DNA of 63,640 nt, the filler included. It is 13 parts of 13 records of this genome, joined end to end, with 100 filler letters (N's around TTAATTAATTAA, not from the genome) between each part and the next. Parts side by side here need not be neighbours in the genome. Positions count along the whole stretch, not along the records: positions 54,160 to 57,667 come from SRR7504441_3173; 12 more parts are not named here. The stretch is one strand, 5' to 3'. This document shows positions 1 to 63,640 of this stretch, piece by piece (positions within the stretch are counted from its first letter, which is position 1; each line of letters opens with the position of its first letter). Below the pieces are notes generated by a model. That model was not told the origin of the DNA. It saw only the letters and a program-made list of their open reading frames with translations, and searched no databases. Made by a program: the position numbers and the translations under genes.

Positions 1-3000
1 GCATCATTGTTATGTGGTTCATAAGGGGGACTGCGTCTTTTAAGCCAGTTGCATAGTCCAACCCTGCCTCATACATCACTGAGTCCACTTTTTCTCTTTC
101 TGCTTCCTGATAAGCGTCGAGTGCGTCTTTCAGCTGTATCACTATCTTTTCCATCTGCGCTGCCTCCTCCTCTTTTCCCTCTGCTCGCAGCTTCGCTGCT
201 GCAACTCTACTGTGTTCCAGTGCAGATACCACATCTAATATCCCTCCTACAACAAGTGCACGCTCCACATCTTTCACTACTTGATCCACCAATTGTGCAA
301 GATCCACGCATTCCTCTATCTGTAGGAAGCAGACAAGTTTTTGTGCAGCTGATAGCGACTCGCGCAAGAACTCATCAGCAGCATTCCATTTTGAAAAAGC
401 TTTAAGCTGCCGAGCTGTGATCTCCATGGTTGTCAGGCAATGATACAGCTCTGTCATACAGCTCTGTCAACCAGCAATCGCTTACACCATTGCACCTTTT
501 ACGGGCAGCGCAGAATCAGTGTGCCCATCTCCACTAAGTCTTTTATACAAAGCATGTACTCTTTGCCCTGCTTCGTGGGACCCCATCACCTGAAGCAAAT
601 CAAAAGGATACAAGAGGATGGCTTGCCTCTCTAGCCAACGAGTGCTCAATCTCCCACAGATCCTCTACTTCCTGCTCAGTGTAGTCTGTGGTGTTACCAT
701 TCAGGATCTGTTGGTGCACACCCACATGAGTGACAGAAGCCAAGCAGCAAACCTTGCTCATTATGAGGATAGCGCTATGCTTCTTTTTGAGATAGTGGCG
801 CTTCAGCTCTCTTTGCATTAGTTCATCGACCTCAATATTCACTGATTCGTCTCCACCATTGGCAATTACATATTCGATACATTTCTTTCCTGCCTGAGAC
901 GTAAAATCAATAATGAGTCACTGCTATCCAAATGATGCAGCTATTCAGCTGTCAGGTGTGCCTAACTGACCTTCACAAGCTTGGAAATCTGATGCCCTAG
1001 ATCCGAAGAACACAGCTTACTGAAGCATTTATCGACAGCTGTACCAGAACCAATAGGCTGACCTGAATGACAGTACTCGTAAATGCAATCGAACAGAGTT
1101 CTAGAGTGTTTGAATTAGTAAAGAAGAACAGTCTGTGGCCTATCACTCACTGTTGTGCTCTATAGTCTTCTCCAGAGTATCCAGCAATACAAGGGTCTGC
1201 ATTGTCGCGATCTGTTTCAAAAAGTCATGAGTTCTACACATCCATGGAGAATCCAGCTACCTCTTGTTCCAGTCCTACTGAGACAAGAAACATCTCATGT
1301 GATAAACGCTTCAACGTGATTTTCTTTGGGTCTTCTAACAGAGACATTGCAACGGCGTGCACCTGGCAGTAACAGCAGCGTGAGGCATTTCATTGCACCC
1401 TATAACAGAATCACAGATGCCCACTAGATCAGACATGGCAGGCCAGCCCTTTCCCACTGATTAATCCAGCATCCTCTCGAGCCAATCAGACACAGTCCCA
1501 TGATGCAGCCAGCCCACTGGTCTCGACACTGGCTGCCATTTTTACCCACCATCAAGCCAGCTGGCAAGCTCCCATTCATCCACCTGCCCCATTCTGTCCC
1601 CCCAGCGAACTCCCGCCCCCTTGAAACCGGCTCGGCCAACTCCCATCCTCTCCAAGCCTCTCCGCCAAGCCTGACCTCAGGAATGGCCAAAGGACACGGG
1701 AGATGCAGATAACAGGCAGAGTAGCGTATCCCCTCTAGCAGCTCTAATGCAGAGGCCACTAGCACCATCCCAGGTGGGCCCACTGGCCGCCACCTCCTGC
1801 TACCCAGCCTGCTAGACCCAGCAGTCACACAGCTCAGCGACGCAGGCTCGGAACAAGGCAACAGTGTGAGGGCAATAGTGCCACCAGCCACTGGATAACT
1901 TAGGACACAGCCTAGAACATGGGCAGCGGCCTTGTTACCATCACACAGGTACAGTGCGGATCTATTAGGGCTGGATCTAGGGGCACAGGCTGTTACAAGA
2001 TCTAGCCCCCAGGTTATCACCGCTACAATTTATAATTGTGTCAGTGACACGCACCACTGGCAACAAACTGTCAAAATCTTCTTCTGATGCACCATAAATA
2101 GCCGCACGTTCGAGAATATCCACTGCAGCCAGGACTGCTGGATCCTAGACACAATCCAGACACAGTTCAGTGGCAGGATATGTGATTTGCGAGAGGCTGT
2201 CGAAGCTGTTACTGGACAATAAGTCACCTCTTTGATAACGGGATCCAACATGATTGAAAGCTTCACTGAGTCCAGCCTTGTACTTATTTCGATCATGTAA
2301 ACCTGATTGGTACAGTCAAGAGGATATTAACTGCAGCAAGATTGTATTTGGAAATCCAGCTACTCAAATGAGTACGACTGGATCCACAAATGCAGCCTTA
2401 CTACATGGGCTAATGCGTGCGCAAGCACCGCTGTAGCCTTCCATAACGGAATTGGAGCGCATTCATGAGGAACTACAGGTCGAATTCCTTGAAGTTTTTT
2501 GATTACCTAAGGCCACTGTGTTGGAAATAGAATCTTATCGCGAAGACATGCCTGTTCCAAATGCGCTTTCATTCTTCCCTTTGTCTGCATGTGCGCCGCC
2601 TCGCAGACGGCAATAATGTTATCAATTGTGCACTGTGACAGAAAATTACATGCACAGATAGCTGCAAGAAATGCTTCAGCTTGCTCAACAGACTTGAGCA
2701 CGCAGCCCTGCCGCAAACACAGAAATAACGCCATGAGAATCAAGGCAGCCTGAGAGTGTAAACTGAAAAGCCAACTGCAGGTAAGCTAGCATATTTCACC
2801 TCCGCTGCTATGATGCTCCTAAAATCCGTCAGCATGATTTCCAAAGCCAATTCAGCCTGATATAACTCAATCCTGCGTGCAGCAGCGCGAGCCTGAGCGC
2901 CCCTCCGATCAACACACTGTGCAGTCTCTAGGCACGCTGACCCTGCTGATCAACTCTGCACTCGTGTCAGTATCTTGCTGCTGCACAGCTACACTCTTTT

Positions 3001-4308
3001 TGATCTTTGCATCCAGGTCATTCAATTGCGTTATGAGTTCTCCAGCAGCACTGCCAACCAAACCCACTTGAGTCCGAGCGTGGCTGAGGATAGTTCACAC
3101 ACCTGCTGCACAATACTACCTCGTCAAGAATCAGAAACACATCTTGAGTGATTGCTGCAACAGAGCTACTGCCCATCTTAACCTAACCTCAGCTGTCTGG
3201 CAAGCAGGCTGTTGGCGGCGGCACCTCCTCCGACTCAGAGGCCTGAAGCTCGAGCCCAGCCACTAATCCCATCAGCATATATGAATTCCACTGCCTTGCA
3301 CACCGTTCTGATTCAAGTAGGTGCCCAAGCAGACTCTCAGCAGCTCTCAACAGCGTGACCTGATAGGATTCAGGCCAGCACCCTGATCGCCCAATACCTC
3401 GACCTGCACCCTGGCTTGCGCTAGCCGCTGGTCTTCCTCTTCAAATTCCTTGTCCATTGCCTTCACATCGTCTATCCGAGAAACCTTGAGCGCATATCAG
3501 TTAGCCTAGATGTGCACGGGGACAGAACCAGGAGAGTGAACGACTTGACATCCTCCACAGCCTTGCCCTTGTCTATACGATCGCATACCTCCTTCCCATT
3601 CTCCGCCTTAGAGTGAGAGATCATCGCAACGTCTCGAGCTGCAAGCAAGGGCAGAATCAGTCCAGGCCAGCGCTACTACTCCCACCGCGCCACGCTTCTA
3701 GAGGCTCCAGCCCGGCGAGCGTGCTCTCCGCCCACTGCGGTGTGAGCCACTCCTGCCACCCCACTTAGGCTCCCGCTCGATCACCGGCGCTTACTGCACT
3801 GTTCTCGGCTGGGACGGTCTGAGCGGCCGCAAGCTCCCGAAGCCATCTGACCGAGGTTGCCAGCTCTGTCAGCCGCCTGGAATCAGGTGACAGCTCAGCG
3901 GACGGGCTCACCTCGAGGATCAGCCTCGATCACGGTCGTGCTGCCGTGGTCGTGCTCTGGGAGGTCCCCGGCCACCTCGGACCTCATCGTGTCCCATTTC
4001 TGCCGGGCATGGCGCAGGCTGTCGTCCGGCGAGGAGTCGGATGAAGCGCGGATGCAGATGAGGTTGCCCCATTGGCATGCCCTCACCACCAACCGCTTGT
4101 ACAAACCCCTGCGCATCGCCTGGGCCACTGCGGTGTTGGCCAACCCAGCCTCCGACCGAAGGAAGGCCTTCTTGATTTCCTGCCAGCCCGCCCGCTTAGG
4201 ACGGGTGCACCGCCCGGCCGACCTGGAGCTCCTCAGCGTCCATGGCCGGTTGGCTTTCTTTCACTACGGGTAGCTAGACCTATGTCAGCACCCGAGACGA
4301 TGCCTTGC
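1..4308 (-). pseudogene. Decayed coding-like sequence (pseudogene or relic of an unidentified element), CpG-depleted
   Basis: Minus-strand frames give protein-like stretches broken by many stops (e.g. KAGLSEAFNHVGSRYQRGDLL...CV*DPAVLAAVDILERAAIY; coiled-coil EQREKEEEAAQMEKIVIQLKDALDAYQE). No intact ORF and no recognisable RT, integrase or transposase motif. Confidence 0.4.
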
Positions 4309-4408
4309 NNNNNNNNNNNNNNNNNNNNNNNNNNNNNNNNNNNNNNNNNNNNTTAATTAATTAANNNNNNNNNNNNNNNNNNNNNNNNNNNNNNNNNNNN
4401 NNNNNNNN
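4309..4408. other. Artificial contig linker N44-TTAATTAATTAA-N44. Also at 8153-8252, 13795-13894, 17079-17178, 26017-26116, 36221-36320, 39550-39649, 43143-43242, 46621-46720, 50188-50287, 54060-54159, 57668-57767
   Basis: Identical 100-nt block with a six-frame stop linker occurs 12 times, and genes are truncated at it. Confidence 0.98.
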
Positions 4409-4556
4409 CGTCGAGGGTGTGTTAATTAGGCTGTTATACGAGTACGAGTAGCTGCAACTTCGAGCTGTCCGTCGGCTCGAAGCTAGGCGCCGTTAAAATC
4501 TGGCAACATCTTGACCAAGACGGTCGAGCGCACGCATGTGGTTGTCGTGAGCGGCG

Positions 4557-6212
4557 ATGGCCGATTACTATGGGTTCTCGGACAGTGATGCCGACGACCC
4601 CGACCCACCGGTGGCGCCCCTGCCGCTCCCTGCACCGCCAGTGGCCAGCACGGGCGACACGCTCACGGCCACCATGACCGGCCGCTGGATGGACCAACAG
4701 GTCGCCGCGACCGGGTACCCAAGCTCGGAGGCCGGGCACACGATCTTCGCGGCCGTGCACGATAACTACATTAAGATGGTGGAGGCCGAGCTGCGCGGAG
4801 GGGCTGCCCAGTTCGTCTCCGCCCGTGCACACAGGCCGCCCGGGGGGGTGCCGGTGCTGGACCAGGCGGTGGTGGCCACGGCCTGGCGGATGGCCGAGTT
4901 GCATGTGCCGGCGGGCGGGTACGAGCTGGTTAATCTCCGACGGGGCACGGCCCCAGCCTCGGACCGACCGCGCGCCGAGCCGCCGGCCGCGGTGCGGCTG
5001 GCGGCGGAGCGGGAGAGACGGCGGGAGGTGGAGCAGCGGGCGGCCCGGCAGAGGAGCCAGGCGGCGGCCGAGGCTGCCCAGAGGAGGCGAGAGTTGGCCA
5101 ATGCGCAGGAGGCGAGGACGAAGCAGGAAGAGAGGCGGCGGATTGCAGCGAATGAGGCGACGAGGCCGCGAGATGGGCCGCACAGCAATTCGTCTACCGA
5201 CCCGCTGGAGACCGCCGAGGCGGCACCATTAGAGCCGCTATCCGAGTCGGAGCGGGAGCGGGCCCAAGAGCAGTTTAGTGGAGCTCTGGATCTGGCCGCG
5301 ACAAACAAGCGCCCGGGGATGCTAACACAGTCAATCGGGACCAAGTTCGCGCTGGAATCGTGCCGCGTGCTAAACTGGAGCGGCGCCGACGCCCAGCTGG
5401 TGCCGGTTCTCACACCAGCCGACGGGAACTGCCTAGCGCACGCTGTGGCACTTGGCTTGTGGGGGTGCGCTGATACTGGGTCAGAGACTCGTGCAGCCCT
5501 GCGCCGGGTGCTTGGGACAGACAGCTGCCGGCGGGCTGTCGGGCCGGTCTGGATCGAGTACATGAACCGGCTCGAGCGGGAGGAGGCGGCGTGTCAGGAG
5601 AGAGAGCCGTGCAAGTATGAGCCGGCGGACTGGAGTAAGGAGATTGTCCGGCTGGAGCAGCTGGCGCGGGGTGGGAGCGGGCACCTGCCGAGCCTCGAAG
5701 ACGTGCACGTGTTCGTGCTCAGTCACATGCTCCGCCGGCCGATTCTGGTGCTGGGCGAGAGCGTAGTATATAGTGTGGCAGACGGTAGGCAGGCCGCCCG
5801 GGGCGGGGCTGAGCCCGGCGGTACAGGTCAGCCACTAGACATAAACAGGATGCGCGGGATATATCTTCCACACCGGTGGCCGGCAGTCAAGTGCCACAAA
5901 GTGCCTCTGGTGTTGGCGCACCACATGGGTCACTTTGAGGCTCTGGTGGCCTCCCCGCACACACTGCGGGTGCCGCAGCTGCCGCTGGTGGACTCGATGC
6001 TTGAACGGCTGCCGGTGCCGTTTCTATTGGACGAGCAAGTCGGGTCCGAGTTCTCTCTTCTGGACCGGTATCTGAACTGCGAGTACTCAGCCAACGGCTA
6101 CCTCACTTGCGCGTACTACGATGCGCTGCAACACGAGTTTGCAGCGGCTGGGCCGCCCAAGCTCCCGACCAATCCGTTCTTCCAACTGTCCGGCTCGCCC
6201 ATGTTTGGTTGA
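4557..6212 (+). CDS. OTU deubiquitinase of the A20/Cezanne/TRABID (peptidase C64) type
   Basis: 551-aa ORF with TPADGNCLAHA (catalytic Cys), LEDVHVFVLSHMLRRPILV, GIYLP and PLVLAHHMGHFEAL (catalytic His). Confidence 0.9.
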   Translation: MADYYGFSDSDADDPDPPVAPLPLPAPPVASTGDTLTATMTGRWMDQQVAATGYPSSEAGHTIFAAVHDNYIKMVEAELRGGAAQFVSARAHRPPGGVPVLDQAVVATAWRMAELHVPAGGYELVNLRRGTAPASDRPRAEPPAAVRLAAERERRREVEQRAARQRSQAAAEAAQRRRELANAQEARTKQEERRRIAANEATRPRDGPHSNSSTDPLETAEAAPLEPLSESERERAQEQFSGALDLAATNKRPGMLTQSIGTKFALESCRVLNWSGADAQLVPVLTPADGNCLAHAVALGLWGCADTGSETRAALRRVLGTDSCRRAVGPVWIEYMNRLEREEAACQEREPCKYEPADWSKEIVRLEQLARGGSGHLPSLEDVHVFVLSHMLRRPILVLGESVVYSVADGRQAARGGAEPGGTGQPLDINRMRGIYLPHRWPAVKCHKVPLVLAHHMGHFEALVASPHTLRVPQLPLVDSMLERLPVPFLLDEQVGSEFSLLDRYLNCEYSANGYLTCAYYDALQHEFAAAGPPKLPTNPFFQLSGSPMFG

Positions 6213-6462
6213 ATCGAAAGAGTGCCTGTTCTTTAGCATTGAAGTCATGAACTTGATGTACTATTTGGTACTAATTGCAAGTACGTCCGACCGTAGGCAC
6301 CGTACTAGTACCGTACAAGTCATGTAGTAAGCTGGTGAGGATCCCAAGTACATAACTTGTGAGACGTGACTGGATCTAGGTCTCGATGGCCATCTGCTCG
6401 TATATGCGTTTGTCTGTCTGCCGCCACACGGCACCGCGCCACCACCGGATAGTCGTTACTCA

Positions 6463-7855
6463 ATGCCGGGTCGGAGCCGCATCGGCTTTCTGTTGTTCGG
6501 ACTGGCTGTGGCCGCCCAGGAGCTGCCCGGTGCGACGTTTGGCACGGGACTGGCTGGAGTCCCCATCTGCGGCAGCTCCCGCACGCCGACGGTGGTGATC
6601 AATTACACCCTGCCGGCCGGGCACACCCGCGGGGCGCTGCACCACTTTTGGGTGACCGGCGCCCAGCTCAAGATCGACCGGATGTGGGTGGCCTACTACG
6701 TGGACGGCGAGGCCGAGCCGTCCATCGACTTCCAGCCCTCCATGGCCTGCGGGCTGGCCTTCCCTGACAGACTGGCCAAAGGGGACGAGTTCAGTGCCGG
6801 CGGCCTGTGTGGCAAGACCGCCCCCGTCGGCGGCTGGTGGCATACTTTCCCGGTGGGCACCGGCCTGGCCGCAGGGGTCAATCCGGTCCGCAGGTCCCGT
6901 TTTACAAGTCGGTGGCGGTGACAGTGCGAGCCGACCCGGTGGACGGCCCCGGCTGCTTTGGCGGGTACGTTAATGTGCGCGGCACCCCGGGGCTGCCGTT
7001 GGCGCTGCCCCAGTCGGGCATTCCGTTACCGACGGGCACCAAGCTGGTACTCCAGCAGAACCCTCTGGCGCTCAGGCAGCCGCTTGAGTTTGTCACTGTT
7101 GGCTCGCTGCCGGCCGGCCAGAAAGGAATTGTCTTCATGACCTCGTGGGCCGTGCAAGCCACACCCGCCGGCGGGCCGGTGCCTCTCACTCCCCCCAGGC
7201 GGTGACGTGGCCTGTGCAGGCCGCGGGTGGCGGCTACATCGAGGGCTGCTGGAACTTTATGAGGCAGGCAAACGAGAGTTACCCCGGGCTCGTGGTGGGC
7301 ACCGGTGTCGAGGACTATTTCGACTCTGGCTACTACTTTGGAGCTGACTCCGGCGCCCCGTTCGGCACGCCGTTTCACACGCAGCTCAACGGACTCACCC
7401 TGTTTGAGCGGGAAGGCGCAGTCGAGCGACTGAGTGCTTATCGGTTCCATACTGCAGATCCTTTGGTGATGGCTGACGGGGGCAAGCTCACATGGCGGGT
7501 GGGCGCCAAGGCCGATCGGGGGACTACCAAGTGCGGCAACCCGCTCCCGCAGCAGGAGGGCTTCCCTGGGCCGGCCCCGGCTGTGTACGGGGCGATGGAC
7601 TGGGCTGTGAACGCTTGCCGTGAATTCGATGATTCCTGCCCGACCGGACAAGGCTGCTGCAGGCTGAACGACAGCACCCAGCTGGGCATCTGCTGTGATA
7701 AGGGAAGCTGCCAGAGCCAGCCCAATCCGTTTGGGGGCAACGACTATCTGTGCACCAACTGGACCCAACAGGAGGCTGTCCCGCAGCTGGGCAGGGCGCT
7801 GTCACCTGTCAATGTAAGCACGTACTCTTGGATCTATGTGCTGCCACAGGCATAG
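6463..7855 (+). CDS. Secreted DUF2961/GH172-like protein, 3 exons
   Basis: Signal peptide; HHFWVTG, YVDGEAEPSI, FPVPF and GTGVEDYFDSGYYF motifs. Frames are joined by 41-nt GT-AG introns 6853-6893 and 7179-7219. Confidence 0.8.
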
Positions 7856-8252
7856 GGCAGTGCGAGCGCCATGTTGGACTGGGGTATGCTTGTACGGCCC
7901 GGCACGCAGCGTAGCAAGACCATTGGACATCGCGAGGTAACATTAGCGGCATTGCATGAAACATACGAAACGTGAAGTATCATCTACAATGAAGAATTTA
8001 TTGAACATTATTAGTAACGTGTATAGACGTGTACAAGCCCTTAACAAGCCCTAACTAAGTAGGTCTAACCTTCATGAATGGCGCACCAGGTAGGTCTGGC
8101 CGTCTTGCGTTGCAAACCGGACGCGCAGCCCGGACAGCGAGTGGGGAACAGANNNNNNNNNNNNNNNNNNNNNNNNNNNNNNNNNNNNNNNNNNNNTTAA
8201 TTAATTAANNNNNNNNNNNNNNNNNNNNNNNNNNNNNNNNNNNNNNNNNNNN

Positions 8253-8484
8253 GGGCGCCCCCTTGGCTGGGGCATGGTTTCGAGGAACGGCAGATTCGGC
8301 ACAGGAGCAAGCCGAAAGAGCGCGGCTGGTCGCGGGAAACGCCAGATTGGAGACCGAGCTTAGGGAAGCCCGGGCAGCGTTGGAGCATAGCGAGGCCGAG
8401 CGAGCCCGGCTGGAGTGCGAGCTAAGCGCCAAGGGCCTCGCGTCTCAGAACGAGGCCGCTAAGGACACCGGGGGCTGGTTTTAG
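8253..8484 (+). CDS. 3' fragment of a coiled-coil protein (5'-truncated by the contig end)
   Basis: Heptad-rich open frame (ARLETELREARAALEHSEAERARLE) ending in TAG before an AT-rich region. Confidence 0.5.
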
Positions 8485-8849
8485 AGTGCTTAATCAATAT
8501 GATTCTCCTCTCGAACGATTTATCAGTGATTGAACGCTCTCGGTGCCGGATATACTGTACGTATTCAAGCTTGCTTTGTTCGATCGGTCCGAGGACGCGC
8601 AAGGCTCGCTGTTCTATCCGCTCTCCCGGCACAGAACCGCGATATAGGCGCATTCACTACATTGTTCAATGCTTGAGTTATGATTAGGCTTCCGTGTGAA
8701 GCTCCAGGCAATAGCGCCTGGTTATTGTTCTGCGCACATATAGCAGCAGGGCCCGGCGGTCTATGTGACAGGCACACTGCTGCCCCCCCGTCACGGCGTT
8801 AATTGGTCGCGATGCGCTGTCGCCCACTGCGCCATTCGGCTCGGCGCAG

Positions 8850-9151
8850 GCTATAGATCTTTGCGGCTCTCTGCCCCACTGGGCGAGTCTAGAGCGGAGG
8901 CTGGGGCGAGCAGTTCAGATATAGCCGGCTGGTACTTGCGCCAGGTGAGCCAGATGAGCAGGCCCAGGTACACGAGCAGGCTGGCCATCCCGCCCACCAT
9001 CAGCAGCTGCCCGCGGTTCAGCCCAGGGCGCCGGCCGGCCCACCGATGCGGAGCGCCCGGTGGCGAATGGCGGGGCGTCGAAGCTCCAAACCTCGGTCTC
9101 GTTGATCACATCCTCGTCGTCCGGCACCAGGATCGCCGCGGTGTTGCTCAT
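8850..9151 (-). CDS. Small single-pass membrane protein, 2 exons
   Basis: ATG at 9151 (MSNTAAILVPDDEDVINETE). Removing a 37-nt GT-AG intron (9007-9043) gives LLMVGGMASLLVYLGLLIWLTWRK (TM) and a TAG near 8850. Confidence 0.55.
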
Positions 9152-9262
9152 CCCTCTCCCGCGCGCCCTCCCTGCGCGAGAGCCCAGCCGGAGAGCGCGC
9201 AGTGCTTGCCCCGGATCAACGGACTTTTGGCCACCCGCGGCAAGCTTCCGGCAAGCTCGGAG

Positions 9263-10360
9263 ATGCTCGCGGCTGTGCAGAAAGTCAAGGCGGCCTGGGG
9301 GCAGCACTGGGAGACGCTGCCGCCGGCCGAGCGGACCCGGCTGACCCGGCTCTGCCACGACAACGCCCCAGGCTGGCAGCCCCCTTCCCGCGACCCCGGT
9401 GTAGCCGCGGTCCTCCTGGAGCAGATCTGGCTGCAGTTAGCGAACCCGCCGATGCTGCCCGCCGCCGAGTTGCGCCGGCTGTTCGGGGCCAAGGCCGGGG
9501 AGCTGCCCGATCGGCCGGTCAGCTGCGCTGAGTGGGTGCGTTCGGTCCTGGCGGCGTCCGAGGGGGTACCGGCCACACAGTTCGAGCTAGACTGGCTCGG
9601 GCCCATGAGTCACAGCGCCGAGCGAGCGGCGCCCGCCCCGGCGGCGGTGCCGGCGGCGGTGCCGGCGGTGCCGGCGGAGGGGGGCTTGCTGGTGCTCATG
9701 AGGCATTCTGTCCGACTCGACGACAGCAGCGCAAGCCATGCGGACATCTCCCCAGAGTTGTGGCCAGACCGGGTGGCTCGGCCGTATGATAGCCCTATAG
9801 TCGAGTCCGAGCTGCCAGCCCAGGCAGCGGCCGAGCTCGGTAAATACGCGGTGGGTCGGGTGGTGAGCAGCCCGTTCCGGCGGTGCTTGCAGACCGCAGC
9901 AATCATGGCGCACGCACTCGGACTGAAGCAGGTGACTGTAGACAATAGGCTGGGCGAGCATGTGGCTGCGGCCATGCGGTGCTTCCAGCAGGCCGGGGTG
10001 CCGGCCGGGCGGATCGAGCTGCTCTCCCGGGAGCAGGCGGCGCAGGCTGTGGGCGAGGGGCTCGAAATGGTTTGGGAGCGTGACGCCGGCAGGTACCCTC
10101 CGCCACCGGGCGGACACGATGACGTGGAGGCCCGGCTGGCCGGTGCGGTGCAGGCCTGGGCGCCGGGGGAGGGCGAGCCGACCACGCTGCTGATGACGCA
10201 CGGGGATTTGATCAACATGTATCTGCCTGAGATTGAAGGGATTGGGATCGGAAGGTTTGCGGCCGAGTGTGCTGGTTTCGCTGTGATGAGGGGCCCATTC
10301 GGGGACCGGATACGAGATGACAACCAATTGGTGGAGCTGTACAGGGTCAACGCCATGTGA
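9263..10360 (+). CDS. Histidine phosphatase (phosphoglycerate mutase superfamily) with N-terminal extension
   Basis: LMRHSVR, SSPFRRCLQTA and MTHGD motifs. The start is placed at ATG 9263 because the upstream part of ORF 8765 is antisense to the small membrane gene. Confidence 0.85.
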   Translation: MLAAVQKVKAAWGQHWETLPPAERTRLTRLCHDNAPGWQPPSRDPGVAAVLLEQIWLQLANPPMLPAAELRRLFGAKAGELPDRPVSCAEWVRSVLAASEGVPATQFELDWLGPMSHSAERAAPAPAAVPAAVPAVPAEGGLLVLMRHSVRLDDSSASHADISPELWPDRVARPYDSPIVESELPAQAAAELGKYAVGRVVSSPFRRCLQTAAIMAHALGLKQVTVDNRLGEHVAAAMRCFQQAGVPAGRIELLSREQAAQAVGEGLEMVWERDAGRYPPPPGGHDDVEARLAGAVQAWAPGEGEPTTLLMTHGDLINMYLPEIEGIGIGRFAAECAGFAVMRGPFGDRIRDDNQLVELYRVNAM

Positions 10361-10548
10361 CACCGGCCGAGAATCATCTCGGTTGCAAACTAGACAGATT
10401 TCTTCACGCCAGCTGATGTATTGGTACGCGTATGATTGAGTATACTCGTAACTCAACTTGAATTACGATATATAGATCACGAATGCCGTTGCTATAGCGC
10501 TATAAAGCCAGAGTGCAGTTGCCAAAGACGCAATAATATTTTTTATTT

Positions 10549-13500
10549 TCAGCCGTTATTCGGAATGCGTTTAAGTTGATAGATGATTTCCTCCATGCTC
10601 GGTCTCGCACACTCATCCGTCCTCAAGCATTGCTCTACTAAACTTTGAAGCGCCGTGCCGTGTTGTGACGGGATTTCGTCTGCTAAGCTAGGTTGAGGCA
10701 ACGGATGCAAACTAACGTCTTCCACCGACTCTGTGGAATCGTCCAACATTGAAAGTCCGGCCTTCATCACTGCAGCCTCGAGCGCCTCACACGCGTCGTA
10801 TCGTGAGCCGAACCGCGAAACACAATGCGGGTCGGCGTGGTGGTCTAAATACGGTGTAGCAAGCATAGCCAACTCCCATATTAACAGACCCATCATGAAG
10901 CTGTCCGTCTTGACTGAAGCATACCGGCAAGTGAGGTACTCATGAGGCATCCGTGCGAGCTGAATCTGTCCATTGTCCCCAATCGGAGCGGCCTCTGTGG
11001 ACTGCAGATGCGTGTCCTCATACACCGCAAACCCAGTGCGCTCGCACACCTGATCTGCCACCCTAGCCGAGCCAAAGTCCGTTACCTGCAACCGCAATCA
11101 TTGCACTGGTGCGCTGGGGTTGCTCGCCTTGGCCACTGGCTCGTCGCCCTCCTGATGGTCGACTAAGATGTTGGCCTCCCAGACATCCCTGTGCAGCACC
11201 TGCCACGTGTTCAGGCCCGAATGATCCGACAGCACACCGGAGGTAGTGCCCTGTGCAGGTGGGCTAGGCCTGAGGCCGCGCCGATCAAGACCGTCACCAT
11301 CCGCTCCAGAAATGCAAGCTGATCAGATTGACCAAACTGCCGGAGCCAAGCCATCGACGAAGCGCCGTGCACTCTCTCTAAGACTACAGTGACTCCGGGC
11401 GTTTCGCCGTTCTCGTCCCTGCCAGAGACGACACCAAACGCCTGGCGTTTAGGGTCAGGGTGGGACAGACAAGGGCGTTGACCTGCACTAGATTGGGGCT
11501 GGGGCCGACTCGAGCCAGCATTCTAGCCTCGTGAATGGCTAGTCGAGCGGTCTGAAAGTCGCCCTCGACTTCGCCACAGCATTTGAGAACTTTGATTGCT
11601 ACCTCGTCCACATCCGGCAGCGCACTGTGACTGCATCGAGCGGCCAGCACACGACTGAACGCGCCCTCCCCCAGCGGGTCAGCGTCGTCAGGCCAGCTCA
11701 AGCACTGCTGCTGAAGCTGCAACAGCGAGCCCCACTGTGCAGGGACCTGACAGACACTGAGTAACGACTAGCGCAAGCAAGCTGACCTCCCCCTGGGAAA
11801 GAAACAGCCCAATGCCTGCGTCCAGCGCCTGCCGCAGACTTGACACAGTATCGAGGAAATCCTGAGCAACAGCGCCCGGGTTGGCACGACCCGCTGCATC
11901 TACCATCCGCCGCACCTGCCCAGCAGACTGAGCCGTGCGGCCCACATTAACACCTCATGCTCACACAGAGCTGCCCGGTCCTCCAGCTCAGCCCAGCCTG
12001 GCCGGTCCGGGCACTCGCCCCACGGCTGGAAGCTGAGCACATGATTTATGGTCTCGCTAAGATGGTGGAGTGACTGCTCAGCGTGGTCCACTCTTAAATT
12101 GAGCACAGACAACTTCACCTGGAAGTCGCAGTCTGGACCAACCAGCGGGCAGCTGCTGGCACGGACGCGGAGGTCGGACATACAAACTCTAAAAACAGCC
12201 GCTTCGTGCATGCGCGCGCCGAAATGAGCCACGAACTCGACTCCGTGCAAGAGATCTCGCATCACTCGCAGCAGCGCTGTGCGAGCCACCCGGCCTTGCA
12301 CAGCCTCGAGCCACGGAGCCAACCGGTGATTCTCGGCAGACTCTAGCACCAGCGACATGCTCGGGGGCGCAGTGACCATCCCTACGACCTCGATAACGTT
12401 CCGGTGCCAGCCAGAACCAGGGACAGTTAGCGCCCACCGCAGAGCATTCAGCTCCTCACGGACAGTCTCCAGGCCAAACTCTAGCTCCCTGCCACGCCGG
12501 TCGGCTAGAAAACACAGCGCCACACCTTGTGCTCAGTGGCTTGAGCACACAGCGCTGGCCGCGGTAACGGAGCACCTCCCTGTCTTCGTCGTCTTGCACC
12601 TGCCCGCCGTTTCGACCCGTCTCCAACCAGCGTTTGGTCTCACCAACGCTGCAGCAAACACCGCCTGGACGGGCTGGCCCACTGACTGGGCTGAGGCCGG
12701 GCGCTCGAGTAGCGGTACTGTCAGCGAGGTGAGCGCAGTGTCTTCGGACAGAGCGCGGGGGGAGCAGGCTAGTCTGACCGCGTATTGACAAGTGCGAGAC
12801 CATTTGTCTGGCTGGAGCTTGCCCTCAGCTGTGAGCAGGCTGTTTATGCGGGAGGGAAGTAGGGCCCAGAACTTTTGATCCTCGTATAGAAGCACGAACA
12901 GCACAACAGCGTCCACCCCTAGCGCGATCGCGTAAAGTATTCCGATCCAGTCAGCAGACCATTGCATCATCGCCGCCCACGCTGTGAATGCAGATACCAT
13001 CGACATTCCAAACAGCGTCCTGCGGGGCACCCGCGGCCTGTCCAGGGCCAGCGCGTTGCACAGCAGCAGTACAGTCCGTATGCCTCCTATCGAGCTCTCC
13101 ATAAAGGCCTCCCATGCAAAGGAGCAGCACGGTGCTGTCAAATTGTGGCTGCACCGACCCACTTCAGTCAGCCGAGTAACGTCTCTCAGCGCACGGGTGA
13201 GCCCCATGGCGTGGCCCCCAAAGCAGGAGATCTGAATCATGCCTTTAACTAGGCCAACGCAGTATAACACTGAGCAAATCCCTACGACGAGCGTCCACCG
13301 GGCCTTCTGGCGCCCCGCGCTGTAGCCTAGGAGGAAGTACGCCTCAGCCACGAAGGCGGCGTAGTACACCGCCATTCCCAGCGTGATGCCCGTGCTGACC
13401 ACGCTGTTGGGGTCGGTCTGCAAGCCCATCACAGTGGGGTAGAGCACAACGATCATCGCCAGAGTCCGTGAGGCCAGCGCCCCTATGTACATTGGGTTGA

Positions 13501-13762
13501 GGCTCCAAATCCCGTACACCAGCTCCCAGCTGTCGTGGTCCAGCAGCTGCCGGGATCGGCACAGCCCCGCCAGCCAAGCCACCGTCTGGGCCGATTTGGA
13601 CCGGTCCAGCCAGTGGGGGGAGCTGGACGAGCGGAGCACGTACCGTGCCGCAAGGACCAGCGAGAAGCAGCAGATGTTAAAGCAACAGATGAGCACGTAC
13701 ATGATACTCCATTCCCAGGTGTAAATCCGCCCAATCTCGTCCACCCGCCGGCTCGGATCCAT
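10549..13762 (-). CDS. Multi-pass (about 7 TM) membrane protein with a degenerate kinase-like domain and a C-terminal TKL-type kinase; at least 8 exons
   Basis: Spliced product has LGEGAFSRV, VAIK, HRDVWEAN, VTDFG, KTDSFMMGLLIWE and CL..RPSM. Introns: 11086-11127 (GC-AG), 11200-11237, 11442-11482, 11747-11786, 11916-11953, 12489-12525, 12600-12643. The 5' end may be truncated. Confidence 0.8.
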
Positions 13763-14327
13763 CGAACTCCTGATAAACCCGGCGCAGCGCAGCCNNNNNN
13801 NNNNNNNNNNNNNNNNNNNNNNNNNNNNNNNNNNNNNNTTAATTAATTAANNNNNNNNNNNNNNNNNNNNNNNNNNNNNNNNNNNNNNNNNNNNGGCGGC
13901 AGGTGCTGGCTGCCCCAATGGCCGTTAGTACCAGCATTGTGTTGATGCACTTGTCGAGTACGCTTCACCCTCCCGCAGGAGGCACAGCGCTGATTGCAGT
14001 GATCGGATCAGACAGAATGCACGATCTCGGTTGTAATGCTAGATATAAGCTAGCGGCCTGATCGGTGTGCGGCAGGGTTTCTGTGGGTGGTCTCACCGGT
14101 GATGATGAGTGCGTTGGTACTACTTGTGGTCTCCTTGATAGGTAATAATCTGCTCGGTATCCAGTATCCGAGCTATTGGCTCGGCGGTGACACAATACTC
14201 TGATACCGTGTAATCAACGAAATTCGTATATTGTGTATGAGTGTTGTCTATATATATCTAAGAGTGCGCCATTCAGTATGCATTCAGTACTTGCGTTGCA
14301 TTAATCGTGAACTTATAATCATCACAG

Positions 14328-15937
14328 TCACGAGATCGATGACTTGAAGCCAATCTCGACCACCCTCTCACGCGAGCCTTCCTGTGATTGCAGCGAGCTT
14401 GTCGACCCCACAAACTCCCACTGGCGCCTGCCCGGCCTGATCGGTCCAGCCCCCCGGCCATCGCACCCTGCCGTCCTGTCCCACCAGGACTGATTGACCG
14501 GCCGGAAAGCGACCAGCATGGCGTCGTCTGTCTTGCCGCATCCTTGCTGCCCCCGGCCCTTCATCAACTGCTTCATGTGCCCCTCAAGCCTCTCGATCTC
14601 TCCCGCTAGCCCGTGATCTCCCGGGCTCCCTGCCATCGTCCCCTCCAGCTGGGCCTCATCCACTCGCCGCCGCAGCCGCTGGTATTCCAATTCACTCCTG
14701 TAGAAGTCGCGCTCCTGCACCACGCTCACTACAAGCCCCAATCCCAACGGCTGCCTTGATCTGCCGCCGCTGGGTGGCCCAGTCCACATAGTTGGACAGC
14801 CTGCGCACCAGCGAGGCGCACGAGACACAATCCAGCTGGCCGCGTGTCGGGCCCCAGCTGGCGAGCTCGGGCAGCGTCGGGAGCTCCAGGCTCGGCCACT
14901 CGGCGCGCGGCGTGGAGTCAAACAGTGGCCTGTGCCCTGGGTGAGTTGGGCGCCAGGGGGGGGGCACATGGCCGCAATGCGAGGGATTAGATCCAGGCTG
15001 GCCAGGTTGTCCATCAGTCCGTCGGTGGCCAGCAGCACAATGCTCGTCTTCGGGTCGGAAGGCACATCAAAGCACGACACCTGCAGACACAAGCTCTAGC
15101 GCAGCACTAGCCAGGCCGACCTCCCCAAACGTCCCCAGTCCAGCTATCAGCTGGCCGCCCGAATCCGTTGGATCTTCGCGCGCCACCTGCCCGGCCTTGA
15201 GCCGCGTCTCCAGTCCATGGTGTCGCCTTGGTGAGCAAGTCTACTTGCCCCGTGCTGGTATCAATCAGCAGCACAGCACAGTCACCTATCGTCGCCCCGC
15301 GGACCAACTTACCGCCGTCGCAGCACCACGCCACAGCCCCCGTGCTGCTCCCGCCCTCGGCCCGGCACCCGGCCGCATCCGGCCGCTCGGCCGGGCTCGG
15401 GAGCGCAGTTGCCAGCTGGAAGATGAGATCGGCTAGGTCGGGCAGCCCACCGGGCCCGAGCAGGTCGACCCTGCGGCTGGCCAGATAGTCGAGCACGAAC
15501 TCGGTGAAGTGCTGGGCGGCGTGCAGGTTAACCTCGCCCCCCGCCGAGACCCCATCGAACACCGCCCCGAAGTTGCACCCAGACAGCCGACTTTGGCCAT
15601 ACCCGCCTCGGTCCATGTTCATCCCCGTCTGTGTGCAGTAGCTGCTCTGGTAGTACTCCCGGCACACAGTGCTGCAATGCGCCTGCCCCCCGCTCGCGGT
15701 TGGCCAGGCGGCGGGGCTCGCCCAGGCCGCGCTGCTGTCTGCCGCCTCAGTCAGCCCCTGGGAGTAGAGCTGCGGGCTGGTAAGTTGGACGGGCTGGTCC
15801 TGCAGCAGCCGCTCGTGCCCTAGCTCCCGGTCTGGGTCCTCGCTTGCGCAACAGTCCACTATCCCGACTGACGACGGGGCCAATCCCATTGTGCTGTTGG
15901 AAAAACCGGGTGCTGCACCTCCCAAATTGTAAGTCAC
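14328..15937 (-). CDS. PP2C/PPM-family protein phosphatase, at least 5 exons; start uncertain
   Basis: AVFDGV, GGSST, IGDC, LATDGLMDN and KTDDAML motifs. Introns: 14715-14754 (GC), 14930-14967, 15081-15120, 15187-15226 (GC). Confidence 0.8.
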
Positions 15938-16106
15938 CCACGCAGGTGTTAGGTAGTCTATCTGGTAGTCTACGTGTATTGTGTTCTAACATGTGTATCG
16001 AGTGACTATTTCTAAATTTTTACAGTCAAAACTTATTCATGTATTATTCATGCGCAACTTCATCGAGTATAATCACATCGATCGCGAGAGTCTCGACTCA
16101 GGTTAA

Positions 16107-16559
16107 TTAATCCTGAGGTAATTTCGTAGTAACAGAAGAGGTGGGTTTGCCGATTGGGTTTGAACTCAAACGCTGGCGTTTAGGTTTGAACCTGTCTGAC
16201 TCATCGACCACGGTCCATCGCAACTTCATCTTGCCTTTCCCCTTGTGGGAACTGTCCAAACTCTCTGAGACGCTGTCCTCCACACTTCGCCAGGATGAGT
16301 GCATCCGGCTCACCCAGTCTTTGTGGCGGCCGCCGCAATCGCATCGAATCCTGACACGGCCGTCCGAGGAGGCCGAGTTTGATCGCTTCTCCTCACCGCA
16401 GTAATCACATTTGTACAGCTGTGTTTGAGATCCAAGCGACACGCTCGACTGGCCAAGTGAGTGCGCCAGAGAGCTCATCTCAGAGGAGACCGTGCGTCGA
16501 GCTTGGTAACAATGCTTTGCACAAACTTGGTGTGGTTTAGGTCGTCCGTCGCAAGCCAC
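16107..16559 (-). CDS. Hypothetical protein with a Cys/His putative zinc-binding module; 5' exons probably extend to about 16867
   Basis: CDYC...RIRCDCGGRH...MH pattern followed by a basic NLS-like KPKRQR. Confidence 0.55.
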   Translation of the reverse strand: MACDGRPKPHQVCAKHCYQARRTVSSEMSSLAHSLGQSSVSLGSQTQLYKCDYCGEEKRSNSASSDGRVRIRCDCGGRHKDWVSRMHSSWRSVEDSVSESLDSSHKGKGKMKLRWTVVDESDRFKPKRQRLSSNPIGKPTSSVTTKLPQD

Positions 16560-17178
16560 TGACTTTATTCAACGGACGCGGCTTTCGGATGCGTGCCGGC
16601 CGGCCGGCTCCAGCCAGCTGTTCCTCCTCACAGCTGGCGGCTGCGCGGTGGGCCTCGCTCTCGCCCTGTACCTCGCACTGGGCCGCCAACAGTGCCGCAC
16701 CTTTCGGCCATCTGACCCCGCCAAGAAAAGGCAGCGTGCACCTTCGACTGCGAGCCCGCCCGGCGTCAAATCGCCGCCGAGACTGCCAAGAGGGTCGGCG
16801 AAGCAAAGGGCACGGCCGCATTTGCGCTGCAGTGCGGTGAGGAGGGGGGTGCTCTGGCGACCATCATCAGCGGCGACCTCAACACAGTGGCGGGCACCCC
16901 CGAGCTTGAGTTAATTAATAAGCTTGAGTGCTTGCGAACGGCCGGTTTCACGATTTTGACATTAATGGGAGACTTAGTAACAGATCGCCATCATATAGCC
17001 GTCATATAGCCCAACTCGAGTTTGCGAAGCTCGCCGCAAGGCATTTGGCTGAGCACTATTCGATTGCTAGCGTACTGCNNNNNNNNNNNNNNNNNNNNNN
17101 NNNNNNNNNNNNNNNNNNNNNNTTAATTAATTAANNNNNNNNNNNNNNNNNNNNNNNNNNNNNNNNNNNNNNNNNNNN

Positions 17179-17459
17179 GGGGGGGGGGGGGTCGCACCGT
17201 ACTTTGGCTCCTGGAGGACGGCGGCCCGGTGGAGGCCGTAGAACTGTGCGGTGCACTCGGTCCCGGCCAGCTCGAGCAGCGGAGGCAAACCGCCCGGGTG
17301 GAGCATGCCGAACCGCGTGAGGTCGTACACCCCGCCTGCCCAGCGGCTCACGGTGCGGCTGTCGGGGGCCCCGGCACCGTCGATCGCCACCCACAGGTCG
17401 TCCGCCCGGTTGTGCTGGGCCACTTCGTCCAGCCCGATTGTCCGCTCCTCGGCCACCAT
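17179..17459 (-). CDS. N-terminal cytochrome b5 heme-binding domain protein (3'-truncated)
   Basis: After removing intron 17336-17377 the frame reads EVAQHNRADDLWVAIDG-GVYDLTRFGMLHPGG...AGTECTAQFYGLH, the canonical b5 motifs. Confidence 0.9.
17336..17377 (-). repeat. 42-nt GT-AG intron, twin copy A (candidate introner or copied intron)
   Basis: Sequence gtgccggggcccccgacagccgcaccgtgagccgctgggcag. Its removal restores b5 IDG-xVYD spacing. 40/42 identical to 17723-17764. Confidence 0.85.
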
Positions 17460-17591
17460 CGCCAGTGTCGATCAGGACGTGCCGTGCCCGCCGGTGGCTC
17501 AGCGACCTCTGACAGAGCTGACAGCTCAGTTTAACGGACGTCGCTCCTTGTGAGAATGGCGCGAAACTAAAATAACCACCGTGGACGAACG

Positions 17592-19458
17592 ATGCTGCAC
17601 ACCGGCCGGACCACCGTCAAGCGCAAGAAGCGAGCGGAGCTGCAGAAGCTGGCCCAGGAAGGGATGGCCTTCGGAGACGGCAACGGCAAGCTGGTCCCGC
17701 TGATCCAGATACTGCGAGACCGGTGCCGGGGCCCCCGACAGCCGCGCCGTGAGCTGCTGGGCAGGCTGCGGGCCAAGGCGAACGGGGGGGCGCGGTCAAT
17801 GGCCAACCAGTTCAAGCTGATGGACCACGACGGCAGCGGGACAATCGACGCGCAAGAGTGGCTCCGGCTGGGCGGGCGAGATGGAGCGGCGGTGCAGGTT
17901 CAATAAGTTTCTGAAGCACTGGAACATTGAGATCCCACCCAACAAGCTGAAGGACGTGATAAAGTCGTTCGATTTGAATGGAGACGGCGAGATTGATTAC
18001 ACTGAGTTTGTCAAGAAGGTGCCTGGGCAGCCTCAGCTGGGCCCTCAGCGTGGGGCCAGGTGCTGCCAGAGGACTACCCCAGTTTCCGCGGCAAGGAGTC
18101 TGCGGTAAAGATCGGCAAAGATCCCAAATATGAGGAGACTCAGAAGACGAAGAAGGAGAGGTCAATTGGCCGGGTTGCTCGTGACATTAACTGACCACAG
18201 GGAGGACTCTCGAAGGGGAATCTTGGGGAAGGTGAGGCAGCAAGTGCGTGGTAATCCGCAGAGAGACAAGCTGGTGCAGAAGGTGGTCAAATTCTACGAC
18301 GACAGGACAGGTACTGCCGAGCTAGGTGCCGCTTGCGAGCGCCTGTGCAGGTGTGTCTCTGGTTGAGTTTGAACAAATGCTTCGGAGCTTTGGAGTCCGG
18401 CTACCTCTCGCGGTTCGACTTGCCGAAAGGGGCCGGGCATGATCGGTGTGTGTTCCAGGAAGCTCGTCACGTCTTCCAGTCGGAGACGGGCGTCCCGTGT
18501 TGTGGGGGCAGAATGCCATTGCTGAACCTCCTCAAAGTGCTGCTCGGACGAGACCGGGCCCTGCACATCTGGTTGACTCGAGAGCAGGCAGGCAATGGCG
18601 TGGCACTGCCTATGGAGTGGCAAAATGTGCCGCTGCACCGGACAGAATTCCATCGCCAGGTGACCTAGGCTGCTGGTGCTACATGTTAGTCTGCGCTCTT
18701 GCAGGGCCTACCGGACTTACCAACTGGTCATAGAGGAATAAATGGAGTCAGTGCAAAGATACTGGACGATGCTGAGCGACAGCTCAGAGCAAAAATGAAT
18801 GTTCACTGTGGCCACGAACAATTTACAATGTTCAAGCTCTTTCGGGAGCACTTGCCCCGTGGTTCAGCCCCTGGCCGTGTGACTCTTGATGCTTGGAAGG
18901 CAAGATCCATACTTATTTCCAACCACTCAACTGTGCTCTGCAGGCTACCATTCCAGCACTTGGGCTCAACTTTCCGGACCCTGTCATGGCTGGCTTATTC
19001 TCTCGGTACGATGTGAACCGCAAGGGGTTTGTGGAGCTGGCTGAGCTCCAGAGGGGGCTGTTACCCGTTTTCGAGACCCAGTTCCCCAGGCTAGGAGCTT
19101 GTAAGGGAGGCGGCCATGACACTCCGGTCAGAGCGCTAGAATGCTACGCAATGGCTAATTGACTCTGTCTCTATGGCAGGCTTTGAGCTCTCGTCGGATG
19201 TCACAAGCAAACGGAATGATGACTGGGTCGCGCACGTACCCTGCACCAGAAAAGACGGGCAGAGGTCGACACAGTGTGCCGCTGACTGGACAGAGGTGGT
19301 GGCCTTCGAGATACTTGGCTCCGCCTTCAGGCCCCTTGAGGCCGAGGGGTCCGGCAGCTCCTCCCCAACTCATGCCATTTATGACACCCGATCGGGCTGA
19401 ATTGGAGATGGGAGGCTGGTGTAATCCTGAAGGACCACACAGGCGCTTTGTCCTGTGA
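17592..19458 (+). CDS. Multi-EF-hand calcium-binding protein, about 10 exons
   Basis: DHDGSGTIDAQE, DLNGDGEIDYTE and DVNRKGFVELAE loops. Introns: 17723-17764, 17858-17897, 18019-18059, 18161-18200, 18311-18350, 18413-18458, 18660-18704, 18900-18943 (GC), 19127-19179. Confidence 0.8.
17723..17764 (+). repeat. 42-nt GT-AG intron, twin copy B (candidate introner or copied intron)
   Basis: Sequence gtgccggggcccccgacagccgcgccgtgagctgctgggcag. Forms an inverted repeat with 17336-17377. Confidence 0.8.
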
Positions 19459-19684
19459 GGTTTGCCACCGTGATGAAGGAAGAATTGTCAGGAAAGAGTG
19501 CCAGTGCTTAATACTAGCTCGATACGTACGATGCACGGCTCTTGAAAGTAGTCGCTAAATCGCTAAGTGAGCACTCATGTATACATGTAGATCTAATAGG
19601 ACTTCCAGCCCTTTAAAGCTTGTATTCCCCACGTTCAGGTCTCTCTATAGTTGAGTTTACTTTCTGCATATTTGATGATAATGC

Positions 19685-21412
19685 TCAATCGACGTCTTGA
19701 GGAAGTATTGATGCACATTGAGGAGGTACCTCGTGAGCAAAGGGACACGATTCCCCATTGTTGCACCCAGATGGCGTGTTGAAAAAGCGGCATGTGCGAT
19801 TACCGGGACGTCTCGGCTTTCGGAGCACCTGACTCCGTACCCGCCCCTGCTCGTGATCAGCTTCTGTTACCACTAGTTTATGCTCCCGGCTGCCCTTGGC
19901 CTCTGGAGCATTACCTACCTTTCTCGCCCGGGCTAGAGCCTTGAGTACATGGGTGTTCGGCTCTAGCCCGTGCTGCCTCTTGGCTTGCTCTACTATCTGC
20001 TCGGCTCTCTTGTAGTCAGTGCCACATAGCTTGACCAGCGCACACGTGCTGAAGTTGTCGGGTCGGATCCGGTGAGATCTCATGGTCCGCTGCACCTGCT
20101 CAGCTGCAGGCCACACCCAGTCGGCCGAGCCAGCTGTCCGTTGCAGCGCGTTGAGCACGCTGTTGAACACCACCAGATTGGGCCGGAGCCCTTCGGCTTG
20201 CAGTTGGTGTAACGCCTCGACAGCCCCGGCCCCGTCTCCGGCTCGGGCGCATGCATTGACCAGAGAGGCATACATCACAAGGCTTGCCCGGACCCCAGAC
20301 CCATCGCGGCTCATCTGGAGCAGCCGCCACGCGTTGGCACTATCGGCCGCGACCGCGCATGCGTGCATTGCGGCCCCGATGCAGTGCTGATTTGGCGGCA
20401 CTCCAGCCACGACCATTGCGTCAAGCAACCAGAGGACACTCGGGACATCACCTGAAGAGGCCAGTCCTCGGAGCTTGGTGCTATACGAGACCATGTCGTG
20501 CGCCGGCATCCGCAGCCACACCCGCTCCAGCAGATCTAGATCCCCGGCCTGCCCCGGGCTCGGCCCAGCCCACCGGAGCCGAATGCCTTGACGCAGCTGT
20601 GCAGCCAGCTGTTGTAGCAGGCCGTGTCAGCTGGCTGGCCGCCGGCGCCTTTCTCCATGTCGTCCACAACCTGCTCGATCGGGGCGCACATGGCCTGCTC
20701 GGCCAGCGCGGCCAGCAGTGCGGAGCAGGTGGCCCTATTAGTGAGCACTCCCTGCCCCAAGTCAGCTTCCGGCCCCCGCTGGGCGGCACCTGCAGCCGCA
20801 TCAGCCGGTACACCCGGAGCCCTTGCTCGGTCAGCCCGTCCTGCGCGCACGCCACGATCAGAGCGTTGCACATCCCTGCCCCCGCTCGCACGGTAGGCTG
20901 CGGCCAGCACCGTCGTCGAGCACCGGGGCCTCGCCGCCGGCCTCGCCCACCACCGCGCTGAACACGGCGTGCGCCTCGGCGGTCCGGGCCGGGGAGCAGT
21001 GCACTAGCCGTCGGACCAGTTCGGTGCCGCTCACGTCGCTCAGTCGGGCCCCGGCGTCCTGCAGCTGCCGGAAGAGCTCGACCGACTGCTCGGGTGTCCC
21101 TAGTCGGCCGGTGCTCAGTCTGTGGATCAGCCTGTTGCAGCAGAGCGGCTCCCCGGCCAGCCCCGGCACCGGCACGGCCAGTGCCCGGTACAGCTCCAGC
21201 GCCTGGGTCGGCTCGGATCCGGCCAGCTGCACCACCGCCGCGCTGGCCGCCTGGGTGTCCTCCAGGGCGGGACTCCCGCCGCCGATCAGGGCCAGCGCGG
21301 CCGGCAGGTCCACCGGCGGCTCGATCAGCGCCCCGAGCTGCCCCCAGAACCCGGCCGGCTGCGAGCTGCCGTCGTACAGCCGGGCCGGCACCCGCTTGCC
21401 CCCAGCGGGCAT
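19685..21412 (-). CDS. Pentatricopeptide repeat protein with a C-terminal CCCH zinc finger, 4 exons
   Basis: PPR motifs (YASLVNACARAGD, PNLVVFNSVLNA, PDNFSTCALV) and CRFFNTPSGCNNGESCPFAH. Introns: 20549-20586 (GC), 20752-20789, 20876-20910. Confidence 0.85.
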
Positions 21413-21494
21413 CTCCTACCCTTGCTCCAGACTTTCTGATGTGAGTTCCGTTATTGAGCCTTATTTAGGCTGCCGCCCCGCGGTGCAGGCGGCG

Positions 21495-23744
21495 ATGGGC
21501 AAGGAGGGCGAGACGGTCAAGTCGGTGCCGCGGCCGTTCGCCACGATCGAATGGACGCACCACGAGCAGCCCGACCGGACGGCCTCGCCGACTGGGGTGC
21601 TATTCAAAGGCGCCCAGCGGCCCAAGTGGCGGCCGCCAGCGGCGGAGGGGGCCGCCAGCCCTGCGGATAGCAAGGAGGGCCAGAAGCAGAAGCTCAAGCT
21701 GCTGCAGGAGTCGCTCTTCGCCACCGGGCAGAAGACCAAGTCCACCGAGAAGACCGTGCCGTTGGCCATCCACGACGCGCTGAAGCGAGAGAAAGACCAG
21801 TTAGCCATGCAGCTCAAGGCGCTGGCAGAGAAGCACGAGGGCTCCAAGAAGCGGATCGCCGCGCTCGAGCAAGACCTGTTCACGGCCCAGGAGCTCACCA
21901 CCAAGTGCGCCGGCCGGGCCGGTCGGGCTGACCCTGTGCAGGTATGAGGGGATGTATGTGGTGCCGCTCAACGACGACCTTCACGCGCTGTCGGAGTCCA
22001 TCGCCGAGATCGACCGAGGTGGGCGGCTAGCTGGCCAGTGGGGTGAGCCCGGGCTGCAGAGATTAAGAAGTATGGGACGGCTATTGTGGAGAAAGATGAG
22101 AACCTGCCAGCCAAGAAGATCCCGCTGCCAGACTCGGAGGCGGGCAAGGCACAAGTGCTGCTCGAGACAAAGGTGCAGCGGATGGAGCAACTAGTGTACA
22201 CGCTCAAGAAGCGGGTGAACAAGTATGAGAATTGCGTGGACGATCGGTCGGACACGGCCAAGTTTGACTCCAAGGAATACTTGCGGAAGGAGAATCTGAG
22301 GCTGAGCCAAGAGGTCAAGAGGCTGATGACGGCGGAAAAGCGGTTTGACACCGAGTCTCTGCTGGACAACCGGATGCTGAGCACATATGACCCGATGCTA
22401 TTTGACGTGCTGATCACGGCGCTGCAAGACGACCTGAGGACACACAAGAAGCTGCTGGATAAGTACAGCTTTGAGAAGAACCCGGAACTGCAGTACATTG
22501 TGGCCTCACCGGCCCCGCTGGAAGAGATCCAGGGCCTACCACATCTGCTCGAGGAGTGGGGCTGCGACGATGAGCTGATGGCGAGCGAGCCCGGCCCAGC
22601 GGAGGACGTGGACACGCTCAAGCATCAGAACCAGATAATGAAGGAACAGATGGATAAGATAATGGGCGACTACGATCAACTGGCCCAGCAGCTCGAGATG
22701 GAGCGGGAGAGCAGCGGGGTGGAGGGTCGACGGCTGACCGGGAAGGCACGGAAGATAGAGCTGTTGATGGAGAGCAACAAGGAGAATTTGAAGCGGATCA
22801 GCGAGGCCAACATGCAGGTCCGTAAGAAGGAAGAGATCATTGCGATGCAGGAGGAGCTGACCAAGAAGTACATCCGGGACAAGGAGGCCTTGCTCGATGA
22901 CACGATGGCGCTCAACAGGGAGGTCGGTAAGCAGCGAGCTCGGAACAAGGAGCTGCGGAGCGCGGTCGAAGCACTGCACAGCCACCTGCGAATTGAGGAG
23001 CGGAAGTACACTGGGGTGCACACGCTGTGCATGTCGATGATCCACGCCTTCTGCCTGCGGTCGGGAGTAAAGACCAAGCTCCCAGTGAACGACTCTTGCA
23101 CTCTCCGGAGCACTGTGCCTGCCAACTTTATGGAGCTCTGGAGCACGATGTCACAGGCGATCATTGTGATCCAGGCGGCCTCCCGGGGCACACTCGGCCG
23201 GATTAAGCTGGTCGAGCGGTTCGGTCGGGATAAGGTCCGGTCGTGGGCGGAGCGGCAGGACCTTGACAACAAGACGCTCACCCCGAGCCACTCGCGCACA
23301 GTCGAGATGTATGAACAGATGGGACTCACGCAGGTGCAAGCCAAGAAGGCGGTGGCTACCAACGAACGGGAGGGGCCGGCCCGGACGGCGTTCCAGATGC
23401 CACCGCTGCTTGAGCGGTTCCCAGCCACTTTGGCGCTGGCAGAGCTGATCAAGTTCTCGCCAAAGGATCAGTACAACTGGGTGGAGCTGCCGGAGGTATT
23501 TAAGATCGTCAAGGCCGAGATCTGCTCGGTGCTGCGCAGGGAGACTGAGGCTGAGATGGCCACCATGAAGGAGGAGATCGTCCGATTGGGCTGCAACATG
23601 CTGCGGCAAGTGACGGTCAAGACGATGGAGAAGAGGCCGCAGGCGGTGCAGGTTGGCGCACCGTTGAGCAACCTGGCAGAGTTTGAGATGCAAACCGATG
23701 AGGAGCCACCGGTGCCCGAGGCCGACGGCAAGAAGAAGAAGTAG
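21495..23744 (+). CDS. Coiled-coil protein with an IQ motif (possibly ciliary), 3 exons
   Basis: Long heptad-rich region and IIVIQAASRGTLGR (IQ). Introns 21905-21941 and 22019-22059 join the frames. Confidence 0.75.
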
Positions 23745-24071
23745 AGCACCGTATCTTGATAGTACCAACTTGACTTGGCCCTCTATGATTGACTTGATGG
23801 TCTGTTGAATTGGCGCAATTTGCCACCTTGTAGTTACGAGTACGTACTAACTAGATGATCATGATTGCGACTCGGGTTATCTCATTCTTATCGGCGTAAG
23901 CGCACTAAAGCATTTAGCGATCCTGGTCCCCACTATAGGTCCCCATCCGATCCATGACCCATCAGTAGACCTCATGATCAGCACGGTTGCAGGTGACCGT
24001 CAAGCACCGACGACCTCTCGGCCAGAAACCGGGCTCGGGCAATGGTGGCCAGTAACTAACTGCGCGTTGCG

Positions 24072-25286
24072 ATGGCTCGAGTGGTGCAGTTGAGCATCCC
24101 GCTGGAGGCGCTGGCGGACGTGCATGAGGTCCTCAGCAACAGCAGCGTCATCGATAGCTACGAGGTGACCAAGAGCACCCGGATGAGCGCCCGCCAGCTG
24201 GGCCAGTGCGAGGAGCGCGCCCGAATCAGTTTCAAGCTGCGCAACCTGAACCTGGCTCAGACGATCAAAGAGCTGAAAGAGGTCGGGGTGGGCGAGCTTT
24301 ACGGCCAGATCGACGTGCTGCCGCTCGCGTGCACCACCCAGGCCCTAGCGCAGGACCAGCACCGGCTGCACTCGATGCTCTCCCTGTGTCCGAGCTTTCT
24401 AAACCGATACTCCACCCTGGAGATACACCACGGGATTGTGGACGCTAGCCACATGGGCTTCGACCACGTCTGCCTGATCGTGTGCGCTTCATTCATCGCG
24501 GCGGTGGGCCTTTTGTGCGACCAAATAGTGGCGATCCTGGCCAGTTTCTTCATATCGCCGCTGATGCAGATGATCATAGCCACCACCTGGGGGCTAGTGA
24601 TTGGCGACCGCCGGCTCGTCTGGCGCGGGCTCAAAAACATGGCGGTCGGGGCGAGCCTGTGCGTGCTGACTGGAGCGGCGATCGGGGCTGTGCTCTGTGC
24701 GCATCCGGATTACAGGCACGACTTTGACAGGATGTACCACGGCGAAGGGGTGTACTACGCCATCTCGATCAACTCGGTCCAGATCACATCCCGCGGCCCG
24801 CCGGCCGTTCCCAACCTGCTCTCGAGCCTGATTGTGGCCATCTTCTCAGGGGTCGCAATCGCGCTCGGTTTCGCCAGCGGGATTAGCAGCGCGCTTAGCG
24901 GAGTGGCGCTGTCGGCCTCCTTGCTGCCGCCGGTGGTCAACTGTGGACTGATGCTTGTGATGGGGTTTATCTACCCGGACATGCGCTGCGGGCCGGTCAA
25001 GCCCAACGACCAGTTCACGCTGCACCAAGTGATGTGGGTGAGCATCTCGCTGTATGCTGTCAACGTTGCTTGTGTGATCGTCTTCGCGTACATCACCTTC
25101 AAGCTCAAGCGCATCGGCGGCAAGAGCCTCCGTGACCAAGCTGGCGCCCGGTGCCGTGCTTCGTTGAATGACAGCGGCTACATCTCCTTCTCCACTGCCA
25201 AGGCGCGCACGCCTCTGCTAACACCGTCCGCCGTGGCCGAGCCCCGAATGAGCGACCCCGAGCTAGGCCAGGTCAATTTAGGCTGA
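24072..25286 (+). CDS. DUF389-family multi-pass membrane protein
   Basis: 404 aa with ASFIAAVGL, ASFFISPLM and GVALSASLLPPVVNCG motifs typical of DUF389. Confidence 0.85.
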   Translation: MARVVQLSIPLEALADVHEVLSNSSVIDSYEVTKSTRMSARQLGQCEERARISFKLRNLNLAQTIKELKEVGVGELYGQIDVLPLACTTQALAQDQHRLHSMLSLCPSFLNRYSTLEIHHGIVDASHMGFDHVCLIVCASFIAAVGLLCDQIVAILASFFISPLMQMIIATTWGLVIGDRRLVWRGLKNMAVGASLCVLTGAAIGAVLCAHPDYRHDFDRMYHGEGVYYAISINSVQITSRGPPAVPNLLSSLIVAIFSGVAIALGFASGISSALSGVALSASLLPPVVNCGLMLVMGFIYPDMRCGPVKPNDQFTLHQVMWVSISLYAVNVACVIVFAYITFKLKRIGGKSLRDQAGARCRASLNDSGYISFSTAKARTPLLTPSAVAEPRMSDPELGQVNLG

Positions 25287-26116
25287 TAGCGGGCGTTTGA
25301 AATGTGCGGGCTAGGCGTTGGTCCAGCAGCTCAAGGATGAGGTTGGGCCAAGCGCTATACCGATAGGAGATAATGCCGAGCAAGAGCCAATCTCAAACAC
25401 TTGGCCACGGCCCAACATGACCGTGGATGTCGAACAAACTAACACGGCTTGCTCCGCTATTGACAAATTGAGATGATTCGTCCCTTTCAGTCGACGAATA
25501 ATGCCACTTAAGGAGGCATGGCTCTGATCAACAGCGGTAGAAGATGCTTCTAAGATCTTCTAACGTTATGCAGTGTGATCGAACGGCAGTGCTTCCGGAT
25601 CCGCGTATTGTACTAAAAACGTAAAATCAAATTCAAGTGAATTTACATAGTTAAATATTGATCAATGCTATCGATTTCAAACTCCTTTCCTGTTGACCAC
25701 TTGCTTGTTGGCACCTGCAACTAATCGGTGTAATCAGTTACCTGTTCAGTTGCACTAATGACTTGTATCAACAAGAGCAACCTGTTGCACAAGCTCACTA
25801 GGTGCAATTGAACGCCTAGCTCTCCCCCGAGCTAGCTCCTGATCCTCCTATTTTGTTAATCAAGTCGACAATTGCACTTCCTTCAGGAACTAATGGCACA
25901 TGTAGTTTCGGCGGGTTTGTACACGTATTAGTTGCCATCCGGTCCTTAACTGCAGATGCATAGAGCGTCTGCAATTGTGTTATTGTCGCTTGAAGCGACT
26001 GCAAATTGAGCCCAAGNNNNNNNNNNNNNNNNNNNNNNNNNNNNNNNNNNNNNNNNNNNNTTAATTAATTAANNNNNNNNNNNNNNNNNNNNNNNNNNNN
26101 NNNNNNNNNNNNNNNN

Positions 26117-29100
26117 TGCAAAAGCTCACCAGCGCGTCACGCGCTTGCTTTCACAGGCGGCCAAGGAAAAAGCCTGCGCTGCACTGTACAAATGGCGCAG
26201 GTGGAGTGAAGATGAGAGCATCTGTGCGCCAAACCTGGCAATGGCAAGTTGGTTTGCTAGGCAGGCGCTCGTAAAACGAGCACTGAGTGACTGGCGCCAA
26301 GTGGCAGCACAGACTGTGATGGACGCTTGGCTGTACCAGCAATATGTCAAAACCTTCCTCAGATACTGGTCAGTGTGGCTGGTGAAAAGCCTGCAGTCGG
26401 CGCGCATTATGAAACAGGCTGAGTGGCATTGGGAGCAAGCAGCGTACGCATCTGGACTCTCGAGCTGGCGGAGGTGGATTACATTGGTGTATCGACAAGC
26501 ACTGTCGAGGCAGGACGCTATCCTTTCACATCTCTTGATTGGGCTGGATTGGCTCCGCTTGAACTCCGCCATAGCTCAGCGCGAAAGAATCGCCATGGCT
26601 CGCGCCCAATCCGAGTGGCAGCACAAAAACTCGCAAACTCTAATGCTTGGCCTGGTCTACACTTGGGAACGCGAGAAGGCCGATTTCCTGATAACCCGGA
26701 AGGCTAGAATGCACTGGCTGTTGTGCAGCGCTCACGATGCGATCTCTGCACTGGCTCAAAACGCACATGACGGCCTTAAAGCGCAGTACCAGCAGGCGGA
26801 GGCCAAGTGCTCGTGGGTGTATCAGTATTTCGACACGTGGAGGTTCTTAGTCACAGAACGGCTCTATCAGGAGCGCCTGGTACAACCTGTGGTCGAGAAC
26901 CGGCTGGCGCTCCAGTTTCAAGCTGCGCTAGTGCTGTGGCATCAAGTATGCATCAACGAAGTGCGGCTTCGGCACAATGCAGTACTAGCCCAGAGATGTT
27001 GGCGAGACATCATAGGCACCCCTCGGGCGTGGAAGCAGTGGCACACATACGCCCAGGACAGGGCGGTCCGAACTCTAAGCTACTTGATGGGACTGGACCG
27101 GTGGCAGCACTTCATGACAGGCTCAGCGTTTTTCAGCTGGCTTCGTTTGGTCCAACACATGAAGCTGCATGCGTTCTCTTTTATTCGACATTGGCGATGG
27201 CTAGCAACCTCATCGCTCTCAAAGTGGCGGCAGTATGCTGCGTCGAATCAAGAGCAGTTCGGGCTTCGGTTGCTGGCCAAAGACCACTGGAGTGTGCTGG
27301 AAGCGATGCGAGCTTTGATCCGGTGGGAACTGTACGGTACAGCCAGTCAATACACAGACACCCGCCATTCAAAGGCAATTCAACACTGGAATCTCACTGA
27401 GCGCAGGTCAGCGATTGCGAGATGGAAGCCACAAGCAATTGAGGACGGCATAGCAACTCTTGCAATGGCCACGGGTCGCAAACAATCCCGATCCCGGATG
27501 CTGCGTGATGGAATCAGGTCCTGGCACGAAATCGCTCTCCACCAACGCCGAACGTGGACAGCTCACAGGTTTTGGCGGCTATCGTCAGGAATGGTGGCAT
27601 GGTATCGTTATCACGACGGCACAACGCACGCTCGAGCGGTTGCTGGTGTTGCATGCAAAATGTGGCAACACAGTCAGTTGAGGGATGGGTTGGCAAGGAT
27701 GTACGTTCAAGCCAGAGCTGAGCGGCTCTGGAAAAAGCTCTTTAGAACAGCTACAGGACATTTTAGAGACGCCCAACGAATAGCAGCATTGGACGACTGG
27801 ATATCAGCTACTGAGCAGCTGCAGATGCGTCAAATGGCGAAGCATTTGTTCAGAGGATCGAGTCTGCGAATGGCTTTCAAGCACATGCGGTGGTGCTGGT
27901 CTGAGACTCAGGAAGACGATTCTATTCTTGACCTCTCTGTGCAGTCATGGCAAGCAACGTGCAGGCATCGTCATCTGCTACAATGGCACAGCGTGTATAC
28001 CGCTGCTGTGAGGACTCAGGTTGGCGTACGAATCGCTCTGAGAGCTTGGGCACACGTCAAGTGCACAGCTTTGTATCACAAGTGGCGGCAGGTGGCAGTG
28101 CAGATGAAGTGGCTGATGTTGGCCGGCCTTGAGCGCTGGATGCAGCTGTGTGCAGTGGAAAGGTCGTGCAAGGTCGGGGCACTTCATTGGTGGGAGCGGA
28201 GGGCTGCGAGAGTCCTGGCAACACTTCATTACAGAATACGCAATGTACGAGCACACGCCCGGCTCCGCCAGTATCTTCGTCAGAACATTATTCAGTTCAA
28301 GTATTGGCGTGGCTGGAGGAGCCTGGGGAATGCTCAGGAGCGACGGAGGCTCCAGAAGGACCTGCGCAGTGCTGCATCAGAGCACTGGAACGTCCTTGCC
28401 CTTGACAGGGCGTTCGCAACGGTCTGTGATAGCTGTGACGCGGAACAGGTGCAGAGCAAGCTCCTAGGGAAGGCATTGCAACACCGCAAGAACACTGCAA
28501 GGAAGCGCGCACTCGCTGCCCTGCTCGCTTCGGCAAGAGTGGACGGGCGCCATATGGATGCATTGCGGCTGGGTTTGTTTCACAGCAACGCTGCTCGGGT
28601 GAAGAAAGGTATGCAGCACTGGCATCAGGTTTCTGTTGCCAAGTATGTCGCCATGTCAAAGCTGGAGCGCGGGGTCAAATTCCACGTAATATGCAACGCT
28701 TTCCAGATGCTTCGCCTCTGGAGGGATTCGGCAGCCCAGCACGCACTGAGGCTGCAGCGAGTGCACCAAAGCATTGCTCGGCTGTGCATTATCACCCTGC
28801 ACAGATGGCAGCTGCACACAGTGCTCTGCTGGCAAGTCGAGACTACGTGTGCCCAAGCCTGCGTGGCGTGGGCATCTTCTGCGCTCAAGTCCGGGTTGAG
28901 GAGTTGGGTCTCTGATCACAAGGAGGCCGAGCAAGCCAAACATGCGAGGCTGTTGGCGCTGCAACAGTGGCAGATGGCGACTGAATATCAGAGCCTCTGG
29001 CAGTGGAAGCGCTGGGCAGAATCCGACGCAGCACGAGAGGCTCAAATGAGGACAGCCTGCATCAGCTACGCAGCGCGCATGGCCACGTCGGCACTCCATT

Positions 29101-32100
29101 ACTGGCAGAATCTGGCGGCGCGCGCAGCGTCTCGACAGGCGTTTTATGGAGCAAAGCTTGCGTCTCTCTTCGCAAGGTGGAAGCGTCAAATGGACCAGAA
29201 GGTAGCAGACTTGGTGCTGTTGCTGCGGGCAAGGCAAGCATGGACAAACAGGCAGTGCTTGGTTACTCTGCATGGCTGGAAGGAGCGCACTGCATCGGAC
29301 AACTCTCATGTCAGCCGGTGGGTGCACTGGCAGTGGCTGCAAAAGGCTCGCTGGCTGCGGTACTGGAAAGCCTGGTTGCGGACTCAAGTTGTCTTGTGGC
29401 AGCGGCGCTATCAGGTAAAGCTCTGCGTGGATTTCTTGCAGATCTCCAGGGCGTTCAAAGCGTGGCGAATGGTCACGCACTTCGGCAGCAACGAGTCAGC
29501 GAGCTTCGCGCTCGCCTGGCAGCGTCGACATGCTGTTCGATCCACTGTTGCTGCGTGGCGGATCTGGCTCCGGAGCCGGCTTGAAGCTTCATTCGTGATG
29601 ACATCTGCAGCCAGTCACCGAATCGTCCATTTGACCCGACTGGCGTGGCGATCGTGGCAGGCAAGCACTCACTCCGCTCGGGTGTTCTTTACCTGTGCCT
29701 GGCACGCGGAGCGAGCTATGCTCAGGCGCGGGCTCGGTGCATGGCGCCAAGCTCAATCTACCCAACCAGGCCGCGCCTTGCTCAGCGCTCGTAAGGTATG
29801 CTGCTTCCTCAAGCTGCGAGCCTTCAGGCGGAAGCTGGCAGAGCAGAGGAGCGCAGCAGTCAGCCGGGGGAGAGCCTTGATTCATGTGGGCCGATCGGCC
29901 ATCAAAGCGTGGCAGGCTCAAGGGCGCAAGAGGTTGCAGGCCAGTCGGGTAGCTCAGATGGCTACAGATTACTCGAGCTACAACCGGCTCAAGTTCAGTT
30001 GGAGCTGGTGGCGGGATCATCTGGCGTTAGGGCTGTCCGACCGCAGTGCAGAGCTCAAGGCTAGAGTCTGGTCGGAGCACACGGCGGGTAGCGCGGCGCT
30101 GTACACGTGGCGGTGTTGGATCAGAGCCAGGCGCGGCCAAGGAGCCTTGAGTGCGAGGCTAGAACTCGAGAGGAGGAGGCAGCTCGGAGACTGGGCCAGG
30201 CGCTCCGCCCGAGATGTGCTCGTCACGCTTAAAGGTCTGGTGGTGGATAGGCATTCGTTCCTCACTTCGAAAGTGCTGTGGCGCGAGACTCAGCAGCACC
30301 GCGCGCTCCACCACTGGCACCGCACGCTGAGCGAGCGCGCACTGGATACGGGCAGACTAGAGCGTGCTGCAAGCCTGTGGCGCCTAACAAGACTGGCACG
30401 TGGCTGGAGCTGGCTGCGTGGGTACCAGCAGCAGTGCAAGGAGGAGCTGTACGTGTTCAAGCAGTTCAGGAACATATGGAGGGCGAGGTGTGTGCTCGGG
30501 GCTCTGCGAGTGTGGAGAGAGCAGGCTGACGAGCTCCAAGTCAGGGCGCTGACCTCGGCAGTTGCAAGCAAGCGCATGAGGCGCAGGCTGGTACACAAAG
30601 CATGGCACCGCCTGCAAGCCCACACGGAAGAACTCGCGCTCCGCACACGCAATCTTTCTCGACACGCTCGCCAATGGCGGACAGCGGAACTGACCTCTGC
30701 TCTCAAGATCTTACGCTGCGAGGCAGAGAATGCGCAAAAGATCCTGTATGAAGAGGCTAAGAACAGGCAACTATCAACTGCAGCGCAAGATGTGCTGGAC
30801 GTGTGCCGGGTCTGGTTTCGGCACTGGCGCGGCCACGTGTCCCGCAAGCTGGGCGAGATCAGGAGCCGCATCGCGTCCGAATTCAAGTCACAGCTGAGTG
30901 CTCTCCACAAGCTGCAGCAGCAAGCTCACGATGTGCACACGGGTCAGTTTTCGGGCTTGATCGCCCGGTCTTACGTCCTTGCTTGCGGGCTGCACGTCTG
31001 GAGATTCTACCTTCGGAATCAGCTCTACCAGTTGAGCAGGCTGGTACCCGCATTCGATAAGTTCAAGGCTGGATTGATCAGGGCTGGATTTGCTCAACTT
31101 GGGCTGCACGCCGCTCAGAAACTCGCTGCAAAGGCTAGGCTCGTCAAAGCAAGAGCGCGTTGCAGGCTGCACATGTTAGGCGTGGCCTGGGCGCAATTAC
31201 GCAGCCATTCACGCGTTTGGCACGCAGTGTTCGAGAATGCAGCCAAGTTGCGGATATCTTCATTCGCGAGGGCGTTCCTGGATTGGAAGAGGGCTGCTTC
31301 GAGGTTGAAATACGCGAGTGTGCAGTTGGCCGCTGCAGACACATTCTGGACGATTCATAACGGCAGGTCTGCTCTTGATCTGTGGAATCAGAGCTGCCAG
31401 CAAGTATCGGAGGACATCCGCAGGGAGAGGTTTTACGCAATGCTTCACGACAAGCGTGCGCTCAGGCCCGTGTGGAGCCACTGGCGCCGGGTCAGCGGAT
31501 TGGCAAAGCGCGAGGCCCAGGGTGGCGCCTGGGGGACAGAGCACTATTGCGTTTGGCAGAAGAAGCATTACTGGCGGAAGTGGCACACATGGTCGCTTGA
31601 GCATTGCCACATTGGCTGCTGCATCCTGCTGGCACGGCAGCACTGGCAGACATGGATGCTCCGGTCAGCGGTGGCTTTGTGGCGGCAGCAGACTGTAAGT
31701 CAAAGCCACGCAGACAGCGCTAACGCGGCCTCGAGGGATCTGCTGAGAGGATTGAGACATTGGCGGGTGCACGCTGCAGTGCTCTCAGACCAGCAGAACA
31801 AGGCGCACACTGCGCTCGAGTACTTCAACCCGCACCTCGAGACGCTTGCTGCGCGGCTCTGGCGACACCAAGCCGAGCAGGCACGGGCGGGCGCGGGCTG
31901 TGTATTGCAAGCTGTGGAGGCATACCGAAGGCGGCTGCAGACAGGTGCCTTGCACACCCTGGCTGACAGCGCCTCGGTGCGTGTGGCGTCACGAGGCAGC
32001 CTGCAGCGAGCCTCAAGCCACGTGCGATCAGCCGCTGTTGCATACCTTCGTCGGTGGCATTCAGGCACGCTCCGCGCACAGGCGAGTGGATTTTCGGGCC

Positions 32101-35100
32101 ACCAAGCCGCTATATTCTGGCAAACCTACTGGCTGGCCCGGTGCATCCACAACCTGAGGCAGACTGCAGCCGTCTCGGCCTCTAAAGCTCAAGCAGTAGA
32201 CCAGTTCCAGCGGTTCTGGTGTCGGGAGGCGCTGCGGTGCTTTGCGAGGTACGCGTCCCGCGGCTCGCTGTTCTGCTCGAGGTTTGCAGCGATGCGCACT
32301 AGACTGCCCAATTTCAGCAACATGGAGGTGCGTGTGGACGGTCAGTTGGCGGAGCTCACTCCTCAGGCGAGGGACGAGTTGATCAGAGATCTGGCTCAGC
32401 AGATTGGGAGGCAGCTCGGGCAGATCCACGTCAGCTCGGTGCTCGCAGGCAGCATCATCCTCCGGCTCGAGGTCTCGGGCAAGTCGCTGCAGATGTCGCA
32501 GGCCCGCAGGCTGGTGGGGCGCACGCTCGGAGGATTCGTATGCCGGGCGGTTGTTGTTACTGCGCCAAGCCTTAGAGATATCACCGCTGCAATGGGTCGA
32601 CTGAGCTGCTGCTCGAGGGCCATCGGAATGCTGCAGGCGGCGCTGCTCCGATCGCGGCAGGCACGGAACCGTTTGGCTGCGGCACACGCGCAGATGGCAC
32701 ATCATCGCTGTCGTATGCATCTGAGTCGATGGCGGCAGAACGCCGCGCTGGTGTATGCGGAGTGCCAGCTGCTGCAGGAGGTAGGCGAGACCAGTCATCA
32801 GCTGCTCGTCGCTCAGTCGCTGCACGCGTGGCGAGAGACTGCTGTGCGCGCCACAGCGGCTTCTCGCCAAGCGAGCAGCCACTGGGCTGTGAGAGAAGGA
32901 GAATTAGTACGCCAGTCGTGGCTGGTGTGGCAGGGCAAGTGGAAGCGCTCAGCGGATCAGCTTTCCACGCTGTACGATGCAGTCGTCGCGCTGAACCGAC
33001 GAAAGCTAAGCTCAGGGCTGAGCTGCCTGCGGGCTCGTCCTGAAGAGGCGGCTAGGCAAGCGAGGCTTGCATCCCGCGCGTGTCGTTTCTTCTACTGCCT
33101 GCATGTGGCTCGGGCATTGCTAGTCTGGAGAGCCGCCGCAGAGCTGAATCGAGTAGAACAGAGGGACGCGCGCAAGGCCTGGATGAGCACTAGAAGCCGT
33201 GAGCTTGCTGGGGCATTCGGAGAGTGGCAGCTGTTCGTCACTCGCAATCTGATAGCCGGATACGGAATCCATCAATGGCACGCCAGGCAGCTCGCTCAAT
33301 CCTGGCTCCGGTGGCGTGAGTCCACCGGCGCAGCGGCCCGTGCCGCCGTCGCCGCACGCCGCGCGGTGGAGCACGTGGAGCGGACGGCGCTTTCGAGTGG
33401 GTTTTTGGCGCTCGTGGATGACAAGAGGGCTCAGGCGCGGGTGGAAAGCCTGAGGAGGGTGAGGCAGTCGGAGCGGGCCAGACTGCAAGCTGCCACGGGC
33501 TGGTGGCGGCTGGCGACCGGTGATCGGGTGCGAGCGGCCGGGGCGTCGTCGTGGGCGGCCAAGCACTTGGTGAGGGCTAGTCTGCAGGCGGCTGTGGCGC
33601 TCTGGCAGGGCAGGGCTAGATTGATGGGCCACCGAGCGAGCGTGTGGCGTCACGGCGCTGCACACGGCCACCGCAGCGCAATGAGCTCCGCTCTCGGCCT
33701 CTGGTATGCATCTCACCAGCGCGAGGCCGCGACAGCTCAGGCGGTCGAGAGGTGGCAGGCCAGGCGGCTTGGGGCCAAGCTATGGGCGGCGTGGGCCCAG
33801 TGGATTTCGATAGCCGGGAGTGCGGGCCGTGAGCGACTAGCGCGGCACAACTTGCTGCACTCGATGCTCGCTCGCGTCGTGGCCGGGATCCGGCTCTGGC
33901 AGCGGCACACCCGAGCCAGCTGCGACGCCACAGCCCGGGCAGTGCAGGCTGAGCGCACGATGGAGCTGTACAGACTGAGCTACAGCTGGGTGTTGCTCAC
34001 CGCGCACGCTGCTCGTGCGGCCGCGCAGGCACGTGCGGCCAACCAGCGGCACACCTCGCAAGCCGAGGCACAGCTGCGGCACAGCATCAGCCTGTGGCAA
34101 AGCAGGGCGAACGCCCGGTGCCAGGACGATTTGGTCGCCGGGCGGGCGCTGGCGCGGGCCAGTTACTACCGCCAGGCGATTGTGCTGGCTGGCTTGAGGG
34201 AGCACAGGATCCAGGCGCAGCTCGAGCTCATGTTGCTCAATAACGGCACACTCCGTTATCTGGCCGCGGCGCTGTCGATCGCCTGGCGGCGCTGGGTGCG
34301 GGTGTGCCGGCACTCACGGCCGGTGCTCGGTGGACGGGTCGAGTCGGTTGAGCTGAAGCTGCTCGGGCGGGCGTTTGGTAGGCTCAGACAGGATACGGAC
34401 AGCCAGGTCGCGGTAGTGGCGGCCTCGTTGCTCGCAGCGCCGCACTGGCGGCACAGCCGTCTGCGCTCGGGATGGCGAACCTGGCGGGTCTGGCGGCCGG
34501 GTGGGGCTCAGATTCCGTTGGGACTGCTCCCGCTGGCTAAGGCGTTTGTGACGTGGCGGACAGTGGCCGTGGGGTCAACGCAGAGGCTGATGGAGGAGGA
34601 GCTGGCGTTGCTCCATCGCCTCGGCCGGTGTTGGCAAATATGGCGGGAGCTCACGGATGCGTGGGCAGCCGAGCCGGTAAGCCCTGCCATGAATGCGGAG
34701 CGGGCGTCTGTGTACTACACGAGCCGGCAGCTGTGGCTGTGGCTGGATGGCTGGTCGCGCTGGCTGCACCGGCGCAGCATGGACGCGCTGCTGGGCGAGG
34801 AGAGGGCGGCAGCAGCGAGCGTGCACTGGGCTGAATCCAGCATGCGGCGTGCGCTCAATCTATGGAGAGACTGGTGTGCTGAAGCCGTTCGCGCGGAGAG
34901 TTTGCTCGGGCACGTGCTCTCGAGGGGCCGGTCAGAGCTATTGTCGTGGGGGTTTGAAGCGTGGCGCGACTGGACTCGATTGCTGGCTAGGCTCGGCACA
35001 GGCGGGCAAGAGGGAGCCGACTGGAGCCGGCCACGGGCGCTGACCCGTGCGGTGCTCGGCTGGCGTCGGGGGACGGCTCAGCGGCTCCAGCGGGGGATGG

Positions 35101-35873
35101 AGTGGGAGCTGGCGCGCTTGCATTACGCCGGGCGCTGCTGGAGGACTTGGTGCGATAACACAGATTACTCCGACGGACAGATCCTCATCCAGCAAGCGAT
35201 CATCTACCACACGAACAAAGGAGTGGCAGCCGTGCTCTTTGGGTGGCAGGCCGCCTGCCAGCAGCGCAGACGGCGCCGACGGGCGAGGGGCCGGCTGTGG
35301 CGAGGCTGGACGCTGCTCCGCCGGCACTCTGCCCGGCAGGCTGCTGCTGCCACAGCAAACGCCCGAGCGGTGCAGCACTACGGCAAGATGAGAACATCCG
35401 GGCCGCTGCTTCGGTGGCAGTGGCAGCACACAAGGGAGCTAGCCGTGGCGTTACTCCATCAGCGCCAGGAGATCAACCAGCTGCAGCTCGGATTCTCTCG
35501 GTACCGCTGCGCCGCGGCTGAGAAGGCATACGCCAACGCCCAGCTAGTCTACACCTCAGAGCGGCGATCCCAAGCACAGAAGCAGCGGGCACTGGGCCGG
35601 TGGAAGGGAATCAAACGGTCGGGCCGGCATGCAAGGAGACTGCAGCCGAAGCCGTCGAGCAGTCGGAGGGCGCTGGCCCCGAGGAACTCTCTGGCTGTGG
35701 AGGCGTGCGACGGTGGGAAGAAGCCGGTGGCGAGGGCTCTGGTGCAAGGCCGGTTTGAGCTGTGGAAGGAGGCGACAATGGATGCGGACACGGAACGGGT
35801 GTATACTGCAGTGCAGCACTGGCAAAGCGCTGAGTTGAGGCAAGCGCTTGGCTGGTGGCATCGGGAATCATAA
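26117..35873 (+). CDS. Giant Sfi1-like centrin-binding repeat protein (>3240 aa, 5'-truncated)
   Basis: Uninterrupted ORF with dozens of A-x3-W-x4-L-x3-(F/W/L)-x2-W(R/K) repeats that resemble the Sfi1 repeat. Confidence 0.75.
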
Positions 35874-36112
35874 TAATTGGGAGCTCAACACAACACGAGA
35901 GGGCTCCTCTTGACTAGTACAAAGCAATATAAATGTTCGAAACTGACGTAGACGTTAATTAAGATGATGAGTATTAACCGAGATCTAAGGTAACTGATTT
36001 CAATAAAGTGGATTTACACTAACTACATAAGCTTTACATGAGCTTATATCACTGAAGACATTACGTATTGGCTAATCACCCCCGTATCAACTACCGCCGA
36101 CCGGGTTACATG

Positions 36113-36178
36113 TAAGCTAGGCTCGTACATACAGCCGTACCTAATAAGCTACTAATAAGCTAGGCTCGTACCTACAGC
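36113..36178. repeat. 23-bp imperfect direct repeat with a patchwork spacer
   Basis: taagctaggctcgtac(a/c)tacagc at 36113-36135 and 36156-36178. Confidence 0.8.
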
Positions 36179-36932
36179 TTTACAATCAGCTCGGATGAGT
36201 TTCTGGGTGGTTGATTATGGNNNNNNNNNNNNNNNNNNNNNNNNNNNNNNNNNNNNNNNNNNNNTTAATTAATTAANNNNNNNNNNNNNNNNNNNNNNNN
36301 NNNNNNNNNNNNNNNNNNNNAGTCGGCCACGGGCGGATCTGCATGTTTTGGCAATGATCCCGAGCTCCCGCGCCCGAAGCCCAACTGACTCACAAGACTT
36401 GGAAATGGATCTATCTGCTGATTTAATAAAACCTGTAGGACTTTTCACTCGTCGAGATGGCCAGAAGAACGAAGAACCGCGCAGGGCTGGTCCTGCTGGC
36501 GGCGTCCGGCGCGTGGGCGACTTTTATCATAAGTAGCTACAGTACATGTACTACGTGCCTTCTTCTCACAACGGACTAGCAGTGCAACGGAACGAACAGA
36601 AGTGCAGCGGAAGTGGATCCGAACGAGCCTCTAAGTCAGGAGGACAACGACACCTGCATCTCCGCAATGCCTGTCGGCCGCCTTACTAATTAATTTTGTA
36701 TTAATTAAAGTTTGAGTACACAAGCGCGTTTCCGGGTCGTGTGAGTTTCGGCTACTCAGTATTGTAGCCGGCTGGCCGTACTCAGTAGCTCGGCTCAGTA
36801 GATGCACCTTCTCGGTCTCGGCGAGCGCACCGGCGAGTTAGCTATCTAAGGGATATAAAGGCCTCAGTTTGCAGCCGATCATCAGCATTTGATAAGAGCC
36901 AATGTTAACGGACTCATTCCCAAACAGGCGCG

Positions 36933-38303
36933 ATGTTGGCAGGCCGGCTCGAGGCGCTGGCCCGGCGGGTGCGCGCAAACTCGATGGCAGGGGCGGGCCA
37001 GGCAATGGACTGGGTGGAAGGGGTGCTGGCCCACTCACCTTTCGGCCTCGCCCGCACCGTCGCTGTCCATCCGAGAGGAACGGGCACGGTCGCCGAGCTG
37101 CCAGGGGTCACGATGTTGTGCGTGCTGCGCGGCAGCGCGTATGGGTGCGAGCATTGGCTCGGGTCATATACGGAGCTGCTGCTCCAGTATGTGAAACTCG
37201 CCGATGAGGCGCAGGGCGGGCGTTGCTCGGAGTTTGGAAGCGATGCAGGCAGGGGCGAGTTGCAGTTTCGGTTCGACCGGATCCAGGTCAGTTTGCTGTT
37301 GGCACTGGACGACGACGGCACGGTCGAGGAGAACAGCTGGATGGCCCAGCGGCTCAGAATGGAAACTCGGGTGGAGCTGATCAAAGCCATGCCCCCGGCT
37401 GTTCAGGATGTCATGTGCGTCCTCAAGCATTGGATTGGAACTCTGCCACTTGAAGCGGCCCGACCTTCTTCGCTGACGATTGAAGCTCTCGTAGCAACGC
37501 TGTACGCTCAGATGGAGCTGCAAGCGCCCGAAGAGGCTGACTTTCGAGGCGAATTGTTCCTAAGCTTTTGCAATGTAGTACAACAGGAAACCACCGACCC
37601 CTCAGATCCCACGTACGAGCTACTTGCTGAGTGCGAGCTGTCCGCGTTGGCAAACGAAGCAAGGAAGCAAACGGAGGCAAACTTTCAAAACTTCATGAGC
37701 GATGCTCTGCCAGAGTCACTGCCCGATAGAAAAGCTGATCCAGCGCAAGCCCAGGTGTTTCATGATCAGGCTTTGGAAGCGCAAAAGGCCTGGGGTCTTC
37801 GAGAAAGGACCGGACCTGAGTGGGATGCACTCAATGCGCATGCTACGGATCTTTTCAGGCACGCCCTCAGCCTGGATCAGATGCATGTACCGACATTGAT
37901 TCGATTGGGGATGATTTTGCTAAGCCAAAAGCAACTTCAAGAGTCACAAGAGCTACTAGGTCGAGCCGCGTCGGTACAGGGCGAGCACCAACACGTGGTC
38001 AATAGAAACAAGTGTGAAGCTGAGACGTTGAAAGGCAGCATGTCGCGGGAGGAGCTTAGCGAGGGGTTGATGGCTTTAGTGGAAGATGGGATGCTGGTTC
38101 CATTTGAGGATCATCGAAGGGACTTTCTAGAGATGATTCAGTTATCGCCACCTCGTACCGCACGACCTGACCTGAGACCCCATAGTGCACACACGAGCCG
38201 AGGAGTTGCAAGCTTGCGGACTACGAGGCCAACAACAGCTATGAGCAGTACTCGATTAGGTACATGTAACGCACAAGCTCGAATTCCTCGTTTGCAAACA
38301 TGA
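36933..38303 (+). CDS. OAS-like nucleotidyltransferase-fold protein (catalytic residues lost) fused to a TPR region
   Basis: [22 protein letters not shown]...[10 protein letters not shown] resembles the OAS motif [22 protein letters not shown]...PPQYALELL. TPR-like [24 protein letters not shown]. Confidence 0.6.
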   Translation: [456 protein letters not shown]

Positions 38304-38377
38304 TATAAAACCGATATGAAATACTTGACAAAACTATACGCTTTTCGGTGAACATGCGCGCATGGCATCGTATACAC

Positions 38378-39549
38378 TTAATTCCGGAACTCCCGATTGG
38401 TCAGCACCTTAGGAGCAATCAAAGACCAAAAGTAAGCAATCAACACCAGCCAGCTCGTCGCCAGATTGATCCACAGACCGAAGTCGTCCAGCTCGTTTGC
38501 GACACAGTTATTCGAGATTTTGACGCCCCAGTCGGTCAAGAGCATCCCCATGTAGCATGAGCTCAAGGCCAGCACTCTGCACCCCCATCAGCGGCACTCG
38601 GGACTCCCGAACTCACAGCAAGTATCGCCATAGCACTGAGTCCGGCGGAGGGGGTGCGCCACCGAGACTTGTCCGGCCCGACCTTCCTCCAAGGTCCAGC
38701 CCGGTTGTCTGCGCCCCCATCCTCAGTCAGAGTGAGGCTAGCCATCCGCAGGCGATTGCTACCCCTTTGCCAAGCCCGGCCCGCTCGCCATTGCTCATAG
38801 AGGACCATGCGGCCTTGGTCACACTAAGCGCTGCACCCGGCCGCTCAGCTGTTTGGCCACCCACAGCTGCACCCGCAATCAGCAAGCTCAGCACTGTCTG
38901 CCAGTCATCGATGTCGCTGTCGCTGTTATTGAGCCGGTTACACCCGTCGTCAGGGTTGTTGTACAGGCCCGTGAAGGTGAGCAGCTGCAGATTGAATCCG
39001 ATCACGGCTGAAGCTATCAGTGATCCGTGCTCGCACCACGCTGAGATCGACAAAACCAAACAGAGCAACCATCCGACTGTCGTGCCAGCAGTTGATCCAA
39101 TCCCGAGCCCACAATCAAACCAATAAAACGAGGCCCCGGCCAGGGCGAGCGCGGCTAGCAACAGCAGCGCCGAGAAGATTAGCAGCGCTAGCCGCCAGCA
39201 GGTGAGCTGACCGGTCGGCTCCTTGCCCCTCCAGGCCTCGTTCCAGTTGTAAGCCCAGTCCAGCAGCACCAGCACTTGCAGGATAATAAATAGCCCGGAG
39301 CACACCGAACTGAAGTAGGCGAATCCTTCGAAGAACTGGTTGGGCACGAACCAGACCCCGGCGCAGATCGCCAGGCAGGCGCCTAGCTTGCACAGCCACC
39401 AGTCGTAGTACACCGGCCCGGCGCACCGGTCCGAGCAGCAGAGCAAGGCGAGCAGGAGGTACCAGAAGAAGAAGCCGGCGCTGATCCGCATCACAATCTG
39501 GTCCTCGACGCACTGCCGGCCAGTCAGTGACGGGCAGGTCAAATGGCTT
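38378..39549 (-). CDS. SERINC/TMS1-family membrane protein (5'-truncated)
   Basis: VMRISAG, FIILQVLVLLDWAYNWNEAW, SCYMGMLLTDW and WSLIAPKVLTNREF motifs. Several short introns, including 38831-38872. Confidence 0.9.
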
Positions 39550-39649
39550 NNNNNNNNNNNNNNNNNNNNNNNNNNNNNNNNNNNNNNNNNNNNTTAATTA
39601 ATTAANNNNNNNNNNNNNNNNNNNNNNNNNNNNNNNNNNNNNNNNNNNN

Positions 39650-40078
39650 GCTTCTGGGCTGCCTGATGACGTCGAGGTCGAGCTCCAGAAAATGCTCGCC
39701 GGAGTTCGACTCCAGAGCCTTTTGACGGCTCTGGACGACATTATTATTTTGGGACCAAACCGAGGTGTTCGCGAGCTGCTTGACGCCATTATGCCCAAGC
39801 TTCCGTCGTTCCGTCTGCATCTGTGTCGTTTTGCGCGTCTTGCCTAATAACCATCCTCGGCAAAGCAGCTGCTGCAGGTGACCTTGCTAGCCGGCGGTAG
39901 CCTCACTGGTCAGTGGTGGCAGAGAGATCCCGGCATTCCAAGATACTCATCAACAAGGAAGCTGCGATCAAGATCAAGGCCGAGCTCCTGAAGCCATGTC
40001 CTAGCAAAGGTGCAGCTAGTGATGGGGCATGGTAATGGGGGGCAGTTACTGGTCGCAAGAGCGAATGGCGTCTTTGAA
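39650..40078 (+). CDS. 3' fragment of an intron-containing hypothetical gene
   Basis: Protein-like frame (LPDDVEVELQKMLAGVRLQSLL) and candidate short GT-AG introns, ending TGA near 40078. Confidence 0.35.
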
Positions 40079-40392
40079 TCGCGTCTTGAATGCTGGCCGG
40101 CTTATCTGGCGGGCTTATCTATTGCCTTCACGTCGTAAGGCCGAGATGACCAGTAGGTCACATCGAGCCGCCTCCGAAAGGAGTTGCTAGAGAGCTCTGC
40201 TCTGTACCGTATCAGCTCTGTATTTGAGTATACTCGAACGTAGTTATATAATAGCTAGCTAGACATCGTTTTAAAATGAAAGGCCTAAATCATCAGGTAA
40301 CATTGAACAACCTGGAGCGACCAGCTAGTGACCAATAATAAGCTCTATGCGAGCTGGCGCAATGCGTTCTAGTTGTATTGTTATCCAATCAG

Positions 40393-40448
40393 CCCTCATA
40401 GAGCACCCCGGGCAGCACCGCCCTCATAGAGCACCCCGGGCAGCACCG
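40393..40448. repeat. Perfect 28-bp tandem duplication at a gene 3' end
   Basis: ccctcatagagcaccccgggcagcaccg x2. Confidence 0.95.
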
Positions 40449-43142
40449 CGCACAACGGAAACTTCTTCTCCAGCCACATCAGCAAGTCCTTCCGCAGCAC
40501 ATTGTGCCGCAGGAACCCAACAACATACCCGGCGTCCCCCGCCGTCCTGTGCCCGCTCGCTGAGGCCACCGGAGCCACGCACCGAACATGGCTCCCGACC
40601 AGCCATCGGGCGAGGTCCGCCCTCACAGCCTTGCAGTACTCCCAGTACTCGCCCACCGAATGCGCATCCTGATCCCGGAACCTGCCGGCGGTTCAGCCCG
40701 GCCTAGCCAACAGCTCACGTGTTGAGTTCGTCCAGCAGGCCGGCGCTCCGATCTAGCAGCTCGCCCACCTGCCCCCAGGCTCGGGCCGCTCCAGCCGCCG
40801 CTCGCCTTGGCCAGCGGATCTGGGCCGTCCGGCTTGGCCGGCCAAAGCCCGTAGAGCGGGTCGGTGCGCTGCCTGAGGTGCTCGTCCACCGACTCGTATG
40901 TGTAGTGCTCCCAGGCCGTGCACATCTCGACTGCGGTCTCGCGCAGCTGGGCCAGGACAGACATGTCGCTCCTTGGGTCGCTTGGTCCAAACTGGTGCCC
41001 GACAGGCTCCATCCGCTTGGCCCACTGGTCTGCCACGTGCCGGACCTGGGCGGCGACAGTGGCCTGCGTGGCAGTGCCAAACTGGAGCACCACCAACCGA
41101 TCATTAAAGTACTGGCGGTGCGATTTGCCCAGCACAATCCTGGTGGCGTGGTACTGCGGGTAGAGGTAGTCGGTGGCGGTGCCCCGGCGGACAGGATCCT
41201 GCTGGACCAGCTTGAGTCCGTCCACCGCCCCGCCCACAGAGTCCTGCCTCCACTCAGCCGCCGCCGGGACTCGGAGCACCATCCAGCCGGTGTGCCGGCC
41301 GAGCATGGCCTGGACAGCTTGCACTGCGTTCAGCTCGCCGTCCAGGTTGTTGTCGTGCTCGTGGTACACCCCTGGCTCGGACACAGGCCCGTGCAAGCTC
41401 GACCCCTCCGGACCTGATTGCCTGCCCCACTGGTCATTCCACCCCCCGCGGCCCTCACCCGCCAGCCCCGAAGCCGTCCCATTCTTGACCGCTCTCAGCG
41501 TGCCCGAACACGCCCCACAGCGACCGCAGGCTCGCCAAGATCACCAGCGATGAGCCGCCCAGCGCGTGGCAGTGGCAGGGCTCGGCCTGTAGCCTGCGTC
41601 AGACCCGAAGCCTGGCCGGCACACCGTGGGGATCGGCTGGGGGAAGTGGAGGTCGAGCACTAGCTCGAGACCGCGGACACCGAGCACTTGCTGAATCAGC
41701 GCCGGCAGTGACTCGATCTGGCTGGCGTCAGCTGTGTCGGCCATCGGCAGCGGCTTGTATCCAAGCATGTCGCGCCACGGGCAGAGGAAGAAGGCCACTG
41801 TGGCCTTGGGGACAACCATCGGGCTCTCGCTCGACCGGTCATCCAGCTGATCGAATGAAGTTATCTCCACGCACTGCTCTGACGACCGAATCTTGATGCC
41901 ACTGAAGTCGTTTAGGATGTTGCATTCGACCACAATCGGCATCCTCTGCTGATCAAACACAACCGAGAACGAGCTGCCGTCCGCCCCGAGGTCCAGCCCA
42001 GCTGGCGGTGTGTCCACCCAGCCCCCGGCCAGTGGCAGCTGTAGCGGGAGCGACACCCGCGAGTGGATTGCGTCGTACAAGCCGCCCGCAGTCCGCCGCG
42101 AGAGGCTAGATGGCACGAATCTGGTGAGCAGCGCGTCCCGGGCCATCTGCTGCGCGCTCTGGACCAGCCGGCTGTCCTCGGCCTCGAGCGCCTTGCGTGC
42201 CTCCGGCTCGAGTCCGGGCTCGGTGCTTGCTATGTGTGCGACCTGCGCCACTCGACTCAGCCCGTGCCAGAGGGCAGCCCGGCACCATCGCAGCGAGCGC
42301 GTGGTAGGCTCTGAGCAGCTGGAGAGCCGACCGACGGTCCATGCTCACGCTCGGCTGTATCAGCGCCAGGTGCTCGGCCCACATTGTGTTGAGCTTGGCA
42401 AGCGTATCGTCAGAGCTGTCCGCCGAGGCTACCACCAGATTGCGGGCGCACTTTGCCATCTTGACGTGAACGTTTTTTGCGCTGTTGAAAGCGGCCGACA
42501 TGTCGACGTTGATGCTCTCGGCTTGGTATTGCACGTGCCGAAGCAGTTGCCCGTCTGCATCATGCTTGGCGAGAGAATCCTTCAGCGAGACCCGACCATA
42601 CAGCTGGCCGGCACGCGAGGTGTACGGGCATGCGGCCACGTGCCCATGCTGGCCCAGGAGCGTGTTGGCTGTGGCCAGCGCCGCTTCAACCGACTCAGCG
42701 AGCGAGTCTGCCACTGCGCACAGCTTGGCGCTCCACAGGTTCTGACTGTCGCCTTCCTCCCACACGTCGTCGACCTGCAAGTCGAGCAGCTGGAGGGCCT
42801 CTTGGATCGGCAGCCCGAGGAAGGTAACCTTGCCGCTGGCCAGGCTGGCCTTGATGTTGTCGTACGCTCCCATCACCTGGGTGACATACCTAGTCGATCC
42901 TGGGTAGATGCCATCTATGATCTGCCAGGTCTGCACAAACGTGTCCGGAGGCACATTCGACCGAGCCGGCAGCGTGGTGTGGCTGAGCAGGCATCCGTCG
43001 CCCACAACGCACTGCGGCCCAACTGAGCTGTACTCAATCACTGTAGAACTTCCGATGGTCACGCCTGCACTGCCTCAGCAGCCGGCCCACCAGCGGCTGC
43101 CTTGACCAATGAAGCTCTCCATAGTGCACCCGGACCCGATCT
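40396..43142 (-). CDS. L-fucokinase/GDP-fucose pyrophosphorylase-like protein with a degenerate GHMP domain (5'-truncated)
   Basis: Beta-helix-like IEYSSVGPQCVVGDGCLLS, GAYDNIK, TFLG, LWSAKL, LAGGWVDTPP, LGGSS. Introns: 40682-40718, 40769-40805 (GC), 41422-41458, 41587-41624, 42243-42285, 43065-43100 (GC). Confidence 0.75.
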
Positions 43143-43242
43143 NNNNNNNNNNNNNNNNNNNNNNNNNNNNNNNNNNNNNNNNNNNNTTAATTAATTAANN
43201 NNNNNNNNNNNNNNNNNNNNNNNNNNNNNNNNNNNNNNNNNN

Positions 43243-44029
43243 CGTGGCCATGGCCGTGATCCTCACAGCTCGCCGGCCCATGCCCGTGCCCCAAATCCCG
43301 TTGGTCTCCCTGGTCGTGCCTATGGCCTGTGTGTCCGTGGCTGTGCCCGTGGTCGGCATGACTGTGCCCGGCCGATCCACCATGACCTGTGCACGCCTCC
43401 CCCCCGGCGTGCGAGTGCCCAGCGCCGTCAAACAAGAATAAACCCAGGATGCAGACCAGCATCCCCACGCCGCCCACAATCGCTATCTGCACCGCCGTCC
43501 GCCCAGCTCGGGGCAGAGCGCACCTGCAGCGGGTAGCTCACCCGGGGGTGCTGCACAAAACTCTTCACGATCCGCTCACTCATAAAGAAGCACAGCGCCA
43601 GCAGGAACACCGCGTTGCAGAGTCCGCCCAGCACTTCGGCCCGCTTCCAGCCATCTGCCACCCCCGGGCTGGTCTGCCGCCAGCCGCCGCGCGGGCACAT
43701 GAATGCTTGGAGTCCTGTGGGCGGTGGGCCAGGATGATCGCGTAGAACGTACAGCCCATCGTGAGCACGTCAGACAGCCGGTGGAAAGCGTCGGCCACCA
43801 GCGTGAGCGAGCCCGTGATCATCGCGTACACAAACTCGAGCAGCGTCAGCGCGAGCGTCATCGCTCCGATCACGAACACCGCACGGGCGTCGTAGTCCCG
43901 CCACCATTTGAATCCGGAATCGGTCGTCGGGTGGTCCGGGACCATCACCGCCCCGTACGACTCGCCCCCGAGCTCAGGGCTCGCCTCGCCGGGCATTGAG
44001 ATCAGCTTGACGCTCTCCAGGGTCGGCAT
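43243..44029 (-). CDS. Cation diffusion facilitator (SLC30/ZnT-like zinc transporter), 3'-truncated
   Basis: SLTLVADAFHRLSD, YGWKRAEVLGGL and a His-rich loop GHSH. Introns 43487-43523 and 43655-43698. Confidence 0.9.
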
Positions 44030-44167
44030 GGCTCGCGGGACTGGTTTGCGCCTCTCAAACACCCCGCTCGAGCAGGTGGCGTGCACCACCGATCGATCCG
44101 TTGATCTCCCCCTAACGGATTAACTGTCCGTGTGCTGTGGAGATCGGCTCAGCGGTCTGCGAGCTCC

Positions 44168-45808
44168 ATGCCGCCGGCGCACGGAAAGCTGCCGGTGCCG
44201 GCCCGTCTCGCGGCGCTCGAGCGCAAGGCGGGCCAACCGGATCCAGCCGGTCTGGGGATCCAGGACCGAGTGCGCGCCCTGGAGCGCCAGCTGTTTGGGC
44301 AACCCAAGGCGGCCGGCGGGCTCATCCCTCGGATCGAGGCGCTCGAGGCTCTGGAGGGCGACCTGGTCCGACTGACCAGCGAGCGGGCGGCGCCTCACCT
44401 CGATCATGTGCCCCCCAGACTGTACGATGGCGGACGGGCCCGGCCGGACGGCTGCCGCCGGAGGATCAACTCTTTGCATAGCCTGGCCAAGCGCGGGTAT
44501 ATCCCCAGCCAGAGCCTGGCCACAATCGCGGCCGCGCTAGCCCAACTGCCAGAGCTTTCGGCCACCAGCTCCGCTGTGGCCGGGCTGGCCGAGCTGGGGG
44601 CCCGGTGGGAGCAGCTATCGGCCTCGTCAGCCCGCCGGGCCCGGCGCGCGCTGCTTGAGCATCTGGGCTTGGTGCAGGCGGCTGAGGAGCGGCAGCGCGT
44701 GGTGCTGGCTGGGCTGGTCGAGGCCGCCCGGGCCGGGGCTGCAGACCGACTGGCGGCCGGAGTTGCGAACGTGCTGGGACTAGATCGCGCGACTGGGCCG
44801 GCCGAAGCGTGGCTGTCAGCAGTGTGCGAGCGGCTGGGGCGGGAGCCGGCGTGGGATCTGGATCAGGACGCGTGGATGCGACTGGCCGAGATGGTGCACT
44901 GCGAGCACAGCTTCGGGAGCTGCGCCCCCAGCCGCGACCCGCCACCCGCCTGCTGGGGCCGGATGAAGCAGCTGACGGGAGTGCGGCGACTCTGGGGAGT
45001 TAGTGACTTGCATATTGAGAAGCCAGCCAATCGGGACTACATAGACAAGATGCCTCCCCATCCGGAGGACGGGCTGATTGTTGCGGGCGACGTGCACGTC
45101 AAGCTAGACGGGCTTGAGGCGGCACTTACAGGGCTCCAACGGAAGTTTCGGCACGTGTTTTACTGCCCCGGCAACCACGAGCTCTGGAAGTCTTCAACCG
45201 ACAGCACCGCCGACGCAATTGAGAAGCACGGCGCGATCTTGAGGCTCTGTGAGCGAATCGGAGTCCAGGTGAGCCCTGCAATGCTTGGCCGGGACACGCT
45301 TGTGTGTCCGTTGTTCTCATGGCACGATGAGCGCGGGTTCTGTGAGCCTCTGAGTTGGGGCGAGATAGATCCTCACATGCATTTTGAAACGCTCAACCAG
45401 CAGTGGTGGCCGCAGCTGGTCACGAGCAGCCAAGCGGCCCAGCGCAGGCCTGCGGGCGGGGTGCTGATCTCTTACTCGCATTTCGCGCCTCGCCAGGATC
45501 TTTACGTCGGGCCGAGCAAGCTGGCTGATTTCATGGTCTCTCGGCAGCTCGGGCACGTGGTGGACGCGTTACAGCCGGATGTGCACTTGTTCGGCCATTC
45601 ACATGTCGATACCGACCAGACCATCGGTGGGACCAGATATGTGCAACGGGCTGGGGACGGAAGAGGCGAACCCAACCTTGTGTTGGTCTGGGCCTGGCTA
45701 TCAGCGGAGGTGGCAGAGCCTGGCGATGGACCGGATGCATCCGGCGCCGCATCGCAAGCTTCACAGCAACTGAGTAGGCAAACGTCGTTCGAATTTACGA
45801 TGTTTTAA
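44168..45808 (+). CDS. Calcineurin-like metallophosphoesterase with an N-terminal helical extension
   Basis: VSDLH, VAGDV, PGNHE, SHF and FGHSH motifs. Confidence 0.88.
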   Translation: MPPAHGKLPVPARLAALERKAGQPDPAGLGIQDRVRALERQLFGQPKAAGGLIPRIEALEALEGDLVRLTSERAAPHLDHVPPRLYDGGRARPDGCRRRINSLHSLAKRGYIPSQSLATIAAALAQLPELSATSSAVAGLAELGARWEQLSASSARRARRALLEHLGLVQAAEERQRVVLAGLVEAARAGAADRLAAGVANVLGLDRATGPAEAWLSAVCERLGREPAWDLDQDAWMRLAEMVHCEHSFGSCAPSRDPPPACWGRMKQLTGVRRLWGVSDLHIEKPANRDYIDKMPPHPEDGLIVAGDVHVKLDGLEAALTGLQRKFRHVFYCPGNHELWKSSTDSTADAIEKHGAILRLCERIGVQVSPAMLGRDTLVCPLFSWHDERGFCEPLSWGEIDPHMHFETLNQQWWPQLVTSSQAAQRRPAGGVLISYSHFAPRQDLYVGPSKLADFMVSRQLGHVVDALQPDVHLFGHSHVDTDQTIGGTRYVQRAGDGRGEPNLVLVWAWLSAEVAEPGDGPDASGAASQASQQLSRQTSFEFTMF

Positions 45809-45890
45809 CAACAGTTACATGTACTATTGTAATTGTGGTTAAAATGGTAGAAGTAGTTATTTAGATTTCAGTAAATGTAGAGTACGATTC

Positions 45891-46620
45891 TCATCTCCGG
45901 GGCGATTGTGACCTGCCCGACCGCCTCCTGTGGTCATAGTCCCTGCTATCACGTCTATCGTAGTCCCTGCTATCACGCCTGTCATAGTCCCTGCTATCAC
46001 GCCGGTCATAGTCCCTGCTGTCGCGCCGGTCATAGTCCCTGCTATCCCGTCTGTCATAGTCCCTGCTGTCGCGTCTGTCATAGTCCCTCATGTCGCCTCT
46101 GCTATACTCTCGGAGCTGCCGTCTTCCAGCCTCCCTGCTCTCGTGCTGGCCAGGCTCCTCCCTCTCGCGTCCCCGGCGCGACTCCTCCCTCTCGCCACCG
46201 CCTGCCGCACCGCTCGCCACAGCCCGCCGGCCGGCTGCACCAACAGATGATTTCTGGTTATTGCACAGGCCAATGCTGTCGTTTGCAATACTATTCTCAA
46301 TCCAGCCTCTTACGATCATATATCCTGCGGCACCCAGATCGGCCGGCAGTCGGCCGGCAGGGCACCGAGGTGGAGCTTGCCTCCGAAGTGGTCCTGCAGC
46401 CGCGCAGTGTTGTCCAGAATAGAAACGAACGCGCCACACACGTCACACACGCGGAGCTCTTTGGCCTTGTGCCCTCGCTCCCCGTCGGCCCTCGGCTCCG
46501 GCTTGATCGGGGCCTTCTCGAGCCTCTCCATCTCCTGCTTCATCTGCTCCACCTCCAGCAACGCCTGCCCCCGGCTGACCAGCGCTCATCGTGCCGGGCC
46601 GCCTGTTTCATCTGGTCGAC
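45891..46620 (-). CDS. LUC7: LUC7-family U1 snRNP protein (3' part) with an RD/RS-rich tail
   Basis: LRVCDVCGAFVSILDNTARLQDHFGGKLHLGY (second zinc finger). Introns 46325-46365 and 46565-46602 (GC). Confidence 0.9.
45933..46088. repeat. Coding 24-bp tandem repeat (about 6.5 units) encoding RDYDRRDS
   Basis: gtcatagtccctgct(a/g)tc.cg.c. units inside the LUC7 tail. Confidence 0.95.
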
Positions 46621-46951
46621 NNNNNNNNNNNNNNNNNNNNNNNNNNNNNNNNNNNNNNNNNNNNTTAATTAATTAANNNNNNNNNNNNNNNNNNNNNNNN
46701 NNNNNNNNNNNNNNNNNNNNATACCGGGAGCCTGGGTGCTGCACCTTGCTTTGAGCGGCACTAAAACTTGTTGATTGAAAACCTGTCGATGATTTGTTGA
46801 CAGAATTGGATAGATATAACAAATGATTAAATATGTCATCTAGTGTGACAATCATTCAACTGTCAATCTGCAAACAGGACTCTGTACGTACAATCATGTC
46901 TGACGTGTACGTACGCAAAAAGCCAATACAATCTTCTCGTAGCATTAGGTC

Positions 46952-48720
46952 TCAAAACTGAAAGTGTGCCCGGAAAGGTTCGACACTCTTGCAGCTGTGC
47001 GCTTGTTTGAGAACCTCGCCTAGCTGAGCATCTTCCAAGCATCCAAGCACGCTCGCTAGATGCTCCCAGCCAGACTCGGCTCCCGGATGCAGCGACAACG
47101 CTTTCAGAAAGTACCGAGCCGCCTCGGCATGGTTACCCTGCCTGGCGTGCGAGATCGCGATATTATTCCAGGACCGCACGTACCCCGGCTTGAGCGCTAG
47201 CGCCTGCCAGCCGTTAGCCGGGCAGCACACACCTCCGGACCTGGTTGTACGCATTCAGTGCTTCGCCCGGCTCACCGCCGTTCGCTTGTGTCGCCCCCAG
47301 TTTATTCCACAGCGAGTAGTTCTCAGGGTGGAGCTGAAGCGCCTTTTTGAGCCAGACCACGGCCCGCTTGTGCTCGTGGCTGAGGTTGTATAGCACCCCC
47401 AGCGCAGTAAACAGCCCAGCACTCGCCGGGATCACAGTGGCGGCCCGCTCAAATGCTTTGATCACAACCTCCACTCTAGGCTCGGTGTTCGGTGGGACCA
47501 GGCTCGCTTCCTGGGCGGCCAGCCAACTTAGAAGGAACTGGCAGGCTTGCTTGCGGTTGATCTCATTCGTGCAGCTTACACCAAGCTCCAGCAGCGTAGC
47601 GCCGTCCTCAGGATTGATTTGATACGCTTGCAGCAGCGCCGCAATTGCCTGCTGGTCGTTATCGCGCTCGGCATGCGCCACCCCCAGTCCGCGCCAGGCC
47701 GAGCCCAGCTGCTCGTTGTCATCGCTCGAGCGGCATACAGACTCAAGCTCCGCTATCGCCTGCCCTCACTCACACCCGCCCGCTGCGGCTGCGGCTGCCT
47801 GGTTGAGTTGACCCGTCTCAAGCGCCTGCAGCCCGGTCTCGAGCTGGCCCGGGCCCTGCTCGGTCTCGAATTCGTATTGCGGCGGGTCCGGGTCAGCGGA
47901 GAGCGCCTGGCCGCAGTCAGACCCCCCCGCGAGGGATGCTCGTGGCACATCTGCTAGCTCGCCCATCCCATCCTGCCGCAACCGATCGGCGTACCGCTCG
48001 AGCACGGCCTCCGTGTCCTGCGGCAGGTCGGCCGCTTCCGACCCCGGGCCTGCCCGCATGCTGACTGTTGGCATACAGCCAGCCGTACCGCCGAGCCCCG
48101 CAGTGGCTTTTCGCCAGCACTCCTCAAAGTTGGAGCCGTCTGGGTTGAGCCCGGCCTCCTCGAGCTCCGCCTTCTCTATCTGCCGCCCGCTCTCACGCAG
48201 GCCTGGTGGTTGCTTGCCTCCCCCATGCACTCCCACTGGGCGTTATGCATCTCGATATGCGCCTGCGACTGCTCCCCCGATGCCCCCACGAGCCCCCACC
48301 TTCATCTGTTCGATCTTCCGGAGTATCCGCTGCTGGCCCTCGTCCGCAACCTCCACAGCACTGCCTAGGCACTCAGCGCCTGCCCCGACCGGCCCACCCA
48401 CCCAGACGGTACGCTCAGCTCGTCCTCGGGCAGTGCAGAGAGGCCCGCCTGGACCTGCGGTGAGGGGCCGCTAGAGCTCAACGGACCTGCTGGGTGTTCC
48501 AGCCCTCCATGAACTCCGTCTGCCCGCCCTGCAGCGTCGCTGCCTCCGCCGCGGCCATCCCGGACACCTGTCGGCCGCGCCGCCGCGGCACGGGATGGAC
48601 CGCCAGGCCGGAGTGCTGGGCCTGGTCGGGCTGGGTCGGGACCAGCCCAGCCCGCTGCTGCCCGGCTGTGGTCTCGGCCACGAACTTGGACGCATTGCTG
48701 GCACCGCACGCGCCTTCCAT
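46952..48720 (-). CDS. PEX5: Peroxisomal targeting signal 1 receptor, at least 7 exons
   Basis: N-terminal MEGACGASNA (conserved Cys). TPRs AWRGLG.AHAE, LGVSCTNE, LWNKLGATQANG, ALALKPGYVRSW. Introns include 47204-47240, 47760-47798 (GC), 48180-48217 (GC), 48455-48486. Confidence 0.9.
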
Positions 48721-48767
48721 CCGCGAGGTCTTCGTCGAGCGGTGTGGACCACGCAGATCCGTTGGCG

Positions 48768-49943
48768 ATGGCAGGAACAAGCCCGCTGGAAGCGGGGGAC
48801 ATGTGGGCATCGGAGCACGCGCCACGGTACGGCGTGTGCGGCTACGAGGCCACCCCAGCAGCCGACCCCTCCGAGGCCGCCGCCGCCGACCTCCCGGGCT
48901 ACGCTCGGCTGGTGCCTCGAGACGGAGGGAGCGTCGTCCAGCTGCAGGATCGGCCCAAGCGGTCGCGCGGCCCACTGCTGTGGCGGTCGTTCCACGCGAT
49001 CGTGGCTTGGCCGTACTGGCGGATCATGGTGTTCTGCCTGCTTTCGTGCATAGTGGTCTGGCTATTGATCGGCGTGATTTACCACGTGCTACGGACCAAC
49101 AATTTAGTCGGGCTGGTGGACGAAGCGCCAGGGCTGCCGAGCGACGAGTATAGCGACAGAGATACGTTCTTCGCGTCATTCCTGCTGGTGTCCTACACTG
49201 CCACCACGGTCGGGTTCGGGGCCTACTACCCGACAGACAAACGCGGGTACTGGGGATCGGCGGTGTGTTTTTTAGCCTATTTTGCGCAGCTGTTCATCAC
49301 CGGGAGCTGGGTGGCGATCATGATGGTCAAGGCCGGGATGGCCAGGCCGCTCCAGCACACCGTGCTCTTCTCCAACCGTGCCGTGCTCAAGAGGCGCGAT
49401 CCAGAAGGCGCTTGCTTCCAGTCAAGACTCATCAACCTCCGTACAAAGCACCCGTGGCTCGAGGTAAGGGTCCGGCTCTTCTACTCGAGCTGGTCGGGCG
49501 GCCGGCACTCAATGGTGCCGCTCGCGCTCGAGCTCTTCTCGGCCGATTCTCTTCGAGGCAAGGTCGACTGCTCAAGCCAGCTGACGGCGCCGCTGTTCAT
49601 GGACCTGCCTGTGTACGTGACGCACCGGATAACGGAACAGTCTCCGCTGGACGAGCTGAGCCCTGAGCGGATGACTGAGGAGCGCGGCGAGCTGGTTGTC
49701 GAGTTGGAGGGTTACGATCCGCTCACAGGAGGCCCGATCAAAAGGCGGTTTAGCTACGTTGCGGCGGAGTTGTTTGTGGATCACGAGTTCAGCTCGGTGC
49801 TGGAGCAGGATCCGGACGGCGGGTATCGTGTGAATTTAGATAGGTTCCACAGGACTTATGAGGTCGATCCGAGCGAGGAGCACGTTTATGCTACCAGCGA
49901 CCAACAAGGCTGGGCACGGCAAGGGGTCCACTACGCTCTATGA
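48768..49943 (+). CDS. Inward-rectifier potassium channel (Kir family)
   Basis: Two TMs around the filter TATTVGFG. Cytoplasmic motifs VLFSNRAV, RFSYVAAE and YRVNLDRFH. Confidence 0.92.
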   Translation: MAGTSPLEAGDMWASEHAPRYGVCGYEATPAADPSEAAAADLPGYARLVPRDGGSVVQLQDRPKRSRGPLLWRSFHAIVAWPYWRIMVFCLLSCIVVWLLIGVIYHVLRTNNLVGLVDEAPGLPSDEYSDRDTFFASFLLVSYTATTVGFGAYYPTDKRGYWGSAVCFLAYFAQLFITGSWVAIMMVKAGMARPLQHTVLFSNRAVLKRRDPEGACFQSRLINLRTKHPWLEVRVRLFYSSWSGGRHSMVPLALELFSADSLRGKVDCSSQLTAPLFMDLPVYVTHRITEQSPLDELSPERMTEERGELVVELEGYDPLTGGPIKRRFSYVAAELFVDHEFSSVLEQDPDGGYRVNLDRFHRTYEVDPSEEHVYATSDQQGWARQGVHYAL

Positions 49944-50345
49944 TGAAGCGAGTGCTATTAGAGTGCTATATAATTATTTAGTTACTATGTATACAATCAT
50001 GTACGCGTCTTGAAATAAAGAGGGCATTTTCTACTAAAGTAGGTATATACGTAGGTCCTAAGTAGTCCTATAAGGCCATATCATATTGTTTACTTTTTGG
50101 AGTGTGATTTCAAATTTGTTCCCTATTGCGCGCGTCGTTTTAATTAAAGTTTTTTTGGGCTTCGTAGACCTTTGGCTTCGTAGACCTNNNNNNNNNNNNN
50201 NNNNNNNNNNNNNNNNNNNNNNNNNNNNNNNTTAATTAATTAANNNNNNNNNNNNNNNNNNNNNNNNNNNNNNNNNNNNNNNNNNNNCGAAGTGGCACAC
50301 TGGATGGTGATAAGGTGCTGGCCCTGGCAGAACTGCCACACCTCC

Positions 50346-51575
50346 ATGATGACGCTCGCGCCCTCACACCTCCTCCTCCTCCTCCTCCTTGCGCTGATCG
50401 TTTCTGCTGTCAGCGCTGCATATCCGGTTCCTACATCGTGGCCTGATTTTGGCTGGGGCACCGTGGGAAGCCTGACGTTCGCTCACCTGGCCAAGCGCAC
50501 AGATCCTCTGAACGTCAGCGAGGCGGCATTTCTAGGTCGCTTTCAAATGGTCACGATAGAGAAGCCCATGGACGCGGCACATGTGGGCTGGACAGAGGAC
50601 AAGATGTCTACGGCCGCTCGTGCGGTCAAGGCGGCAGCTCCGAGGGCTAAGCTGCTACGCTACATCAACGCCCTTCTCGACTTCAACCACAGCGACGCCA
50701 ACTTCTCTCTGCACGTGCCGGCAGCAGCCCGAGGCTTCCTTCTGCCGCCCTTCCACAACGGCCTGGGCACCTTCAACCTGGGCCTCCCAGGCATGCGGGC
50801 CCTGCTGGTGCAGGAGTGCCTCAACGCCACATCCATCATGCATGGCCCGTTTGACGGCTGCTTCATAGATCGCGCCAACTTCGGGCAGCAATTGAGCCGT
50901 GCGGACACCGTTCCCAAGGGCTTCACCGAACAGGACGTGGCAGGCCTGGCACGAGGGGGTGAGCTGCTCCTCACAGAGCTGCAGCAGGCGGTTGGGAGCG
51001 GCCGGTACATCTTGGCGAAGGAGCACGGAGGTCTCGCCGGGTACGGTGATGGCACCAGGGTGAATTCTCTGATGATGAATGACGGGCTGTGCTCTGTGTA
51101 CCAAGCGGTTAAAAAGACCACGCCAGGGCTGTGGTACGATGCCGAGGCGTGCCTGGCTCAGCTCAACGCCTCGCTGGCTGCAGCACAAAGAGGCCAGCTG
51201 GTGCAGTCACGGGCCATGGGGCCCATTGGCACCAGTGGAGCAGCACACGGCAACTTCACATTTGTGTTGGCTGCATTTCTCTCCTTCGCCGAGGAACATT
51301 CCTACTTTTCGTACGCCAGCAACGGGAGAGATTCCTACGACTTTGCCGCCACCCCTTGGATGCCGCAGTACGATCTGCCCCTCAGCGCACCGCTGGGTCC
51401 CGCCACGCGCACTGGCCCGAATGGCAGTGTCTTCACTCGCAGGTTTGCTGCGGGCGTGAACGTGTCCTTCAGCGCATACACCGGTGAGGCCTCTATATGC
51501 TGGGGGGGCAGCCGAGGCTGCGACCGGGCAGTTAGGCCGACGGTGGCTCTGCGGGGCACGCTTGCGGAGAAATGA
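50346..51575 (+). CDS. Secreted putative glycoside hydrolase (GHL15-like TIM barrel)
   Basis: Signal peptide; FQMVTIEK, FDGCFID, LAAFL...SYF and YDLPLSAPLGPA...FTRRF motifs. Confidence 0.65.
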   Translation: MMTLAPSHLLLLLLLALIVSAVSAAYPVPTSWPDFGWGTVGSLTFAHLAKRTDPLNVSEAAFLGRFQMVTIEKPMDAAHVGWTEDKMSTAARAVKAAAPRAKLLRYINALLDFNHSDANFSLHVPAAARGFLLPPFHNGLGTFNLGLPGMRALLVQECLNATSIMHGPFDGCFIDRANFGQQLSRADTVPKGFTEQDVAGLARGGELLLTELQQAVGSGRYILAKEHGGLAGYGDGTRVNSLMMNDGLCSVYQAVKKTTPGLWYDAEACLAQLNASLAAAQRGQLVQSRAMGPIGTSGAAHGNFTFVLAAFLSFAEEHSYFSYASNGRDSYDFAATPWMPQYDLPLSAPLGPATRTGPNGSVFTRRFAAGVNVSFSAYTGEASICWGGSRGCDRAVRPTVALRGTLAEK

Positions 51576-51723
51576 TGAACAGAGACAATGCTGCCGAGGC
51601 GTACACGACAGAAATGCCTATACATGTGAAGATAATTATATTTTCTGTTTGCCAAACTATCCGTAGACTATCCGTTGGTTAATCCCTTGGTTGTGTGCCG
51701 TGTAGTCTGGCTAGTCGCATTAA

Positions 51724-52389
51724 TTAAATTGTTGCCGACGGGCTTAGTCGAGCTGGATGACCTGAGGACAAACAATGATCAATACACGAGTACAATACAT
51801 GATTGTATACCTGATCCTCCTCACCGCCGCAGCAGCTCTCGTGCATGTACACCTCCTTCAGGTCCCCGCAGCGGAGCACGCCGCCACAGAGTGTCTGTTG
51901 GACCATCCTGCGAGTCGGATCCTCGGAGTCGCTGCCGCAGTCTTGATTGACAAAGAGCGGCTTTAGTTCAGTAAAAGTGGCCAGCAGCAGTGCGTCGTAA
52001 TCTAATGTCTGGGGGACCTTGTCTTCTTCGTGCATTTGGTGCACCATAGCGGCGAGCCGGTGTCCGCTGGTGGCCGGCACCCGCACCCCTGTGGTGCCAT
52101 TGTAGATCACCCGCACATCTTGCTCCGATTGGCAGTGGTGCCGCTCGTACAGCCGCTTGACCTCCACGCAGTGCAGCGCGTTCCCCCCACTGCACAGCGC
52201 CTTCTGCACCACCGCCAGCGTCTCGTCCGCATCCGGTGTGCTCGCGGACATGGCCACCAGCGGCTGCGCGCAGTTGAACACCTTGGCCAACAATCCGGCG
52301 AAGACTTCGGCGTCGGTCGCATCCGAGCCATCGCCGGCCGAGGCCGCGCTCACGGCCAGAAGCATCAGGCCCAACGCCCCACACAGCAT
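51724..52389 (-). CDS. Secreted Cys-rich hypothetical protein with two similar repeats
   Basis: Signal peptide; repeats VVQKALCSGGNALHCVEVKRLY and MVQQTLC-GGVLRCGDLKEVY. Confidence 0.65.
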   Translation of the reverse strand: MLCGALGLMLLAVSAASAGDGSDATDAEVFAGLLAKVFNCAQPLVAMSASTPDADETLAVVQKALCSGGNALHCVEVKRLYERHHCQSEQDVRVIYNGTTGVRVPATSGHRLAAMVHQMHEEDKVPQTLDYDALLLATFTELKPLFVNQDCGSDSEDPTRRMVQQTLCGGVLRCGDLKEVYMHESCCGGEEDQVYNHVLYSCIDHCLSSGHPARLSPSATI

Positions 52390-52491
52390 TGCTGGCTGCT
52401 GGCTGTCGGGTCAAGAAAGTGAAGAAACCCACCGGTCGCCTAACTCGCCTTCCATCGGCGGGTCCGAGCGAAGCCGAGCAGTGCCCCGACG

Positions 52492-53477
52492 ATGGACGTG
52501 TGGCCGGGCCCCAGCCTGCCGCCAACTGCGCGTGAGCTGTGCCCAGTGATAGCCTGCTGGCAGCTCGAGCAGTACCTCTCGCTGGCCGCCGCGCTCCGCG
52601 ACCGACCCGTCTCGCTGCTCCGACCGCTGCTGCTGGCCGTCGCCGCCAAGCCCAGGTCCTCCAGCTGATTTGGGCGGCTTGACCTGCTGCCGACAGCAGC
52701 CGGCGGACCAGCCGGCGGGTCTGTCGCCGGGCCTGCCGGGCCCTCGGGCTCCAGCAGGCCTTTTGCCTCCGGTACGATCCGGCGGCCGGGCCAGCTTCGG
52801 TGATGCTCGCCGGGAGCCTCGCGGTGTTCGGGTCCGTTCGATGGTGCAGCCAGTCGGGGGGGCGAGACTGAGCCCGGGGGCAGGAGCCAGAAGCTTAACC
52901 GGATGGCTGTGCGGGTGGAGCAGCTGATGGCGACTTACTTTCATCTGGCGACTCTGGGCGGCGCGTGCTACTTGTGTCACAAGATCGGGCGGGCCACTTG
53001 GCTGGCCCGGCAGCAGCTGCTGGTAGCGCAGCTGCTGCAAAACCGGCAGATGGCCAGCCAGTGTCGGCTGCATCTCACATTCAATGCGATAGAGCAGGCG
53101 TTGCCACGGTGAGTGCTGCCCGACTCAGCACTCTCAGCAACGGCAGGCGGGCGTTCAAGCTCGCCTTCAGGGAGCTGGGCTGGGCCAAGCAGCGGGGCGA
53201 TGACCGGGTGTGAGCCAGGCTTGGGCCGGTGCTGAGCTGTTTGGGGCAGTGGCTGTTTGTTGTGCGTGTGACACTTATGCACTTGCACCAAAGGCTACCA
53301 GAGATGGTCCAGGCCGGACGGACGGGCTTGCCGGCACGCTGGGAGCGGGTGTTAGTGCTGGAGCTGCGCCGGCTTCAGGGCACGCTCGATGCGCTGGGCA
53401 GGCAACATGTTAAGGCGATCCAAGACAGTGCCTCCAACCTGCTAGATCTTTATAGCAACGTGGGCCCGCACTTGTAG
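52492..53477 (+). CDS. Intron-rich hypothetical protein
   Basis: Successive short helical frames separated by candidate short GT-AG introns, ending at TAG 53477. Exon structure is uncertain. Confidence 0.45.
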
Positions 53478-53585
53478 TTGACTAAATTTAACGTCTATGG
53501 TCGTGCGAGTGCCCTATGGTCGACGACACGCTTACTTATCCTTAGTCATTCAATGCAGTACGTAATGCTACTTCAAAGGCGGGTG

Positions 53586-54059
53586 CTATAATTGACTCTT
53601 CTTCCTAATCTTGAGGTGTTGCTCTACTAGAATCCCGAGCTCGAACGAGTCCAACGTCTTGGAAAGCGCCTCGAAGGCGGTCTGCTGGGCTGCCCCCCGC
53701 TCCGAGTCCGGCACGATCTCAACTGTCCCGTCCTCGCCCACCTGCCACGTGTAGTGAAAGCTCCCGTTGGCCACCTCGCTCAGGAACGCTCGGTCGGCCC
53801 TGCTGATCTCAGGCCGGAGCACCACTGATTCCACCCCCTTCTGGATCGCACTGTTCAGGGCGCTGTCCGTGCCCACTGCGTGTCGCTCCGGCGCGAAAGT
53901 CAGTCGTCCGTGCCCAAAGCTGTCACCGCGTAGGATGTTGGGCGAACCAGTGCGGAATAGGTTCAGCGCCTGGAAAAAGTGGCCGTTCCCCAGTGAAGTG
54001 AAGAATCTGGCCCCTGGCTCCAAATGCTCCCGCCTTATCGCCGGGAATCCGCTCTCTGC
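53586..54059 (-). CDS. 3' fragment of a hypothetical protein
   Basis: 145+ aa open frame running from the contig end to a stop, convergent with the previous gene. Confidence 0.55.
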   Translation of the reverse strand, partial: AESGFPAIRREHLEPGARFFTSLGNGHFFQALNLFRTGSPNILRGDSFGHGRLTFAPERHAVGTDSALNSAIQKGVESVVLRPEISRADRAFLSEVANGSFHYTWQVGEDGTVEIVPDSERGAAQQTAFEALSKTLDSFELGILVEQHLKIRKKSQL

Positions 54060-54268
54060 NNNNNNNNNNNNNNNNNNNNNNNNNNNNNNNNNNNNNNNNN
54101 NNNTTAATTAATTAANNNNNNNNNNNNNNNNNNNNNNNNNNNNNNNNNNNNNNNNNNNNCGCAGACACAAAGTATGCGCTCACGACACTATTACCTGGTA
54201 CCTAGAGTACGAGTTCGTACGTATACGACGGTATTTCAAGTACTGTAGAGTCTAGATCCCGGCGCGCA

Positions 54269-57200
54269 ATGGGCGCAGAGGCTGGCCCGAGCGAGGACAC
54301 CTGGTCGCTCAGCTCCGCGCTTCCAGCCCAACCCGGCGGCTCACCGGTCCCCGGCGTGTCCCGGGCCGGCCAACTGGACTCCGAGGAGCGCCAGCGGGCG
54401 ATCGGCGTGCTCCGGGCCGTCGAGGGCGGCTGGCGCAACAGGCTGGCCGGCACCCAGCTCTGCGGGGCCATGCTGCTGGCCGGATTCCCGCCAGGGTACA
54501 CGGAGGCGTTCCTCCACGCGGCCGACCCGAGTTGGTGTGCCGCCCAGGACGGGCGCGGGCTTGTGATCGCCGGACCGAGCTGGCTGGAGCTGCTCGGTTG
54601 CCAGAAGTGCGAGTCGGGCCCGGGCACGCTGTGCAGTTTCTTCCACCTGATGGAGGCGGCGCTCAAGTCGGCCGGCGCTGGGCAGCCTTGCGGCGGACCG
54701 TGCGGGCGGGCGCCGGGCGGGGGCGAGTTGGTTCCGGCGTGGGAAGCTTGGATGGCCGCGGAGGGGGAGCCGCGCAGGCTGGAGCTCGAGGCCACGATGG
54801 AGCAGCTGGCGCAGGCGGCGCTGACCGCGCAGGAAAATGCGCTGCTCCCGTACCAGCATGTCTGGCCTGTGCGCCAGTGGCTGCGATGGCGGAGCTCGCG
54901 CAGGGCCGCTGCGATGCCGCAGACCCTGCCCGGCAAGCCGAGCTGGCTGGACCCGTCGCTCCGCTACTACAACGTGCTGCTGGAGCTCGCGCCGTACTTT
55001 GAGACTCGGCTTGGCATGGCCGGGTCTGCGGTGGCTGAGTGCGGCGCGGAGGAGCTGGCTCGGGTACTCCGTCTGGCGAGTGAGCAGACCTCTGCCATGG
55101 CAGAGGGATGGGCGCTCGAGCAGCCATCGCTGCTCGAAGTGGCGCAGCAGCTGCCCGGCGAGCTCGAGCTTGACTCATACGCTAAGCTGGCCCAGCCGCT
55201 GCTCTCAACTGACCAGCCTGCAGGAGATATGCCGCTAAGGAGCCTAGTGCTGGCGCCTCTTGAATGGATCAGCTGCTGCCGCAACTGGGTTGAGCAACTG
55301 CTCGCCGCGTTCGGCTCGTCGGTTGAAGACTTGACGGGCCTTGAGCAGTGCCATGCGAGCCTTGCAGAGATGGCACAGCTGCTCCGAGCGGAGCTTGGGT
55401 CGGAATCAACTGGCTTGGCGGCAGAGGACAACATCGATGGTTCTGAGCCTGACCTGATTCACCTCAGATCGGCCGACTGTGCTGTTGACCTGCTGCTAGA
55501 CCTGCAGGTGATCGGGCAACGAGGCCCAGAGCAGGCAGGTGAGAACTGGCGGCTGCTACTCCTGCGAGACCGGCTGGTTGTAATAGCTGAGCACACAACC
55601 GACCAGGCTAGGCCTACGCTGGAGGGGTGGCTCCAGCTGAGCCGGCCTGTGGACGACAGCGAGGCAGTGTGGGACCCTTGGTGGTTTGAGCTGAAACCTG
55701 ACTGTGAATCACTAGTCTACTTCACTCGCCCGAGCGGTGAGGGCAAGAGGCAAGCTGGCGAGATCCAGCTGCTGGCGGCGTCTGTCGTCCAGCAGGGCTC
55801 GGAGCTCAATCTTGATTCGATGGATCAACGGCACAGTCTGCGTGTGCCTGGATTCGATGGCGAGCCTACGCTGAATGAGTGGGAACTGGCGCTGCAGAAG
55901 TCGATTCAAATGCTCGGCGTGCAGCATCAAGATCAGGCTGCTTCGAGCTGGTTGTTGTTGAGTTCAAATCTAAGCCGGGTTTCGTACCATTCTGTCGAGG
56001 GCTCAAACAGTGGCATCATTGGTATTGATACCACACTTGCTCGCTTCTTAGATTCTGAGTTGGATGCCCTGAGTGACAAGGAAGTATCCAGTGCTTTCGA
56101 GGAGCTATGTACAGTCCGGGGTGCGGCCTAGTGCCTGAGATTGGTCCATGATTTTGGTTCAGGTTTATCCGACAGCCACATGAGCTTGAGTGGTGAGGCC
56201 AAACGAGCCCTCCTTCGAGTTGCTTCAAGAGATACTGAATACATCCCTCCGCCAAAGCTTTTCTGGATCGAACTACCCACTGCTGAGCACAATGCTAGGC
56301 TCAAAGCTGAACTGGATGCTGCCCAGATTACTACGCTGGCTCAGCAGAGCAGCATAAATCGGCGCGAGGGCTTATTTGATTTGCTCTCTTTGGAGGCTCG
56401 AGATGCGACTGTTGCGCTGAGGTCGATGACGTCTGATGGACTGAGCGACCAGGAGCAATTGAGCCAGCAGCGCCGGGCCGCGCAGGAGCGGTGGGGCGAT
56501 TGCAGGTGCCTGGCGGTATCGCTCGAGGAGCACTGGGACGATAACACCACGCCTCTGCTCCCTGCAGGCAACCTGGACCGTGCGCTGTGTGCTGAGTTGG
56601 CTGGTGCAGCGGCGCAGGTGGATCTGCAACTGGTGGCTGGATTGAAGCCGATCCCGACTGCCCACCACGCTAGATTCATCGCCTGCATCCGGGAGTCGGT
56701 TGCTTTGGCACTTCAGGTGGATAACTCGATGGTTCGAGTTTGGTTGGTGGATGAGTCGAGCAACCGCATATCGCTTGGATTGTTAGCAGTCCCAGAGTCC
56801 ATAGCTTCGCGATCGACTGCGGTGCTAGATGTCAGAACTTTGGCTGGGGCGCTTCAGACGCAACTCAGTGATTCTAGTAGTGCTTTGTTGGCCAGTACTC
56901 TGGGCCAGTTTATTGCCGACAACAGCTCTGATGCGACTTGGAGGAGTTTGGCTTGTTACGGGGACGGGCAACAGCTCAAATCGGCGCTCATTGCGCTGGA
57001 TCGAGGTTATAATCAGGGTGGGCTACGGCTACGACCGGATCCAGCTGCATTAGCACGCTGGCAGGATGAGGTGGACATCGAGGGGGTCCAAGCACTCGAC
57101 CGCACTGCACTGGGTCAACTTGCCACGCACATTGCTGTGCAGGTGCTGTGTGCCGCGCTGAGCTGTAGTGTTCATAACTAAGTAGCATTCTAAGTAAGCA

Positions 57201-57538
57201 ACATTCTAGGTGCCGCGCTGAGCTGGATTAACACAATTCTGCAGGTCGGGACGGATCTTAGTTTGAAGCAGCTCAATCAGCAAATTGATGCCGCAGAAAT
57301 GGGAGAGGGCTTGATGTCTTATTCTCAATTCGAGCAGTGGCTCACGACAGCGCTGCACTATGCACCCGAGAGTGCACAGGAGATTGCAGAGCATGTAGCG
57401 CTGCCAGAGCTTGTGCGCGACGCTTCGTGGGTGTATGCCTCGCCGGAGGCGCAAGCGATCGCCGAGTGTCCGCACGAATCTTCTTTCACAGAATGGTGTG
57501 CTGGTGCTGTCTCGCCGTCGAAACGTGAACTATTGTAA
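54269..57538 (+). CDS. PH-domain protein with a DH-like helical region and a C-terminal SEA-like domain, at least 3 exons
   Basis: PH-like EGWLQL...WWFEL...LVYF...EWELALQ and DH-like LVLAPLEWI. Introns at about 56113-56162 and at 57143-57244. Confidence 0.65.
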
Positions 57539-57767
57539 GCTATGTCACAAATTACGGATACACCCGGGCAAAATAGTTTGGGGGTACAGATAATTACTTG
57601 ATAATATATAAACTTCTCGTACAATAATCAAGTTCCCGGGGGGGGGGGGGGTACGAGGCCGGAAACTNNNNNNNNNNNNNNNNNNNNNNNNNNNNNNNNN
57701 NNNNNNNNNNNTTAATTAATTAANNNNNNNNNNNNNNNNNNNNNNNNNNNNNNNNNNNNNNNNNNNN

Positions 57768-58816
57768 ATGCTTGCTAATTTGGGCGGGAATTTTGGGTGA
57801 CACGTGTGGATTCGCTGCAGCTTCCACCGCAAGCTGCTTTTTGCGGCGATACAGTGCCGATTGATGGGCGTCCGGATGAGGTGCCAACGTCTGCAGGTTG
57901 GCACTCCATCAGGCACACGTGCAGGGGCTGGGTACCGTGCGGACATAATCGAAGCTATCGGCTCGTCGACTCTTTACAGTCCTGACAAATGTCGGCCTGA
58001 CCCATGCAACTCAGCCGCTGTGCTAACTCAGTCCTGTGACCAGTCTTCTTGTGCTAAGCGCTCAGCTTCCTCATTCAGGGTATATGCAGCATTGTCCGTG
58101 TCGGCAGCGTCAGCTAGCATTCGCTGGATCCGACCGAGTGCCTGAGTTCGCATCATGATTGAGCAGGCAAGGCTAGTGCCACTCACAAATGCAATAGTGC
58201 CGTTTTGCGGGAATTCCCCAGGCCAGCGCCCACCGCTGAGGACACCGAGCGCAATCATGCCATCTGGGCCCACTGACGGATGGAACACATCTTGAGTGAA
58301 CCACACAATCGGGCCCTGGTCCCACACTCGACACACACGGTGGGCATACGACCACCTCTTTGGGGTAAAACTCTGGGAGCACGATCTTGACACTCAGGTT
58401 TAGATCCTCATACGGCGACCCTACCGATCACGATCAGTGTACTTATGGAGGGGGGCTACCCCCAGGCCCCAAAATGGTGCCCTCCCAAACGCGATTGGCG
58501 TATCCGCCCTCACGGGCACCAGTGCCGTCCAGAAAAGTGCTCGGTCGAGCGGTCACGCCGGCACCCTCTGTCTCGCGCACCTTATCGAGGGCCTCGAGCT
58601 CCCGAACCACAATTTCCTTCGGCAGCAGGTGTGCCACTTTCAGCCGAGCTGCCTCCTGCAAAGCTGCCTCAGAAGCCAGTTGCACAAGCCCATGCGCTGA
58701 CTACCAGCTCTGGGGAGGGTGGGGGTGTGACTGCTGCTGGGATGGGATACGACTCAGTGCTACCACCAGCGGGCATTCATGCAGCGAAGGGTCACCTTCT
58801 CAGACCAGGCGGCCAT
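57768..58816 (-). CDS. Ubiquitin E2 variant (UBC fold without the catalytic Cys), multi-exon; ends uncertain
   Basis: Spliced WEGTILGPGGSPYE...LPEFYPKEGPIVWFTQDVFHPSVGPDGMIALGVL...W. Introns 58421-58459, 58316-58355 and an in-frame one of about 45 nt. Confidence 0.75.
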
Positions 58817-59187
58817 ACTGTACCGGTACCAGCTCTCAGAGCCGTTGTAGACTCTATCGGATCCCTACGTGCTGTCGTGCACTGTCAGCTGACTGTACAC
58901 GTACAGGTACTGTGTACTCGCATGAATCGCCGGTATGGTCGCAGTTAGTTAGCAGTTAGTACGCAGTACGAACTCGTTCCATGTGCGCAATTGTAGTACC
59001 AGGTAGTGTAGTAGTTTTACACGTGCGTATTTGTGGTTTACATGACGTCAGTATTGTTTGAATCATAGTTTTATTGTGCCAATTGGTGATGAGCAAGTGT
59101 TAAGCAAGTGTGTCCTTAGTAGCTATACTCAGTCTCTATAATTATACTCGTACCTAGCCAACCTCACTTGAGCAATCGTTCGATCCT

Positions 59188-62100
59188 CTATTTTGATCCT
59201 CGGTCTAGGCGTGATGGGAGCTCGCCGACAACCTCCACTGCAAGCACAAAACAAATGAGTTCATTAGTACACAGACCGCATAAAGTGGTGAACACGATCG
59301 ACAAATGACTATTGGGCAACACAGAGGCACATGCGCTTGTCTCACAACATTTAGGCAGACTCACCCGTATCACAGCCCGAATGGACATGAGAGTTTCTGA
59401 TTGCATTGCCTTTTGCTTAATTAAGAGGAGTGGCATAATCTGACGCACAGATCAACCATACCTCCCAAATCACAGTGTTACCCGATGAAACTGTTCGTGC
59501 CTCTCAATGGCCTGTTGTTGAGATTGCAATAGAATCCTTGCAGCCCCCAGTTTTTCCCTCAAGTCGGATACGTCACTGTCAACATGGCAATCAGTGTGCT
59601 GCAGGTTCGAATCTCTCATATGCATCAAGCAAGGCCAAGTGAAATTGAAATACACAATACCGACCGAGACAAATGCTCGTTCTCAGACACGATCATCATT
59701 GTCTTTCCAAACTCCCTCACGTTTGCAGACGAGTGCTGGCTCTGCGCGTGATGCAGGGAGTCCTGCAGGGAGTGCATCCGACTCTCCATCCGAGCCTTCC
59801 ATCACAAACATAAGATCAGTGCTACTGCAACAGATGGGTTGGTCACTTTGCTTTGGTGGTTCCATTTTTGAAGGGCACCGACTCGGTCACCCATCCACTT
59901 AAGGCGCCATCTAAACAAGGGCATCCTGAAACAGATTTCAACCTTCGCATTCAAAAGATCATATCCGAGCTCTCGGGCCTCAAGGACTCCAGCTCGAGCA
60001 GCGGCAAGCTTACTTTGCTTCTGAAGTTGATGGGTTTGACGGTTGAGACTATCAAGATTCTCTGCCTGCAGCTTTGATTGCTGCGACAGTGCATCATTCT
60101 CCACACTACTAGCCCTTGTGGCTGCAAGAATGCGCCCCTGCAGCTCCTCCTCAACCCGACACCTCTCCTGCAGCTGCATCGTTAGGCTATCTTGCTGTGC
60201 GTCCTTCTCTTGTAGCCTTCGACGCAATTCAACTAGCTCCTGTAAAAGATTTTTATCACGCATGCAAATCGGCACAAAGCTGGGGAGAATGACCTGGCGT
60301 GTATGATTTCTCGATGTGTGCAGTTGATGCTGACTGTCAAGCAGAGTGCGAATGCGCCAATTCTGCAATCTGGGACGTGTGCGTTGGTCCGCCCCAGCCC
60401 ATCTCAGGAGCTGAGCCTTTGCTCTCTCAAGCTCAAACGAGACACCTTGTAGAATTAATTGTAATTCTTCCTCTCGCCTGTCCATAGCCTCTGTTGCCTC
60501 TGCAGCTGCATCCAGGGCTGCATTCATATCATTGCACGACTCCTGCAGATAGAGAATCTCTTCATCCTTCGTTTTTAGAATGTCGGACAAGTTGTCCATC
60601 TGCTCCGCTCGCTGCTTCAGGCAAACTTTCCAGAATGATAAGACTCTTGTTAACTTCTTCCTGGTGCACTGCTGATGTGAACGTTGCACTAAGTGAACAC
60701 CAATCCTATTGCGCATATCGAGTTCCGCTGCACTGGTCTCGCGCATACTTTGCAGCAACACTTCGGACTTATCGCTCAATTTGCTGCATTGTTCCTCGAG
60801 ATTCTGGCATCGAGCCTCTGATTCAAGCAGCATTTCTTTTTTACACTGCATGAGGGCTAACTTCCATGTCTGCATTGCCACGTCAACCTGCTTGGACAGT
60901 TACAATTTGTACAAGAATTTAAGACACCTGCGATCTCTCGTGTAGCTTTCGCTGGAGCTCTTGATGCAAAGCCTGAGATCTTTCCTGTCTTGAAGTCAGG
61001 AGAGCTAACTTCCATTCTTGAATTGCCAGGTACACCTGCATTCAAGCAGAAGTAAGCCCCAGTGGAGAGCTTAGTCCACGAAACCTGCTCATTACCACAA
61101 ATCTGAGCAGCACACCAAAGGACATGAGCTCGGCCAAGCTGCTTGGATTGTGCCTCGTATTGAGATGGCGAGATGATCTGTGCGTCAACATAGCTGGCAA
61201 TTCCAGATAATTCGTTCATCTCATCCTTGTATAATCTATCCTGAGCTTCTTGGAGCAGCCTGCTCACCTTTTCATCATCAAACCTCCCGAGAATCTCTCT
61301 CATCTGGTTGCTGGAATCATCCAGCGTCAGGATTTCATTTATATCTCCAAGGCCTCGAGCAATTTCACCAAAACTGACAACACAGATATCAGAGGCTGCA
61401 ATTACATTCATCCAGATACCTGGCATCACCAAGCAGCTGCATTGCTTTACTAGCGTCGCAAAGTCTAACAATACATGCTTTGTGGAGTAACAATAGGTTC
61501 TCGTCATCAAGGTGCGAAGACTCTGTTATTTCGTCGACATTTCTGAGCATCCTTCTTCGCGCTCTGATTCTCTGAATCCTATTACAAGTCGCTTCCATCC
61601 ATTTTGCAAACTCGCCGAATCCCATTTCCTTGTCCTTGCGGTTGTCTAGCTGCATGAGCAATTTGAAGCGCTCCTGCTCACGCTGTTCTTGTGTCAACTG
61701 GACGCCGCCTGGATAAAAGCTTGACCACACCCAATCTGCCAAAGCTGCCACTTCAGCACCCCGCAAGCTGCCGGTTCCATCAGCATCCATCTGATCGAAC
61801 ATCTTTTGTGCTCTTGCAACTGCCTGCTGGACTTCTTTCTCTTGGGCAGTACCCAAGCGACTAGCCATTGCACCATTCTTCTTTAAATGGTTAAACTCCA
61901 AATCGGTGAGCTCAATTTGGGTCTGATAGCACCATGTTTGAACCGCAAACTTCGCCCGCATTAATATTGGCGTTTCACCTGCTAACCATGATACCAGGGC
62001 AATACGCTCTAGCGCGTGCGAACGTGACATCTTGCCCAGACTCATGGCATTTCTGCGAGCCATTTCAGTTTCTTTGGCATCTATGAGGGTCTCCAAGTCT

Positions 62101-63640
62101 TGGCCAGCTCCAAGCAACTGTTCTACTTTAGCTGCCTCTGCATCTCTCTCTGCAATCAACTCAATATACTCTTGCTGGATCTTTTGAAGCTCCTCGGCCA
62201 GTACGTCTTTACTGCTGTCTTCAGAGCCACCCAGCCCGTTCACGTCAATCTGTTTGTGGTAGCACCACGCCCGCACGGCCCACTTGGTTTGAACCAGCGG
62301 AGGCACCTGACCGCTTAGCCATGCTACCAATGCTATGCGGTTCAAAGCGTGGGTGCGAGACAAGTTTTGCAAGCTAATGGCACTAGCATGCGCCATTTCT
62401 GTTTCTCTGGTAGCGAGAAGCGTCTTATACTCTTCTTGTTTCTTACTTGCGGCTTGTGCAAGTTGTTCAACCTTTGCTGCTGCAACGCTGGCTTCCGAAT
62501 CCTTCTCTGCAAGCAACACTCTCTGCTGATCAACTACTCGGCTCATTTCCTGTGCCATGCGATCAGTTTGGGAGGAACTTTGGTCCATGTTTGTGTCTTT
62601 CTCTTTGAGCAGTCCCTCATAGTAGTCTTTGTTCAGATTCATTTCTTGTGTCAGCGCATCAATTTCAACCGTAGCTCTAGCTAATGTTTGTGATGCACCA
62701 AGTTCCTGAGACTTGACCAACTCTTTTTCTCTCTGAACTTCATCTTTAAGTGACTGAATCTGCTCATTCATACCTGAAATTTTCTCTTCATATCGAGAAA
62801 TGTCACTTTGTTGCCCAAGAGCCGACTCTTTCTCCTTGTCAAGTTCTTCCGTCAGCACATTGCATTGCGACTTCGCGTGTTCTACTTGTGATTCCAATTC
62901 ACCAACTGTGCTCTCAGTGAACTGATCAAAAGTTCTTCCAGCCTCTACCAGTTTACTCTTTAGTTTCTGCACCTCGCTCTCGAGCTCGTGTTTTTCGCGA
63001 GCCCAAAGCATGCGCTCCTCTGCAGCTTGCACCGTAATGATCTCGGTAGAGAGTTGGAGGCACTCCTCCAGCTCCTCAAGTTTCACTGCCAGGGTTTTGT
63101 TTACTTCTGCTAGTCCCTCCTCAAGCCTAATGCTCTGAAGGTGCTGTACACAGGACTGCAACTTGCTCTGAAGTTTGAGCCCGGCATCCTCTGCTTGTTG
63201 AAGTACCGTTTGCAGCTCAGCGACCCTGTGTTCACCAAGCTGTAGGGCATTTTGCATTTGGACATTCGTTGCTTGACCAACTGCATGTTTCTTTCGGAGT
63301 TCTCTCAGTTCAAGATGCATTTGATGAAGCTGTTCTTGCAGCTTATCAATGGCTGCAGCCTTGCTCAGCTCTGTCTGTCGGCATCGATCTCTCATTTGAT
63401 CGAGTTGCCTACTGAGAACCTTGCACTCCAGTTGCCAGTCTGCAGCTTGGCCCAAGATTTTAGGTTGATGGCTGGAGTCGAGCTCACTCTGTGCTGCATC
63501 GAGTTTCAATTGTTTGTGTTCCTCCTGTGTCGCAGGCCTGCCTGCAGGCTTCTGATGCTCTTCCAGCTCTATGCGAGCTGCATCTAGGGACTTCTTCAAT
63601 TCAGCATTATCAAGCATTATGGACGTCATTTTCGTGCTCT
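59188..63640 (-). CDS. Large coiled-coil protein with an EF-hand pair and an internal duplication, multi-exon, probably 5'-truncated
   Basis: ORFs 61389-63629, 60857-61510, 59802-60881 and smaller ones lie in series. DADGTGSLRGAE EF-hand and heptad-rich sequence. Confidence 0.7.

Follow-up and report, generated by a model that had tools for sequence, protein, structure and literature searches.

A 44-nt insert between two copies of a 16-bp repeat in a short intron of an uncultured marine eukaryote

How does an intron come to measure 102 nt when the two other introns of its gene are exactly 42 nt long, and is it still removed in a single step? The question is raised by a nuclear gene of an uncultured marine eukaryote, which lies in the 63,640-nt stretch of DNA analyzed here (hereafter the window), made up of 13 short contigs joined by N44-TTAATTAATTAA-N44 linkers. 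A previous reading of this locus, the sequence-only reading, had proposed that a 16-bp target duplication and an AT-rich insert create a recursive-splice site inside the intron, which would let a genome with tight intron-length limits tolerate the insertion and might represent a route to new introns. The gene concerned is the following.

54269..57538, plus strand: host gene, from the first in-frame ATG (the presumed start codon) to the TAA stop, with three introns.

The host gene has a long open frame in which the distribution of G+C by codon position is coding-like. Its product would be a protein of unknown family, and one stretch of it is PH-domain-like, which is a lead only: there is no Pfam family at E ≤ 0.01, six relatives are found at E ≤ 0.001 (among 1.84 billion representatives), and the Atlas feature matches of the protein are to PH/RhoGEF clusters, with values of 0.79–0.82 that are under the 0.9 level. 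Across the window, a Rfam scan gave no matches and a Pfam search of 31 ORFs found no domains split by introns. The contig bearing the host gene terminates in a poly-G run, and 54160-55618 and 55959-56185 (intron A included) are the parts of the host-gene stretch without read cover.

The structure of the long intron is decided by RNA, not by frame. Both RNA-run contigs that span the site (X1 record 4 and X4 record 12, from two studies, the latter from an oligo-dT library) skip 102 nt, and X3 has no contig across the intron. The two contigs join 57137 to 57240 with a joint that is ambiguous over 7 nt, and only one of the eight allowed joint positions, at cut +5, has GT..AG borders, which places the exon junction at 57142^57245. 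Once 57143-57244 is removed, translation reads ...THIAVQ|VGTDLSLKQL... This is an ordinary U2-type GT..AG intron, and its parts are as follows.

57143..57244, plus strand: 102-nt GT..AG spliceosomal intron (intron C), skipped in RNA contigs X1 record 4 and X4 record 12.
57143..57148, plus strand: 5' splice site GTGCTG, read from the sequence and unaltered by the insertion.
57150..57165, plus strand: copy 1 of an exact 16-bp direct repeat (GTGCCGCGCTGAGCTG).
57166..57209, plus strand: 44-nt AT-rich insert, composed of 9 nt, two imperfect 16-nt units and TAG, with the terminus TTCTAG.
57210..57225, plus strand: copy 2 of the exact repeat (GTGCCGCGCTGAGCTG), whose first GT and the preceding AG form the internal AG|GT.
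57226..57244, plus strand: original 3' part of the intron, GATTAACACAATTCTGCAG, which contains the 3' splice site CAG.

The 102-nt length given by the sequence-only reading is thus borne out by RNA, and the argument used to reach it, that frame restoration needs an intron of this size, fails: since the reading frame is equal on both sides of the insert, frame alone does not demand 102 nt. Fourteen in-frame GT..AG lengths, including the 60-nt unit 57150-57209, would remove the two TAA codons at 57179 and 57191. The 5' splice site GTGCTG is similar to GTGCGG of intron A (56121). The branch region is probably TTAAC (57228-57232), 13 nt before the 3' end, because introns A, B, and C all carry A-containing YTRAY-like motifs 12–15 nt upstream of their 3' ends.

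The anatomy of the insertion holds up. GTGCCGCGCTGAGCTG occurs exactly twice on the plus strand of the window (57150 and 57210) and nowhere on its minus strand. When the window was simulated 100 times under a first-order Markov model, no copy contained an exact direct repeat of at least 16 nt spaced 17–120 nt, which puts the repeat well beyond chance. The window itself contains 13 such repeats, mostly within tandem arrays. Similarity stops at the repeat borders on both sides, so tandem duplication is ruled out as the origin of the repeat. The insertion spans intron positions 8–67; neither the donor (57143-57148) nor the stretch 57226-57244 is affected. As had been noticed, the insert repeats itself internally, its 16-nt units (57175-57190 and 57191-57206) being 81% alike, and it carries the two in-frame TAA codons, a branch-like TAACTAAG and CTAAG. 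At 57204-57215, the sequence TTCTAG|GTGCCG displays the juxtaposed YAG|GT motif of recursive splice sites. With a G+C content of 32%, the insert differs sharply from the flanking exons (55–57%), the rest of the intron (55%) and the repeat (75%). At up to three mismatches its only match in the window is itself (shuffles with a match, 0/100), none of its 12-mers is found elsewhere in the 63.6-kb window on either strand, and the two 11-mer matches compare with about one expected by chance on our own estimate. No inverted pair joins its ends as terminal inverted repeats would. The window also has other small duplications: at 36113 there is a 16-bp repeat with a spacing of 43 nt, and at 40392 a perfect 28-bp tandem.

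A key element in interpreting this anatomy is what remains when the insert and one repeat copy are deleted from the 102-nt intron, which is a 42-nt intron. The sequence-only reading called this length typical, and it is precisely that of the two sister introns.

56121..56162, plus strand: intron A, GT..AG, 42 nt long and containing an in-frame TAG; the homologue P0002 is colinear without these 14 codons.
56568..56609, plus strand: intron B, GC..AG, 42 nt long, stop-free and in frame; X1 record 2 skips these 42 nt.

The joint of intron B is ambiguous over 5 nt; among its six possible positions, only GC..AG ends in AG and none has GT. With the 102-nt intron reduced in this way, the three introns of the host gene all measure 42 nt exactly and keep the frame; two are stop-free and one is GC..AG. 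A naive census of ORF-bridging introns gave a flat and uninformative length histogram, and pairwise ORF bridging is too ambiguous without RNA. When possible in-frame GT-AG solutions are counted at in-frame stop interruptions, 42 nt forms a local peak (10 of 32 sites), the individual lengths between 24 and 39 nt having 2–4 and those of 45–51 nt having 6–7. This peak lends weak support to the idea of tight intron-length limits, against which stand putative longer introns of 120 nt (21942-22061) and 144 nt (47388-47531). Two further leads were followed and abandoned. A mobile 42-nt intron family defined by CTGTGTGC..TGAG was dropped, as it comprised only introns B and C, in one gene, and consisted of low-complexity GC/TG-rich sequence. 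A loose end, ACTTTGTGT, which is the 9 nt before 56186 in X1 record 1, matches the reverse strand at 54165-54173, and was judged a chance match for a 9-mer.

The reading that we favor, and consider probable, is that 60 bp were added to a 42-nt intron by a single DNA-repair event and that its splicing remained an ordinary one-step process. The starting point would have been a 42-nt intron like the other two of the gene, in which a staggered break with ends about 16 nt apart occurred across intron positions 8–23. Fill-in on both sides would have produced the 16-bp duplication, while 44 nt of filler DNA were captured or synthesized between the ends; the tandem 16-nt units within the filler are suggestive of slipped synthesis. 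The insertion would thereby have come to sit between an intact 5' splice site (57143-57148) and an intact branch/3' region (57226-57244), its sole effect on splicing being a 5' site-to-branch distance longer by 60 nt. Since nothing but this distance would have changed, removal in a single step would still be possible. As a side effect, two in-frame TAA codons would have entered a formerly stop-free intron whose length stayed a multiple of three. What is inferred here is the direction of the change (by parsimony, insertion rather than deletion), the repair mechanism and one-step removal.

This reading accords with what is known of repair-mediated intron insertions, for which short direct repeats around fragments captured at staggered breaks are described as a signature in PMC3020277, as they are for new introns. 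Here too, a direct repeat of the target flanks a fragment unrelated to local sequence and, as in the Daphnia, Drosophila and Aspergillus insertions treated in PMC3020277, filler lies between short target copies and is spliced out. Unlike in these cases, an intron was already present where the insertion landed and no new intron position was created—the event does not demonstrate a route to new introns—and the repeats are clear of the outer splice sites, with 16 bp at the long end. Indeed, a filled-in stagger of 16 nt would be a long one, which counts against the repair reading. This reading also leaves unexplained why a repeat beginning with GT adjoins an insert ending with AG, which is a mild coincidence (about 1 in 50 to 1 in 250 on our own, after-the-fact estimate).

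The internal AG|GT motif is what speaks for recursive splicing; removal of the 102-nt intron in two steps, in whichever form, we regard as unlikely. In a recursive form, 57143-57209 (67 nt) would be removed first, and the regenerated CAG|GTGCCG would then be used to remove 57210-57244 (35 nt); in a nested form, also unlikely, the 60-nt unit 57150-57209 would be a self-contained splice-competent insertion, excised first so that a standard 42-nt intron is re-formed and spliced next. TTCTAG|GTGCCG indeed places a usable 3' site next to a 5' site that conforms to the local GTGCNG type, with the branch-like TAACTAAG and CTAAG located 17–28 nt before AG57209. The 60-nt unit has GT..AG borders and its excision would restore the empty site exactly, while the two 42-nt sister introns hint at a preferred length. 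However, neither a 57142^57210 junction nor a 60-nt skip is present in the two spanning RNA contigs, a weak argument given that contigs drop rare forms and are poor at intermediates. The second recursive step would involve a 35-nt intron with about 21 nt from 5' site to branch, which is shorter than any documented here, and with the outer splice signals intact nothing forces two steps. The fold of the intron RNA (MFE of -22.3 kcal/mol, z = +1.91) is no better than that of shuffles and has no stable structure pairing the intron ends together. Recursive sites (ratchet points, zero-length exons) of Drosophila and vertebrates, as covered in PMC10156609, are alike in that a YAG|GT within the intron could regenerate a 5' splice site, but they reside in very long introns (kb to Mb) of 15 kb to >1 Mb, the minimum host intron in the tabulated sets being 15.3 kb, whereas here the whole intron is 102 nt and the second segment 35 nt. 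Fungal stwintrons, with composite lengths of ~100–190 nt in PMC12403724, are alike in that one U2 intron could be nested in another and removed first. In stwintrons as defined there, however, the inner intron breaks up the donor, branch element or acceptor of the external one, which makes two steps obligatory, whereas here all three elements of the outer intron are intact and the insertion lies between them. The AG|GT motif is real, and nothing shows a need for two-step splicing.

The other alternatives to a repair event concern the nature of the insert, the history of the intron and the assembly itself. The 44-mer might be a tiny introner-like or MITE-like element that makes target-site duplications (TSD), carries its own 3' splice site, borrows a GT from the duplication and happened to land in an intron. 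This would match Symbiodinium-type introners, which carry a 3' site and co-opt a 5' site from the TSD, and more generally the anatomy of some families of introners, the intron-generating transposable elements, in which the duplicated target supplies the GT and the element ends in AG; the host is also a marine protist, and introners are commonest among these, all according to PMC9860276. Yet this explanation is doubtful, more so than two-step removal, since the insert is only 44 nt long and single-copy in all that was searched, has no terminal inverted repeats, and is flanked by a 16-bp duplication rather than the 3–9 bp given for TSD of marine protist and fungal introners in PMC9860276. The search for further copies of the insert, which the sequence-only reading had called for, found none in the window, and exact patterns found none in metagenome_contigs, viral_contigs or prokaryote genome_contigs, scans that diverged copies would escape. 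In metagenome_contigs, 313 pattern matches to exon 56612-57142 yielded none that was confirmed, and the host locus is probably absent from this collection, so the blank for the insert there says little about the organism's own genome and weighs only lightly against an element. The blanks in viral_contigs and genome_contigs exclude only identical source sequences there.

It is as unlikely as two-step removal, in our opinion, that the intron was always long, with a repeat that arose by local copying and could promote deletion, and with a merely coincidental difference of 42 nt between 102 and 60. The small duplications and putative longer introns seen elsewhere in the window are in line with this, and sequence searches yielded no empty allele or orthologue: no empty 42-nt allele was found, the single DNA run examined carrying the insert, and three protein word-index searches for an orthologue of the exon (with 56132/56165-57178, at lengths 'longer' and 'near', and with the read-through 56612-57535, in which TAA was read as X) gave no matches, weak blanks because such searches missed P0002, a true relative found by exhaustive HMMER. 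Nevertheless, a non-tandem 16-bp copy 44 nt away has no simple one-step origin except insertion between the copies, the G+C content of the 44-mer contrasts sharply with its surroundings, and the 42-nt remainder equals both sister introns exactly. Least probable is an assembly artefact, in which the insert or the duplicated 16-mer would be a mis-join. The fragmented, metagenome-type assembly, stitched from 13 short contigs, and the poly-G end of the locus contig are what would make one conceivable. However, the DNA-run contig X2 record 7 (189 nt, 57160-57348) starts inside repeat 1 and continues, gap-free and with no differences, across the insert and repeat 2 as far as the downstream exon, and RNA joins both exon flanks exactly at the GT..AG borders. 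A 16-bp repeat is also below usual assembly word sizes. Two qualifications attach to the contigs. X2 may be the sample from which the window was assembled, and at the left junction, where exon, repeat 1 and insert meet, the only cover from outside the assembly is 6 nt of X2 record 7. In addition, X1 differs from the window at four positions and hence comes from a non-identical population, and the spliced RNA contigs fit source cells with a 42-nt or a 102-nt allele alike; that the insert-bearing allele itself is the one spliced is what we infer.

Insertions flanked by a duplication are ordinary as mutations go, and the feature described here is real but ordinary and of modest interest. It provides a clean single example of such an insertion in a very short intron, an anecdote on intron growth rather than a new mechanism. 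Its significance could change in several ways. A 42-nt empty allele in the population, if found, would date the event and fix its direction, presence/absence polymorphism being the key evidence in Daphnia (PMC3020277), and further copies of the insert, if found, would make it a minimal introner. If the genome has a hard intron-length ceiling, this would make the internal AG|GT functionally necessary. Should the nested form of splicing prove true, the 60-nt unit would be a protist counterpart of a twin intron, made in one mutational step; it would illustrate how insertions are tolerated where a genome sharply prefers one intron length, and a like insertion in an exon would create a new intron at once. 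Finally, the pattern of 42-nt in-frame introns in this gene may be more worth following across the genome than the insertion is.

The main finding of this study is that the 102-nt intron at 57143-57244 is real, and so is the scar it carries, made of an insertion plus a duplication. It lies on the contig at 54160-57667, in a gene with two further introns, one of which (B) is described below.

54269-57538, plus strand: host gene, about 1,030 residues after splicing (arithmetic from coordinates), start codon inferred
56121-56162: intron A of the host gene, 42 nt, GT..AG, with an in-frame TAG; homologue support; outside read cover

When Logan contigs of four sequencing runs were aligned to 54160-57636, both RNA-run contigs spanning the site (2/2, from two different studies) skipped 102 nt, joining 57137 to 57240. 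One is an oligo-dT metatranscriptome contig (X4 record 12) and the other comes from a library labelled RNA-Seq, the RNA nature of which is a guess (X1 record 4); in the third RNA run, X3, no contig lies in the interval 57049-57270. The exon joint is ambiguous over 7 nt because TGCAG|GT is present at both ends, and GT..AG borders arise solely when the intron is placed at 57143..57244. The mRNA is thus read as ...THIAVQ|VGTDLSLKQL..., an exon structure that is confirmed by RNA and has the same junction as proposed in the sequence-only reading. However, the argument made there that restoring the frame needs a 102-nt intron does not hold. The reading frame is identical on both sides of the insert, the 60 inserted bases being a multiple of three, and translation is blocked instead by two in-frame TAA codons (57179 and 57191), both within the insert. 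Since fourteen in-frame GT..AG lengths can remove both stops, including 57150-57209 (60 nt), whose removal would restore the empty site exactly and retain 14 extra codons (VLCAALSWINTILQ), the 102-nt intron is not demanded by sequence alone. At the DNA level, a 189-nt contig with 0 differences (X2 record 7) is colinear over 57160-57348 and contains the final 6 nt of the first repeat, the full insert, the second repeat and exon, although X2 may be the sample from which the assembly derives. The spliced contigs are equally compatible with an intron of 42 nt or 102 nt in the source cells; 4 positions separate X1 from the window, so its population is not identical to the window's.

The anatomy of the scar, described in the sequence-only reading as an exact 16-bp repeat around a repetitive, AT-rich 44-nt insert, was borne out. 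Within the window, the 16-mer GTGCCGCGCTGAGCTG is confined, over both strands, to 57150 and 57210, and there is no similarity past it on either side, which rules out a tandem duplication at 57150-57225 and defines a repeat-insert-repeat structure. G+C is 32% in the insert, 75% in the repeat, 55% in the other 42 nt of the intron and 55-57% in the flanking exons. The insert consists of 9 nt, two imperfect 16-nt units (57175-57190 and 57191-57206, 81% alike) and TAG; the unit repeated in tandem at 57175-57206 is thus 16 nt long, as is the duplication on either side of the insert (57150-57165, 57210-57225). Against the remainder of the window, on both strands, the insert has no common 12-mer and two 11-mer matches, about one being expected by chance by our own estimate. 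Exact direct repeats of at least 16 nt spaced 17-120 nt appeared in 0/100 first-order Markov copies of the window, and the window itself has 13 such pairs, mainly tandem arrays. Other features of the window are as follows.

26118-35870, plus strand: open frame, 3,251 codons uninterrupted, coding-like composition, no Pfam family at E<=0.001
36113-36128 and 36156-36171: second 16-bp exact direct repeat, spacing 43 nt (23 nt if one mismatch is allowed), in AT-rich non-coding sequence close to a contig end
40392-40449: perfect tandem duplication of the 28-bp unit GCCCTCATAGAGCACCCCGGGCAGCACC, 30 matching bases at spacing 28
45932-46070: tandem array, 24-nt period, unit around GTCATAGTCCCTGCTATCACGCCG, within an open frame

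The length of the intron minus its insertion is shared by its sister introns. For intron B, the RNA-type contig X1 record 2 lacks 42 nt, placed at 56563-56604 but movable by 5 nt, as far as 56568-56609; the sole AG-ending placement, 56568-56609, is GC..AG, and no placement has GT. Removing this in-frame, stop-free segment changes ...LLPAGNLDRALCAELAGAAAQ... to ...LLPAAAQ.... As it lacks a stop and its length is a multiple of three, its retention would add just 14 residues, so that it may represent an optional, exitron-like segment. Support for intron A comes from a homologue: an exhaustive HMMER search with exon 1 (1.84 billion representatives) gave 6 relatives at E<=0.001, among which P0002 (44% identity) aligns through ...LCTVRG, reached at P0002 residue 152, and picks up again at P0002 residue 161, corresponding to residue 8 of the next exon, and is thus colinear across intron A without its 14 codons. 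Once the 60-bp unit is taken from the third, all three introns are exactly 42 nt and in frame (14 codons), as the idea of a typical 42-nt empty intron implied. More broadly, among 32 places in the window where in-frame stops break a long open frame, 10 admit a GT-AG solution of 42 nt (5 of the 12 with coding-like composition), compared with 2-4 per length of 24-39 nt and 6-7 per length of 45-51 nt, a weak but consistent sign that 42 nt may be the preferred length. This lends the proposed tight limits on intron length weak support; the window does not fix an upper bound, and two longer candidates, both unverified, measure 120 nt (21942-22061) and 144 nt (47388-47531).

The simplest history would be a single insertion event into a 42-nt intron, in which fill-in of both sides of a break with 16-nt staggered ends (intron positions 8-23) yielded the 16-bp duplication, and 44 nt of filler were captured or synthesised between the ends, the two 16-nt units of the filler suggesting slipped synthesis. 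Short direct repeats such as those around 57166-57209 are described in PMC3020277 as a signature of repair-mediated insertions and recently gained introns. This insertion reading appears well supported by the anatomy and the two 42-nt sister introns rather than by an empty allele. Because the insertion sits between an untouched 5' site (GTGCTG) and an untouched 3' part (GATTAACACAATTCTGCAG), in which TTAAC, 13 nt from the 3' end, is the probable branch region (A-containing motifs are present in introns A and B, at -12 and -15), the outer intron would retain every signal, the sole change being 60 nt more between 5' site and branch. One ordinary splicing step should thus suffice, and the intron RNA folds into no unusual structure (z = +1.91).

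Recursive splicing through the internal AG|GT, as had been proposed, is unsupported and unnecessary. The motif TTCTAG|GTGCCG is real, its GTGCCG is similar to the donor sites GTGCGG (intron A) and GTGCTG (the 102-nt intron), and the insert contains the branch-like TAACTAAG and CTAAG. However, the intermediate is seen in 0/2 spanning RNA contigs (a weak point, as contigs drop rare forms), the second step would involve an intron of 35 nt, 7 nt under the apparently standard 42, whose donor and branch are about 21 nt apart, and the unbroken outer intron does not require two steps. Moreover, known recursive sites sit, in the sets tabulated in PMC10156609, in introns of 15 kb to >1 Mb rather than 102 nt. 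A nested variant, in which 57150-57209 would be removed first to restore a 42-nt intron, seems sterically easier. This variant would not be a stwintron, whose inner intron breaks up a consensus element of the outer one (as defined in PMC12403724), since all three outer elements are uninterrupted here.

The duplication begins exactly with GT and the insert terminates exactly with AG, a mildly odd coincidence of about 1 in 50 to 1 in 250 by our own after-the-fact estimate. This arrangement, with a GT supplied by the duplicated target and an AG brought by the insert, is the mode of some introner families described in PMC9860276, but the remaining evidence points away from an introner-like mobile element. 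The duplication is 16 bp rather than the 3-9 bp reported there, inverted termini were looked for in the insert and none were found, and the 44-mer has no second site in the 63.6-kb window at up to 3 mismatches (shuffles matching 0/100). Exact patterns likewise went unmatched in the contig collections (metagenome, viral and prokaryote); these blanks are weak because diverged copies are missed and because the metagenome collection does not seem to contain the organism's own locus (0/313 pattern hits confirmed).

For the host protein, no Pfam family was found. By eye, GWLQLSRP...WDPWWFEL...LVYFTRP looks like a PH domain, which we treat as a lead only, and an Atlas feature search returned PH/RhoGEF clusters at 0.79-0.82, under the reliable level for such matches. 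In an RNA-type contig (X1 record 1), position 56186, 23 nt downstream of where intron A is predicted to end, is preceded by 9 unmatched letters; these match the reverse strand at 54165-54173, probably by chance or because the contig end is chimeric. G+C along the host gene on 54160-57667 declines from about 62% (54001-56000) to about 52% (56001-58000), and the 13 consecutive G at the extreme end of this contig (57639-57651) probably stem from sequencing or assembly and not from biology. The 63,640 bases comprise 13 short contigs of 3-10 kb, which are unrelated, so that genes either side of a linker are not genomic neighbours.

4309-4408, 8153-8252, 13795-13894, 17079-17178, 26017-26116, 36221-36320: first six linkers, N44-TTAATTAATTAA-N44
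39550-39649, 43143-43242, 46621-46720, 50188-50287, 54060-54159, 57668-57767: last six linkers, of the same form

All four runs aligned to the locus contig (4/4) are labelled as seawater or marine metagenomes or metatranscriptomes, and identity to the window is at least 99% in 12/12 aligned records; accordingly, the source is a marine eukaryote that was sampled without being cultured. The scar in its 102-nt intron is a new example of an already known kind of event and is of modest interest; an intron length held sharply constant across the organism would merit a genome-wide look.
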